64,000 bases of DNA from Vezdaea acicularis (lineage: Eukaryota): positions 1 to 64,000 of the forward strand of contig JAPEUI010000035.1 of NCBI GenBank assembly GCA_026025075.1, written 5' to 3'. Shown here in pieces: positions 1-64,000 of the stretch. The position numbers and the translations under genes were made by a program. Within the stretch, counting starts at the first letter, position 1. Each line of letters starts with the position of its first letter. The notes under the pieces were generated by a model. It had not been told where the DNA came from. It saw only the letters and a program-made list of their open reading frames with translations, and did no database searches.

Positions 1-961
1 CCCAACGTCGAGATATTTGGAGAGAAGATTCTTGAATAGGGATACCAGACTCTATTTCTGAACAGGCAACATTTAAACTTGGAGGAATTCCATCTTCCCC
101 CGCTAACAATGCTTTCCAAGCAATGTTCCGATAGTCTCCGTGTCTTCCATCTCTTGGTAACAGATTTTCATAATTTATTGGAAAGGTATTAGAGCAACTA
201 GGACTGTCTCTTCTTGGCATATGCCTATTCCAATATTGACACATTTCTTTAAATCCCAAGCCTGATTCGTCTGATAAGTTTGTTCCTGCATTGCAAGAAC
301 AAGTGGTGCTCCAGGATTTTTGCAGTCGTTCATCAATCTCATGATCCAATCCTAAAGCATCGTCTGAATTTGTTTCACTCAATGTCAAAGATTGAGTGTC
401 TGCAATATCATCGTCTCTTTCCAAGACATCAGTTGCTATACTGGAAGAGATATTTGAGCTGTCCAAAAGCTCTAAAGATTGTCTGAAAGCATCTAGCTCA
501 AGTCCGGCCTCATCAGCAACATCTAATTGGCCTTGAATAGTTGATGGTTCCTGATTTGATGCAAATGATAGATTTAGAAGTTCACTGGATTCCGAATTGA
601 CTTCATCTGAAGTAGTTGAATGATGATCTAGTAGAATATTTAAGTCAATATCGGATTCTTCATGTGCTTCTGCCGGCAAAAGAGGATGATCTGTTTCTGG
701 AATAGACTCAACATCAAGTTGGGCATCAGCAAAAAGATTGACAAGTCCATCGAAAGGCTCATTCAGTTTGCTTGCAGCATGCAAAACTGGTGAGGAAATT
801 GATGGAGCCAAAACAGCTGGAATAGATGATGACGTAGATTCTGGTAAGACGCTCAGTGATGTTGATGAATAGGACTGATTCAAGGATCTAAGTTGATAAC
901 GGTTTTGCCGCGCTTGTTGAGCCTGCAGCTTTTCTGCTTGAGTCTTTGCTTTTTGCCCCAT
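1..961 (-). CDS. Intronless hypothetical protein, 5' part only (>=320 aa, runs off the left edge)
   Basis: ATG at 961. Hand translation is open to position 2 (MGQKAKTQAEKLQAQQARQNRY...acidic/Ser-rich...WSTTCSC...EMCQYW...WKALLAGEDGIPPSL...ISRRW). Absent from the ORF track because its stop lies outside the window. Confidence 0.7.
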   Translation of the reverse strand, partial: MGQKAKTQAEKLQAQQARQNRYQLRSLNQSYSSTSLSVLPESTSSSIPAVLAPSISSPVLHAASKLNEPFDGLVNLFADAQLDVESIPETDHPLLPAEAHEESDIDLNILLDHHSTTSDEVNSESSELLNLSFASNQEPSTIQGQLDVADEAGLELDAFRQSLELLDSSNISSSIATDVLERDDDIADTQSLTLSETNSDDALGLDHEIDERLQKSWSTTCSCNAGTNLSDESGLGFKEMCQYWNRHMPRRDSPSCSNTFPINYENLLPRDGRHGDYRNIAWKALLAGEDGIPPSLNVACSEIESGIPIQESSLQISRRW

Positions 962-1309
962 GATTTTGATGGGAGACATCAAACGCTATGGCGGATGCGT
1001 TGATATTTATTAACATGGTAGGAAGGCTACCTATGGCTTGTAGTGGCGTGTCTATAATGACTAATCATAAGTAGAATAAACCATCAAGCGTGATATGAAA
1101 ACTGCCTATTCCATTTTTGTTAGGTCTAGTTTAATGGAACTAACCAATTGCTGATTGATTCAGCTTAAGCGAGATTAATACAAGCAATTTTCATACATGC
1201 GCGATTTTTTTTATCCAATGATTCAATGACACGGCAGGATATTAGAAGTTGTATGGTCGCTACCATAGATAGAGCACACTAAAAATTGAAGTGTAACCAA
1301 TGAGATGAG

Positions 1310-1377
1310 GAATAAACCGTCAAGCGCCATTAGTCCTTGACGCCAAGCAAAACGAAAGCGCGCTTGACGGTTTATTC
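1310..1377. repeat. Perfect 18-bp inverted repeat with 32-bp spacer
   Basis: GAATAAACCGTCAAGCGC at 1310-1327 and its exact reverse complement at 1360-1377. A near-copy GAATAAACCATCAAGCG lies at 1074-1090. Confidence 0.9.
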
Positions 1378-2155
1378 ATCGCTTAATAGGCTGCGTTGCA
1401 TTGGAGGCGCATACTAATGCTCGCTTATGCACAGATAACCAATTAGCATCTATGCCGTCCCTCCACTACAACCACGCCATCCCGGTATGCAACCATCTTC
1501 TAGGCCGTCTGGCTGCTGGAAGAAATTCCCATAATCCTAATCGTGTCACATCATCAATCTGCGACTGCATGACCACCCACAAGACACCACAATGCGTCAC
1601 AACTCCCTACGGGATCACTTTAGCAACGCCAAAGTGCCACGGATACCACTCAATCCTCACTGATCAAGTCGTATGTTCTAAAAAGGTGATGAACATTCGT
1701 GGAAATGAGAAGAGGGGAAGGGGGAATGTTCTATTATGGGATAGGATTCAGCAAGGCATATGGTAAGATGACAGCGGCGACTACTATCAAGCTAACACTA
1801 CGAACAATTATCATCGATTGCTCAAAAAAAACACGCCGCTTATGAGCCATTTATATTGTCCACCGCCTCGCCAATTCCACGGCTTTTATGAACGGCAAAT
1901 TATCCGTTGCGACGCAAAGTCTCTCTAACCATAACGTGCGACAACTTCCCAACTTCTGACCCCTCATTATAGCTCCACTTTTGCCTTGTGACATCTTCCG
2001 CCCGTCTCCGGTCGCAAGACATTCAACGATATCTCCGCAAAATATGGGTCACATAAAAGCCATTATAGACTCTGGATCCGCCCAGCCTTCAACGAAGCTT
2101 TGCGACCCATAAAGTGCCCCTCTGGCCATGGCATCCACCACTTTGCATCACAAAC

Positions 2156-3175
2156 ATGCTACTCAGAGCCGTCCGGCGGTCTCCTCCGTCACCTCGTGTC
2201 CTTCTCTCCAACATCTATCCAATCTTCATGGCATGTATCTTTGTGATACTGCTGATTCTGTGAGTTTAGCACTGTTGAGTAACTTGAGTATGCTGACTCT
2301 GTAGCACACTTTCTCAAATAGTTCAGCCCCTTCTTTCCATGCCCTTGGCGTATCCTTCATTGTCCTATCCGGATCCTCTAACTCGCGATGTCGTCCCAAT
2401 TCAGTGTCATTCTCATAATGATTATTGGCGGCCTCATCCGCTCTTAGATGCCCTTCGAGCAGGCTGCGTGAGTGTGGAAGCTGATGTGTGGCATATCGGT
2501 CAGGAGCTCTATGTTGGACACTCACGAGCAAGTCTGGTGCCTGCTCGCACCCTGACCAGCATGTACATCAGCCCGATACGTGAAATCTTGGAAACCATGA
2601 ATCCTAATAGATCGCTCAGCCCGGTTGGAGTTTTTGATGCAGTCCCGCTGCAGACCCTGTACCTTTTGATCGATTTTAAGACTAGGGGCTTACAGACGTG
2701 GAACCTCGTAGTTGAAGCTCTAGAGCCATTAAGAAGGCCAGACTGGCTGACTAGGTTTGATGGGACCACATTACATACTGGCCCGGTGACCTTAGTCGCG
2801 ACTGGGAATGTGCCATTCGAGAGGGTAATGGCCAATAGAACTCAACGAGACATTTTCTTCGATGCACCTCTGGCCTCTTTGGAATCGTCTGAGGACACAA
2901 ACCTCACATTCAAGTACAATACAACCAATTCAGTCTATGCGTCAGCTCCTTTGGTGCAGTCCCCGCCGCCACATATCCCAGTAGACAAAGAGTTGGAGTC
3001 AATTGTAGAGCAAATCAAAGCTGCAAATATTAGGGGTTTGAAAGCAAGGTACTGGAATACACCGCCATGGCCGATTGCCACCAGAAACGAGATTTGGACG
3101 TTATTAGTAAACGAGGGCGTTGGAGTGCTGAATGTGGACGATCTAGATGCTGTACAACGGTTCTGGGAGACATAA
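2156..3175 (+). CDS. AIM6: AIM6-family PLC-like phosphodiesterase (2 exons)
   Basis: Motifs CHSHNDYW, GCVSVEADVW and RYWNTP. ATG 2156 with intron 2260-2304 (GTGAGT...CTGAC...TAG) adds an N-terminal hydrophobic anchor in frame with ORF 2339-3175. Confidence 0.85.
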
Positions 3176-3515
3176 ACATTGCAACCTTTCTCCACCCTTC
3201 AGATTTAAAGTAGCGTGTAGAGATTAGAAAATGTCAACTTTTCCAAGGGACGAGCTATTCAAATAACCGCGCTATCCACTGCAACATGCTAATGATGATA
3301 ATACGCACGCTAACTCGATTCAACCGTGATGCAATAATGAGAGCCAATATGCCTTATGCATTTGCTGCTTCGCCGCCTTTGTGCTCTGTTCAAGAACATC
3401 AAATACACCCTGCCCACTTTTCAAGCTTGTAGAGGATATTGTTGGTATCTACAGACTTTAAGAGTAACTCCATCCAATGCATGTAAATCAATAATGTGTG
3501 ATTGATAGGGCGTTT

Positions 3516-5224
3516 TTACAAGAATCGTAATAAGCCTTGCGCCATCCCAGGCGCAATCCCTGGGACCATGCTATAGCTATAGAGGTCGCGCTTGTTATTT
3601 GTCGAATTGTTGTTGAATTGCAGATTCCCAAGGTCGCACCAATTTTTGATGGGCTTTCAACATGTCAGCATCACACTGTAATATTAAACGTTTAGGGGGC
3701 TTACAAGACAGGACAAGTGTTTGCACCAGTTGCATTGGACGCGGTATTTGTAAAAATTGTTCAAAAGAACAATAAAGGCGATAAGAACTCCGACGAGAGC
3801 ACCAGCTCTAAGTAGCCACCAAACCCACCACAAGAGTTTTCGACCTTTGAAGAATCCAACAGGTTGCTTAGCGAACGCCTTGACGCCGTTATCATCTTGA
3901 TCGTCCGGGAGTCCACCCAAGGCTCCTGCCATGACCGGTTCGTAGGGTTTGACTACTCCAATACGCTCTCTAAGGGCCACCGGCGAATGTAAAATACAGA
4001 TTCCCATACCTAAACCCATCAAGAATCCCCCGATGTGAGAGAAATTGTCAAGCCCAGGGAGGAGACCTAGGACAAATGACAAAACCACGTCAAATCCAAT
4101 CCATGCGAGTTCGACCCAGGGCGATTCGTGTTCACGCCATCTGAAAAGAAGATCGACAAGGGTGAGGGCAAGTATGCCAAACAAGCTTCCAGATGCACCA
4201 GTAGATGCAATTCCGCTTGGAGCGAAGTTACCCCCTAGGACAAATCCAAAGATGCCGGCACTGAAATAAACGATGAAGAAGCGTAACGGCCCTATGAGCT
4301 TCTCCATATCTCGTCCAAGCGTAAGTTGTAATAACATGTTGAAGGCTATGTGGATTATTCCTGCGTGGAGGAATATTGGTACAACAAAGCGGAACCATTG
4401 ATCTGGCTGCGGCTGATCGTTGATAGACCCTCCAACTTTTGGATTTGGAACGCCTGAAAATCCGCAGAGATCAGAGAGCGTACACTGATTCGAAGGATCA
4501 TTTACGTCCGTAGTTGTTATGTTGGGGCATGGCCAATTGATAGTGGATTTGGAATCTTGTATACCAATTGTAGATCTCATACAGGGTACAAAACGTGCGC
4601 CCATGTTAATCAAGACGTATTGCGAAGGGCCAATCATTGGGTTGAAAGTCGGATGAATCTCGATTGGGGATTTAGTTAAGACCGCTAAAAATACTTAGAC
4701 TGCGTCAATGTGGGGAGTGAGTATTTCTTACAGTTTTTGACAATCTCGGCAATGAAAACAGATATTTGAATAAGGGTCAAGATGTATACAACCCATGTAA
4801 CGCGGCCGCTACCGCCAAAAAACCTCTTCATACCCTTTCTCCGAGGCGGATCGCTAACTGGGCCCGGTAGTCCATCAGCTGAATTTGTTGATAACTTCGA
4901 TGCCTGGTCGCGCAATGGTATATCATCTGCATAATGCCCATGATCGGAAGTCCTCTCTTGGTTGCCGTAATATGCAGATTCCCCCCCAAGGCTTTGTTGA
5001 CTTTCTTGGGCGACATAAGGTGAAGGGGACCTATAGCCATACTCGCTATCATCAAAAGGTGACTTAGGCGGTCTTTTCGATTCGCCCCTATTAGATCTTG
5101 TTGAGATTGTACGAGACGGTGGGGAAGGCTGAGATCGCGACGGTGTATCAAAGCTGGGGTTGAAGTCGAGGTCGTATTGCGGCCTTGTGGAGTGATTCCG
5201 CTCATAATAATCATTTGCGGCCAT
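3516..5224 (-). CDS. Rhomboid-family intramembrane serine protease (3 exons)
   Basis: QWFRF, FLHAG..H...N, catalytic GASG and NFSHIGG motifs, multiple TM segments. Introns near 4685-4731 and 3654-3704; stop TAA at 3516-3518. Confidence 0.9.
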
Positions 5225-5763
5225 CTTCACCAGACTACGGCCCTAGAGGGCAGCACAGTCACTGATTTCAGATGCGTATAATGCACAAGATGGAAGAAGT
5301 GAGGGGTTTGCTAAGGGTACTCGAGGGTCCTTCAGGCTTAGCGCGAATTGAATGCTCGAAACAGGAACGGGCCGTGCTGGGAGATGCAGGGTAGAGACCC
5401 GTATTTGAAACCGCTTCCAACCTGTTTCGAGTATTCAGTTTTCTCAAAAAGATATTGTATCGTCTAACCTGCTATAAGAGTTGGAGAATGAGAAGTAGTC
5501 TTTGATGCACTGTGTTGATTTATTTTCAAGCCTCAGTCGCTGGGAGCTAATTTAAGCCGCATTCACTCGTCAGCTCAGCTGTGCTGCGCCTGAATCGGCC
5601 CACTAAACTTGGAATACCGGATTGCACGCAGCGACAGGGGGCTGTCGAGAAGCTTGGGGGTCACTAACAAGTGTAATCCAGCTAGAGAGTATGTTTAAGT
5701 TATGAAAGCGCGAATGAGTTGGCAAAAAAATTGATGTTCGGAATCAAAAATTGCAACGTAAAT

Positions 5764-5854
5764 CGACAGAAGCAGGATTTGAACCTGCGCGGCCGAAGCC
5801 ATATGATCACGTGAAAATTCGAGTCATACCCATTAACCACTCTGGCATCCTGTC
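5764..5854 (-). tRNA. tRNA-Ser(CGA) with a 10-nt intron
   Basis: The reverse complement folds as acceptor GACAGGA/TTCTGTC, D-loop TGG, anticodon stem TATGA/TCATA with CT-CGA-A, intron 5808-5817, long variable arm GGCTTCGGCC and T-arm GCAGG-TTCAAAT-CCTGC. A T-run terminator follows. Confidence 0.93.
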
Positions 5855-5966
5855 CGTATTTTGATTAATGCCATAATGTAGTATATAATCTCAATATCCA
5901 AACCAGGCTCAAAACATTATCACATTGTCGCTTTGTTCAGCTCCAGTACGATCGTCCGCAATCGAT

Positions 5967-6464
5967 ATGTCTGGTCTTGCCACTGAATCATCGTTCCCAG
6001 ACATCACCAAAAAAATCTCCCTAGGACTCATCATAGCCTCTCCTATCCTCATTGCTCTCCCACCACGCAAATTCGACCTTTACACCATAGTTCTCAGCGG
6101 CACATTTGTGCTCTCCGCCAACCACTACATAAAGGCATCATCTGGTCGTTCAATCTTAGATCATGTTAAAGCACGAAGTCCACCACTTGATGGCTTGCCG
6201 AGTGACAGAGCACGAGAAGTGCAACGGACGTTGAGGCAGGTGAGAAGGATTGACCACTCTGCTGAAGACAGAGGCGTGTTGGACAAGCTGTGGATGGGCA
6301 ATGAGAAAGAAGGTTGGAAGGAACGAAGGATACGGGAAGAAAAAGAGAGGCTCGCGAGAGGCGATGGTTATGGCTCAATGATAATGAGTTACGTACGTGA
6401 TGTCTGGAAGGGGGAAAAAGATGGGTCGACTGGCGAAAATGATGATAGCGATGGGAAAGAGTAA
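5967..6464 (+). CDS. Conserved small fungal membrane protein of unknown function
   Basis: First ATG of ORF 5925-6464. Hydrophobic N-terminus with LPPRKFDLYT and C-terminal LWMG.E.EGWKERR...GYG motifs that I recognise from fungal hypothetical proteins. Confidence 0.7.
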   Translation: MSGLATESSFPDITKKISLGLIIASPILIALPPRKFDLYTIVLSGTFVLSANHYIKASSGRSILDHVKARSPPLDGLPSDRAREVQRTLRQVRRIDHSAEDRGVLDKLWMGNEKEGWKERRIREEKERLARGDGYGSMIMSYVRDVWKGEKDGSTGENDDSDGKE

Positions 6465-6679
6465 CGATGCTACTAATTGCCGACGCAATTGTTCAGAACA
6501 TATGTTTACTCCTCGGTTCTATACACGTCTGCCTCTGCCTCCAAAAGTAGGGAAGTTCAGACAGGAGGAGCAAGTAGATATAGCGAGCCCAAGCGAGAGT
6601 GCGGGAGATGTGGTTCTGGATGGTAACATATCTAATAACCGTCCCTCTATGCTCCATCCTTATCTCCATCTTCCCTTTC

Positions 6680-7741
6680 TTATGGGTTTCTCTTTGGCTT
6701 TTTCTTTTTGGGCTTTTCAATGTAACTTATATTCTCTCCCTGCTCCAAGCCTACAACCTTAGCGATCGCCGAATCTCCCGACTCCCGTTTCCGTTTTTCA
6801 TGTTTCTTCTTCCGTCTCTCCTCCTTCTCCCTCAGTCTCGCTTCCACCTCCTCACGGATATCTTCTACCTCTGTCTCCACGTTGCCCTCACCGTTCTTTT
6901 CCTTTGAGACTTTGGGTTTTTTTGGCTGTGTTTTGTCGCTGGCCATAGCCTCCTCAGCCGGGCGTTTCGTGGACTTGGTACGATGTGGAACTTCCTTAGC
7001 CCGTTGATCTGGTAGACTTATCTTGACTGGGGTCGGCTTTGTATCAACTTTGAAATAGGTATATTCTTCCCTTTGGGTATTATTCGGCTTGTGGTCTTCG
7101 CTTTCATTCGATGTGAGCTGGTTAGAAAGCTTTTCATGTTTTTGCAGATACGGCTTTCGCTTTGCGCCATGCTGTAATCCGAAAGTATGGTCAGAGTCAA
7201 TAGAAATACTGCTTGAAGGCTTCCAATCAAGACCCACATGCTTGGATTTTGCATAAGTCTGCCCGGCTTCTTGCACAGCTTCACCGTGTTCGTGATCCGC
7301 AGGTAAATAGCCAGGGTCCATTGATGCTGGAGAAGAACTAATGGGACCATTCTCGAACTGTGGGGCAGGAGGGAGCTTGTCAAGTCAGCGAATGTCCAGA
7401 TATTAGGGCAACAGACAATCTCACGAAGTTTCTTTGTATAGTTTTGGTGGCATAGAGCATTTCATTCGTATGCTCAAGAAGCGGGGTGATAGTGTTCCAA
7501 TTACCAGTCCCAGGCATTGTGTGGCTCTGAACAACTTCAATCATCCTCCGATGTCCTTCAATGAGCGACACATGATCTTTGAAGATCTGCACACTAATTT
7601 CAGTTTGCTTCTTAAAGTTCTACGAACTTGCGGACTAATTACCTCCAGCCATGGGATATGTCGCGCTTGATTGGGAGTGCCTTTTTGGCGTTCTCGCCAT
7701 GGTTTTGCCCTCTTTGCGGCCCTTTCCTCTTTTGTGGCCAT
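6680..7741 (-). CDS. Hypothetical protein with Lys/Glu-rich C-terminus (3 exons)
   Basis: ORF pieces 7741-, 7592- and 7321- join in frame through two GT-AG introns (GTAATT...CAG and GTGAGA...CTGAC...AAG). The C-terminus is rich in NLS-like basic clusters. Confidence 0.6.
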
Positions 7742-8427
7742 GGTCTATGCTATATCCGAAAGAACCAGAAGTTTGCACACTTGAACCAAGTTATACCTGA
7801 ATCATGCACTGATCAAGTGATAAATGAAGATGCGAGAATTCAAAACCAGTTTACACGGTTCACTAACGACGCGACTGATTCCGCATCAGTGCACCACATG
7901 CAATTAGTGTTGCGCTACTTAGCGTTACACTATGTGATTAAGCTTTGTGCTTGTCCATGCAGGGAAGCAGGCTACGCTTAATTCGGTCCACGGAGCGTTA
8001 GTTACGTCTGTTTCGTCAAAGCGTGGCCTTCTAGGTACGTTTTCTAGCTGGTAAAATGTTACACCGAAATCAGAGCACTTCGTCTCTTTTCGAAGTTCGG
8101 TCCCTTCTTGTCCAATAAGGATTAGACTTATTCCCCAACCCTAGAACATAGGATTATATGCGATCCCATACCGACCTATTGCTCGGTGAGAGTGGACTTG
8201 GCGAGGCAAATTCCCTTTCTCCAAATTCGGGTTTTGGGTTCATGCTATTTGTGGGTACTCTTTGACAATGTGTCGATTTCCTAAAGATATACGCTATGCT
8301 CTAAGCCCAGCCCACGCACAATCCTCATCTATACTCCAATAATTAAGCGGTTACAAATCCTATGTTTGTTCCTCAAGCAGTGTTCGTTGCTCCTGTGCAA
8401 CGCTTGCTACAGACCTGTCCAAAGATT

Positions 8428-11400
8428 TCACCAAGCTGCAAGACCATGGTCGAAGCGCACCAACTCTTTTCCAGCGTCTTCAACGTCCTTCTTCGCTTTC
8501 ATCCTCATGTAGAAGATTGGGCAATCCTTGCTGCTACAAATGACTTCGCAGTGCAAGCTCCCTTGACACCGCTGGCATTGCGTCCAGAGCCTTCCAAACC
8601 GTACCTCCAGATCAGATACATGAGCCAGCGTTTTTTGGTACAGCTCACCAAGCCGAGGTTGACAATTTTCGCAGACAGCGCCGTTGCTTTCCTCCTTCCC
8701 TATCAAGGGCTTTTTACAACCCATGCACGTTTGAGTTTTCTTAGCAAACTTCATTAGACCTCCTCCGCCAGTCCGTCCAGACGCTACTGTTATTGCTCGA
8801 GTATGTTCACCCGTGAGCAGTTGGGCTGACTTATTCTCCCCTAAAATTGGATCGAATATCCGAGCCAGCGGCTTGGCTAGTTGGTTGTCAAGATAGTACT
8901 TTGTGTCAATTGGAACGTTGTTTTCCAGCACGTAGATTGGATCCTCGGAACGCTCGTAATTCCTTGCACCTGCGCTGCCTTTCACGATGACATAGGCCAC
9001 GCGATCGCCCAGCGCGGGAGCAGACCCAAGATCTCTCTTTTTCATACGTTCCGCCAGCTCAAAATGCGCTTGCTTTGCGGTGTACACCTCCTTTGAGAGA
9101 GCTTTGGTGATAACTAGCTTAGACATGTCAATCTTATTCTGAAGAAGGTCTGAGATGGTATCTTTGACGTATCTAAAATCGGTTAGCTCATATTCTTGGC
9201 GAAGAAACGAAGCACTCACTCTTGAGCCCCTTCGACATCTCGATCGATCAAAATCATCCTTAGAATTGTCTCAATCACCGTCTGAACGAGGCGGCAATTA
9301 TCTCTTCGTACTGTCTCAATACCCTTACTGTCCATTTTGTCGTACTTTTCGGTTCCCGTCCAGTACAGCCCAGCATAACGCTTTTTGTTAATCAAGAGGT
9401 AAGGAGAGTAAACCTTCTCAAACTCCAGCTTGATAGGCTGGATGAACTTTGATGACACGAAGGTAGCGGCGTCTCGCCCTAGCTCCATTGCTTTTGCGAG
9501 GTCCTCTGGGCCGAACTTCACCATTACTGAGTCCGTATCCCCATATATCACTTCTGCATCATGCGAGTAGCCATTGGCGATTGTGTAACGCTTCTCGACT
9601 TCCTCTTTAGTCTTCTCAATCATTTGGCGCCCGTAGCTAGTTGTGCTGCTCGCAATTTGAAGGCAGGGCAACTTCCCTACCGTTGCACCTGTGAGTCCGT
9701 AAACACTATTGGCGCTGACTTTCAGTGCCAATTGTCTTCCGTTAAGCACAGCCTTCTTGAACGGGTCGGTTTCAACAGCAAGTTCCCTTCGGGCCTTCTT
9801 TCGAGCACCGAGGAGCTCTTCCAAAATAGTGGATAGCAGTCCTTTTCGCTGCTTAGAAGTGCAGAACATGTCACCGTTAGGCGTGACGATATAATCCTCA
9901 TCCTTTTTAAGACCTAATTTCTCGATACTTGCTTTGTTCAATAGAGTTGTATAGCACAGATTATGAGCTTGGATGATGCTAGGATATAGTGACGCAAAAT
10001 CCAATGTTGCCACTGGGACTCGGTAATAACCCCTCTTTGGTTCAATAACCGTAGCTCCTTCATACTGCTCTTCAGTTGCGCTAGATGGAAGATTGGGAAT
10101 GACAAGCTTCTGCTCAAGGGCTTTCCGGAATATCTGGCTGATAAATTTGACCTGTTGACCGCGAGATAATAGAAAATTGAAGGGCACCCCAGTGACTCTT
10201 GCCATCTCCGTGTAATTGACGAGACACATGAGCTTGTCCATCAGCCGCTGGGGAAGATAGGCATCCTTAAGACAGTAGACTGCAAGGCGTCGACGTGACT
10301 CTGGTGTTCCATTAAACAACTCTGTAATCATCGTATGATGAACATCCTCTTTCTGCTCGCCCAGGAAGTGGGCACAAACCGAGTTGAGCGTATAGCTACG
10401 TAACTGGTGGTCTCTTTGGATAAGCTGGAGCAGATCTAGTTGCAATCTACCGTTTGTGTTTGTTGCTTTTGTATCTCTGTTACCCATCTGCTTGCTTGAA
10501 AAGTTTGTTTTAGTGGCCAGAGAAATTTTATTGTTCAATCGACTCCAAAATGGGAATCTGGTGCACTTCAGGTGTTTGGCGCGGTCGAGGAGGTAGGGAA
10601 AGTCGAAATTGGCGATGTTATAGCCGATGATCACGTCCGGGTCCACTTCCTCCAAGAAGTCTCGCCATGCCATCAACATTTTTTCCTCTTTGTCGAATTC
10701 GAATATCTTTGTATTTACGATGAGACTGCAAGTATCCAAGCAGAACACATTTCTAACAAAAGGCCTAGATTCTCCGAACCTTGTCACGACATTGGCAATT
10801 TGAATGACTGGATCTTGCTCAGCTTCAGGAAAGATGCCCTTCCGTCCAGCACATTCAATGTCAAATGATAGGATGCGAAGTGGAGCCATTTTTGCCCACT
10901 TCCCTTCTGCAGGATGTGCGAACATGTCTCTGTAGTCTACCTGCGCTTCGATTTGGCAATTTGATTGACGTTCACGAGCCGGGAGCATGCTATATTTGCC
11001 CGGTTTGACTTCGACCCAAGCCATTCCAGAGAGCTGGGGCTATCAGCAACGCTTAATGGCAGGAGCCGAGATCGACTAACCTTCGTGTCAACCATGAATC
11101 TCAGCACATACTGAAGACTATCATACGTGAAAGTCCCTCCATCAACCCCGTTCCAGTAGCCTTTATAATTCGCGCCACCATCCTCAATAAGGGATCTTAG
11201 TCTGCTAATAGATCTCGGCTCTTTTACAGTTATCTTCAAATATGGGCTTCTCTGATTTCCTTGAAAGCCATAAAGGTTCTCTCTCAACACCATTTGCACA
11301 GAATGGATAGAGGTTTGATGGCCCCCCATTTGCGAGTCCAGCCAGATCTTGAAGCCTTCACAATCCTGCCGTTGAAAAGAGGAAGGCGCTTCGACATAAA

Positions 11401-11874
11401 GGTAATGTTTAAAGTCTGTGACATGAAGTAACACGGAGTGACCCGTCTTCTCTAAAGTAAGCATCAGTGAAAGAGAAGGGAAGAGGCTGTGGTTACCTCC
11501 GTGACTCCAAAAAGCTTGATGGCAGTCTCTCCACCTCGCACAGTGCCTTCCTCCGCTTCAATTTGCTGAAATACAAGATTTTCCACGGTCTCATCGAAAT
11601 CTTCCATGCCTGGGCGAGCCCACTGTTGGTCCTTCTCCGAATTATTCTCTTTTAGATCCGTCATATCCTGGGTTAGTTTCTCGAGTGTTTCTTCAAATTG
11701 GCTCTTGGGCTGACTAGACCCGATCCTGACTTTGTGATCATTTTGTGAGCTCTTGAAAGTTTTGACTGGAGATGGCGGTCCGTTGAGCTTTCGCTTTTTG
11801 GCAGAAATTGGAGAGACCGTGGCATTTTGACGGGTGTTAGTTGAGTCCCCAAGAACTCGCTTTTGGGCAGCCAT
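8428..11874 (-). CDS. POL3: DNA polymerase delta catalytic subunit (4 exons)
   Basis: Exo[30 protein letters not shown] and C-terminal CysA/CysB clusters. Likely ATG at 11874 ([10 protein letters not shown]). Confidence 0.97.
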
Positions 11875-12043
11875 TGTGGCACCTAGGTATCCAGCCAGAG
11901 GGTGCCTAAGCTTCCTGTAGATATTCAAGATATAACGTCCAATCGACGTTGGAAGGGTTAGGGCTCGTTCTTGGTTGATAACGTGCCTCAAGGTCCAGAT
12001 ATATCCATGTTGTTGAGGGGCAAGATTTACACGAGCCCACGCC

Positions 12044-12085
12044 CGCGACGCGATTTCAGGGATTACGCGAGCAGAGCAGACGCGA
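12044..12085. promoter_or_regulatory. Cluster of MCB-like (ACGCG) cell-cycle elements upstream of POL3
   Basis: ACGCGA at 12048-12053, 12065-12070 and 12080-12085 plus CGCG at 12044, about 170-210 bp upstream of the POL3 ATG. Confidence 0.6.
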
Positions 12086-12914
12086 GAAACGGAAAGTACA
12101 AGGTCCCGAACCAGCGAATTCACGGCGCAGAAGCGAATACTTCCCCTAAACGAAACGTCATCGGCTCGAAGGTACAGGACAACCCCATCACGCCGCGGAC
12201 ATGACTTGAACATAATACTCCAAAAGGAGAAAAGACGCAGCACTCTGGAGCTCATACCAAGAAGATCCAGTATAATATTTGTTGACGATTTTACGACTAC
12301 TGAGAGTGAATTATGCCTCGCTAGCTCCTGCATGTCTCATCATTTGGTAGCAACAGGATCCATAATTCAAAGAGATTTTATGATATAGCAAGGGCTAGCC
12401 TCCAAGGACTACTCTGAGCTTTTATGGCGTACGGATCATGGCCCATCCGTTCGAGAAGCTTGCATCCACAGCCATGCACACAAAATCAATCCTTTTAGGG
12501 CCCAACCTTGTTGGAGATGCTTGTTAGTGGAGAAATGCCATCACATGAGCCGCTCCGACTGCCAGGAATTGTAAAGCGGAAGTTCTCCATAAGTCCGGAC
12601 AGGGCAGATTGAGCTGAATCATTGGGACAAAGCAACAACCTTGATTCTGGAAAATCTAGCTGAACTTCTAGACGAGAACGGTTCACATGGAATGGCGAGC
12701 TTCGCATATTCTTTTGGGAATGCCTTGATTGTCGCCATGAAGGCCAAGGAGTTCACATATACCAAGCTTTTTGCAAGCTACTCGTACCAAAGGAATACCT
12801 TGTGTTTCACAACTAGCAACCTTGCCAATGCCTTGCATAAACATCGCACTGTCCGGTCAATGGTCTTCTTTCCTTTTCTCAATTTCCAGTGCTTTCGTAC
12901 AGATACTGCCTTCA

Positions 12915-14354
12915 TCAAGCACTAAAGCCTCGTTCGTTCCCAAGGTTCTCAGACGCAGCATCACTTGCCAGGCTCAGATTTTCCCGAAATCCTTGGAACG
13001 TTGGCTTGCCCGAAGCGTATTTGATTGTGCCGTCATTCATTTTTCCATCCGTTCGTACGTAGCCGGCCGTAATCTTATCCAGGGCGACGTTGTAGCTGTC
13101 TGCCTCTCTGATTCTGCATGAAGTGCTCGGCGAGTCACAATGCTGGACAAGCGCGGCAGTGCTTCTAAACCTGGCGAGACAATTAGGACACCTAAGCCTA
13201 TCAGTGGATTTCGATAACATATTTCGTCATATTCAATAATAGACTTACTGTACCCCCTTCATACCGTGGGCGAAAGAATCAATGTGCTGATTTAGGCCCT
13301 TCAGGCTGTTACATTTCGCCCTATCAACGACTGTCAGCCTTTTGCTACCTTCGACACTCACCAAGCAGCACGAACCGGCATTTATAATATGGGCAGCAGT
13401 ATTTCTTGGTGATTGGATGCCGAAGTCTTTCCCAATCTAATTTTCCGGTCATCTTGTCCGTAACCAGCTCTCTGACCTTTTGGCGGAAAACCTCTATTTC
13501 CTTCTCTTTCTCGTTTTCCTGCCTCTCTATCTTACTGTTACACTCTTTCTCGACTTGCGCACCTGTGAGTTGTGAGAGGGCCGTATTTTGAGGTACCACT
13601 GGGAGCATCTTTCGACTTCTCAAGGATTGTAATTCTGCAGCATCCGTAACAGGCAGGTCCCCTATTCCTATCAATTCCGGCTCATCAGCCTTTGGCCAAG
13701 TATTACGGTCCTGGAGATAGGAAGGAAGGTCGTCAGACATTGAACCTCTTTCCCAAGGCCTGTGGGTTACAACTGCAAGCATATCGGCCGGTCGGACGTT
13801 TAAGGGAACTCGGGAATCGGTAAGGGCAATGCCGCTGTCTAAACATCCGAGAGCACTGCCTCTTTCTGACTCGAGATCTTGGGCTTTGAGGTGCTTTTCA
13901 AATGTCTCTTTGAAGAGTATATTCCCTTTGAACTCCTCTCCCGATATAACGTGGCATCCATCCGACTCGAGGTGTTGAATGAGGCCGCCGGGTCGAGCGA
14001 AAACTAAGCCGCAACCAGAGCACAGAACTTTTTGCTCCTCTCTATGCATCTGCGAACCTGTCAGTGAAGAAGTTTTCGTGATAAAATGGGTCCAACCTGT
14101 TCCAAGTGGATCTTGCGGCCTCCTTCAGTCCTGAAGTCCTCATAACAGAATTGGCAAGTTATGTGATTTGGGCTGGCAATCTTGTGTTCAAGAAAAGCGT
14201 CGTCATCAACAAAGTCAAGACGGCACTTGACGCAGTATTCATGATTCGGCTCCGCAATCTTGTGGTGAATCAGGTCATTTTCTGATTCGAAGAGACGCCT
14301 GCAGCCCTCAAAAGTGCAAGGTACAGAAAACTTAGTTGATTTTTGGGGTGGCAT
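12915..14354 (-). CDS. C2H2 zinc-finger protein (about 4 exons)
   Basis: Several C-x2/4-C...H-x3/5-H units across ORFs 14061-14354, 13345-14049 and 12915-13220, separated by GT-AG introns. Confidence 0.8.
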
Positions 14355-16735
14355 GTCTTCGGAACTGGGAGCTTGACAATGAATATTGCCGTTCGAGGAT
14401 TCAGAGCTATGTTTGGTCTGTGAATTATCTCTTGGAGCGAAAGCTTAACTAGGGAGGAATGTAGGAACAGGCCGAAGGAGTAGTAAACGATGACAGAAGT
14501 AGGTTAAGAAATAGACCCCAGAAGAAGTGTGTTGTGCAACTAGAGAACTAGACTGAACACTCTTGCTTAGTCATCAAGTGTTTTCGAACATAGCGGTAGT
14601 GGTATTCTTCAAAGAGTATTATCTCAATCTTGTATCTTCAAGCTCGTTAAGCAGGCAGAAAGAAGGCCTTTTGAAACCTATTCCCTTTCAGAAAACTCAT
14701 AACGAAACACAACCGGGCTTTCGACACGCCAACATGGTATTCTTCCTCCCTCCTTACTATTCCAGTTCATCATGGTTCTTCAGATATTATGAAGTGCCTG
14801 TAACAACCAAGGCCTAGTTTAATCACCACCGGAGCTTATGTCATTCGTTTCATCGCAAGCTTTATTTCCTAGATTCCTTCAGTCTTGACAGAATCTCCTG
14901 ATTCTAGCATTTATCATACGAACTATAAGTCTAATTCCTATAGCATATATGTTTTTCATTCGAAATAGTAGAGATTCCCTGAATTCCGCGCGTTTCTATT
15001 TCGGCCAGCACCCGTTAAATACCTGTGCACGATGGCCCCCGAAGTCACCCTCCCCCAAAAATTCATAGAGTTGCCGATAGTTACAGCGCGATGCTAACTG
15101 TTCCTCATACATGGTTGCCACTACAAGGGGCTACGGCGCAAACCCGAGCATTCAACTTGCTTTCACTAGGCGACCAGCAAGATCGAACACAAAAAGCCAA
15201 CGGTTTCAACTTTTCTCCACTTGAGATTATTCCACAGTAAATAGCTCGAGTGATGTTGGTACTCAGGTTGTATAGGCCGCAGTCTTTGTGTGCACCACCA
15301 CCACGCAAAGTCTAAAGCAAAGACCAAAATAAAGCAACCGGAGGCTAGAGGCATTCCCATTCGGAAGGTTGACTGTTGTCTCCTACAGTCAGGAGTACAA
15401 ATGCTATGGTGCTATCGTACTCTTAGTATCGATAATTACGAGAATCACTCAAGGAAAGGGTCTCATGCGCTGTGACCGGTAGAAATGTAATCTAACGGGG
15501 GCTAAAAGGAATTTCAAAGACCTAGATCACCGACAGCTTCGATTCTAAGAATTCAAGGAGGCTTGGAAGAGCTGCCGCAAACAATTCGGCCACATCGAGC
15601 TCAAAGATCAACTTGAATTTGTCTCAAATTCAATTTCCACGTCAGGGGCTGAGCAGAAATCCAAAGTAAGCGCCTTGAACAACAATATATACGTGCAGTA
15701 AGACCAACCACCATAGCTCTAACGCTCAAATGCAGCTGTCAAGCTTCTTAAACCCGGACGGGCCAAGGTGACTTACAGCTAATCTTACTCTGCTGATAGA
15801 GTATTCCAGTTGGGGGAGATCATACCCCAAAACTATGAGCCAGAGATCAGTCAAAGCAGCCGCCTGCGCTGCCAGTTCCAGTACCTAAGAACAGCAGCCA
15901 AACTCAATCAAAACCTGCATCAAATTTCCCGGGAGAGGTGCTAAGGACAACATTACCAAACCAATAGTATGCAAATCCGAAGCCAGCTTCCAATCGAGAA
16001 AGACCTCGGGTGGTGTTGACCATTATATACCTCAAGAAACTTCGAAGAGAAGACATAGCTAATGACAACTAAACTCCAGCTCATCGAAGGACGCTAAAAA
16101 TACCACAGGCCAAGGGCAAGCTAAATCGTCTTTGCCGAGTGATAATTCAAACCCTCCTCCAAAATGCGCAATAAAGGAGTCAAGAGCGCCTCCAGCTGTG
16201 CCATTTACTCCGCCCCAGTGTGTCGTTTCCTGGTTGGAGAATCAGTCACAAAGACCCTGGGGTCCATACCGATGCAGCAAATAAGAGCATATGTATTCCA
16301 TAAAAGGCTTGCATTATCATCCTAGTATGAATAAGATTTGCCATGAATAATTTGGTCGGTTTGTGGATACATCTGCGCTCAACTTACTCTAGAATTTTGG
16401 GAAGGGCTTGGGTCTACATTGTGGTCAAAAGCCAAGTATGTAGAATGGAAGAAGGCGCATGATAGACTTCTCGCACGGGACTGGGCATCTGTCTGGCCAA
16501 ATTTGGATGGGGCATTCACTTGAGGCAAGGGAGTAACAGCGCCATTGAGTCATCGCGAATTTCTCCCGAGCTTGCGTGTCTTTTTGTGACATTTGCTTCC
16601 TATCTTGAACTGTGTAGGAGCAAATGACTGAAGTCTCCCCTGACTCGCGCCTGTCAAGTGAGACTAGGAGTAGCTCTCTCGGGAAGTGGTGTATCATGTT
16701 CGAACCATAGTTTGACATCATGTTTGATGATAGAA

Positions 16736-17221
16736 TTAACACAAGCAACAACACCAAAAGCTAGCACGCTCTAATTTTTCAGGCTTTCCGGTTCCGTTTC
16801 CAGCCTGTATTTTGTGCTTTCCGCTGTAGTTGGTTTCATGACAGCCATCAGGTTCTGTTGAGAAATTGGAGAGTTTATCTCGGCTGGAATTTCTCACAAG
16901 TCGTGATCTTACTCTCTCTTGCCTCTCCTTGATAGTCAAGGGCCGTAGCTTCTCAGATATCCCTTCTTGCCCTAGTAAGTTCCCGGAAGGCGACTTCGGT
17001 AATTTGCCCCATTCTTCTGCCCTAACCTTTGCGAGTGTTTCTGGATCAATTGCGGAAAGAGTTGTGAGCTCTCGAGGTGGAGATGCACGGCTGATGTAAG
17101 GTTCATAGTATGTCGATTGAAGTGGAGCTTGGCCCCCGGTTTGAGGCTCAATAGTCAAGCTTCGTCGGAGCGGTGCTATCTCGAAACCAGGCGCTACGGG
17201 ACGAGAGTGCTTATTGCCCAT
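16736..17221 (-). CDS. Hypothetical 161-aa protein with N-myristoylation motif and C-terminal Cys cluster
   Basis: Starts MGNKHS (G2, S6) and ends FWCCCLC-stop. Confidence 0.6.
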   Translation of the reverse strand: MGNKHSRPVAPGFEIAPLRRSLTIEPQTGGQAPLQSTYYEPYISRASPPRELTTLSAIDPETLAKVRAEEWGKLPKSPSGNLLGQEGISEKLRPLTIKERQERVRSRLVRNSSRDKLSNFSTEPDGCHETNYSGKHKIQAGNGTGKPEKLERASFWCCCLC

Positions 17222-17724
17222 GGCTTCTAACCCTTTAATTCAATACGTCAGTATAATACAAATGAGTGCGTGCATCATGGCAGCATGTATAGTTAAGGTA
17301 GTCCTACAGCGTGCCAGTAGGAGGCTATTTATTAACAGTAGAGCCTCGCGATCGATCGGGAGAGCGGTGTTTTAAATAATTGACTTTGATTCGAGATGGC
17401 ACATTGTATTTTCTTCTGCACTTGATGACGGCACAACTGCAGAGGCAGTATGTATAAAGCGGGGAATAGGAATTTTCGGTCGAAAATACGTTACAATTCC
17501 GGAAAGTGGAAGAAGCAATGGGTCAACACGGAGTTGACCGAAAGAAAGCACCACAAGATATTTGACATTGCATCACATACCGAACTACGTTTGCTTACTA
17601 AGATTCAATAGAATACATGCCTTCAGAGCGTTGTCCGCTCCTTGTTAGGTACTAAGAATGCATGAACCTTTACACTAAAACGGAAGGGATCAATTCAGTT
17701 TACCACTAGAGTAATATAGAGAGG

Positions 17725-18280
17725 CTAAAAGCGCGTGAATGGGAGCCTGCGTCCTATCAGCTACAGGGCTACTAGGTCGCGGTCAGGTTATTCTTACCAC
17801 TTGCCCCTCATATTGATGTTTACCCAGGCTACGCCGTCCTTATCAACTTCTTTTTCAACATGAGTTGAGAACGCAATTGCACTCATGATACCGTCCCCGA
17901 ATTTCTCGTTCAGAATGGCTTTGTACGCATATCCATAGTTCTGCACGATCTCATAAAGTCTGTATATCAAAGGCTCCTTGGGAGGCATGTCGACCGTTTT
18001 TCCGCGGTCTGGAAACCCCGTCAATTGCTCATCCAACGTTCCATGGTCAATTCCGAGAATAGACGACAGTTTCCTAACATCCTCTTTTGAAGCACGCGCC
18101 TGTCCGTAGAATATAGCAGCTACCGCGACTTCTGATCTTTCCAGCTCCTTGGCAATCGCTTCAAACGTTAATTGCTTTTTCTCTTTGGCTTCGAAAAGCG
18201 TAGGTGCAATGGATCTCTGCGCCCATCAGTTTGAGGTTCGCAAGTTTTGGCTCAGGGCTCACCTCAAGAGCAGAAACCAT
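17725..18280 (-). CDS. CYN1: Cyanate hydratase (cyanase), 3 exons
   Basis: [17 protein letters not shown]...[36 protein letters not shown], and RGKW|LPFTRF-stop after splicing. Confidence 0.93.
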
Positions 18281-18690
18281 TTTTGCGATTATTGAAATGT
18301 GTAGAACGGTAACAGGCCATATGTGCAATGCTCACTCCACGACTCGTTACGCAGCACCCCACACTCTCAATGACCATAACGTCATCAAATCCGGATTTAC
18401 GTAGTCCCGGGAAAATCGTACTCGTACGTAGCCTGGAGCGATCAATCTGGCCTCCATATACTTTGTAGTGTAACAATCAAATATTATCCTCGCCACACGG
18501 TCTACATGTTTAGCCGTAACTCCGTAAATCTTCTTATCTTGGGAAAGCCTCGGTGGCGTTCCTATAACGGATGGGCGCAACGTGAATATCTTGACCACCA
18601 CCTTATCTGAGCTAGTGCCAGGAGTTGGTGATACGTAGACTCAGACCCTTAGCTACTACTCTGTGATACAACATTGGTAACTTCAAAAAT

Positions 18691-21600
18691 ATGGCAGATC
18701 ATTCTCATGGACGCAATCATGATGAGGATCTAGCCTATGGACACCTCCATAATAGCGAAGATGAGGGGAACCAGAGACAACGAGGTTTTCTTGGAGGTGC
18801 TTTCAATCGATTCAGAACCCATCATGCTGGAGATGCTGGTCAACAGCAAACTTCCCAGACCAGTAGTGCAGAAGCAATAAACAGCTCAGTATAGCTCTTC
18901 CCTACTTCACACGCAGGCTGAATCCCGACATGCGTAGTCTATAGGCAACCCTAGTATCACCCAGCAGTATCAACCTCAGCTTCAGAACCAAACAAGCCCA
19001 CCAGTGGAGCAATTGAGCGGACATTCCCAGCCAAAGGGTTCCTTTATGGATTCAATAATCGATAATGCCCACATAGCCGTTCACAAGCTTGGTTCGGAGG
19101 TGGCGCAGAAGGTATCCGATTTCGATATACATAGTCATACCCACCACGGGCTTCCTTGTGCACCAGGGCTGCATCCCAAATCAGGACATAGGTATGGCAG
19201 CTTCGCTGGACAACGGTCTGGGAATGGTGCGAAGTGGTTTGTCGATGGATGCGACTACATGTGGGCTATATCAGAAGCTTTAATGACAGCCAAGGAGTCG
19301 ATCTGGATTCTTGACTGTAAGCTCTCTTTCATCTAGAAACGGCCTTGCTTTCAAGCCTCACTAAGATACACAGGGTGGCTTACTCCAGAACTATACCTAC
19401 GTCGGCCACCTTCAAAGTTCGAGCAATATCGGCTCGATAGACTACTTCAAGCTGCAGCTCAACGCGGCGTAAAGGTCAACTGTATCGTTTACAAAGAAAT
19501 CACCCAGGCTCTGACCCGTAAGTATCTAACTCCCATACTTTCTGACTACCTTCATTCTCTGTTATCCCAATCTGCCAATCGTTTGACGTCTCTACTGTCG
19601 CGGCTTGGTCTCGCGGCAACTTTCGCGTCCTTAGAACAAGCGGAGGCCCATCACCCACTAATGGAACCGCCGCTCACAGTTTCTTCGGCCCACACAAAGC
19701 ATGCACTTGAAGCCCTACACCCAAATATAGCCGTCTTTCGCCATCCAGATCACCTCCCAGACGCAAAAGTATTCCAATCATCCTTCGTTTCCTCTCTTCA
19801 AAAGCTATCTTTGAATGCGGCGACGGCTTCAAAGCTTCCAGGCAATGCGCTCCAAGCTATCTATGGTATGAACGAAGACGTAATCCTCTACTGGGCTCAC
19901 CATGAGAAGCTTTGTCTGGTCGATGGTAAGATCGCGTTCATGGGCGGCCTTGACCTTTGTTTTGGTAGATGGGACACAAATCAGCATCCAATCGCAGACG
20001 CACATCCAGGAGATCTGCAACGAATAGTATATCCAGGACAGGACTACAATAACGCCCGTGTGATGGACTTCGTAGCTGTAGATCACCCAGACGACAACAA
20101 GCTAGATCGATCGAAGGCTTCAAGAATGGGATGGTCGGACGTATCCTTCTGCTTAAGTGGGCCGGTTGTCAACGATCTTAAGGAACATTTTGCTGATCGG
20201 TGGAACTTCATTTATAACGAGAAGTACGACGTTCGTTCCGACTCACGGTATTCACGAATCAGCATAGCCCACAGTGACATCGGCAGTATCCCTCATCAAG
20301 CTGGAGGCATTCCAGCGGAAGATCATGTATTTGCACCTCTCAATGCGATCTCCAATACTGCAGTGCAGAGTTGTGGCGACCCGACATCAGCATCTCAGAC
20401 CCAACCAGCATATGAGCCTCCGTCGGTTCGATCCGCCGAAGGCAACAACGTCCTAGCCCCTGATATGAGTACTGCGCATGCGGGGCAATCCCCTCATGGT
20501 CTTAGTGAAGTAGGCCGAGGGCGTAGTTTTGGTCATGGTGGTTTGCGGGCTGCCTTGAAAGAAAAGGCTATTTGGGGAATGGAACATGTCCAAGAAGAGA
20601 TGAGGATTCACCAAGGAGAACTTCAGCCACCACAGGGTTATCAAGGTAGCATGGCTTGCCAGATCGTGAGAAGCTGTACCAAGTGGAGTAATGGATCTCC
20701 AACAGAGGCAAGTTTAATTTCTCACATAGTCTGTGAAGTTGTCCGAAGTAATAGCAGGCCTCGCTTCACTGAAAAGTGGCCCCTCCGACAAAGCTCCTCT
20801 AAAGCTCTGCGGGGTCTGCTATTGTTAGCTAAGGCTAGAATACAGCTGAATATGCAACCCCAATCAAGGCCTGCCATTTCTCATAGTGTATACAGAAAGT
20901 TAGCAGGTAGACCTGACTGATAGTGATACTGACGTGGACCAGCATTCGATAGCAAATGCCTATATCAGTGTAATCGAACATAGTCAGCATTTCCTGTACA
21001 TAGAGAATCAGTTTTTTATAACTGCCACCTCGCAATCACAGAAACCAATCAGAAATAAGATCGGAGGGGCTCTCGTCAATAGAATCTTGAAGGCGGCCAA
21101 GGCAGGTGAAAAGTACAAAGTCATCGTCGTCATGCCATCGATTCCCGCATTCGCGGGGAACCTGAAAGATGAGAGCAGCTTAGGCACACGCGCAATTATG
21201 GAATTCCAGTATGATTCAATAAACCGAGGAGGCCACAGTATTTACGAGAGAATTGCCAAGGAAGGATTTGACCCTACAGAATATATACGCTTCTACAACC
21301 TTAGAAATTACGATCGCATCAACACCAGTCGACAAATGCAAGAGACAGAGGAGGTAAGTGGTGTGTCTTATGAGGCTGCCCGCAAAGAGCATGACGATCA
21401 AGTTGGCGCAGGATTTGGGGGCTGGGGCGAAGGCACAACTGCTGGTGTTCAAGGCCAAGGCAACCAATACCAGGCGTATCAAGCGGCCGCTGGAGAGCTC
21501 CAGAAAAAATATCCTGACACTGGGCGATGGGATAGTGTGAGCGAGTGCTACATGCTTGGGGGGGCAGATATTCGGAACGTCCCTTGGGAAAGCAGCAGTG

Positions 21601-22370
21601 GACTTGAGATTGATGCTTTCGTGAGCGAAGAACTCTATGTGCACTCGAAGGTAAGACAGCCCTATCGAAAGGTATACTACTCCAGACTAAGAGAGTAGAT
21701 CATGATCGCGGACGATCGTATCGTGATCTGTGGGTCGGCGAACTTGAACGACAGATCTCAGCTAGGGGAGCACGATTCGGAGATTGCAGTCGTTGTGGAA
21801 GACCCCGCTCCGCTTGATAGCTTCATGGATGGACGTCCTTGGAAGGCTTCGAAGTTTGCTGCGACTCTTCGCAGACAGATATTTCGGAAACACTTAGGGT
21901 TGCTACCAGCACAAGATATGCAATCTCCAGATGCTAATTTTCAACCAATTGGTGTTGATAATTTGTACGACTTGCATTCAATGGAGGATCAGGCTGTCGC
22001 AGATCCACTTTCAAACAACTTCTTAAATCTTTGGAACACTCGAGCAAAACAGAACACCGATGCTTTTGCGCGTGTATTCCATCCCGTTCCATACGACGGG
22101 GTCAAGAACTGGAAAGATTATGACGAATACTTTGGGAAATATTTTGCTATTCAAGAAAAAGATGGCAAAAAAGAGCCTGCCAAGTACGAATGGGGTCATG
22201 TAGTTAAAGAGTCATTCTCTGAGGGGGAGCAGGGCGCAAAAGAGGTAAAAGAAATACTCAGCACGGTCCACGGCTCCCTTGTCGAGATGCCGTTGTTGTT
22301 TCTTGTAGAAGAGGACATAGCGAAGGAAGGGGTGAGCTTGAATGCTTTCACAGAGCAAATCTACACATAA
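18691..22370 (+). CDS. Phospholipase D with two HKD motifs and no PX/PH domain seen (6 exons)
   Basis: HKD1 is WAHHEKLCLVDG; HKD2 is YVHSK|IMIADD...GSANLNDRS. Introns at 18889-18937, 19317-19373, 19518-19679, 20708-20942 (GC-AG) and 21651-21698. Confidence 0.93.
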
Positions 22371-22468
22371 TCCAGCGGTATGATGATACGAATTTAATTG
22401 ATACCTCTTGTGAATGATGATTAGCTTTACAAAATGCATTAATCTTGTCTCTACTGTGAAGCTCTGTT

Positions 22469-22922
22469 CTTAGTATTGTCCTAACAGTTCTAGATCCCAA
22501 CCACAACACAAGACGAGAATTTAGCGCACTTCAATGCCCTTTTCGAGATCTCGTTTGGGCCAAGGATCGAGATCGAGACTCAATAAATTGATCTAGAAGG
22601 GTCCTTGATACATGATGGGGCTCATCATGTTCAAAGGTTTGTGAGGTTTCGACACAATACTACCGAAGACAATACTAAGGAACTCCACCAAGCTCAGCCA
22701 CACCACGCGATCAGCACCCACATGCCCATTCCACAAAGGTCTCAGGTCAAGTCCATTATATCCTAAATTGTCTAGCGTAATCCTGAGTTTCAGCAACGCA
22801 GAGAGCATTGTTCCCAAACACCATAAAAAGGGACTTGCTTGACTCCGTCTCTTCTCTTCTTCTCCACCACCAACTACCTCAGATCTAATCATCCCGATCC
22901 GAAATCTTTCAAGCAATCAAAG
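22469..22922. promoter_or_regulatory. Promoter of the CaaX-peptide gene: HMG-box-like motif cluster plus TATA-like box
   Basis: GACAATACTAAG at 22668-22679 and inverted at 22469-22480; ACAATACTA 22654-22662; TTCAAAG 22630-22636; ACAAAG 22733-22738; AACAATG (reverse) 22806-22812; CATAAAA 22822-22828; ATCAAAG 22916-22922. Confidence 0.5.
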
Positions 22923-23002
22923 TAAGCTCCTGTGCTTCTCCACCTCATCTTCACTGCTTACAATCACATCAGATATTTGGGCTTAAGACCAAATCAATCA
23001 AC

Positions 23003-23154
23003 ATGCAGCCATTCACTACTATTTCCATTGCCGAGGAGGTTCCCCAGCCAGTCAACGAAGGTCCGTGTTTTCCCATAGCTTCCCAGATTCACCTCATTTA
23101 ATGACTTTTATTTCTATAGATGGCCACGGTTACGGCGGTTGTTCCATCATGTAA
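23003..23154 (+). CDS. Candidate a-factor-like (farnesylated lipopeptide) mating pheromone precursor, 30 aa: MQPFTTISIAEEVPQPVNEDGHGYGGCSIM
   Basis: Exon 23003-23060, intron 23061-23119 (GTCCGT...TAG), exon 23120-23154. Ends in CaaX (CSIM-stop). Start context TCAACATG; probable 5'UTR intron 22922-22970 (GTAAGC...CTTAC...CAG). Confidence 0.75.
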
Positions 23155-23715
23155 ATTATACCCATAGCCAAGGCCAAACTCACCTTTCGCTCATTCCTTC
23201 TCGACCTTCGAGGACGGTACTCGATTTGTCAAGACCACATCGGAGAACTTGTCCAACCATGCAAGATGGAGCGCTAGGCAGTGGGGGGGGGTGGTTTCTG
23301 TTCCAGCCTCTTGGCTTGACGGATCAGTTCATTTTCAATTCACCAGGGGGTCCGTGCGGTTTGGGAATCATACAAGGCGATCATATATCTTCCTTTCGGG
23401 CAGCCTCACTCTCAACCAGTGTCTCTGACGAATGGAGGGCCAGGGTGCGCCTTTTTCTTAAAAATCTGATTCGATTTTAAATACCGTCAGAAGGCTATGT
23501 TGTATTTATTGCACTGCCGGATGGGGAACCTTGCTAGTTCAGTCCGCGGCCATACAAGCCGAAATGACAAAACATTCATTACAAGGACTCTGAAGCACTC
23601 CGCGTTCACCGCTGACTACCATAGAGTGAGACATGCAGCAGTAAGTCCTACAGCCCCTGTGAAAGCTTAGTCTCCATCCAAAAATCCACGACGCCATGTG
23701 CCTTACCTGACCAAA

Positions 23716-25640
23716 TCAACTTATGTGCGCCTGCTCACGTGAATGTTCAACCTTCAAAAGATTTATCTCCAGTAACCGTATGTCCGAAAGCCCTGCCTGA
23801 ACACCATCCTCGCCTTCCTCCGCAGCTAAAGATCCAGCCAAGCCTTCCTTAAACACCGTGGCAACGTGATGCAGCGGTCTTAGAAACCTGTTTCCTATAT
23901 CATGCTTAGAGCTGAAAGATTGAACATCGAGCTTCTCCCGAAGCATAGTATGAGTGACCAGAAGGTAATAAAAGTTAAGCGCAGCCAAATAGAAGGGAAG
24001 GTTTGCTTTGAAGAGCATCCAGGCTTCAGCTAGCGGCTCTGGGGCTATTTGTGGGAAGAGATACGGCGCAAGCTCGTTAATAGCCACGGGCGTTCTAAAG
24101 ATTGAGTCATCGTCCTTTAGTATCTCTGTCTTCAACCATGATACAGCACTGCCTTTTAGGTTCTCGAACGGACAATTCTCAAGAGTATCGCGGATGAACA
24201 ACAAACGGACAACATCTGAGGGATGAGAATGAAGGGTTCGAGAAGTCAAGACATGGGCGTTGTATCGAAGGATTCCGGAAGGTGTATTTGCTGATAGGAG
24301 AGAGAGGTTTTGCAAATGCTGGTAGAAGACTTCGTCGCCTTCATAAGCAGGATCTCCAGGTGAGCAGGAGAAACCGATAGCTAGAACAGCGTCTATAATT
24401 GGCCCGGGTTCTCCCCCAATTGAGCCAGAGCCTCCAGCCTCTGCGCTCCCAATGAAGGTATGTGTGATAGCTGCATGATGAGGGAAGATCTGGAGGGAGG
24501 GTACCGAAAGAGAAGATCCAAAAAGCGTAGCAGACGCAATCCGAGCTACAAGGAGAAACAGCGAGCCTGTTTGGCTCAGAGGAATATCAGATGGAGAATT
24601 TGGAGGGCCCTCGTCAGAGGCTTCAATAACAGGGAGGATGATACAATCTAATAGGTCCTGGTTCGTGAGAGACAGGTCGAGTCCAAGTGCCTACGGCATG
24701 CAATTTAGCTCCACCCAATTCTCAGAAAGAGGGACCAGCATGCATCTCTCGTACTTACTACAAGCTGTCCCACAGTAGATTCTCGGGATTGAAACGCCTC
24801 ATCTTTGGCGAACCTTTGGGTGTAAGATTTCAAATTTTCCGCTTCCTTCTCATAGAGCCGCGCCGACCAGTAGAGACCGTCCGTTGATAAGATATAGTCC
24901 TCTAAGATATGGGTTGTGAATGACGCTAGGAGACGGGCTTGAAGAGCAGCTTCATTGGGCGCGGGAGCTTCATTGCCTTCCGGATCCGGCGCGTCCGAAG
25001 GGTTACTCAGAACACTGGATGATGACTGGCGATGTGGTAGGTGCGGGCGCTTTACTCCTGAGAGAGTCTTGATGAGTCGAATGACTTCGAATGTTATATC
25101 ATCCGCAGGGACAAACTTAACCGCGTCAGAGTATGTTGCGAGAACTGCGGTAAGAGACGTCGACAGGAACCGTGAAGGGTGAGCTGTGCGTATTCTTGGT
25201 TGGAGAGTAGTGAGGAGACCTATGAGTGTGAGGAACTTCGAGGTAGCCGTGGGCGTTTCGTGGTCGGCTTTCATAGCTGACGTAGATTCAGATGTATCAT
25301 CTACGGTCTTCTCTGCGATTTGAAGCTTTGTAATATTTGGCTCCTCTTCAGCATCACTACTCTCCTCAAACTTCAGATCGCGCAGTGCTTCGCAGATCTT
25401 CAAGACACACTCTCGAGGATTCCCATATTTCCCAACGATTTGAAGGCATTCTTCACTACCATGAAGTGGCAGCAGTAGGCCAATGAGGTCCCAGCCGACG
25501 GAAGAAGTGAGCTGCGGAGTGAGTAGCTTTGCGAGCTCAGGAAGAAGCTCTGGCGATATATAGGTGCTCAGGATTGTAAGCCAACTGATATCGTCCACGG
25601 CTGGAGGCACGGAAGACTTTATGGCACTAAGAGGATCCAT
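23716..25640 (-). CDS. Ybp1/YAP-binding/ALF4/glomulin-family (DUF1760) protein (2 exons)
   Basis: GWDL..LL, ECL......GNPRE.(V/I)L and TAHPSRFLSTSL motifs, and C-terminal LR..A...LT..LH.HP...R...IRDTLE.CP.ENLK..AVSWLK. One intron near 24691-24757. Confidence 0.8.
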
Positions 25641-25894
25641 GTTGGCGAGCTTTAGACTTCAGGCGCGACTCTAAGCTAAAATCAGGATGTAACCCTTACG
25701 AAGATATCAACGAAGTTTGCGGCAAATGCGCTTAAGGCCCCGAGGGTTGTTGGCGTTCCAAGCTCGCTCTATTACGAGATTGTACAGTACGTTCATTTCT
25801 AGGAGTATGACAAACATCTCACAGTTCGAACACGCATGCTACTCAAATGGCACATTGCCACGCGTTTCACCGGCCAGGTGTTGTATAGAAATAT

Positions 25895-28005
25895 TCAAAT
25901 GATTGTGGTTCCAAACATTCTCCATCTCCTTCCCCAATCGACTTCCTCATTCTCGTTTTCGCTCTGAATTCGTACTCCATATGCTCTGAGACAACAGTCA
26001 AATGGTACACCGGAGGCTTGCTTGAAACCCGAATTGTCCATCTTCATCTGTCCGCTGCGCTCATACGCATCATCTGCCTGCAAGACAGAAACTGACTTTT
26101 TCTCCTCGAGATCACCCCAGAGAATGAAGAGTTGTTCGCGGAGCTTGGCCAGAGCTGCTGGATTGCGGCGCAAACTTAGTCTCCTTGTCAGCAATCATTC
26201 GAATATTTGAGCTTTTCGCGAGCATACTTTGTTGCATCTAGTTTCAGAAGATATTCTGCATCCTCATCTGCGACAATGACTTTCATACCTCTGATTTTTC
26301 CCTCCTTTCTAGGGCTATCAAGGCTGGCATCTTCTAGAAGTAAGCAAAACCGCCAGCGCCATGTTATACCAGAATCCGAGTTTGTCTTGTCCAGCGAAGA
26401 CACATCAAGCTCTAGATCACCTTCGTAATCGGAAAGCACATCATACTCAGAATGAGCGTAAGGAACAGCAAAGTCTTCAATCCTGGGTGGGAAAAAATCA
26501 ACGACCCGTACCCTATGACGAGACTGCAAGTTCTGAAAGGGAAGATGCCAAGATTTCCCTCCAGCACTTCTGATTTCATCCTGAGACCTTTGAACGAGAT
26601 GGGTGAGTGATGTGAACGATCTTTCAGGATCCCGTGCTCGAACTATTCGTTGGAGGTCAGAAGAGCGACATTTAAGGCTGAATTCGTTAAACGTACCATG
26701 CTTGTTACTGTGGTGCTTAGTAACATCCACAACGCTACTTTCTTCCAAACTAGCAGATACAATCTTCCCTTTTGCTTTGCTTTTCTTCTTTGGCCTTCCT
26801 TTAGGCTCCCTGTCGTCTTTTGGTCCCACTTTCCTCTTCCGGCCATCTAGAACTTCATAGTACTGTCTCTTTTGGACTTTCACTCTATCCTCATACTCTT
26901 TCTTCCTACGCAACACATCCTTGACGCGGTCGTTCGTCAGTTCGAGGTGCGAGATGCCTACCTTATCGCGGTATGTTTGATCAGTATGTAAGGCTCCTTC
27001 GAAATACCCCATCTGGCTCATCTTGATGCGCACATTCTTCAAGGATATCCAGTCGTTAGCCTTGAGGTTTTCTCTCGCAAATTCGGCATGAGGCGGCCAG
27101 AGAACCAGCGAGAGTGTCAGCTTTCCATACGGTCCACGCCACTCTGTGTCCGCTGGAGTTCGACGCTTCTTAAGGGGAGCAAACTCGCTCAATCGCCCCT
27201 TCGTCTCCTCCTCCATGTATGCCTCCCCAGCAAGAGCATAATGGTATAGGTTATCATTGCTGGTATAATCAGTAAGGTACAATTCGCATTTGCCATCACC
27301 AGCGAAAATCTTCACGACTTGGCCGACAAGGTCATAGTAATAATTTACTTGAATATCTTTGATCAAGGAAAACCTCTCTCGGACCACTACAAATGTGGCT
27401 GTAGACGGTCGCTCCAGCTTAGGAGGATCGACGGGTAAGGTGAAAGTGCTCCGGTCTCGTGAATTACATATGTCAATCGCATACGCATACTCAGCAGAAG
27501 ATATTCTCTTCCTCTGGTCGCTAGTGATGTAAGGGAAGCTCTGGCTGGCAGGGGATCCTCCTACAGGGACGTTGCTTGCTGCAAAAACCGTCCAAGTCGT
27601 AGACCAGCTCGCGAGTAATATCGGTACGCTGGACCAAGTGATAACCTGAAAAAGACTTTAGCTCAAATGCTACACAAATGCTGTTGGTGCAAGGGTTTGC
27701 ACTTTTATTCTATGTAAGATCACAACGTCGCCGGTTCCTCGTATTGTCGGAAGACGGTCCTGCTCTTTATAGAAGAACCTGACCTCTATGGGTGTGTAAG
27801 TGAAAGTGCTATCTTCGATATAAAAGACTAGCTTTATGTCTGTTCCCTGTCAGTGACAAATGAGACTCTGCCTAATACATCATTTACCTCCTTTTGCTGT
27901 AAATCTAAGGGGCTCGAAATTGGTGACCACCCCCATGACCGAGACTTCTTTCCCCATGTTTTTAGTGATTGCACTCAGAGGCAAGAACCCTGGCGGATGC
28001 GCCAT
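25895..28005 (-). CDS. POT1: Protection of telomeres 1 (OB-fold telomeric ssDNA-binding protein), multi-exon
   Basis: N-terminal VSVMGVV.....P, GDVVIL, F.LIKDI....YYDLVGQV, LY.TDYT.N, W.GP.G, LPFQN....RVRVVDFFP, and C-terminal F.CC...YGV...W.MFGTTI. Confidence 0.85.
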
Positions 28006-29012
28006 ATCTAACATAAAAAGTCTTCCGCCCTCGGTAGCTCGCAAGATGAAGCAACTGAATGCTAAGCAAACAGTTGTCACGGAAGGCAGTGGGTTGGTAT
28101 TGGGTCACGCGACGGGGTGTCATAGAAGACGGGCTCCTGCAAAGATCCTGGGCCTATGTAGAATGCTTGTGTCACGCATGCGTTCATCTTCCTCCTTGGG
28201 ATGCGCTCAGTCTGCCCTTCTCCATCGGTGATGCAATAGGCTTGCCATTGAGAAATAATTGCGCTTTAGTTATAGGGCATGTTAATATCGAGTATCACAT
28301 TTGCGTGCGAAAGACGCGTTCTCGGCAAAAGACTGACGCGAGCTGGCAGAGACTCTCCAACAATGATTAGTTTTGCCCTGAACCATGCATTGGTATTATG
28401 ACCTTAAATTGAGTCACTGCAGTCGAAACTTTTAAAACTTCAAGATTTTGGCTATTTTATTGCTGTGGTGCTAGAAGTTGAATAAGTCCATCGGCCCGAG
28501 AGATTACTTTGTAAAGACGAACAACATTACCTTCTTCGGTCCATGAAACAAAGAATCCATATTGTTTGAGGGATGCGGCAATCAATCCGCACTGGTACTT
28601 ATCGACTATTTGAATATGGCATGATCCTCTTGCAGCTTTTGCAATGACAAATCTTGCGAGGCTGAGTAGCGCTCTGCTCGAGGTTTTGGTTTAAGAGCCG
28701 TGATAGATTCGCAGGCCCTTCAATTTGATTGCGCGCACATAAGGATTGATTCGGCTGCCGTGTAGCACGTGACTATAATCTTCGACGCCATGGATTTCAC
28801 CTTTAGCTCTCGACTAACTTATCGCCTGTTGTGGGTTGTGTGTTCGGTATTCCTCGTTCTCTCAAATCCATACAAGCTTGACCGCGCACCACCATTCTTT
28901 TCCCCAACCCGATCGCTGCATCATCTGGGATAAAGTTCAAGGGCTGCGTTCTTCATCTTTCAGACTACTTCGTATAAGCTTGTAGGGCACCAACGTCGGA
29001 AGACGTCATCTG

Positions 29013-30989
29013 ATGAACATGTCGGACCGCTATATTCCAGAGCATCGTCGTACCCAGTTCAAGGCTAAAGGAAGTTTCAAGCCCGATGAGCTTCGACGCC
29101 GCCGTGAGGAGCAACAGGTAGAAATTCGCAAGGCTAAGAGAGAGGAGAATCTTGCAAAGCGGAGAGGCATTGCCGGCAGAGACGGCGGTGTCACAGCAGG
29201 TCCGGGTGCTTCTTTGGGAGCCGCTCCAGACAGCGACGATGAAGGTGGGAATATTGAGAGCCAGGTTCGTTTGCAGATCTTTTCACTTATTTTGCCCGTC
29301 AAATACCGAGCTCATGGGGGATTACTGTTCTGCTGCCTCTTGTCATCATTTGCTTCACTTTCACTTCCATTGGATGTACAGGGCGAACCAGCTACAGGAT
29401 ATTCCATGTATCCGATTTTCATTTTTACCACTGCATGCATTGAGTGTATTCCAGCTATTAGCCTTGAAGCTCTTGGATTGACAGAAACAACATTTCTAGT
29501 TGAATGAAGAGCTTCCCCTTATGGTCCAGGGTGTCTTTTCGGACCAAATCGATTCCCAAATCCAAGCTACCACTAAGTTTCGAAAACTCCTCTCTAAGGA
29601 GCGCAACCCGCCTATCGAACGTGTCATTGAGACTGGTGTGGTCAGCCGTTTCGTTACGTTCCTACGGTCGCCTCACACACTTGTCCAATTTGAAGCGGCC
29701 TGGGCACTTACCAACATCGCTTCCGGTTCTGCCGCCCAGACACAGGTTGTTATTGAGGCTGGTGCTGTCCCAGTTTTTGTAGAGTTGCTTAGCAGCCACG
29801 AACCGGATGTCAGGGAACAAGCTGTCTGGGCTCTTGGCAATATCGCCGGTGATAGCCCTACGTGCCGAGACTACGTTTTAGGCGCAGGTGCATTGAAGCC
29901 ACTTCTGAACTTACTAGGAGACAGCCGTAAGTTGAGTATGCTTCGAAACGCGACCTGGACTCTCAGCAACTTCTGCCGTGGGAAGACGCCCCAGCCAGAT
30001 TGGAATACTGTAAGCCTACTTTTGAAGATTCACTCTCCAAAACGTCCTTATATCTAATGATCAGATAGATTATGCCAGCTCTCCCTGTCCTCTCGAAGCT
30101 TGTGTACTCCCTGGACGACGAAGTCCTTATCGATGCCTGCTGGGCCATCTCATATCTTTCAGACGGTGCAAATGACAAGATTCAAGCTGTTATAGAAGCA
30201 GGAATCCCTCGACGCCTCGTGGAATTGCTCATGCATGCTTCGACTTCTGTCCAGACTCCGGCGCTCCGCTCCGTTGGAAATATTGTAACAGGTGATGATG
30301 TCCAAACTCAAGTTATCATCAACAACGGGTCGCTTCCAGCACTCCTCTCCTTATTGAGCTCCCAGAAAGATGGCATCAGGAAGGAGGCTTGTTGGACCAT
30401 CTCGAATATCACTGCGGGGAATTCCACCCAGATTCAAGCTGTGATTGATGCAAACATCATCCCTCCTCTCATTCATCTATTGGCGAATGGAGACTTCAAG
30501 ACTCGGAAGGAAGCTTGTTGGGCTATCTCTAATGCCACCTCTGGCGGGCTGCAGAAGCCGGATCAGATTCGTTATCTAGTCAGCCAAGGTTGTATCAAAC
30601 CATTATGCGAACTACTCACATGCCCGGACAATAAGATCATCCAGGTTGCTCTTGATGGCCTGGAGAATATCCTCAAAGTTGGGGACATGGATAAGGAGGC
30701 TGCTGAGAACCCTGCTGAACAGAATATTAACCGCTATGCTCTCTTCATTGAAGAGGCTGGAGGTATGGAAAAGATTCATGACTGCCAAAACAATGCCAAC
30801 GAGGAGATCTACATGAAGGCTTACAATATCATCGAGAAATACTTTTCAGATGAGGACGACGCGGCTGGCGATATCAACGAATTAGCCCCGCAGACTCAGG
30901 GCGAAGGCGGTACATTCGGCTTCGGAGCGCAAACTCAAACTCAGGGCCAATTCAACTTCGCCAATGGCAGCGACTCCATGGACATGTAA
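29013..30989 (+). CDS. SRP1: Importin subunit alpha (3 exons; start 29013 or 29019)
   Basis: IBB domain ([26 protein letters not shown]) and ARM repeats ([27 protein letters not shown]). Introns at 29265-29499 and about 30010-30069. Confidence 0.97.
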
Positions 30990-31917
30990 AGGCTGGCAGT
31001 TCGCTTTGCAGTCACTCTTCAGACGATTCTGGCTCGACTTAGGAAGGACCTTACTCCTCCCATACACGCCAGCGCACAAAGAGGGGCCATGAGTACGATG
31101 CGAGGAATAAGTCCTCAGCTGTAGTACGAGCATTCGCAAGTAGTCTGACCTAGCAGACAGAGCCATCAATCGCTCCCTCGAAAGCCGTTCTATCACGTCA
31201 CATTCCATACTGTGTTTAGAGACACTCTACCCCTCCCACCCCCAGCCAACCCTTCACAACCTATCCCCCTCAGGAACGACACTTCACATGCCCCTTCCCC
31301 TGGTCCCTCGCAAAATCCCCCGCACGTCTCATCACGATGTTTGGTTATCCAAGATTCACAGTCATGTACCCCCTTTATGTTTTAAGCATTCCCTCGAGTC
31401 ACCGGCACAAAACTCCAGCATCTTCCCTGTACGGCGCGTTCATTTTTGTGTCGTCCCCTTACTACTGCTGGGCGTGAAAGGTCTACAGCCGTCGCTTTTC
31501 TACTAAAAACACGGTCTGCGAAGGACAATTGATGGCTGAGATGTAACTAGCTTTAACGAAGCACCTGCAATGGACTGCTCTCTCCAAAGTAAAAACATGA
31601 TTTCGTGATCGCCCTAGGCGCTAAACAAACCAAGATCAGCAAAACTTAGTGCAAAGTACAAAGTGGATAAAGTTGGAGTACGAAGGAATCCTAGATTGAG
31701 GTGACCAAGCACGCGATTGAGAATCGACTTCCTAATCTTGATTGAATTAAGAGTAATCGCTTGCTTTTTGGAGATTGTTGCCTCCCTTGTATTTCTTTTT
31801 CACACTTTGGTATTTTCGCCCTTTATGGTCGACGCCCAAACTTGCCTAACCGAAGCTCTAACTTTCTATGGAATCCAGCCGCAAGATTTCTCATCGTAAA
31901 GTCTAAGAGCAGCAGAT

Positions 31918-32919
31918 ATGCCACACAAGCATCGAAGGTCCAAGGTCGTTGGTAACATCAAGTGAGTTACCGTAAAGTCCTGTTCAATTGACACACTACT
32001 GTATCGTATAATCGAGAGCTGAGCAATTGCCAGCACCGCCAATCTGCCTCCCACTATCCTCGCAAAGCCCCTCCCCGCTACAAATTCTTCTGGAATAGTT
32101 ACGGAGCTCTCGCTTTCCCCTAGGCGTAAATTCAGAGAACGGAAGAAGAGGAAGGGCAATACGGCTGAAGATGATACTCCAAAAGCTTTCCTGCGCCTTA
32201 TGAGCCTCGCCAAGACGGGGAAATTTCCGAATGGCCTCGACGACGGAGCGCCAAAGCTAAGCAAGAAACGGAAAAGTCCCTTCAATGAAGCGCTCCCTGC
32301 TGCTATCAAAGGTTTTAGGAAAGAAGTTGCTAACGCAAATCTAATTATCCGCCCGAGCGAGAAGCTTTCGGAGTTTTCGGCACGAGTTGACCAACAACTA
32401 CCTGTCTCAGGATTGGTGTCGCGCAATAAGGGAAGAAAAATTGCTGGTGCGGTTGGGGAGCGGACTACAAAACATACAAGGAAGCTACAAAGGATGCAAC
32501 GGGAGTGGCATGAGGAAGAGGAGCGGCGGAAAGAAAAACGCAAAGAGGCCGAAGAAGAGAGAATCGAGCTCGAGGCTGGTATGGGCTTGATAGACGGAGA
32601 TGCTGCATTTGGGGCTGGGGGGAAGAAGAGGAAGAGGAAGAAAATGGATAGGAATGTGGGCGCTTCGGATGTTGTTGACGAGGATCCGTGGGCGAGACTC
32701 AAAACTGTGCGGGGAGAAGAGAGGAGAGGGTTGAATGACGTGGTAAAGGCACCACCGGTCTTCACGAATATCCCCAAAGAGAAGTTCAAGGAATTGCCCA
32801 AGAAAATTCGGAGTTTAAAGGAAAAGGAAGATTTAGGCATGTTAAGGGAAGGCTTAGTGGAGAATTATAGACAGATCATGGCAGGTAGGAGAGGTGTAAA
32901 TAAGGATACTCTTAGATAA
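31918..32919 (+). CDS. Basic/coiled-coil protein resembling UPF0653/CCDC137-like family (2 exons)
   Basis: MPHKHRR start, intron about 31962-32033, then LPP..LAKPLP, DDTPKAF.RLM, I.P.E.LS.FSARVDQ.LP, EDPW..L and L.DVV.APP. Confidence 0.75.
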
Positions 32920-32941
32920 TGTGTTTTGTACTTGATGGATC

Positions 32942-33919
32942 TCACTTCATGCAAAGTAGAGCACCTTCACCGAATTCTACTTCAACGGTACCCTCGTCTC
33001 TCAACATCCCTCCAAGCCAAATTCGTGCCCCTTCCACCGCCTCAGCACCAAACTTGACTAACACAAATCCCCGCGTGGCAGCAGCCGTCCAGAGAACTCC
33101 ATCTTGCTTCTCTTGTGCGCGTCTTGATGCTCGTTTCGCTTCTAGAGGCGAAAGCTTTGGTTCTTCGTTTATTGTTGTCCAGTTCCTTCCGCCAATCCGG
33201 GGAAGAGCTGTGAATTCGTCGAGGAAGTATTGCATAAGATGGCTGAATACAGGCCCATATAAGATCAAGGTGCCAAATACGCCTAACCCGTCCATCTGCT
33301 CATGAAGAGGGATAGTAGTGCCTCGCATTCTGTCTCCTTCGAGTATCATATAGTCTCTCAAGAGTAATCTCTCTCTTATTAATGGAGATGCGATCCTCCA
33401 AACCTCGTTCTTTCCCTTCCAACCCCACAGACCCCATTTCTCACCCCGAGCTGTTCGTCCTTCCGATAGCCAGTCCAAGACGCAGATACTCGCTTTCGAG
33501 TAATTGATGTGAAAGATCTGCTTTTGTTCGAAGATGCTCTCGTTGAAGGGCTGGACAGGGTCAGGAAGGTAACATAGCGCTCCGTCCTCTGGTATTTGTA
33601 CATTGAAATTTTGCCGTGAGACTATATCGCGATTTGGGGCTTTGAAGAGCTTCATGGAGCCCTGTGTTACTAAGGCAAGCTTTGCGTTTGAGCGGATTGA
33701 TATATCCAGGGTGACGCTGTCACCAGCCACCAATCCTCCTCCATAAGTCAGAAGGAAAACAAGGATGCTCCCACAATTCGATAAAGTCGATGGAGAGATC
33801 AACTTTAGTGGATAGGTATATGATAGACTTCTGAGAGTGAGTGTATTAGGGGGAAGTATAGCTACTTCTATCGTACCATGGCCTGTCTTTGACGAGGTCA
33901 CAGGGAAAGGGCTGGACAT
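32942..33919 (-). CDS. ureD: Urease accessory protein UreD
   Basis: MSSPF start, YTYPLKLISP, LTYGGGLVAGD, TQGS.K, LPDPVQPF..S and LDW..EGR.ARGE.W. Confidence 0.92.
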   Translation of the reverse strand: MSSPFPVTSSKTGHGTIEVAILPPNTLTLRSLSYTYPLKLISPSTLSNCGSILVFLLTYGGGLVAGDSVTLDISIRSNAKLALVTQGSMKLFKAPNRDIVSRQNFNVQIPEDGALCYLPDPVQPFNESIFEQKQIFHINYSKASICVLDWLSEGRTARGEKWGLWGWKGKNEVWRIASPLIRERLLLRDYMILEGDRMRGTTIPLHEQMDGLGVFGTLILYGPVFSHLMQYFLDEFTALPRIGGRNWTTINEEPKLSPLEAKRASRRAQEKQDGVLWTAAATRGFVLVKFGAEAVEGARIWLGGMLRDEGTVEVEFGEGALLCMK

Positions 33920-34428
33920 TCCGCGATCGATAGGAGGATTGAGCCATGCGGAGTGCGTGCACTTGTACACCTAGCCGTATTTCCTCACACAAATTGATCT
34001 TGCATCTCCTCGTCGTGCCTGTCCGGAAAAGTTAGTGGAAAATGCGGTCATCAGAAGGTAAAGATGCGGTACGGCGAACTGGAAGGTATCATTATGCGTG
34101 TTGAGGGGCAGGTCAGCTGATTCATTCCTCACTCAAGGTCACATAAGATACTCTGATCTTTCATGGTTTAAAAAAATTGGCTACGGGGGTCGTCTGTCTT
34201 TTTTTGTCTTATCAGGGGTCTTCAATACCTCGAAGTGGAGCTCAAGTCCAGCTTTGGTTTCATAAGATCTTCTGAGTCGCGAAACTTCGTCGCTTCGTCT
34301 GAAATTGGTGCCAACACGTCCCCCAATGTATCTTAAGCACCGCGATCCCATTGCCAAACCCGCAGATCTTATTTTCACGACTCTCAGCATAGTACCATTC
34401 TCCTTGGTCCTATTTAATTGATGACCTA

Positions 34429-37400
34429 ATGCCCGCACGTCTGTCTAGTATGGACATATCCGACGACAATGTTGTCTCAAACCACAGCGACGCGCCCACC
34501 CCCAACGATGCGACCAATCGAAGAAAATCTGGACGCGTGGTGAAGAAGACACAGCATTTTGTTCCAGATGCTGCCGCATTACTAAATGGAAAGCGCAAAC
34601 GCGCCTTCGGCCAGGACGATGGGGAAGACGGAGATGGAGACGGAGGCGCGTCAGAAGAAGACTCGGACGATGTGGGCAGCGAAGGCGAAGCGGATGATGA
34701 AGAGCTGGCAGAGAAGAAGCGCAAATATAAGGCGAAGAGCAAGGCCCAGCGTAAGCCTGCCGCGAAGAAGACTAAGATAGTTAATGGAGGCGCGGTGCGG
34801 AAGTCGGCATTGAAGAGTTTGGCACATCGGCCAGCGCAAAAACCTAGGAAAGCACGCGCGCGCAAAAGTGGGGATAGTGACGAGGACAGCGGTCTATTCG
34901 GTACGGTCACGCAAGCTATCCTTACTCTTTCTATGGGTGACTAATTCATCCTAGGTGAAGTCTTTTCTGGAACACACACAATGGAGTCCGCGGCTGCACA
35001 ATGGGTCTCGTCCTACGAAAGACACAATTCACAGGGTATGCGGGATATGGTCAATTTTGTTCTAAAAAGTGCTGGTTGCGACTTAGAAGTCACTGAACAC
35101 GACATCGAGGATCAAGATAACGTGACCGGCAAACTGGGCGACTTACAAGATGAGTATCAAGCTGTGAGTGTCACTTGGGACAGGATCCAATCATCTTCTG
35201 ACTCGATATAGCAAAACATAACCCACTATCCGCTCATATCAAAAGGAAGGTTTACACCTCAAGGCTTTCGCAATACTCTTGTGGGTTTCGTCGACGCATT
35301 GGTCGCTACAACTAATGCATCTTCGATCTTGTATGACGACCTCGCACTTATAGAGAATCTTCAAATCTGGGTCACTACAATGTCTTCATCCGCAATTCGA
35401 CCTTTCAGACATACTGCCACAGTTGTATCTTTAGCACTTGTGACTTCCCTTTGCGCCATAGCAGCGAAGGTTGAAGAGAACACAGCGAAGACTCTGAGAC
35501 AAATGGATAATGAGAAGAGGAGTAAAAGGGTTAATAAAGGAAGGGTAAGCGCACTGCAACGTACGATTGACCAAGGGAATAAGAAGCGCGAGACACTAGA
35601 AGGGATTATTAAGGATATTTTTGACACTGTCTTCGTCCATCGCTACAGAGACGTTGACGCCAAGATTCGGACTGACTGTGTCCAAGCCCTTGGAGGATGG
35701 ATCCTTTCATTACCGAGTCTTTTCTTCGAGGGGACATATCTGAAGTACATAGGATGGCTGTTGTCTGATGCTAATGCAACCACTCGAGCAGAAGTCGTGA
35801 GACAGTTGCAGAAGCTTTTCCGAAATAAGGACTTCATCGCAGGTTTAAGAACATTCACGGAGCGATTTCGACCGCGGCTGGTAGAAATGGCGACCCGAGA
35901 TGTTGATTCGAACGTTCGAGCCTTGGCTGTTGAGGTGCTCGACTTAATCCGCGAGGCGGGACTGATGGAACCGGATGATGTTGACACCATCGGTAGACTT
36001 CTTTTCGACTCTGAGCCTCGCGTGCGAAAGGCTGTGGTCGGCTTTTTTGTTGAGAACGTAAAAGATATATATACTTCGAAGATAGAAGAGCTCGGTGGAG
36101 AAGACTTTATCGAGGAAGGGCTAGCGCGAGACGGCGAAGAGGACTTTGATAACCCGCGGATTTCGTGGATCATGCTCAAGTCTCTTGCCGAAGTCTTGAA
36201 GTCCTACGACTCAGAAGATGGAGAGGACTTCCCAAGTCAGATTGAGCGAGGGCCCAAAGGTGCAAATGATATTCTCATAGCTGCTGGAGTTGAATCGAGA
36301 TTTTCCCTAGCCACTCAAGCGTTATACGAGTATTTCCCTGAGATCAAAGAATGGGAGATTCTTGCGGGTTACGTCCTTTTCGACCATTCAGGAATGAACA
36401 ATGGTTCAAGGGGTAAAGACGACGCCGAAACCACACTCAAACGGGCTTGCAAACTTGACGAGAAAGAAGAGATCATTCTCTTGGAGGTACTGAATGTGGC
36501 TGTGAAGCTCACCCTAACTTTAGCAGAGGATAGTGAAACAGGGAAGAAAGTCAAAAAGTCTAGAACACTCAAGGGGGAATCTCTAGAAATTCAAGAAGCC
36601 ACCGCAAGGCATCTTGCACAACTGATTCCGAGGCTACTACGCAAATTTGGCGCTCTCCCCGAAGCAGCTTCAGCAGTGCTCAGGCTGGAGCATGTTCTAA
36701 ATCTGGACGTTTTCCAAGAGCTCCGCCAGGACTCCACGACCTATTCCGCACTTTTAGACGATATCAACAAGCAGTTCCTCACACATGGTAACCAAGACGT
36801 ACTTGCTGAAGCAAGTGCGGCGTTGCTCCATGCAAGGGGATTTGAAGACTTGGGGGAAATCACAGAAGGGAAAGTTCAGTCATTGTGGGACGACACGATT
36901 AACACGCTGCAGAGTCTTGTTGCTGATAATGACATTTCAACGCGAGGCAAAATGGGCGGTGCTATGCTCACAGGTCTTATGAACACGACCCGAAGAATCA
37001 GCAGCCTCGCAGGCATATCTGATTGTGTCGAGATTATGGAGCAGGTTCCTCACGCCACAAGAAGGCGAAGTAAAGGCACCAAGAGCTCGATGACGCCACT
37101 CAACATACTTCTCGCCATATCAAGTAGGGGGGCTCTGAACGAAGACCTAGAGCTTGATGAGTCTATTGAAGATTTAGAGGAAGAGCTAGTCGTAGCAGCA
37201 CTCAAATCGTTACTCATATATTTCATGTGGAAATTTTCTTCTTTCCAGAAAATGATCTCGGAGGGTAAAGAGATTCCTGACATCGAAGTTGATAATGTGG
37301 AAGATAACCGGAACGCTTTCGCAAGACGCCTCACATCAATCATCAGAACAAGGGTTGGGCTCGATAATCTTCGTACTGCCGCCGCTGGCACTTTATTGGA

Positions 37401-38079
37401 CTTGCACGTCTTATTTGCTACCTTGAAACAAACGACGTCATCAACAAGCAGGACACAGGCGGCTTCAGACCACGTATACAGCCTCGTCAAACACATAGAG
37501 CCAGAGGTGCAAGAGTTGCTTACTAGCGTGTTCGTATCGCTTGAAAAATCATATGCAAAAAAGTCACATAAACAATTAGAAATAGCGGATGATGACGAAC
37601 CCGAAGAACCCGAAGACTCCGATGAAGATGACGCTGAAGAAGAAATCGAAGAAAAGCTTAACAAAACACTTTTGGCAGAGCAGAAGCTTTGTGAAGTAAC
37701 TGGCAAACTCGTCTTAGCCATTTTAGCACGTGTCATCGACTCGGAAGGCCCATTGAAGGGTAAGCTAAAGGAAAGGATGTCCCGAGAAAAAGCTCGCCTT
37801 GGCCAAAACTTCAAAGAAGTCCTTGCTCATTTGGATCCACCCAAGGCAAAGAAGTCTGTAGCAAAGACCAGATTACATGCGAAGGAGGTCAAGTCACTCT
37901 CTGAAGCAATGGTAGTTGAAGATGATGAAGATGAGGTTGAAGCCGAATCCCCAGCCAACGAAGCCGAGGTCGAGGACTTGCGAGCCAAGGAATTAGAGAC
38001 AGAAGAGCTATATGAAGACGGGGCTGACAGAGGGAGAGAAGCAAGTGTTGAGGACGAAGGTGATGTCATGGGCGACTAA
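34429..38079 (+). CDS. SCC3: Cohesin subunit Scc3/Psc3/STAG (3 exons; start 34429 or 34450)
   Basis: STAG domain (MSSS.IRPFRHTAT), FVHRYRDVD..IR..C and FTERFRPRLVEMA. Introns at about 34902-34954 and 35164-35211. Confidence 0.95.
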
Positions 38080-38544
38080 ATGTACCATAATTATGAGGGA
38101 AGATGCCTTACGAACTTGTAAACAAGCACGGCGTTCAATTGCAAGGCTGAAGGGTTTGCACAGGATGGACTTGTGGAGATACCGCATGGTGATTCTCGAG
38201 CGCTGGGATTCACCTATTGCTGCACCTAGAACTATGGTTACTGTGAATTATGATCTTAGTAGTACTGCTAAAGTCTTATGGTCAAACCTCGTGATAACAG
38301 CATATGTCTGGATAAGTGCAGCCCCTCACTGTCATTGTTCGGGATGAAATGCCAAGACATTGCCCCGCCACAGCTCAAGCTGACCAATAGCCGACCCTTG
38401 TTGGGAAAGTCTCAACACCTTTGCCAAATTTGACTCATTGTGTGTCCTTTTGATTATTATGCCTTGGTTCGATTCACGTTCAAGTAGATAACGGAATGGG
38501 CTTATTGCTTGGAAAAGGCGGACTCGGGAAGATGCGGAGAAAAG

Positions 38545-41500
38545 ATGGCAGCAAGCTTCGACGAACTCATTGCATTTCTTCTTGACGAAATCGCATTGCG
38601 CGGCGAACAAGGTAAGCCTTTTCCTCTGCGTTTAGGTTTGTTTCCTGGTGGTGGTGGAATCTCTCTGAATCGATGACGGCTAATCGATTATTGGTCTCCG
38701 ATCTCTTGAGTTGAAAGTGGCGTTTAGCTGTTTTATTATTTTATTACCTCTGATAGGCGTGGCTCAAAGTTCGAACCATGCTTCTTCCAAAATTATTTCT
38801 TGAGTCTTACGTATTTTGACTGAGTCGAGGATTATTTAGGCGCTCTCATACAAGAAATTTTGACGGCCATAGATCGATTCTATGTCAAAGACATCTTTGA
38901 TCGCTCCGCGAGTGCCGTTACATCTCCCACGATCGCTGCGGAGAGGGGTCCCGTTATTGAGATAGGATCTCAAAGTACAGCTTCCCCCGTGAGAGAAAGA
39001 GCTTTCGACCAACAGCCATACTTGAGGCCTCCCCATTGTACAGTTGATCGCCACTTCAAAACTAAGGTATGGGAATGGCTTGTTGCTCATCGCGAGGTCT
39101 GGGTTGGAAAGAAGAGACAAGGCAACCGTTTGAGTTTAGAAAGGGCGTATCCCGAGTACTTCCAGGCACGCCCATCCGAGGATCTTCCAGACGGAGTCGA
39201 CAAGTTCGTGAACAGTTGCAGTCTCGACTTGCCCGGCGACGGCGAGGAATCCAGTTTGCAAAGTCAACCGAATGTCTCGCGAAATAATCAATGGAGAGTT
39301 TACACAAGCCAACATCAATACTGGCTTGCTATCACGGGTCACGGAGTCGATTGGGCAAGAATTCAGAAACTTGAGTTTGATTGTCTTTCTATGATTGCAC
39401 AGTACAGAGAGAGCGGGATCTTGCAATCGGAACTAGTCCGGTTGACCGGTCAAGATAAACGATCTGTACCCCGTCGAACTGATACGCTTTACGAAAAAGG
39501 GTATATTATGAAGAAGGCGTGGCTCGTCAGAGGATGCAAGACAAGCAAGCTCATTCTCAAAAGGTATGCAACAGGCAACGACCAATCTTCAACCATATCA
39601 GCTATAAATCAGCACAAGAGGACGGCAGATGAAGGGGAAGCCTCTCTCAACCCACTTCCGAAGGCATGGACAGCTGACGGCGTGGATGTGTCACTCATAA
39701 TCCAGAATATATTTGAGCTCCTACGGAAATACAAACTCATCACTTTTATGGACCTTAAGAGAACCCTTGTAAGTTCTCTAGAAAGAAAAACATCAAGCTT
39801 CTAATGGGGTTTCTCAGGGTCTACCAGAAACGACATGGCACCGTAAATTCTTTTCCCGAACGATTCGAAAGTTAGAGCTACTCGGCTGCGTTCGCAGGGT
39901 TATCGCCACGTCAGAGCAGATCAAGTCCCGAAAGTGGAAGTGTATGAAGCTACTTCGCGAGCCTGAAGACCATGAGTGGCGCCTTTTACGAAGCTTGGAC
40001 ACTTATATACCGGCGCGTTCACAAGGGGGATTGCCCACGACTATTGCAGGTGGTGAAGTGGACGAGGAAGAGGAAGAGCAAGATGATTTTGGATTAGGCC
40101 AGGTTCTGGAAGCTCCCCTCACACTAGCAGGGATGGTCCAGGAGGGCAATAGTCAGTTGCAAGAAGTGAGCAGACATGTCCCGCAATGGACTCCTTGGGG
40201 GGGAATTGTGCACCCGGTACAAAAGATTGTCAAAAGTTCCCAGGAAAGCGGTATTAGTACAATGGTACGTATTGATATGATCTTTCCTTTTTTGTCTTTC
40301 AGTCGAGCTAAGTATCCTTTAGGACATTCGAGATAAAGTCGTCGGCCGTTTCTACACCCGGCCTTTGGAAGGCATGCTGGAGCGTCTGACTGAAGATTGG
40401 AAAACTTCTCAGCCATCGCACATCCATCACCTTACCATAATTCGTGACATATCTCAGATCCGACGGGCGGCACATTACAGGTATTTCACGCTCAGCAGCT
40501 TCGAGCGACTGGTCAACTCGGGGGCATCATCATGGGAAGCCCTGGGTGTGAAAAGCGGCTCATCCAAAGACGAGAGAGTGCCGAAAAGTGGTCTACCGAA
40601 CCCGGTGACTGTACCAGGCGCCATGTATCATTTTGGTATTATTCCCCAAAGCAGCTTCTTTAAGGCACATGGTAAACCTACCCTGTTGGACATCATGCGC
40701 GGCACCAAAGTCGAGCAACTCTTCACGATATCCAGTGACCCGAACTTAGCGCTCAAGAGTGATGGGACCATAGGTAAATAATGTTTTTTGATTTAGTGCT
40801 CCTTGCAATACTGACATACTGTAGGCTTGGAGTGGGGCTCTCATGGACGCAAAGGTGGCCACAGAATTCAGCCAACAATATCTCAAGACGGCGGGAAAGA
40901 CGGCACTCTAAGGGCATTGGAGCCTAGCAGGGGGCGTGGAAGGCCGAAGAAAAGCGTTAATAATATCACATCTCATAAGACGAGGGATGTAATAGATGCT
41001 CAGACTCTCATCAAAGTCAACGGGAAGAAAAGAAAACTTTCTGAGTGTGATAAAGCTGAGAGGGCCAGTAAGAAGAGGAATACCAATGTCGAAACTACGA
41101 ACGCAGCAGCACCAGCGGATGTTGATATGATCAACACAAACGAGGTCCGCGAGCCTTTTCCGGTACCTTGCCGTACTTCTGGACGAAGAAGAAAAAGGAG
41201 AGTTCTCCCCGATGAGGAGAGTCTGGTGAATGATATAGAGATGCCTTCGAGCGACCCACATATAGCATTCCAGGGCAGACCCCCGTCTTTCTGTGTTATC
41301 GTCAACCCTCCTGATTATTCGAAGCCTAAAGTAAAAGGGGGCCGAAGAGGTCGCCCAAAGAAGGCTTTGATAGTAGTCATCCAATCTGAAGCCCTGAAGC
41401 GAACATCAGCGAAGAGGCCTAAGAGCTTGACTACGCCTAAAGCAAATGTGTTGGGGAAGAGGAAGCTTGAGGACTTAACACGAAACAAAACTCAAAGGAG

Positions 41501-44500
41501 TCCACGATTTACGCAGGACATCCCGAAAGAGGGGCCTTTGCTCTCTCTTGACATACAGGACCCTACACTTTCCCCTAAAAGGCGGAAAACTACTGAGCCC
41601 ATCACTACAGCAACAAGGGCATCTCAACCCCTGACATCTACGTACTCAATTCTTGTAAGTCCTGAGAGGAGTCCGCTCAATCATTCTCTACTTGGAGACC
41701 TCCGCTCGGAGAATACAGCCGATGCGAGTTTACCAAATATGCGTAAAGACTCTGTACATCAACGAAAGCTCCTTCACTTTGACTCAAGCAATCATCACCA
41801 AGCTCAACTGTTACCAGAGCCACGCTTGAGTAGATCAGAGCAGGAAGCTGATGATAGCTTGACGGTCGTCGCACAAGATCAATCCGTCCCCTCTGATACT
41901 ATGCACTCTCAGGGCATCATTGGGGGTATTGAAGATGGAGCTGACAATTTGGAAGATGGCAGTATGGCAGTTGACGAAGTACGCACGTCTGCAGTGTCCC
42001 TGAGCGAGACACCCATGGAGTTAACGTCAGATTCGGGATCGACGCCTCAGCCAAAAATGAAAAGAAGTACGAAGCTCATCCCTCCAAGAATAGCGCATAC
42101 TGCGCTACGTGGTGGCACTGTCTCGTTTCAGAGAAAGAAAGTTGTGCTTGACCTGATGAGAAAGCATGGCGGCGCATTTCCTGGAGATAGAGAGATGTTT
42201 CTAGCCTGGAAAGATGAAACTCTCAAACAGTATCCTGATGTTGGGACACCTGACTATAGGACCTACAAAGCTGTGGAGAAGAGTCTGGTTGATACTGCTC
42301 AAATCAAGCGCCTTAAGTTTTCCTTCACGACCAGAGCTGGTATTCCTCTGACAAGGACGATCCTTACATTTTCAGAGCTTGGACCTTCAGACCCCCCCGT
42401 CAGATCTATGGAGGCAAAAATCATACAAGCTGATGGAGCCGAAACGGCTGTCATTGGGGTCGAGAAAGTAAAGGGGGCTCCTAAGTCTGTGATAGATCAA
42501 GAACTCGACCAAAGGGTGACGCTACATATCGATTCGGTACCCGGAAGGCGCACTGTAGCCATAGAGGAAGCGATTATTCGTGAAGAGCAGAGAAGGGTCA
42601 AAAGATCGAGGAAGTTGAAGGAGCAAGAATATCGAAAGCAGCTCAAAGCAGAAAAACGAGCTCAGAGGCAAGATATATTGGCTAGCAGCAAGCGGAAGTT
42701 TCATGAGTACGTTTTGACTGAGGGAGAGAAGGAGCGAATAACAAAATCCATTCAAGAAGTTTCAGAGCAACATGAACTGCAGAACAGCTCTACTTCACAA
42801 GGATCTAATCGAGTTGCCCAACTTCACGGCTTACTGAACTCCCGATCTGTGCCTTCAGAAATTTCTCTAGGTGATCTCAATACAATGTTTCCCAGGTCGG
42901 GAGCACTCTCAGTGTCGTCCTTGCTTAATCAAAGATCAGAACTTAGGCATGGATTGGGCCCCAAACACAACAAGCATAAGGCACAGCCGCTAGTGGACTC
43001 ATTGTTTGCACCGTTGCTGACCTTGCATGAGACATCTGGAACTTTTGGTACTTACTTTCGGAACAATGTCAACATGGCCCAGGCCAGATGCAAATTGGCT
43101 AGAGGGAAAATCATTTGGAAGCGAAACGCTCAGTCGTTGCTGAGCATAATGTATGAGCCACTAGTCTTGTTGCACACTGTTTCGGGAACGTTTGGTACTC
43201 ATCCTCAAAGAGTCGACAGCGCGGAACGTATCAAACTTAAATTACGTCGCACAGCCAGTGTTAGCAAAAGTGAACATCAGACATTATCAGAGTCCATGGT
43301 CAAGCCAGCTATTGTCTTTCAGGTCACATCCGGGACCTTTGGCACATACTTCCAAAACGGATTGGAGATTGTCAATAAGTATAGAGCTGCTCAACGGCCT
43401 CAATATATCTTGACCAGCAGTAAGCCGGGTAGTACAATCTATCGCGAGCAGAGGCCTTTAGTACCGCTTGCTCCCAAGCTAACACTATCTCCCCGCTCGG
43501 ATATGCAAGCTTCCGCCGGGACCTTTGATTTCCTCACAACTAGTGCTAATATTGGTAACGGGGCAGGAAGCCTAAGTCGAGCGATGACTAGACCTTATTT
43601 AGCTTCGTCTTCGACCCTACGTGGACCTGGAAGACCTCCATCACTATTTCCTAAAAGGATTTTGGCAAGCCAGATCTTCAAGACTCGCAAGCTTACCTCC
43701 CGAGAACATGCGATCGTTGTGGAGCCATCTAAAGCATCTAAGGAACCCAAACAGAAGAGCTCAACAATACTTTACTCAAATGGAAAGCCGGTTGCTCACA
43801 AACTGCTACAACGTAGAACTCGTGGAGCTTTGAGTTTTCCCGATCTACCTGAAGAAGCTATCGAAGACGTGATCATTGCGGTAGTAGTCATCAGAACCGT
43901 CATTGGGGGACTTGACAAGAATATCGATTGGGTGATCATTTCCCGATTGTTCCCGAATTACGGGATCAACGTCATAGAGACTAGGTGGGCAAGGATTGCT
44001 CAGAAATATAAGACGCGGTTGGAAATGCTCTATGACGATTTTCAAGATATATTTCTGGAAGCTTATCAGTCTAATGTCATCCCCCCCCTTGACTTCGATA
44101 ACCTCCTCGCATACGACTGGAGATGGCTAGTTAACTGGGCCCGAGAGCACCTTGAAGCGGGAAATAGGTCCGATGTCGTCGTGCTACCAGACAGCCGACA
44201 CAAATTTGATAGCCTTTTCAATCTCGAGAAGCAAAAAGATCGTTGCAAAGATTGGAAAGATGACTGCCATGATTCTTCGGCCGCACATTTGAGACGTATG
44301 CGAGTATCCAGCAAGGTTTCATTCGCGAAACCTCTGAATGCGGAGAAGATAATAGAATCCAATGAATCTGAATTGCTCATTGCAAGGTCATGGATTCGTG
44401 CCAACGTAATCACGGAAACAGAGAAGTACGATAGTAGCGCTGCAAAGCAGAAGCTCTTTGCTTTAAAGGAATCCATTCTCGACACTGCTCTTCATCAGCT

Positions 44501-45236
44501 CCTAAAAGACAATGTTATAGTGCATAGCAATAGGGGTCGGGACATACCAGGTCGAAATTACGATATTACCGAAAGGGTCTTGAAATCCTTCAACCGGGAG
44601 TTTACGACATCGCTTATGAGCAGGACTGCAGCGTTTAAGAACAAACTTGACGTAGACTTCTCGAATCGTGGTTTCTCGACGTATTCTTACTATGCGGAAG
44701 ACCCGGAAACTCTCGCTGTCATAAATCTTGTGACTAGTGGACGTATCGCTCTTGATGCCGTAAACGCCCCAATTAGACCGATGGGACTTACGAAAGATTA
44801 CCGTTCTCGGGGAATGGATAAAGGCCTTCTTCATTTTGGTATGGAATTGCGGCCTACATCATTCTGGGTATACGGAAACCCTCTCCCACATTTAGCTCCA
44901 CCGCCGGGCAAGCATCTAGGGGAAAAGCTTCAACCGATACCCATCTGGTATGATATTCACGGCAATCTGATATCGGGCATATGGGGGCAGGTTTTGACAG
45001 CCATTTTATACACGGTATCTATGCGATCAGGTGTTTTGAGCGAGGAGTTAGCCAGGATCTTTAAGCCTAGCTTGGACCTGTGGGAAATTGAGCTTTGCTT
45101 AGCGTGGTGCAAAGAAACTGGTGTGGTGCAACATTCTGGCGTTGGGGGCTGGAATACAACAGGCTGGTGGTGGTGTTTGGGTTGGGACGAACAGTGGTTG
45201 CAAGGTGGTGCTCTTTCCTCCAGGAAACGGGTATGA
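38545..45236 (+). CDS. TFC3: TFIIIC largest, B-block-binding subunit (Tfc3/Sfc3/tau138), 5 exons
   Basis: MAASFDELIAFLLDEIALRGEQG exon, B-block winged-helix region (GILQSELVRLTGQDKRSVPRRTD.L), AT-hook-like GRP motifs, and C-terminal ..IGGL...IDW, RSWIRAN, PGRNYDIT, PIWYDIHG. Confidence 0.88.
42984..43424 (+). repeat. Three tandem 49-aa (147-nt) repeats with SGTFGT core within TFC3
   Basis: Equivalent codons at 43002, 43149 and 43296 give an exact 147-nt period. Confidence 0.85.
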
Positions 45237-45366
45237 TATATACCTGGGTCACAAGTAAACAGCAGTTGGCATGGAAAGGCATTTAAGGGGGGTTTGGGGC
45301 ACGAAAGCGAGCTCTAGAGCATTAAGATTTAAGACTCATAAGAATGAATAAAGGGTTGAGAACATA

Positions 45367-46451
45367 TTAGATTACAACTCTGTCTAGAAGTTCACACAGC
45401 TCATGTGCAACAAGCTCTGGATCGTCCCGCTGGATGAAGTGACCTGCTTTCTTCGCCAGGATAGGGCCTTTGCTTCTCTGGGATTGTGTGAGCTTTGTCA
45501 AACCTTCGTTGTATCTATGCCAACACGGGTTCGTGTAATTCATCGAGAGCGCAATAGGAGTGCCCATCATCTACAGTAACCTGACTTAAATCTACCATCC
45601 CTAGACAAACGCGGATTGAAAGACTCTCAGGGAGCACTCACTTTTAACCCGTCCTCCGCGAAAGTTTCAAATCCATGCCCAACCACAGTAAGCCATACCC
45701 CCTTTCCATCAACGCTCTCGAGAACAGGCTGATCGGCATGCGGTAACAATTGCGCAAGATTCTTCCGGCTAAAGCCCTCTTTGTTAAGCACACTCGGATG
45801 AAAGACCGCTCCATACTTCTTTCTGGCAAGCCTCAGCTCGTCGGCCGTTACACCCTCGGGCAAAGTCATATTGTCGAAGCCAGGGGCATCCGGATCCGGC
45901 CATACGCTTACAAAGTCCGAATTTGCCAGAACCGAATCAAGTAGCAGCATTGCTGCAACGGTCTTTGGATACTCTTGCGCGTATAGGCGCGCTATTGCGG
46001 CGCCAATAGAGTTTGCGACAAGAACTAACTGGAGTTTCTCTACGCTTTCAAGGCCTAGCTCTGCCCATGCTATCTGCTCGAGCAGCTGGTGGAGGTCATG
46101 TACAACATCGAGTGCGTCATGCCCATGGGCGGGATCTACTGCACTTTCGTCCAGGGGGTCCCGGTCCGTGGTAGTGCCTTGGCCATAACGATCGTAGGTC
46201 AGTATAGCGGGGTGTGAGGTGCGAGAGGTAGTGATAAGGGAGATAGCCGGGATCCATGAAGATTGGGGGAGGCCTAGACCGTTGAGGAAGACGATCAAGG
46301 TAGGCTTAGATTCAGTAGGGTTTTGTGAGAAGGTTTGCTGGGCTGGCAAGAAGAAGTAGCTGAGTCGCGCAGAGGGTTTTGTCTTGAGGCTTGTGAAAGC
46401 CGACTTCATGTTGGAAGGGGCTTCCGCGAGAGGCGCTGTAGTTGTAGACAT
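45367..46451 (-). CDS. Alpha/beta-hydrolase fold protein (2 exons)
   Basis: FLNGLG, YDRYGQG, nucleophile elbow ANSIG and AGHFIQRDDP. Intron 45571-45641. Confidence 0.88.
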
Positions 46452-47179
46452 AGCAAAGTACTCTTAGATTTAAAAAAAACATTCAAATCTGGATAATTGA
46501 GTTTGAGGGGGTATCAAGAGAAATATGTTCAAATTAGCAAGATCTATATTGGGGGCCGATCTCTAGACTTGAACTGTAAGCAGCATTCAAAGCTATTATC
46601 TCACGTCAGACCTGACCGCGATTACGGAGGTACAGGGGTTAAGTAATGTAATAGCGCTAGTAAGGGTGCGCTTCCCCTAACCTAGAAGGGTATCGTATTA
46701 GACAACATGAAAAACACTGACTTTTCAACACAATGAGTTGTGTGAGAGGAAATGGAGCCCACACAAGCAATTTCCCATCCTCCCATCAGAAGAGCTAAAC
46801 ATCCAGATCTTTCTAGGGATCAACAACGTGACTGTCAGCTTTTGCACCAAATAGGATGATCTTACTCACAAATTTGAGGCCAAACAGGCTTTACCATCCG
46901 GCAGATTTAAAAAGCTTACGTTAATAGAGCTATACCAATCAAACAATCAGAACATCCATTTACTCTTATACAAGCACAAATTGAAAAAGCTTATGGACTT
47001 CATGTGAACAAGTACAAAGAACCAAAGTATATTTTTTTCAAAATCTTGCCAACATTCTGAAATTTGACATCAAAAAAGATGCAATTTGTTCTGCTCTTGT
47101 TGAAAAAAGCTTTTACTATCGACTAGCTATGCAAAAGCCTTTTATATTCAAAAAAAATCAAAAATTTTGTCTTGCGTGG

Positions 47180-47591
47180 TGTAATAACTGTATTAGCCCC
47201 TAGCTTCTATCAAGTCTTTTGGGATGAATAAGGGGTAAGGAGGCTAGCTTCGCTTCAGCTTTGCTTCTGCTTCGCCTAGCTCCCTAGCATCTAGCATAAG
47301 GCCAGGTGGTTCTTAGATCACCTGACATAGACAAGCGTAGCTATTAGAGCTGCCGTTTTCCTTAGAATAGCTCTTCAGCAATCAACTCATCTATTCATCT
47401 GAATGACTAATAGGAAAGCATCCTTGCTTTGCTTCGTCTGACTCTTCTCCTATCTTGCCTTGCCTCGTCTTGCCTCGCTCCAGTTATTATCACTGCACCT
47501 AGTCTTCGTCTGCAAGTTCTTGGGTCCTTGGGAGTTAGCTCACACGCCTACAGATCCTCGCTTCCTGACGAAGCACTGGCCTGTCCTTACA
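47180..47591. mobile_element. Solo LTR, family A copy 1 (412 bp)
   Basis: TGTAAT...CTTACA with exact TSD CGTGG at 47175-47179 and 47592-47596. Homologous (inverted) to 47730-48142 and 49536-49936. Confidence 0.92.
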
Positions 47592-47729
47592 CGTGGGCAT
47601 TAAAGCACGTCAACTAGACTTTAGAGCAATAATATCAAATTTTATAAACTAACAAGACATGAGTTACAGGAAAAAGACATGAAAGGATATGGGTCACACA
47701 AAAAGCAGAAAAAAAGTGAAATAAGACGT

Positions 47730-48142
47730 TATAAGAACAGATTAGTGTTTTGTTAAGGGGGCAAGGGTCTGTAGGCGTGTGAGCTAACTTTCAAGAACTC
47801 AAGGACTTGTAGGCAAAGACTAGATGCAGTGATAATAGCTAGAGCAAGGCAAGACAAGGCAAAACAAGATAAGGTAAAGATCAAACAAAGTAGAGCAAGG
47901 ATGCCTTCTTATTAGTCATTCAGATGAATAGATGAGTTGATTGCTGCAGAGCTATTCTAAAAAAATTGGCAGCCCTAATAGCTACATTTGTCTATGTCAG
48001 GTGATCTAAAGACTACTTGGCCTTATGCTAGGTGCTAAAGAACTAAGCAAAGCAGAAGTAAAGCTGAAGCAAAGCTAGCTCTCCTACTTTTTATTTATCC
48101 CAAAAGTTTTGACAGAAGCTAGAAGCTAGTACGGTTATTACA
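47730..48142. mobile_element. Solo LTR, family A copy 2 (413 bp, inverted relative to copy 1, heavily mutated)
   Basis: TATAAGAACAG (from TGTAAGGACAG)...TATTACA with TSD GACGT/GATGT. Confidence 0.9.
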
Positions 48143-48274
48143 GATGTATACAGTGGAGAAACATCGAAGAAAAAAAGGCTGGATGTTTTGAGATTGTTTT
48201 CATAGGCACACAAAAGGTTCTAAAATATTTTAGAAGAGAGATTGAGGGTCTATAAGCAAGAATACTTATTAGAT

Positions 48275-48572
48275 TGTCAGGGCACGGGGTGTCCAGACAC
48301 TGCAAGGATAAGGCGTCCTGATACGGGTTTATAATGAAAGAGTTGCATTGTTTTTATCTAGGGGAATACGCTATATATATAGGTCATCACGTGCCCGATC
48401 ATGACTGCCTGGTCAGGACAGCGCGGTAAACGCTGTCCGTTGCAAGGCAGTCGCATGCCTTATAGCGCTGCTCCTATGGGCAGGCGTTATAAAAAGACTG
48501 CGTCTGTCAGTATACCGCATACCTGCTCCTGCTCCTATAGCCCATCTGCTCTTATCCCGCTGTCTCACAACA
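48275..48572. mobile_element. Solo LTR, family B (298 bp)
   Basis: TGTCAG...CAACA with exact TSD TAGAT at 48270-48274 and 48573-48577, internal TATA-like boxes, and the transposase sequence resumes on both sides. Confidence 0.8.
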
Positions 48573-49108
48573 TAGATATATACAGTTCTATTTATATACA
48601 GATATATTGAACCTTGTTAATAATAAGACATTGAATTAACGCTTATGCAGGATAGAATGCCTAGTCATGCAGCGGCAAATATGCAAGCAGATTTAAGAAG
48701 AAAAGATATAAATATTTTTTAATGATTTTCATTTTCATTAGATTTAAACTTAATCAAAAGAATTTGGCATATGACGAAGAACTGTTTATATGTAAGACAC
48801 CGCTGTGGCTTTTTTAATGGCTTGCCGGCGGAGCTATAGCAGCTAAGCAAAATGAGCGCCGTTTAAAACCTAGCCCAAAGAAAGCAATAATCAAATCTCT
48901 TTCATATATTTGCCTAATAGTAGTATCCCGATGGCTTGTCATCGAATAGTCTTATTTATATACTATAATTAGAATATACAAGATTTTATAGCAATTTTAT
49001 TATATCTATCTGAGTCTATTATATTTTATATTGCCTCATTTAATTGAGCAACTATTATTAAACCTATCATATATCATTATATTTAGCTACCATAACCTCA
49101 TAGCCTGC

Positions 49109-49485
49109 TGTAAGGACGGGCACGATAGCTGCCCCTGATTCTGAGAGCATGGCAGGCCGGCGCTGTCTGCGGCCCGCCTGCGGTGTCACTGCGTGTTTAA
49201 TAGGCTACAGGAGTAGGCGGATCGCCGGCGATAACTAGCAATGTCACAGGGCTATATAGATATAGCAATATAGTGATATAATAAATGAATTGCGGTTACC
49301 TGAATAGATTCTAAAACTAGCTATAGGTCAAGACTATTTGATGCCGTGTTCTTAGCGGGCCCGACTCGATATATATATAAGGGGCGCGCTGACTAAGCGT
49401 CCCCTGAGCGCCGTCGGCGTTTAAGCAAGAACAGCCATCTAGGGCGCGCCGGCGCGCCCTAAGCGGATGCCACCGCGTTCTTACA
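49109..49485. mobile_element. Solo LTR, family D (377 bp)
   Basis: TGTAAGGACG...CGTTCTTACA terminal inverted repeats and exact TSD CCTGC at 49104-49108 and 49486-49490. Confidence 0.9.
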
Positions 49486-49535
49486 CCTGCGTACGTCTTG
49501 CTGAGCATATGTTTTCTTGTTATAGATAAGATGTA

Positions 49536-49936
49536 TGTAAGGACAGGCCAGTGCTTCGTCAGGGAGCGAGGATCTGTAGGCGTGTGAGCTAACTTCCAAG
49601 GACTCAAGAACTTACAGACGAAGACTAGGTGCAATAATAGTAGTTGGGGCGAGGCAAGACGAGGCAAGGCAAGATAGAACAAAGGTCAGACGAAGCAAAG
49701 CAAAGATGCTTTCCTACTAGTTATTCAGATCAATAGATGAATTGATTGCTAAAGAGCTATCCTAAGGGAAGCGGCAGCTCTAATAGCTACGCTTGTCTAT
49801 GTCAGGTGATCTAAGAACCACCTAGCCTTATGCTAGGTGCTAGGGAGCTAGGCAAAGCAGAAGCAAAGCTAGTCCTCTTACCCTTTATTTATTCCAAAAG
49901 ACTTGATAGAAGCTAAGAGCTAATACAATCATTACA
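49536..49936. mobile_element. Solo LTR, family A copy 3 (401 bp)
   Basis: TGTAAGGACAGG...CATTACA with exact TSD ATGTA at 49531-49535 and 49937-49941. Has an approximately 11-bp internal deletion between short direct repeats relative to copy 1. Confidence 0.92.
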
Positions 49937-50776
49937 ATGTAGGTATTGTATGCCTGCTATGCTTTTAAAAAAGGAGCAAAACTTGTGTCCGTCTTTATAT
50001 TAATGGACAATTATTCAAAAGTTATGACATATAATCAATTGCGCAAGGCAGTCAAAAGTGCGCAGAAGAATGTTGAAGAGTTTGAATTTAGAACTTTAAT
50101 AAAAAGCATGTCTAGCATATATCAAGCGGTGATTAGATGCATAAGGTAGACTTACAAAGTACTAGACTATTAAATTATGGTATTGTTACTCTCTTAGGTT
50201 AGAGAAAGTATATCTTTACTAGCGTTATTATTTTACTTAACTGCTGCACCTTTGTATATTGAACAAAAAGAAGAAAAGAATAGAAAAATGATCTCCTGAT
50301 TTAGTTTTGTTCAATCTAGGTATCACAAACCTACTTCCCCTATAACTTAGCCTGCGGGATGACTGCGCTTAGCAAGCGCTAGGTGTACGTCACGTGATCA
50401 CTGTCATATAGGAAGGCGGGAAAGCACTGTAGAATAGCTCCTTAGTATTCAATCGTATCAATCCTAAGAGACATCTATTGACTACTATTTACTATTTACT
50501 ACCGCCTGCAACTCGCATGCGTATTGCATGCGACCATCCGAAGTGAGACTAGTCTGTTGCCTGCCCATACCCACGTGCCTCACACCAGGACGCAGTCCAA
50601 AAGATTAGCTTTGATTGTAGTTGCGGGAGCCGTGGGGCGCAGCGTTTTAGCGAACCTTCGAACGTTCGTCGCAAAGCAGGCACCACGTCTACAGATACTT
50701 TGTTTTATAGACGCCTACCTGTAGAGGCTCCGCAACCTTTGTTATCGTAAACAAATTATACTACACAGTATCCATC

Positions 50777-51712
50777 ATGGCGTCATTAGCGCCATTTAAT
50801 ACAAAGTCACCCACGATTAAGCGCATCCTCCGCGAACACCGCGACCTTACGACGCACCCTACTCCCTCCATTAGTGCCTCCCCACTCCCACAGAACCTTT
50901 TCGTATGGCACTTCACCATCGCTGGGCCGCCCAATACGGCTTTTCATGACGGTCTCTACCATGGCACTATCCATCTGCCTCCAACCTATCCCTTGCGACC
51001 TCCCTCGTTTCGCTTTCTCACACCGTCTGGTCGCTTCGAAGTTAACCGTGACATCTGCCTCTCGATATCGGGCTTCCACGAGGAGGCATGGCAGCCTGCA
51101 TGGGGCATACGCACAGCTCTTTTGGCAATCAGAGGACACATGAGTGAAGATGCCAAGGGTCAAATAGGTGGGCTAGAAATGGTGGAAGATGGTCGGCGGG
51201 AACTGAGCAAGAAAAGTAGGCAGTGGGTCTGTAGCGAATGCGGTGGCACGAATGGAGAGCGGATGAAGGAGTGGGAAGCAGAATGTAGGAGAATCGAAAT
51301 GGAGCAAAAGGGAGGAAAGGGCAGGAAGCTAGGTAGCATTCCTACCGACGAGGTGCCGAAAGAATTAGGGATTCGATATAGAGATGAGATGGGTAGGACC
51401 GAGTCCGACTCTAAGCCGGGAGTGAAGAAAGGGGGCGTGGATTTGGATCATACACCAACGCCTACGCAAACCTCCAGCAGTAGTTCTGAGTCCGCAGTAG
51501 ATACGCCAGCATCTACCCCACCAGCACCACGTCCACGAGCTGTTCTACCTGATGCACGACCTAGAGAAGTCGTGGCAAGCGCACGCTTGGTGGAGCTGAG
51601 AAGGCCGAATGAGGAGAGCCCTTTGGATTGGTATATCGAACAATTCCTCGACTATATCATCCTTGCTGTCGCAGTCTTACTAGGCGGCATAATTTTAAGG
51701 AAATGGCTTTGA
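50777..51712 (+). CDS. Tail-anchored ubiquitin-conjugating enzyme, UBE2J1/Ubc6-like
   Basis: WHFT..GP, YP..PPSFRFLTPSGRFE, catalytic ICLSISG.H.E.WQPAWGIRTAL, and a C-terminal TM helix. Confidence 0.9.
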   Translation: MASLAPFNTKSPTIKRILREHRDLTTHPTPSISASPLPQNLFVWHFTIAGPPNTAFHDGLYHGTIHLPPTYPLRPPSFRFLTPSGRFEVNRDICLSISGFHEEAWQPAWGIRTALLAIRGHMSEDAKGQIGGLEMVEDGRRELSKKSRQWVCSECGGTNGERMKEWEAECRRIEMEQKGGKGRKLGSIPTDEVPKELGIRYRDEMGRTESDSKPGVKKGGVDLDHTPTPTQTSSSSSESAVDTPASTPPAPRPRAVLPDARPREVVASARLVELRRPNEESPLDWYIEQFLDYIILAVAVLLGGIILRKWL

Positions 51713-52034
51713 TTCATTCTTACTCTTAGCTTGATAGGAGGCGTTGCTTCGGCGGTTCCCTGGGACTGGAGGATTTAAATGTGTATCTTCACGATTATAC
51801 TGGTATGGCAAGACTTGTGTATAATACCGGTTGGGGTTTGGACTATAGGCACTAGACATCATAGTCAGACCTACCGTGGCCAAAAATATAACCACTAACC
51901 ATACGGAATCCTCAGTATGAGTGTTGTAAATTGAGCATCGCTAATTCGGCTATGTGAGCAATTGCACTGACGCCATGTACACCATCTCCGAAGTGAACTA
52001 TTCCAAACCCCCCTGCAAAATGCTAAACTCCTAA

Positions 52035-53713
52035 TCAAGTTTCACGAGTCCATTCCTCCCACCCGTTCCCAGACCTTTGCTCTCTTTCCCTTAGCAGCCT
52101 TTGTGACTGCTCACGATCAGAGCTAGCCGTGTGCTGGTGTCCCCAACCGCCACCCTCATGGAGTCGTGGGTTGTTCTCTTGATCCGGATCTTCGTCACTG
52201 CTGACTTCAAATTGATCATTATCATCATAATCGTGATGCAGGGTGTGCATGGATACCCCACTTTGTGGTCTCTTTGTTCGTCCGGTATCGTAGTCAGTAT
52301 ACTGACCCGGGTTACGTCCTAAAACCCGATCTGCTTTATATGGTGAACGGCGGCCCCCAGCACCGCTTGCCCCGTCAGCAGAAAGGTAGTGCCTTTCTGC
52401 GCCAATCATTGTTTCACTCCTTTGATCGACTCGGTCGTCATGCCATTGCTGTTCCCTGTCCCTCCTGATTTGCTCTCGAGCAGCCAACCATTTCGGACTT
52501 GGCTTCCATGTCCACCCGTCTCCTGATGTATTGCATATAGGAAGGCACCATAGCAGCGGACTGGGCCCAAAGAGATGGTAAAGGTTTTCCTTGATTCCCA
52601 AATCGAAGGCGTGCGGAAGCTTATCCGAGTCTCTTTCGTCAAGATAATCCTCATACCGTTCTCTTTCCCTCATCCTTTCCAGCTCGTCGTAATTCGTGCG
52701 CAGTGCATTTTGTGCAGGTGATCTGGACGCATCTTCTACTGGCGAAGGGCGTTCTTCCCCTTCTTCTGGTCGTGTTATCCCAGGTATAATATTTGCATGA
52801 ATTTCTCGGAGCTGCTGACCGTAGGTCTGCTGTGGTTTCCCATCCAAGGGGCTCCGTGGAATAGGTTTCTGTTGGATGGATTTGCGAAGTGGTGACAGAT
52901 AACGCGTTTGCTCTAGACATTCGATAGTGGTTTGTCCACGACAAGCAAGCGTCAAATGCCATCCAGTAAAGCCAGTCAGAACAAGACCAATGATGCCAGA
53001 TATCACTGTCAGCAGGATATAGTTTACAGGCATCAACGTATCGGCGTACTGGCCATCTGAGAGAACCTGGGTCCATACCCAGGAAGCAGAGACAGCGAAG
53101 CATACCCAGCAGAATACCGTCGTATACGTCAGAAACAGGACAAAGGCTTTATAATTTCTTAAGCCAAGGCAAGTGGCTAGCCACGGGCAATGATGATCCA
53201 TTTTCAACACACACCTTCGGCACGAAGAGCAGTGATGAGCGCGATCTGGTTTTCTGGCTTGGCACTTCTTGCAGAACCGCGACTTACCCGTAGACTTGAC
53301 TGTGAAGGAGGTAGATGAAGGCTCGTTGGTTGGGAGGTGGCTGTACCCTTTCTTACTGTCGAGCGGGGAACCAGGATCTCTGAAAACGGCTACAGTATAG
53401 GACCAGTTGAGAAGTCCGTATAGGGTCAACCCAAGTAGTGAGCTCGAGCGGCCTGGGAGATGTCAGTCTTAACATGGAAGTTGACAACTTTGCAACTTCT
53501 CCTACCTGTCCAACTAGCCTTCTTCTCCTGAAACCCAATGTTGACCTCCACAAAAGCCGCCCACGTTGTCAAGCCATAAACAAAGGCCAAGGGAGTGTAC
53601 ACTAGAGCGGAGCAGCAACAGCGCTCAATTCTTCTCGCCCAAGGAGCCTTTCGTCGACTCATTGAAGGAGATGATGGTGATGTGGGTGATATGGGTGACC
53701 CTAAGTTTGACAT
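52035..53713 (-). CDS. PFA3: DHHC palmitoyltransferase, Pfa3-like (2 exons)
   Basis: [33 protein letters not shown] and TTIE motif, TM helices. Intron about 53452-53504. Confidence 0.9.
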
Positions 53714-54590
53714 TGCGCTAAATATCGAGGTCGCATGAGTCTTGGGAATTTAAAAACTATGATTCTCTGTGGTCAAGAGCGTCAGAAGTATGCAAGATAC
53801 AACTAAGCCTCATATTGTGATTTCAACTACGAGGCAGGTCGAGCCAGAGAAGAGCATCGGTGTAGAGTTGGTACGAAGACCGCGTAATCGGTCGAATGAT
53901 GCACGAAGCGAACGCCGTAAGCCTCGGGAGATCTCGCAGTGACCGTCTGCGCGACGCGTTAGTCGTCAATTATAGACTTGGCTTCGGCATACTCAAAGAT
54001 TCCTTTCACATTTCCCCCTTACCTCATCGAACAAGTCAATGCCAACTATGTATAATCAATAAGCATCTGATATTCTGGCTCAACGTTAGCCGCACGTGAG
54101 ATCGCAGAGAGCGCGGACGGGTGCTGATACTTTGGCGAGGCGACAAGCTCCAAATTATTTGGAGCTCAGGGTTCCAATGAACAGTTTTGGCTTAGCCAAA
54201 CCACACACCTCAAACAATCCCGATCTTATAACATGCCTCGCCTTATAATTGCATATTGCTGACGAATGACGAACGCAATCAGTCGAACAACCTTACGTTC
54301 TTTCCCCTTTACGGCGTCTTGCATGCAAGTTCGTGCATGCGTAGCCAATCCCAAGTAGAGCTGTTCGTCCCCTCTTCTCCAAAGACCCTGCAGGAAAAGC
54401 CTTGCGTTCCCACGGCAATAGTGAGGTATTCTCCAATCTCCAATCTCATAGGCAATTACTCGGGCTACTCCCAATTCACTCCTTTAAAGACTCGCTCGGA
54501 GTTGTCAACGTCTTCCGCCAGTCCTATTCGAAGTAGATCGCCCAATATAAACAACATAAGGATCAACGATCTCAGCTAAAAAAAAACACA

Positions 54591-56181
54591 ATGGAGTCAA
54601 GCAGATATGATCCTCCAAGCTATCGAGAGCGCTATGCAATTCTTTCGAATGCTGAAAAGAGCAAAAACGCTCTGATTGAGGTAAATCTACTTCCATTGGC
54701 CGGGTTTCAGGATATAGCTAACGCTCCTTGCATTCAGGAACTCATTCAACGAGTTGACACCCTGACCGATGATTACCGTAGAGAGTGTCTTGATCGAGCT
54801 CGTGAGGCACATTTCAACCGTGAAACTCAATTGAGAGTATACCAATTCGAAGAGGAGCTGCGCAAGGCTAAGACCTTCATGGTGGGCGAATTATAATATG
54901 CTTTGCATATGCTGTGCTTATATCCTTTCTTAGGAACGCAATCCCTTCGTTTTGGTTCTAATCGACGGAGATGGAATGATTGTAAGCTTTCTGGCTACTA
55001 CCGAGCATTCGAGAATGCCTTCTTACCCTATTTAGTTTGAAGACACGCTGTTAAAGAAGGGCGAGGCAGGGGGGAAGGAAGCAGCAAGCTTACTGTGGAC
55101 TATCGTTCGCGACTACTTGTCTGAGGAACAAGACCTTAGAGAACTCCCATCAGACTGCAAAATTGTCACACGTATTTATGCCAACATTCGTGGTCTGGCC
55201 GAAACCTGCTATAAAACAGGAATCATTGATAATAAGAACAAAATTGAAGAATTTGCGCGTGGCTTTACACATAGCAAGCAGCTGTTTGATTTTGTAGATG
55301 TTGGTAGCGGTAAAGATCGCGCCGACGACAAAATATCTGGTCAGTCTTCAAATCGCTCCGCATGGTTTCTTCGCTAATATATATCAGAAGTGTTTAAGCT
55401 CCATTTATTCGATTGTCACTGTAAATTGGTCATACTGGGCTGCTCTCATGACAATGGGTATGCCCGGTTGTTAGAGGAATACACGTCTGATGATGCCGTT
55501 AAAAATCGGATTGGATTATTGGAAGGTGTTCCGTTTGAAAGAGAACTTGTGACTATGCAGAACTCTTTTAGGAGTATGAAGTTCAAGGGGCTTTTCAGGT
55601 CTTCAAAGATCGTTGTGCCTACACAGCCTCAGCATTCGCCTCAAGTCATGATGTCTCCGCCAATCACACGAACTATGTCGAGCCTTTCGGCCACGACAAA
55701 TGGCTCAAGCTATGCTTCCACGCCCACGAACGGCTCGGGAGCTTGGGCGGCGGCTGCGGCCATGCCGCCAGTGGCCTTATCTTCACCTCCTCTGACACCG
55801 CAACCAATACAAACCGATCCTATGTATATTCCTCGTAACAGATGGGGCCAACGCATCGATTCCGAGCTCAAATATGATCGAAATATGGTCAAGCAAGTTA
55901 AAGCGCTCAAGATGTGCAACGTGCATTTCCTTCGGGGCGACTGTCCTTACGAGACTTGCTCACACGATCATTTCTACAAGCCTTCCAAAAATGAACTTGC
56001 GACTTTAAGATATATTGCACGAATGGCCCCGTGTCGAATGGGGTCTGAATGCGACGATGCTAAGTGTATTTATGGACATCGATGTCCTGCTGGAAACCCA
56101 TGTGCGTTTGGTGATACTTGCAGGTTTCCGGACGAGATGCATAATATGGATTTAACAGTTGTAAAAGGCATAAAGGTCTAG
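54591..56181 (+). CDS. CCCH zinc-finger protein with N-terminal NYN-like region (5 exons)
   Basis: FVLVLIDGDGM, FDFVDVG.GK.RAD.KI, GCSHDNGYARLL, and C-terminal CN.HFLRG.C and C..G..C....C.YGH.C. Confidence 0.82.
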
Positions 56182-56563
56182 TATATTATGAACTAAAGCG
56201 CTGCATAGCGAGCATAGCATTAAAGGGGGGAAAACAGGCCTATTTGACGCCCTTGATTCGCGTAATACCAGGGGCTTTGTAATTATCTGTCAACCTGCCA
56301 TGGTGGAATGTGGCTTCACAGTTCTTCTTATTTTGAAGATTAACTTGATAGCCCCAATAGCGAAATGAACATTTCACTGAAAGATGACTCTGCTGCTCAA
56401 TGTCATGCACAAGACAATGAAATGCCCAAAACTCGGCTGTGCGGGCCAAGCGGGAGCTAGGACTCGGGAGAGACCACCTCACAATTTTTGGCTCTTCTAG
56501 CTTTTCCGTCATCGAACCACGTCGCACCGAAAACCCTCATTCCCACAACCATTGACCGTGACA

Positions 56564-57536
56564 ATGGTTTCCTTCAAGCTCCTTACCCTCGCAGTTCTCT
56601 TCCTCCAGGCCTTGGGCGCTTTCGCTGCGAAAGCCAAAGCCGCTGAAGATGTAAATGAACCCCCTCCCACACTTCAGAATCACCTGAAGTTAACCCGCTT
56701 GATTCATAGGACGCCTCCACCTCATCGCAAACACCCCTCCTCGATGTCTCGATTAGCGCCTCCTTCCCACAGTCCGAGATCTTTGGGACGAAACTCGTAA
56801 ACGGGCACCCGACCCGCGCCGTCCTCAGTATCGCCAACAAGGAACCAGGCCCGGTCACCATCGTGATGGCCGGTGGTTCTCTCTGGACGCTGCCGGACAG
56901 CATCTACGGCCCAAACCAGAACCTGCGCAATCTGAGCAATACGCAGTATAACCTGGAGGTACCGGCTGGAAGCGCGGAGAGTCTGACGTACAGCTTCGCG
57001 ACGGAGATGCAGCCGCAGGATCTGAGGCTGTCGCTGGTCGCCGTCGTGAAGAAGGAAGATAGCTTCTACACGCTACAAGTATTCAACGAGACGGTCTCCG
57101 TGGTCGAGGGCGAGACGAGCTTGTTCGATCCGCAGATGTGAGCTATATCCCCAACCTTTCCCCCCCCCCCATAATCGCCGTAGCCAACCCCCAATGCTAA
57201 CCCGCGCGCAGCATCTTCCTGTACCTCATGCTCCTCTCCCTCTTCTGCGGAACGCTCTACTTCATCTACTCGACCTGGCTCAGCACGCTCTTCCCGCAAA
57301 AGCGGTATACCGGCGGCAAAGGCGGCGAGCGAGCGCGCACCTCCTCCAAGGGCAGCAAGAAGGTCGATCCCTCCGAGCAAGTCAGCGTCGTCGGTGCGGA
57401 CGGCCCCGCGGTCGCCAGCAAGAGCACGGCGTATGACGAGAACTGGATTCCTGTCGAGCATCTGAAGAGGCCCGAGGCGAAGAGGGTCAAGAGCGGCAAG
57501 ACGGGGACGCCCAAGGGCGCGAAGAAAGCGGAGTAG
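56564..57536 (+). CDS. IRC22: Translocon-associated protein alpha / Irc22-like (3 exons)
   Basis: Signal peptide, FP.SEIFG.KLVNG, LRNLS, Y.FATEM.PQDLRL, SLFDPQ|(S)IFLYL, TM helix and YDE.WIP..H. Confidence 0.85.
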
Positions 57537-57887
57537 ATGGGGCGCCGAGAGAAGCTAGGGGCGGTCGAAATTTCTGGGATGATATATGTCAATAAATAAG
57601 CCGTATGTCGATGGGAGTACCCGAAAATTTCGTTGTATTCTATAGAAGAAAAAGGAGCTCAGCTGGCACGTCTTTGTCCATAAACTGAAGATAGCATTGG
57701 CAGTTCGAGGGCGAGATTTCGTCACTCTCATATTCAAAACACTTTTTGGCTTTACCGTATCAAACTGTACTGTAGAACCAAGTGGCAAGAAAAAAGCATG
57801 ATCCGCCTGCCACCATCCGCCATCCAGCAGGACATGATGAACCACGAGCCCTAACGCCCAAGGAAACCCCCTCCAAGAGATCTGCCC

Positions 57888-59015
57888 TTAGATCCTCTTC
57901 CATCGCTCGAACTCTCCCTCAAGATGCTCCTTCAGCGCAGCGAACCTATTCCCAAACCCCTCACCGCACTTCCAGCAGACGAGGTCGCGCTTGAGATACT
58001 CCGGGGCCTCCCTCATCCTGGTCTCGACACTCTCCCTCAGCTCCTCCCTCTTCTCCTGTTCCCTCCTCTGGCGCTCCGCGGGCTCCATATCATGCTCCTC
58101 AAACTCCGTCTGGCCGTTCCTGCCGGCCTCGGTGCGGTTCCAGAAGCGCTCAAGGCCGACGAAGAACGGGGCTTGGAAGCTGTTGTAGTGCTTCTTATTC
58201 TTGAGGGCGGGGGAATGGAGGTCGCGGCTGATGAAGTGGACGTGGAAGTGGGCCATGCTGGGCTGAGCATGGACGCCGACGACGACCTCGGCGTCCCAGT
58301 CGCGGCCGAGCATGGCCATGGTGGCCTCGGCGGCCTCGTCTTCGGCGCCGGAGGCGTCGGCTTCGGCGGCTAGGTCGACGCCCTGGGAGAGGAGATTCGC
58401 TTTGGCGTTTTCGAGGGCGGATTCATGGCCGTAAAGGCGGCGCAGCTCGGAGCCGGCGATGCGCCGGCCTTTGGTGACTTGCGTGCGGGTGGATGCGGCG
58501 AAGGATGCGTCTTGCAGCGCGATGAGGGGGTGGATGAACCAGAAGTCGGGGTTGCGCGTGAGCAGGAGGAGGTGCACGGAGGCTTTGGGGTAGGCGTCGC
58601 GGATGAGGACCCAGTTTTCGTTGTAGTAGACGACTTCGCGCGGGTGGTCTTCGGGGTGGGTGATGTAGTGCTCGAAGGCGTAGCGCCATTGGTTGGCCGG
58701 GTTGGAGCGGTTGGAGGGGTCTGGAGGTTTCTTCTGGGGAGGAGGGGTTTCCGGAGTTCTGGGTTGGGGTGAGGAGGACATGAGGATGGCGACTGGAGCG
58801 TGTCAGCGGGGATGACATGACGAGAGAGAGGAAAACGAGGAGACATTGGATGTTTTACAGGCGTTGCGAGGTTGCGCGGTGGTATGAGTGGAAGTGTTGA
58901 AGTCGTCGGAAGCTTCTGAAGGCGTGTCGGAGTCCTTCTTTACCCGTTTTGGCTCCCCCGGGATGGGGGGCGGATGGGATTTCCTTTTAGTAGGGTGTGA
59001 AACGGGATTTGCCAT
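57888..59015 (-). CDS. HNT3: Aprataxin-like HIT/zinc-finger DNA deadenylase (2 exons; start uncertain)
   Basis: I.D.YPKA..H.LLL, GVHAQPSMAHFHVHFIS, K.KKHYNSF...FF and CWKCG..FGN.F..LK.HL..EF. Intron 58793-58858 joins RNA|FAILM. Confidence 0.85.
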
Positions 59016-59509
59016 ATGGGAATCTGGCAGAATCGCATCTGTCGCTTTCTGCATGAGCTGCTGGGCGTTGCGTAGCGGTCCTGCAGACGATAGCAGATGT
59101 GGTCCACCAATGTCGAGGCAGGTTGGGGGAGGGAAAGTTCGCATGTCCTCATGATGACGGACCAACTGACGCGGGCCGTGCACAGCGCTTGGTAAAGGTG
59201 TGTGTGGGACGCGGGTGGATTCGCGGACCCTGAGTGGAATCGCGAGCCTGTGGCAGCCGCCAGCCAGTGTGGAGATGGTGGTGCGGCGAATATATCTGCT
59301 GTCTTGTATACGTGACGTAGCTGCACGGGGGGTGACAGGATTGGGCCATGTCCATGATGAGTGAGTGATGAGGGACGTCTAGAGCTCCAGTCGCTGTGCA
59401 TGGTCGGATTTATGGAGGGTGCATGAAACGTGGATCGATTCCAAGCCCTGGTCTAAAAGGTCTAAGAGCCGCCGGACATCGAGTAGACTCGGAGTAGGGT
59501 AACCGCTTT

Positions 59510-62500
59510 CTACCGATCCATCCCATCCAACTCCACCAAGCGCCGAACGAGGCCCACGACTTCCTCCCCAGCACCTAAATTTCCAGGCTCATCAATCATC
59601 TTTGCGAGAACGTCATCCAAGAGTCCCTTGAGACGTGAGACTAAGACGCCAATCCTAGCCCAGCCCCTGAGGCGCAACCAACCATCGACAATCAAGCCAC
59701 GACCCATGGTGTCAAGCTCGATCGAGCTGGAGAAGAGAAGGAGAGTGAAGGCATTGAAAGCTATGCGCCCCGTTAGTTTGTCAAACGTCACCGGCATGTG
59801 GTTATGGGGAGGTAGTTACGTGTCAAGTCCCTGATAAATACCTTACTCGTTGCCATCTTATTGAAGTACGCAACGTAGACCGCACCCCCCGAAAACCCCT
59901 TCGCGTCGAACAGCGTCGAGCTCGGATGAACGAAAACCCTGCCATTATCTTCGCTGAAGTACTTGATCGTCTTTGCCTCGGGGTCTACAGCTACCGCCCC
60001 AGAAACGCTGGCGGCAAACTTCTGATCCGGGAATCCGATCCGGGCTATCTGCGGATTGAAAGCTGCAGCGATTAAGGCACAGAGAAGAGCGATGTTACCG
60101 TTATAAGAGTTATAAGTCATGGGAAGGGCCGAAGAAGGGACGACGCCCGACTCGCGCAGAGAGGAGAGAAATTGCGCCCGGTTGGACGAGATGTCCCAGA
60201 GGGTGTGAGTGGAGAGATAATTCTCATCACACCAGGCTCGTAAATCTCGACCGCCGCTGGTGGTGCGGATGTGGACCCATTCCTCATATGCCCGTAGGTC
60301 TCCAATGAGGTCGCCTTGGCTCTGGGCAAATGTTGCTCGAGCGGCTTTGCTCTCATCACGTTTACCTTGAGGTGACACGAAGGGGGAGCGAATGCTGAGA
60401 ACGGCGGCGATGGTGAGGCAGGAGTCAAGGCATCCAAAGAGAGCACCGTATACCAGAAGTTTGCCGCAGCGCAGGTCCGCCGGAACCATGGAGAGATGGC
60501 GACCTAGAGCGGTGAGCTCATTGCCGTCGAGGGCTCCCATACGGCCGAGTAGTCTGATGGCTCCCTTGACCGCGCTCACGTCGGGCGGAGTCAGAGCGCT
60601 GGCGAGGAAGGTCTCGACGTCCAAGATCCCCATAGCCTTCACGGAGAGGCACAGTTGCTCTAAGGGGACTCTCCGTATCTCGGGTTCAGGGCGTTCCGCC
60701 ATCTTCGTCATCTCTGCATGCCGAGTATACAGTTTGTAGCATTTGCCAGCCCGGACACGACCAGCTCGACCTCGCCGTTGCTTGCATGCTGCACGAGATG
60801 CCCATGCTTCTTCTAGTTTGACCATGTTCTTTGCTGTATCGAAGCTCGTTTCCTTGACTCGGCCTGTATCGATGACCGCTACGATGTCCTCAATGGTGAT
60901 TGACGTCTCTGCCACATTCGTGGCTGCGATAACTTTCCGCTTGCCATAGGGAGCACGAGGGAAGACCTTGCGTTGCTCAGCTGGCAAGAGAGATGCATGT
61001 AGAGGTAGAGCATGGAGGTTCGGTACGTTGCGCAGTGCATCGAGAGTCTTGTTGATCTCCATCGTGCCAGGCAAGAATATGAGGATGCCACCTTCCTTGT
61101 CTCCGAGCTCATAGTCGAGACGCTTCACGGTCTGGGAGATCAGATCGTAACTGATGCCACCACCAATTGCCTGGATTACTTTAGCAGTCGATAAATCCAG
61201 TCCTTTGATCTCAGGATCATCTTCATCCATTCTCTCGACCCTATCGTCCCTATACCCATTTGACCTGGGCTGGAACTTGGTCTTGCGAACAATGTCGTCC
61301 AGATAGTAATCGTCAATGGGGAATGTCCTGCCCTCTATTTTAACCTGCCCGACTTTAGTTTTGCCCGTAAAGTACTTCACAAAGACATCAGCGTCCAGCG
61401 TCGCGCTCATCAAGATGACTTTGAGATCTTTCCGCTTCTTCAGCACGTCCCTCAGAAGCACCAGCAGGAAATCAGTATCGAGGCTTCGTTCGTGGACTTC
61501 GTCGACAATAACATGGCTAACATCTGCGAGAGACGCGACAACGTCGTCGCTACTTCCACCAGACGTCTGGAGCCTACGCAGGAGGACACCCGTTGTGAGA
61601 AAGGTAATCTTGGTGACTCCGGGGCTCTGCTTGGATTCTCCGCGAATCGCGTACCCAACCTCTTTTCCAACGATGCCACACCTCTCATCGCTGACGCGAT
61701 CAGCAAGACCAAGCGCAGATATCCGCCTCGGTTGCGTGCAAATGATATTCACCGCGCCGCCAAGCTGCTTGCGAATCAGGTCGTCAAGAATGAATTGAAC
61801 GGCCTGCGTGGATTTCCCAGAACCCGTCTCGCCAGAGATGATGGTGACCTGATGAGAAAGGACGACGTCGATGATCTCGTCTTTCAGGGCCCAGGCAGGA
61901 AGATTCTGCCTTACCGAGAGCATCTTCTGCTGAGCCGCTGTCTTTTGCCTCGCCTCCCATTCCTTCAAGATGGCCATGCTCTGACTCGAAGCTGGCCGCC
62001 AGTCAATCGCCCTTGGAAGCTGCCGTCGCTTCTGCCGCGGCCCAGAATCGGTCTTCTGGGAGACTTCCCCAATGACGGAGGCGCCCGCGGATACATCACG
62101 AAGGATCCCTGGATGCTCGATGATATTCACGATATTCGCCTCGAGCCAGTCGATCAGATTGAAGATGTGCTGGAATCCCAGAAGCTCTACATTCGCGTGC
62201 TTGGCCGCTTTCTGGATGATGCTCAATCTAATGTAGGCTGGAAGGAGGGGTTCTGAGAGGATAGAGATGACGGGCATGGATTGCGGGTAGGGCCGCAGCG
62301 TTGGCTTCCGGACTTGTAGGGTGAAGGCTTGACGGGCGTTCGCGACGTCTATAGAAACTTGACAGACGTCTGGAGACAAGGCGTGAAAGCGATCTCCATA
62401 TATTGATTCTAAAGTAGCTTGCTCCTCGGCCCACTGATCGGTTAGAGATTCTTCTAAACTTAGCTCGGCCATCTCCACTTGATCCCCTTCGTCTCCGTTC

Positions 62501-63795
62501 ACCAAAAGCCTTTGGAGTTGCTCTGCCGCCCTTCCCTCGTCTCCGTCGTTGGCATCCAAAGCCTTCTCGCACAGTTCTGAGGCGTAGCCCGCTGCAGCTA
62601 GACGTTTGACGATGCTCTCTTTCTTGAGATTGCCGCTCGCCATGCTGATTCCAGCCGTGTATCCCTCAGGCAAACTCCAAGGCGGCAGATCGTCTTCGGG
62701 GACATGGATGAGTAACCACTCCAGCGTCTCTTCCCGGTCTTTGCATTCAGCCACAGCTTCCTCGACGTGACTTTTCCGGAATCCAAGACTCGAAAACTCT
62801 TTGACAATCTGAAGCTTTCTTTCGTTGGTGATCTGAACAGCATGAGGGTTCCAAACGGCATTCTTCCTGATCAGGCTCTCCATCTGCGTCCTTATTCTCT
62901 TGCCCAGATCGATCTTCGGAACCTTTTCCCAGCCCCTCATAGGGTTTCCGGCGCGATGCTGTCCATCCGAGGCCCCTTGAAGACCCGTCGACGCAAGTAG
63001 CCCACCAGGTCGCGTCGCCTGCTTTGCCGCCAACTTCTCCTTCTCCGCTCTCTTCTTCGCCATCGCAATCTTCGCCTCCTCTCTCTCGCGCAGCGTAGCA
63101 AACGGGTCCGCGGCATACATCCACGCTTTCCCTTCCTTCGCATCCTCCTTCTTCAGCTCCTCGAACTCGCCTTTCCACAAGCCGCGGTGGTTGGGGGGAA
63201 GCATCAGTTGGAGGTTGCGCATACTGCAGACGCGAAAGAGCGCATATGTAGCAGCAAAATTTCGCGCTTCTACCGCTGTGGGTTGGACTGCGAGACCCTT
63301 GTGTGATGGCGGGAGCTTGAAGGGAGGAATATTCGTGACTTCCTTCGTCTTAGGGTTTATGCATTTCAGCGTGACCATCGACGAGTAGCCTTCGGCATCT
63401 TTCCTCTATAAAAGCGCCCCGTCAGCCATACGAACATGACCTGTAGTCATATATTAGATGCTCACCATGCTGTATTCCGGTTTCTCCCATCTCTGCTTCT
63501 GGCAGTGCTCCGAGAGCAGCGCCGTAGGAAGTTTGCCCGTCCAAGACTGCCCCGCCACCACCTGCTTATTCGTTGGTTTCTTGGGCGTTGCATCTTCTAA
63601 GGCAGCCTGGGGCACTTGGGGGCCGACACGCGCGTCTTTGGCCTTGTCAGCGTTGTCAATGGCGATTTCGGCTTTCGTTCTCGTCTTCGAGTTGGAGAAG
63701 ACAATGAAGCTATCGTCTTCATCCGCCGGCTTGGGGGGGACGGGCTTGGTCTTGCCACCGCCACTGCCTCGGCTGGGATGCTTGCTCTTGGCCAT
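59510..63795 (-). CDS. DEAH-box RNA helicase, DHX57/Ylr419w/Ucp12-like with UBA and RWD regions (3 exons)
   Basis: GETGSGKST, CTQPRRISA, DEVH, MSAT, TNVAETSITI, QRRGRAGR and WLLIHVPEDDLP. Confidence 0.93.
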
Positions 63796-64000
63796 CTTCG
63801 GAGAGCGGCTCCTCTCTGTTTCCCCAAAGTCTCGATCCGCCGGTCCATGTAGATCTCGAGGTGGGGGCGTGGCGTATTTAATACTTGATCGAGAAAAGAA
63901 AATGTCAAGTGCCTCGCGAATCTCTAGGATGCATCTCGAGAACTCGCCACCATCATCATAGGTTAGGATTAACCCCACTACGGTGGTGAATCAGCCACAA

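Follow-up and report, generated by a model that had tools for sequence, protein, structure and literature searches.

The window (the whole 64-kb stretch of DNA that was analysed) contains an unannotated two-exon gene which, on sequence inspection, is placed separately in the 1,345-nt gap between a phospholipase D (PLD) gene (18938..22370, plus strand, ending ...QIYT-stop) and a convergent Ybp2/glomulin-like gene (23716..25640, minus strand; PF08568, E values of 1e-52 and 8e-26). A cyanase (cyanate hydratase) gene (17794..18225, minus strand; PF02560, E value of 8.5e-30) is located two genes upstream of this micro-gene. Coding exon 1 (23003..23060, plus strand, 58 nt) starts in the context CAAC-ATG and consists of 19 codons and base 1 of codon 20. 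It encodes an N-terminal leader that begins MQPFTTIS and, as judged by eye, lacks a long hydrophobic core over its 19 residues. The following phase-1 intron (23061..23119, plus strand, 59 nt), with the signals GTCCGT...TAATGAC...TATAG, holds in-frame stops as well as an in-frame ATG at 23101. Coding exon 2 (23120..23154, plus strand, 35 nt including TAA) contributes the probable mature region GHGYGGC, followed by the CaaX tail SIM and the stop codon. Joining of the two exons gives a 30-aa product with a C-terminal CSIM, followed by the stop codon TAA at 23154.

Re-translation bore out the coordinates, the 59-nt GT-AG intron and the spliced 30-aa CaaX product that had been proposed in a first-pass annotation of this DNA. 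Its further statement that the unspliced frame has no CaaX was correct for the first ATG, since the frame opened at 23003 runs for 32 codons and has no CaaX ahead of its stop. The statement failed for the ATG at 23101, because the unspliced 17-aa ORF that starts there, inside the intron and in frame, likewise ends in CSIM; the absence of a CaaX without splicing therefore holds for the first ATG only. The donor, GTCCGT, has an unusual C at +3 and the branch site is weak, both of which count against the interpretation favoured below. Other introns of the same genome are 48-58 nt long and include the non-consensus donors GTAAGA and GTAACT. No Rfam match was found in 22300-23800, and the long ORFs overlapping the interval contained no Pfam domain. 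Two other assignments were considered and rejected: the micro-ORF as a 3' exon of PLD, since PLD stops at the conserved ...YT-stop like its named homologues and a TATA box of its own precedes the micro-gene, and a G-gamma subunit, since G-gamma proteins are much longer.

The number of such loci expected by chance was estimated for the window. A strict scan of both strands found no CaaX micro-ORF of 15-60 aa, with or without an intron, other than this locus. Sixty block-shuffles of the window produced on average 1.37 such loci per 64 kb (0.23 when only intron-requiring ones are counted), indicating that a single occurrence in a single window is not beyond chance by itself. With a chance rate of 1.07e-5 per nt-strand, about 8e-6 joint occurrences would be expected across three syntenic same-strand intervals, and it is only through its recurrence in relatives that the locus exceeds chance. 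Thus, the comparative evidence, and not the observation in the lone window, decides for a gene.

Five PLD-bearing loci of relatives (L001-L005) from metagenome contigs were compared with the window; no relatives of the PLD were found in the viral contigs or in the genome contigs searched. L001 is uninformative, as its contig stops 446 nt past PLD, ahead of the expected gene start, and L004 and L005 are near-identical copies from one taxon. A CaaX micro-gene was present at the syntenic site in two of the three informative taxa. In both L002 and L003, which come from distant relatives, a two-exon CaaX micro-gene lies on the plus strand between PLD (plus) and the Ybp2-like gene (minus), in the same arrangement as in the window. 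The first-pass annotation named the lack of a syntenic CaaX-ending ORF in relatives as grounds for its refutation, and these two loci carry such an ORF at the same place and on the same strand. The taxon represented by L004 and L005 has PLD without Ybp2 downstream, and no CaaX micro-gene was detected there within 4 kb even with relaxed intron rules; the downstream ORFs belong to no Pfam family. A '...GKCRFM-stop' string in L004/L005 was rejected as a CaaX gene for want of a start codon and of gene-like context. L002 and L003 are related to each other, so that with the window effectively two lineages are represented, a point that counts against the favoured interpretation.

Under the spliced model the product has 30 residues in the window, 23 in L002 and 21 in L003. 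Exon 1 encodes MSPAQIQNSAVVK in L002 and MEFQTTAVVVK in L003. The products of exon 2 end in GAGCVVM and GGGCVVM, respectively (G-x-G-CVVM), and in YGGCSIM in the window; in each case the CaaX is directly followed by the stop (CVVM-TAA in L002 and L003, CSIM-TAA in the window). Intron position and phase (phase 1) are identical across the three loci. The introns of L002 (69 nt, GTATGT...TACTAAG...ACAG) and L003 (51 nt, GTAAGT...TACTAAC...CAG) have canonical donor, branch and acceptor sites. Both are also multiples of three and stop-free, and the unspliced ORFs of 46 aa (L002) and 38 aa (L003) end in CVVM as well, so that splicing at these two loci is predicted rather than proven. When the 46-aa unspliced L002 ORF was compared with protein representatives, the sole match was the product of its own contig (P0243, 100% identity).

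Upstream of the window gene, a TATA-like box, CATAAAAA, lies at 22822..22829 (plus strand), at -181 from the ATG, and is followed by a pyrimidine-rich (CT-rich) leader (22835..22921, plus strand) that probably contains the transcription start region and the first part of the 5'UTR. The CATAAAA box and the pyrimidine-rich leader described in the first-pass annotation are thus both present. In L002, a TATAAAT is found at -129 relative to the ATG, and in L003 at -118/-120. A putative 49-nt 5'UTR intron (22922..22970, plus strand, GTAAGC...CAG) is read from the sequence, and the one observation in its favour is that its removal shifts the window box from -181 to -132, a TATA-to-ATG distance matching those of L002 and L003. 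No counterpart of this intron was seen in the L002 and L003 leaders, which contain no GT. The leader itself (22850-22910) aligns weakly to L002 5462-5524 (71% identity, E value of 0.003). Downstream, a 3'UTR of 23155..23400 (plus strand) is proposed from the extent of the block conserved between L002 and L003, which reaches about 225 nt past the stop, and TAAAT..CATA immediately after the stop is common to all three loci.

Motifs resembling the sites of mating regulators were also present in these promoters. An HMG-box-type candidate site, AACAATG (22806..22812, minus strand), lies 197 nt 5' of the ATG in the window and is a candidate target of a mating-type HMG factor. AACAAT[GA] occurs in all three promoters between -197 and -309 (one in the window, two in L002 and two in L003), with a total of five observed against 0.82 expected from the whole-sequence frequency. 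The motif was picked post hoc, after looking, from a known consensus, and the support that it lends is suggestive only. TGAAAC, the core of the Ste12-type pheromone response element, is found in the window at 22787..22792 (minus strand, -216) and in L003 at -219 (as the full TGAAACA), but not in L002, and amounts to weak evidence.

The pattern of conservation was analysed between L002 and L003. Their PLD proteins share 88.5% of residues with 46% third-position identity, showing that synonymous sites are near saturation. Despite this, the best-conserved intergenic block runs from the TATA box through the micro-gene to +225 nt. Within it, exon 2 is 84% identical (27/32 nt; z of 4.9 against shuffles), exon 1 58% and the intron 55%; of the three, the intron has diverged most, its translations being unrelated between the two loci while both flanks are conserved. 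The differences in exon 2 are of the synonymous type (GGC/GGT, GTT/GTC), and the Cys is kept along with the CaaX tail and the stop. The peptide of the window shows low similarity to those of L002 and L003 except for G-G-C-x-[IV]-M, which counts against the favoured interpretation. This amounts to a conserved C-terminus, corresponding to the predicted mature part, behind a variable N-terminal leader, the pattern expected of a-factor precursors.

These data indicate that the 30-aa two-exon CaaX micro-gene is a genuine gene, kept at one chromosomal spot in distant relatives. It is highly improbable that the frame is a chance ORF and the conserved block non-coding, such as a non-coding RNA or a 3'UTR/terminator shared by PLD and the convergent Ybp2 gene. 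The roughly 1.4 micro-ORFs of this kind expected in a single window would allow for such an accident, but three syntenic same-strand occurrences would not, nor do the TATA box and leader that each locus has of its own, the peak of conservation on coding exon 2 with its Cys, CaaX tail and stop and its synonymous-type changes, the empty Rfam search or the end of PLD at its conserved C-terminus agree with it. The gene could instead be real and unspliced, encoding 46 (L002) and 38 (L003) residues and, from the ATG at 23101, 17 aa in the window, where the ORF from 23003 would then be an upstream ORF. The in-frame, stop-free putative introns of L002 and L003 and, in the window, the in-frame ATG and weak donor GTCCGT all speak for this possibility. 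We nevertheless consider it unlikely: the canonical GTATGT/GTAAGT donors, TACTAAG/TACTAAC branch sites and YAG acceptors occur at the same position and in the same phase, the 'intron' is the most diverged piece and lies between conserved flanks, only the spliced model yields one consistent architecture across the three loci, and a 32-codon uORF in a good start context would hamper the use of ATG 23101. The mature C-terminal peptide is identical under the spliced and unspliced models. The frame-preserving, stop-free introns of L002 and L003 and the in-intron ATG of the window may even render the pheromone output robust to intron retention.

The neighbourhood of the gene provides a further indication of its function. 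Wilson et al. (2021) locate the a-factor gene immediately next to cyanate hydratase in N. crassa and in 22 Colletotrichum and 2 Verticillium species. The order of the Sordariomycete a-factor locus is cyanate hydratase - a-factor - EBP2. The cyanase gene of the window ties the locus to the known a-factor neighbourhood of Sordariomycetes. The cyanase is two genes off and not adjacent, with PLD intervening, which counts against the favoured interpretation, as does the absence of EBP2, the other Sordariomycete flank, among the 66 window ORFs scanned. The linkage is that of the window locus, as the upstream flanks of L002 and L003 end too early to reach a cyanase.

On this sequence evidence, the micro-gene is most likely the precursor gene of an a-factor-like lipopeptide mating pheromone, and we regard this identification as probable. 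The case comprises the recurrence at syntenic sites and its statistics, the constraint on exon 2, the shared intron, the cyanase, the likeness to known a-factors, the HMG-type sites and the lack of a competing feature. The pheromone candidacy put forward in the first-pass annotation accordingly gains support from the syntenic CaaX micro-genes of L002 and L003 and from the cyanase neighbour. A conserved gene for a prenylated micropeptide with another role, for example a small membrane-anchored regulator or another signalling peptide, is a rather unlikely alternative. Conservation and architecture demonstrate a functional CaaX micro-gene and are silent on mating, and a CaaX end is not exclusive to a-factor, since each genome encodes several small CaaX proteins (Wilson et al. 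2023). The CVVM and CSIM ends, the Gly-rich stretch before the Cys and the leader, however, resemble published a-factors; the cyanase linkage fits an a-factor locus and HMG-type sites lie upstream. To our knowledge, there is also no non-pheromone class of fungal CaaX proteins of 21-30 aa, which counts against a role of that kind.

If the gene does encode a pheromone precursor, its processing can be proposed by analogy with the yeast and Neurospora-type a-factor pathway. The 30-aa precursor would be farnesylated at the Cys of CSIM, the SIM tripeptide would be trimmed and the new C-terminus methylated, and the leader from exon 1 would be cleaved away. The resulting Gly-rich farnesyl-peptide of about 7-9 residues, ending ...GYGGC, would be exported via a Ste6-type ABC transporter and recognised by cells of the opposite mating type through a Ste3-type receptor. 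Transcription would probably be driven by an HMG-box mating-type factor acting via the upstream AACAAT sites.

The host is an ascomycete outside the Sordariomycetes, and its nearest named relatives belong to lichen-forming lineages. For placing the taxon, a DUF6581 protein gave two hits only, at 99% and 24%, and a protein atlas resolved the host no further than its phylum. According to Wilson et al. (2023), filamentous ascomycetes other than Sordariomycetes had never yielded an a-class lipopeptide pheromone gene; a Leotiomycete candidate from 2023 (Wilson et al. 2023) and, to judge by its title, an Aspergillus fumigatus gene from 2025 (Krappmann et al. 2025) were later reports. No account of an a-factor gene in lichen fungi was found in the literature searched, and the motifs GYGGCSIM, GGCSIM and HGYGGC were absent from it. 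The locus is a concrete candidate a-factor in a poorly sampled, lichen-related lineage in which mating is hard to study in the laboratory, and the peptide sequence opens the mating type, receptor specificity and species barriers of such fungi to experiment. It also offers two search keys, namely the PLD-Ybp2 interval and the cyanase proximity common with Sordariomycetes. ORF-based scans miss the gene because the intron splits its 20-30-codon frame.

A broader reading, which we put forward tentatively and regard as somewhat less likely to be right than wrong, is that the cyanase-linked CaaX micro-gene represents the ancestral Pezizomycotina a-factor locus, predating the split between Sordariomycetes and the lichen-forming and allied lineages, and that the gene has been missed elsewhere since the intron interrupts the frame just before the mature peptide. 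If so, looking for spliced CaaX micro-ORFs no more than a few genes away from cyanase, PLD or Ybp2 would bring to light the a-class pheromones of classes in which none is known, including those of lichen fungi whose sexual biology resists study in culture, and the very different, Cys-rich Leotiomycete candidate would need re-examination.

The predicted peptides were compared by eye with published a-factors (Wilson et al. 2023, S2 file). Basidiomycete lipopeptide pheromone precursors are short and CaaX-ended, as are the products here. Some of their genes are split by introns, and in the P/R mating locus they adjoin genes for Ste3-type receptors. In contrast to a P/R locus, the 64-kb window, of which 66 ORFs were scanned, yielded no STE3-family match, and its host is an ascomycete. 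The basidiomycete-like pattern seen in the first-pass annotation was not supported, as the N-terminus is reminiscent of yeast a-factor leaders and the C-terminus of the a-factors of Verticillium and Neurospora.

Saccharomycotina a-factors (MFA1/MFA2 type) are likewise derived from CaaX-ended precursors, of 30-38 aa, and the leader of S. bayanus a-factor 1 starts with MQPITTVS, similar to MQPFTTIS in the window. The mature regions differ, being hydrophobic in yeast (...IIKGVFWDPAC) and Gly-rich in the window (...GHGYGGC), and the yeast CaaX is of the CVIA type, unlike CSIM and CVVM here. Yeast a-factor genes are not known to contain an intron. The processing route proposed above for the micro-gene product was established in this yeast family.

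Within the Pezizomycotina, the putative Leotiomycete a-factor, the Botrytis cinerea BCIN_13g03330 family, is a small, class-wide and usually unannotated CaaX protein with a GY near the C-terminus (Wilson et al. 2023). Its members are 45-64 aa long and Cys-rich, with a nearly invariant end ...C-x-E-C-D-G-x-x-CCCIPIPC-[TV]-VM (Wilson et al. 2023, supplementary file S10). No Cys-rich block of this kind was seen by eye in the peptides of the window, L002 and L003, which therefore belong to a different family. For A. fumigatus, the cited title reports PpgB, an a-factor-like pheromone long 'missing' (Krappmann et al. 2025, Curr Biol 35:2414; cited in PMC11787670 and PMC13712828). Set beside the gene described here by that title alone, PpgB shares its origin in a non-Sordariomycete member of the Pezizomycotina; a shared intron, cyanase/PLD neighbourhood or sequence would bear directly on the novelty of the present locus.

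The remaining comparison is with the a-factors of Sordariomycetes (Neurospora crassa mfa-1, Podospora, Sordaria ppg2, Colletotrichum and Verticillium). The present host lies outside this class, its micro-gene is separated from cyanase by PLD, and the downstream neighbour is Ybp2-like and not EBP2. The a-factors of Verticillium and Huntiella have tandem repeats, whereas the micro-gene has none. Precursors of the Sordariales are 21-24 aa long, compared with 21-30 aa here, and in both groups a short S/T/P-rich leader starts with M-x-P or M-S-P. A cyanase gene lies near the a-factor gene, as it does near the micro-gene in the window. A published a-factor ends ...NFNGYCVVM, with GY near the Cys, and here too the Cys follows a Gly-rich or GY stretch. 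The CaaX of Neurospora and Podospora a-factors is CVVM, as in L002 and L003, and the repeat of Verticillium dahliae (...GHSGCSIM) carries CSIM after a Gly/His-rich stretch, as does the product of the window.

Direct reading of the window sequence bore out the two-exon CaaX micro-gene of the first-pass annotation, together with its coordinates and its intron. Exon 1 extends on the plus strand for 58 nt from the ATG at 23003 (start context CAAC-ATG) and is followed by a 59-nt GT-AG intron at 23061-23119 (GTCCGT...TAATGAC...TATAG) and a 35-nt exon 2 whose TAA ends at 23154. The spliced product is 30 aa with a CSIM-stop C-terminus. The upstream TATA-like box and pyrimidine-rich leader claimed for the locus were both present, the CATAAAAA box at 22822-22829 (+) being followed by the CT-rich leader. 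The claim that the unspliced frame lacks a CaaX held for ATG 23003, from which 32 codons are read without one. The intron is not in frame, yet holds an in-frame ATG at 23101, and for this start the claim failed: read unspliced, it yields a 17-aa ORF that likewise finishes in CSIM.

The micro-gene occupies the 1,345-nt gap between the ends of an upstream phospholipase D (PLD) gene (plus strand, ending at 22370) and a convergent, downstream Ybp2/glomulin-like gene (23716-25640, minus strand), with a POT1-like gene next. The Rfam search of this gap gave no match, and the Pfam search of long ORFs overlapping the micro-gene gave no family. The PLD gene shows up as separate ORFs because its 48-nt intron (21651-21698, plus strand, GTAAGA...CTAAG...TAG), which splits the second HKD motif (HSK/IMIADD), carries an in-frame stop. 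A strict CaaX micro-ORF scan was run on both window strands (15-60 aa; intron-free, or interrupted by a single GTNNGT...YAG intron of 45-100 nt), and the micro-gene locus was its sole match. As 60 block-shuffled windows contained a mean of 1.37 such loci each, 0.23 of them intron-requiring, occurrence in a single window proves nothing by itself.

Related loci were fetched from metagenome contigs with the last PLD exon as the query (n = 5), and the syntenic CaaX ORF that the first-pass annotation had proposed to seek in relatives was found in L002 and L003 but not in L004 and L005. In L002 and L003, the gene order PLD(+) ... Ybp2(-) is fully kept, and a two-exon CaaX micro-gene lies on the plus strand inside the interval. 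The L002 gene (ATG 5559, exon 1 to 5598, intron 5599-5667 with GTATGT...TACTAAG...ACAG, exon 2 to TAA 5699) encodes 23 aa ending GAGCVVM, and the L003 gene (ATG 6038, exon 1 to 6071, intron 6072-6122 with GTAAGT...TACTAAC...CAG, exon 2 to TAA 6154) encodes 21 aa ending GGGCVVM. Both have a TATAAAT box ~120-130 nt 5' of the ATG and a CT-rich leader, and in all three loci a phase-1 intron stands right before the short Gly-rich stretch preceding the Cys. At the shuffle-derived rate, the expectation for a same-strand candidate in all three intervals (window, L002 and L003) is ~8e-6. L004 and L005, nearly identical to one another, have no Ybp2 downstream of PLD and no CaaX micro-gene, relaxed rules included, and their ORFs downstream of PLD matched no Pfam family; 3' of PLD both have a low-complexity tract, purine-rich and (GAAGGA)n-like (5560-5660 in L004). 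The contig of L001, the closest relative (68% identity), stops 446 nt past PLD, before the micro-gene site could be seen. Its tail holds AACAAT-type sites at 1393-1399 and 1470-1476, one per strand, which resemble the micro-gene promoters elsewhere.

At the PLD C-terminus, L002 and L003 agree at 88.5% of residues (62-63% between the window and either of them) and at only 46% of third codon positions, so neutral DNA should be scrambled between them. Their top intergenic match (L002 5398-5924 vs L003 5889-6359) is a conserved block spanning from just 5' of the TATA box through the whole micro-gene to ~225 nt beyond the stop. Identity was 84% in exon 2 (z 4.9 vs shuffles), 72% in the first 60 nt of the 3'UTR, 67% in the leader (z 4.0), 58% in exon 1 (z 1.8) and 55% in the intron, and the exon 2 differences include the synonymous-type changes GGC/GGT and GTT/GTC. 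This pattern is that of a coding unit with the C-terminal peptide as the predicted functional product.

We infer that the coding intron is spliced out, since L002 and L003 have canonical intron signals at matching position and phase, the intron is less conserved than every other piece of the micro-gene, only the spliced model joins the first ATG to a CaaX in the window, and short introns with imperfect donors are used elsewhere in the V. acicularis genome (the 48-nt PLD intron with its GTAAGA donor, and a helicase intron of ~58 nt, GTAACT...CTAAC...TAG). Counting against splicing are the unusual window donor GTCCGT and the L002 and L003 introns (69 and 51 nt), which are multiples of three and stop-free; the unspliced ORFs of L002 (46 aa) and L003 (38 aa) also terminate in CVVM. 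The C-terminal product is the same with or without splicing, and a retained intron in L002 or L003 would still give a CaaX-ended peptide; peptide output may be buffered against splicing failure, or the arrangement may be coincidental. For the putative 5'UTR intron of the first-pass annotation (22922-22970), neither L002 nor L003 shows an equivalent; the one point in its favor is that without it the ATG lies 132 nt rather than 181 nt from the TATA box, close to the 129 nt of L002 and the 118-120 nt of L003.

Each of the three promoters contains HMG-box-type AACAAT[GA] sites at 197-309 nt upstream of the ATG, 5 in total against 0.82 expected, and two contain a TGAAAC core. These motifs, consensus sequences picked post hoc, would be consistent with regulation by Ste12-type and mating-type HMG factors.

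For the host lineage, the best named matches were Thelocarpon impressellum and Lasallia pustulata (67%) and Xylona heveae (66%) for the DHX29/ucp12-type helicase ORF (59788-63990, minus strand), and Sclerophora amabilis (75%), Xylona (71%) and Lasallia (70%) for PLD; no Sordariomycete or Eurotiomycete appeared among the 120 best matches of either list. With no named helicase match above 67%, the host lies in a sparsely sequenced ascomycete lineage. In the helicase tree (38 rows; a single gene with long branches), the window clusters with Vezdaea aestivalis and a 71%-identical protein (SH-aLRT 100), and this group is separate from those of the Leotiomycetes, the Dothideomycetes and the core Lecanoromycetes; Eurotiomycetes and Sordariomycetes are missing from the tree because they were not among the matches. 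Lasallia was nearest to L002 and L003 among the named PLDs available (57-59%). From these matches, the tree and the Lasallia likeness, the micro-gene belongs to ascomycete lineages that are poorly sampled and probably lichen-related. Elsewhere in the window, a DUF6581 protein (40827-45233, plus strand) is a 1,369-aa ORF counted from the first ATG; its match P0001 (1,469 aa) is 99% identical and colinear from 40827 on, which probably places the true start upstream of that ATG.

According to Wilson et al. (2021), N. crassa, 22 Colletotrichum and 2 Verticillium species have the a-factor gene between a directly adjacent cyanate hydratase gene and EBP2. In the window, a cyanase gene (17794-18225, minus strand; PF02560, E 8.5e-30) lies directly upstream of PLD and divergent from it; unlike at the Sordariomycete locus, it is two genes off, with PLD between, and EBP2 was not found in the window ORF scan. 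By our own estimate, with a genome of tens of megabases assumed, a random locus falls within ~5 kb of one given gene with a probability of ~1e-4 to 1e-3. Because chance proximity is this improbable, we take the one shared neighbor, cyanase, as support for orthology of the micro-gene with the Sordariomycete a-factor gene. The Chaenotheca gracillima PLD homologue P0147 (827 aa) is named 'Cyanate hydratase' at its source and has PLD domains only; this name may reflect a merged gene model, or neighboring PLD and cyanase genes, in that species too.

A product of 21-30 aa that closes with CaaX-stop typifies the precursors of a-factor-like lipopeptide pheromones. Conservation, architecture, neighborhood and likeness to known a-factors uphold the first-pass proposal of a candidate pheromone of this type, and we consider it likely, judging from sequence, that the micro-gene is a real precursor gene. 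By analogy with the yeast a-factor pathway, the CSIM Cys would be farnesylated, SIM cut off and the C-terminus then carboxymethylated; the leader encoded by exon 1 would be removed, and the peptide would be exported by a Ste6-type transporter and sensed by a Ste3-type receptor. Judging by the a-factors of Verticillium and Huntiella, whose repeat units are 9 residues long (Wilson et al. 2023 S2), a mature peptide of ~7-9 residues with the end ...GYGGC is probable.

None of the papers searched contained the window peptide's motifs, and none of those listed for a-factor or pheromone in lichen fungi or Lecanoromycetes dealt with an a-factor gene from such fungi. An a-factor-like pheromone (ppgB) in Aspergillus fumigatus was reportedly described in Current Biology in 2025. 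Outside Sordariomycetes, the a-factor gene had gone unfound in filamentous ascomycetes, with a Leotiomycete candidate proposed (Wilson et al. 2023). Two useful features of the present locus are its intron-split frame and a PLD-Ybp2/cyanase neighborhood usable as a search key.

The peptides were compared by eye with the published a-factor set (Wilson et al. 2023, S2 file). Strikingly Cys-rich and with a near-invariant C-terminus (...CCCIPIPC-x-VM; PMC10569646, supplementary file S10), the Leotiomycete 'putative a-factor' family is clearly unlike the window, L002 and L003 peptides and also differs from Sordariomycete a-factors. The CVVM end of L002 and L003 is that of Neurospora, Podospora and Sordaria (...NFNGYCVVM). 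The window peptide has GY near its Cys, its CSIM after a Gly/His-rich stretch resembles the Verticillium dahliae repeat unit ...GHSGCSIM, and its leader MQPFTTIS is close to yeast leaders such as MQPITTVS of S. bayanus.
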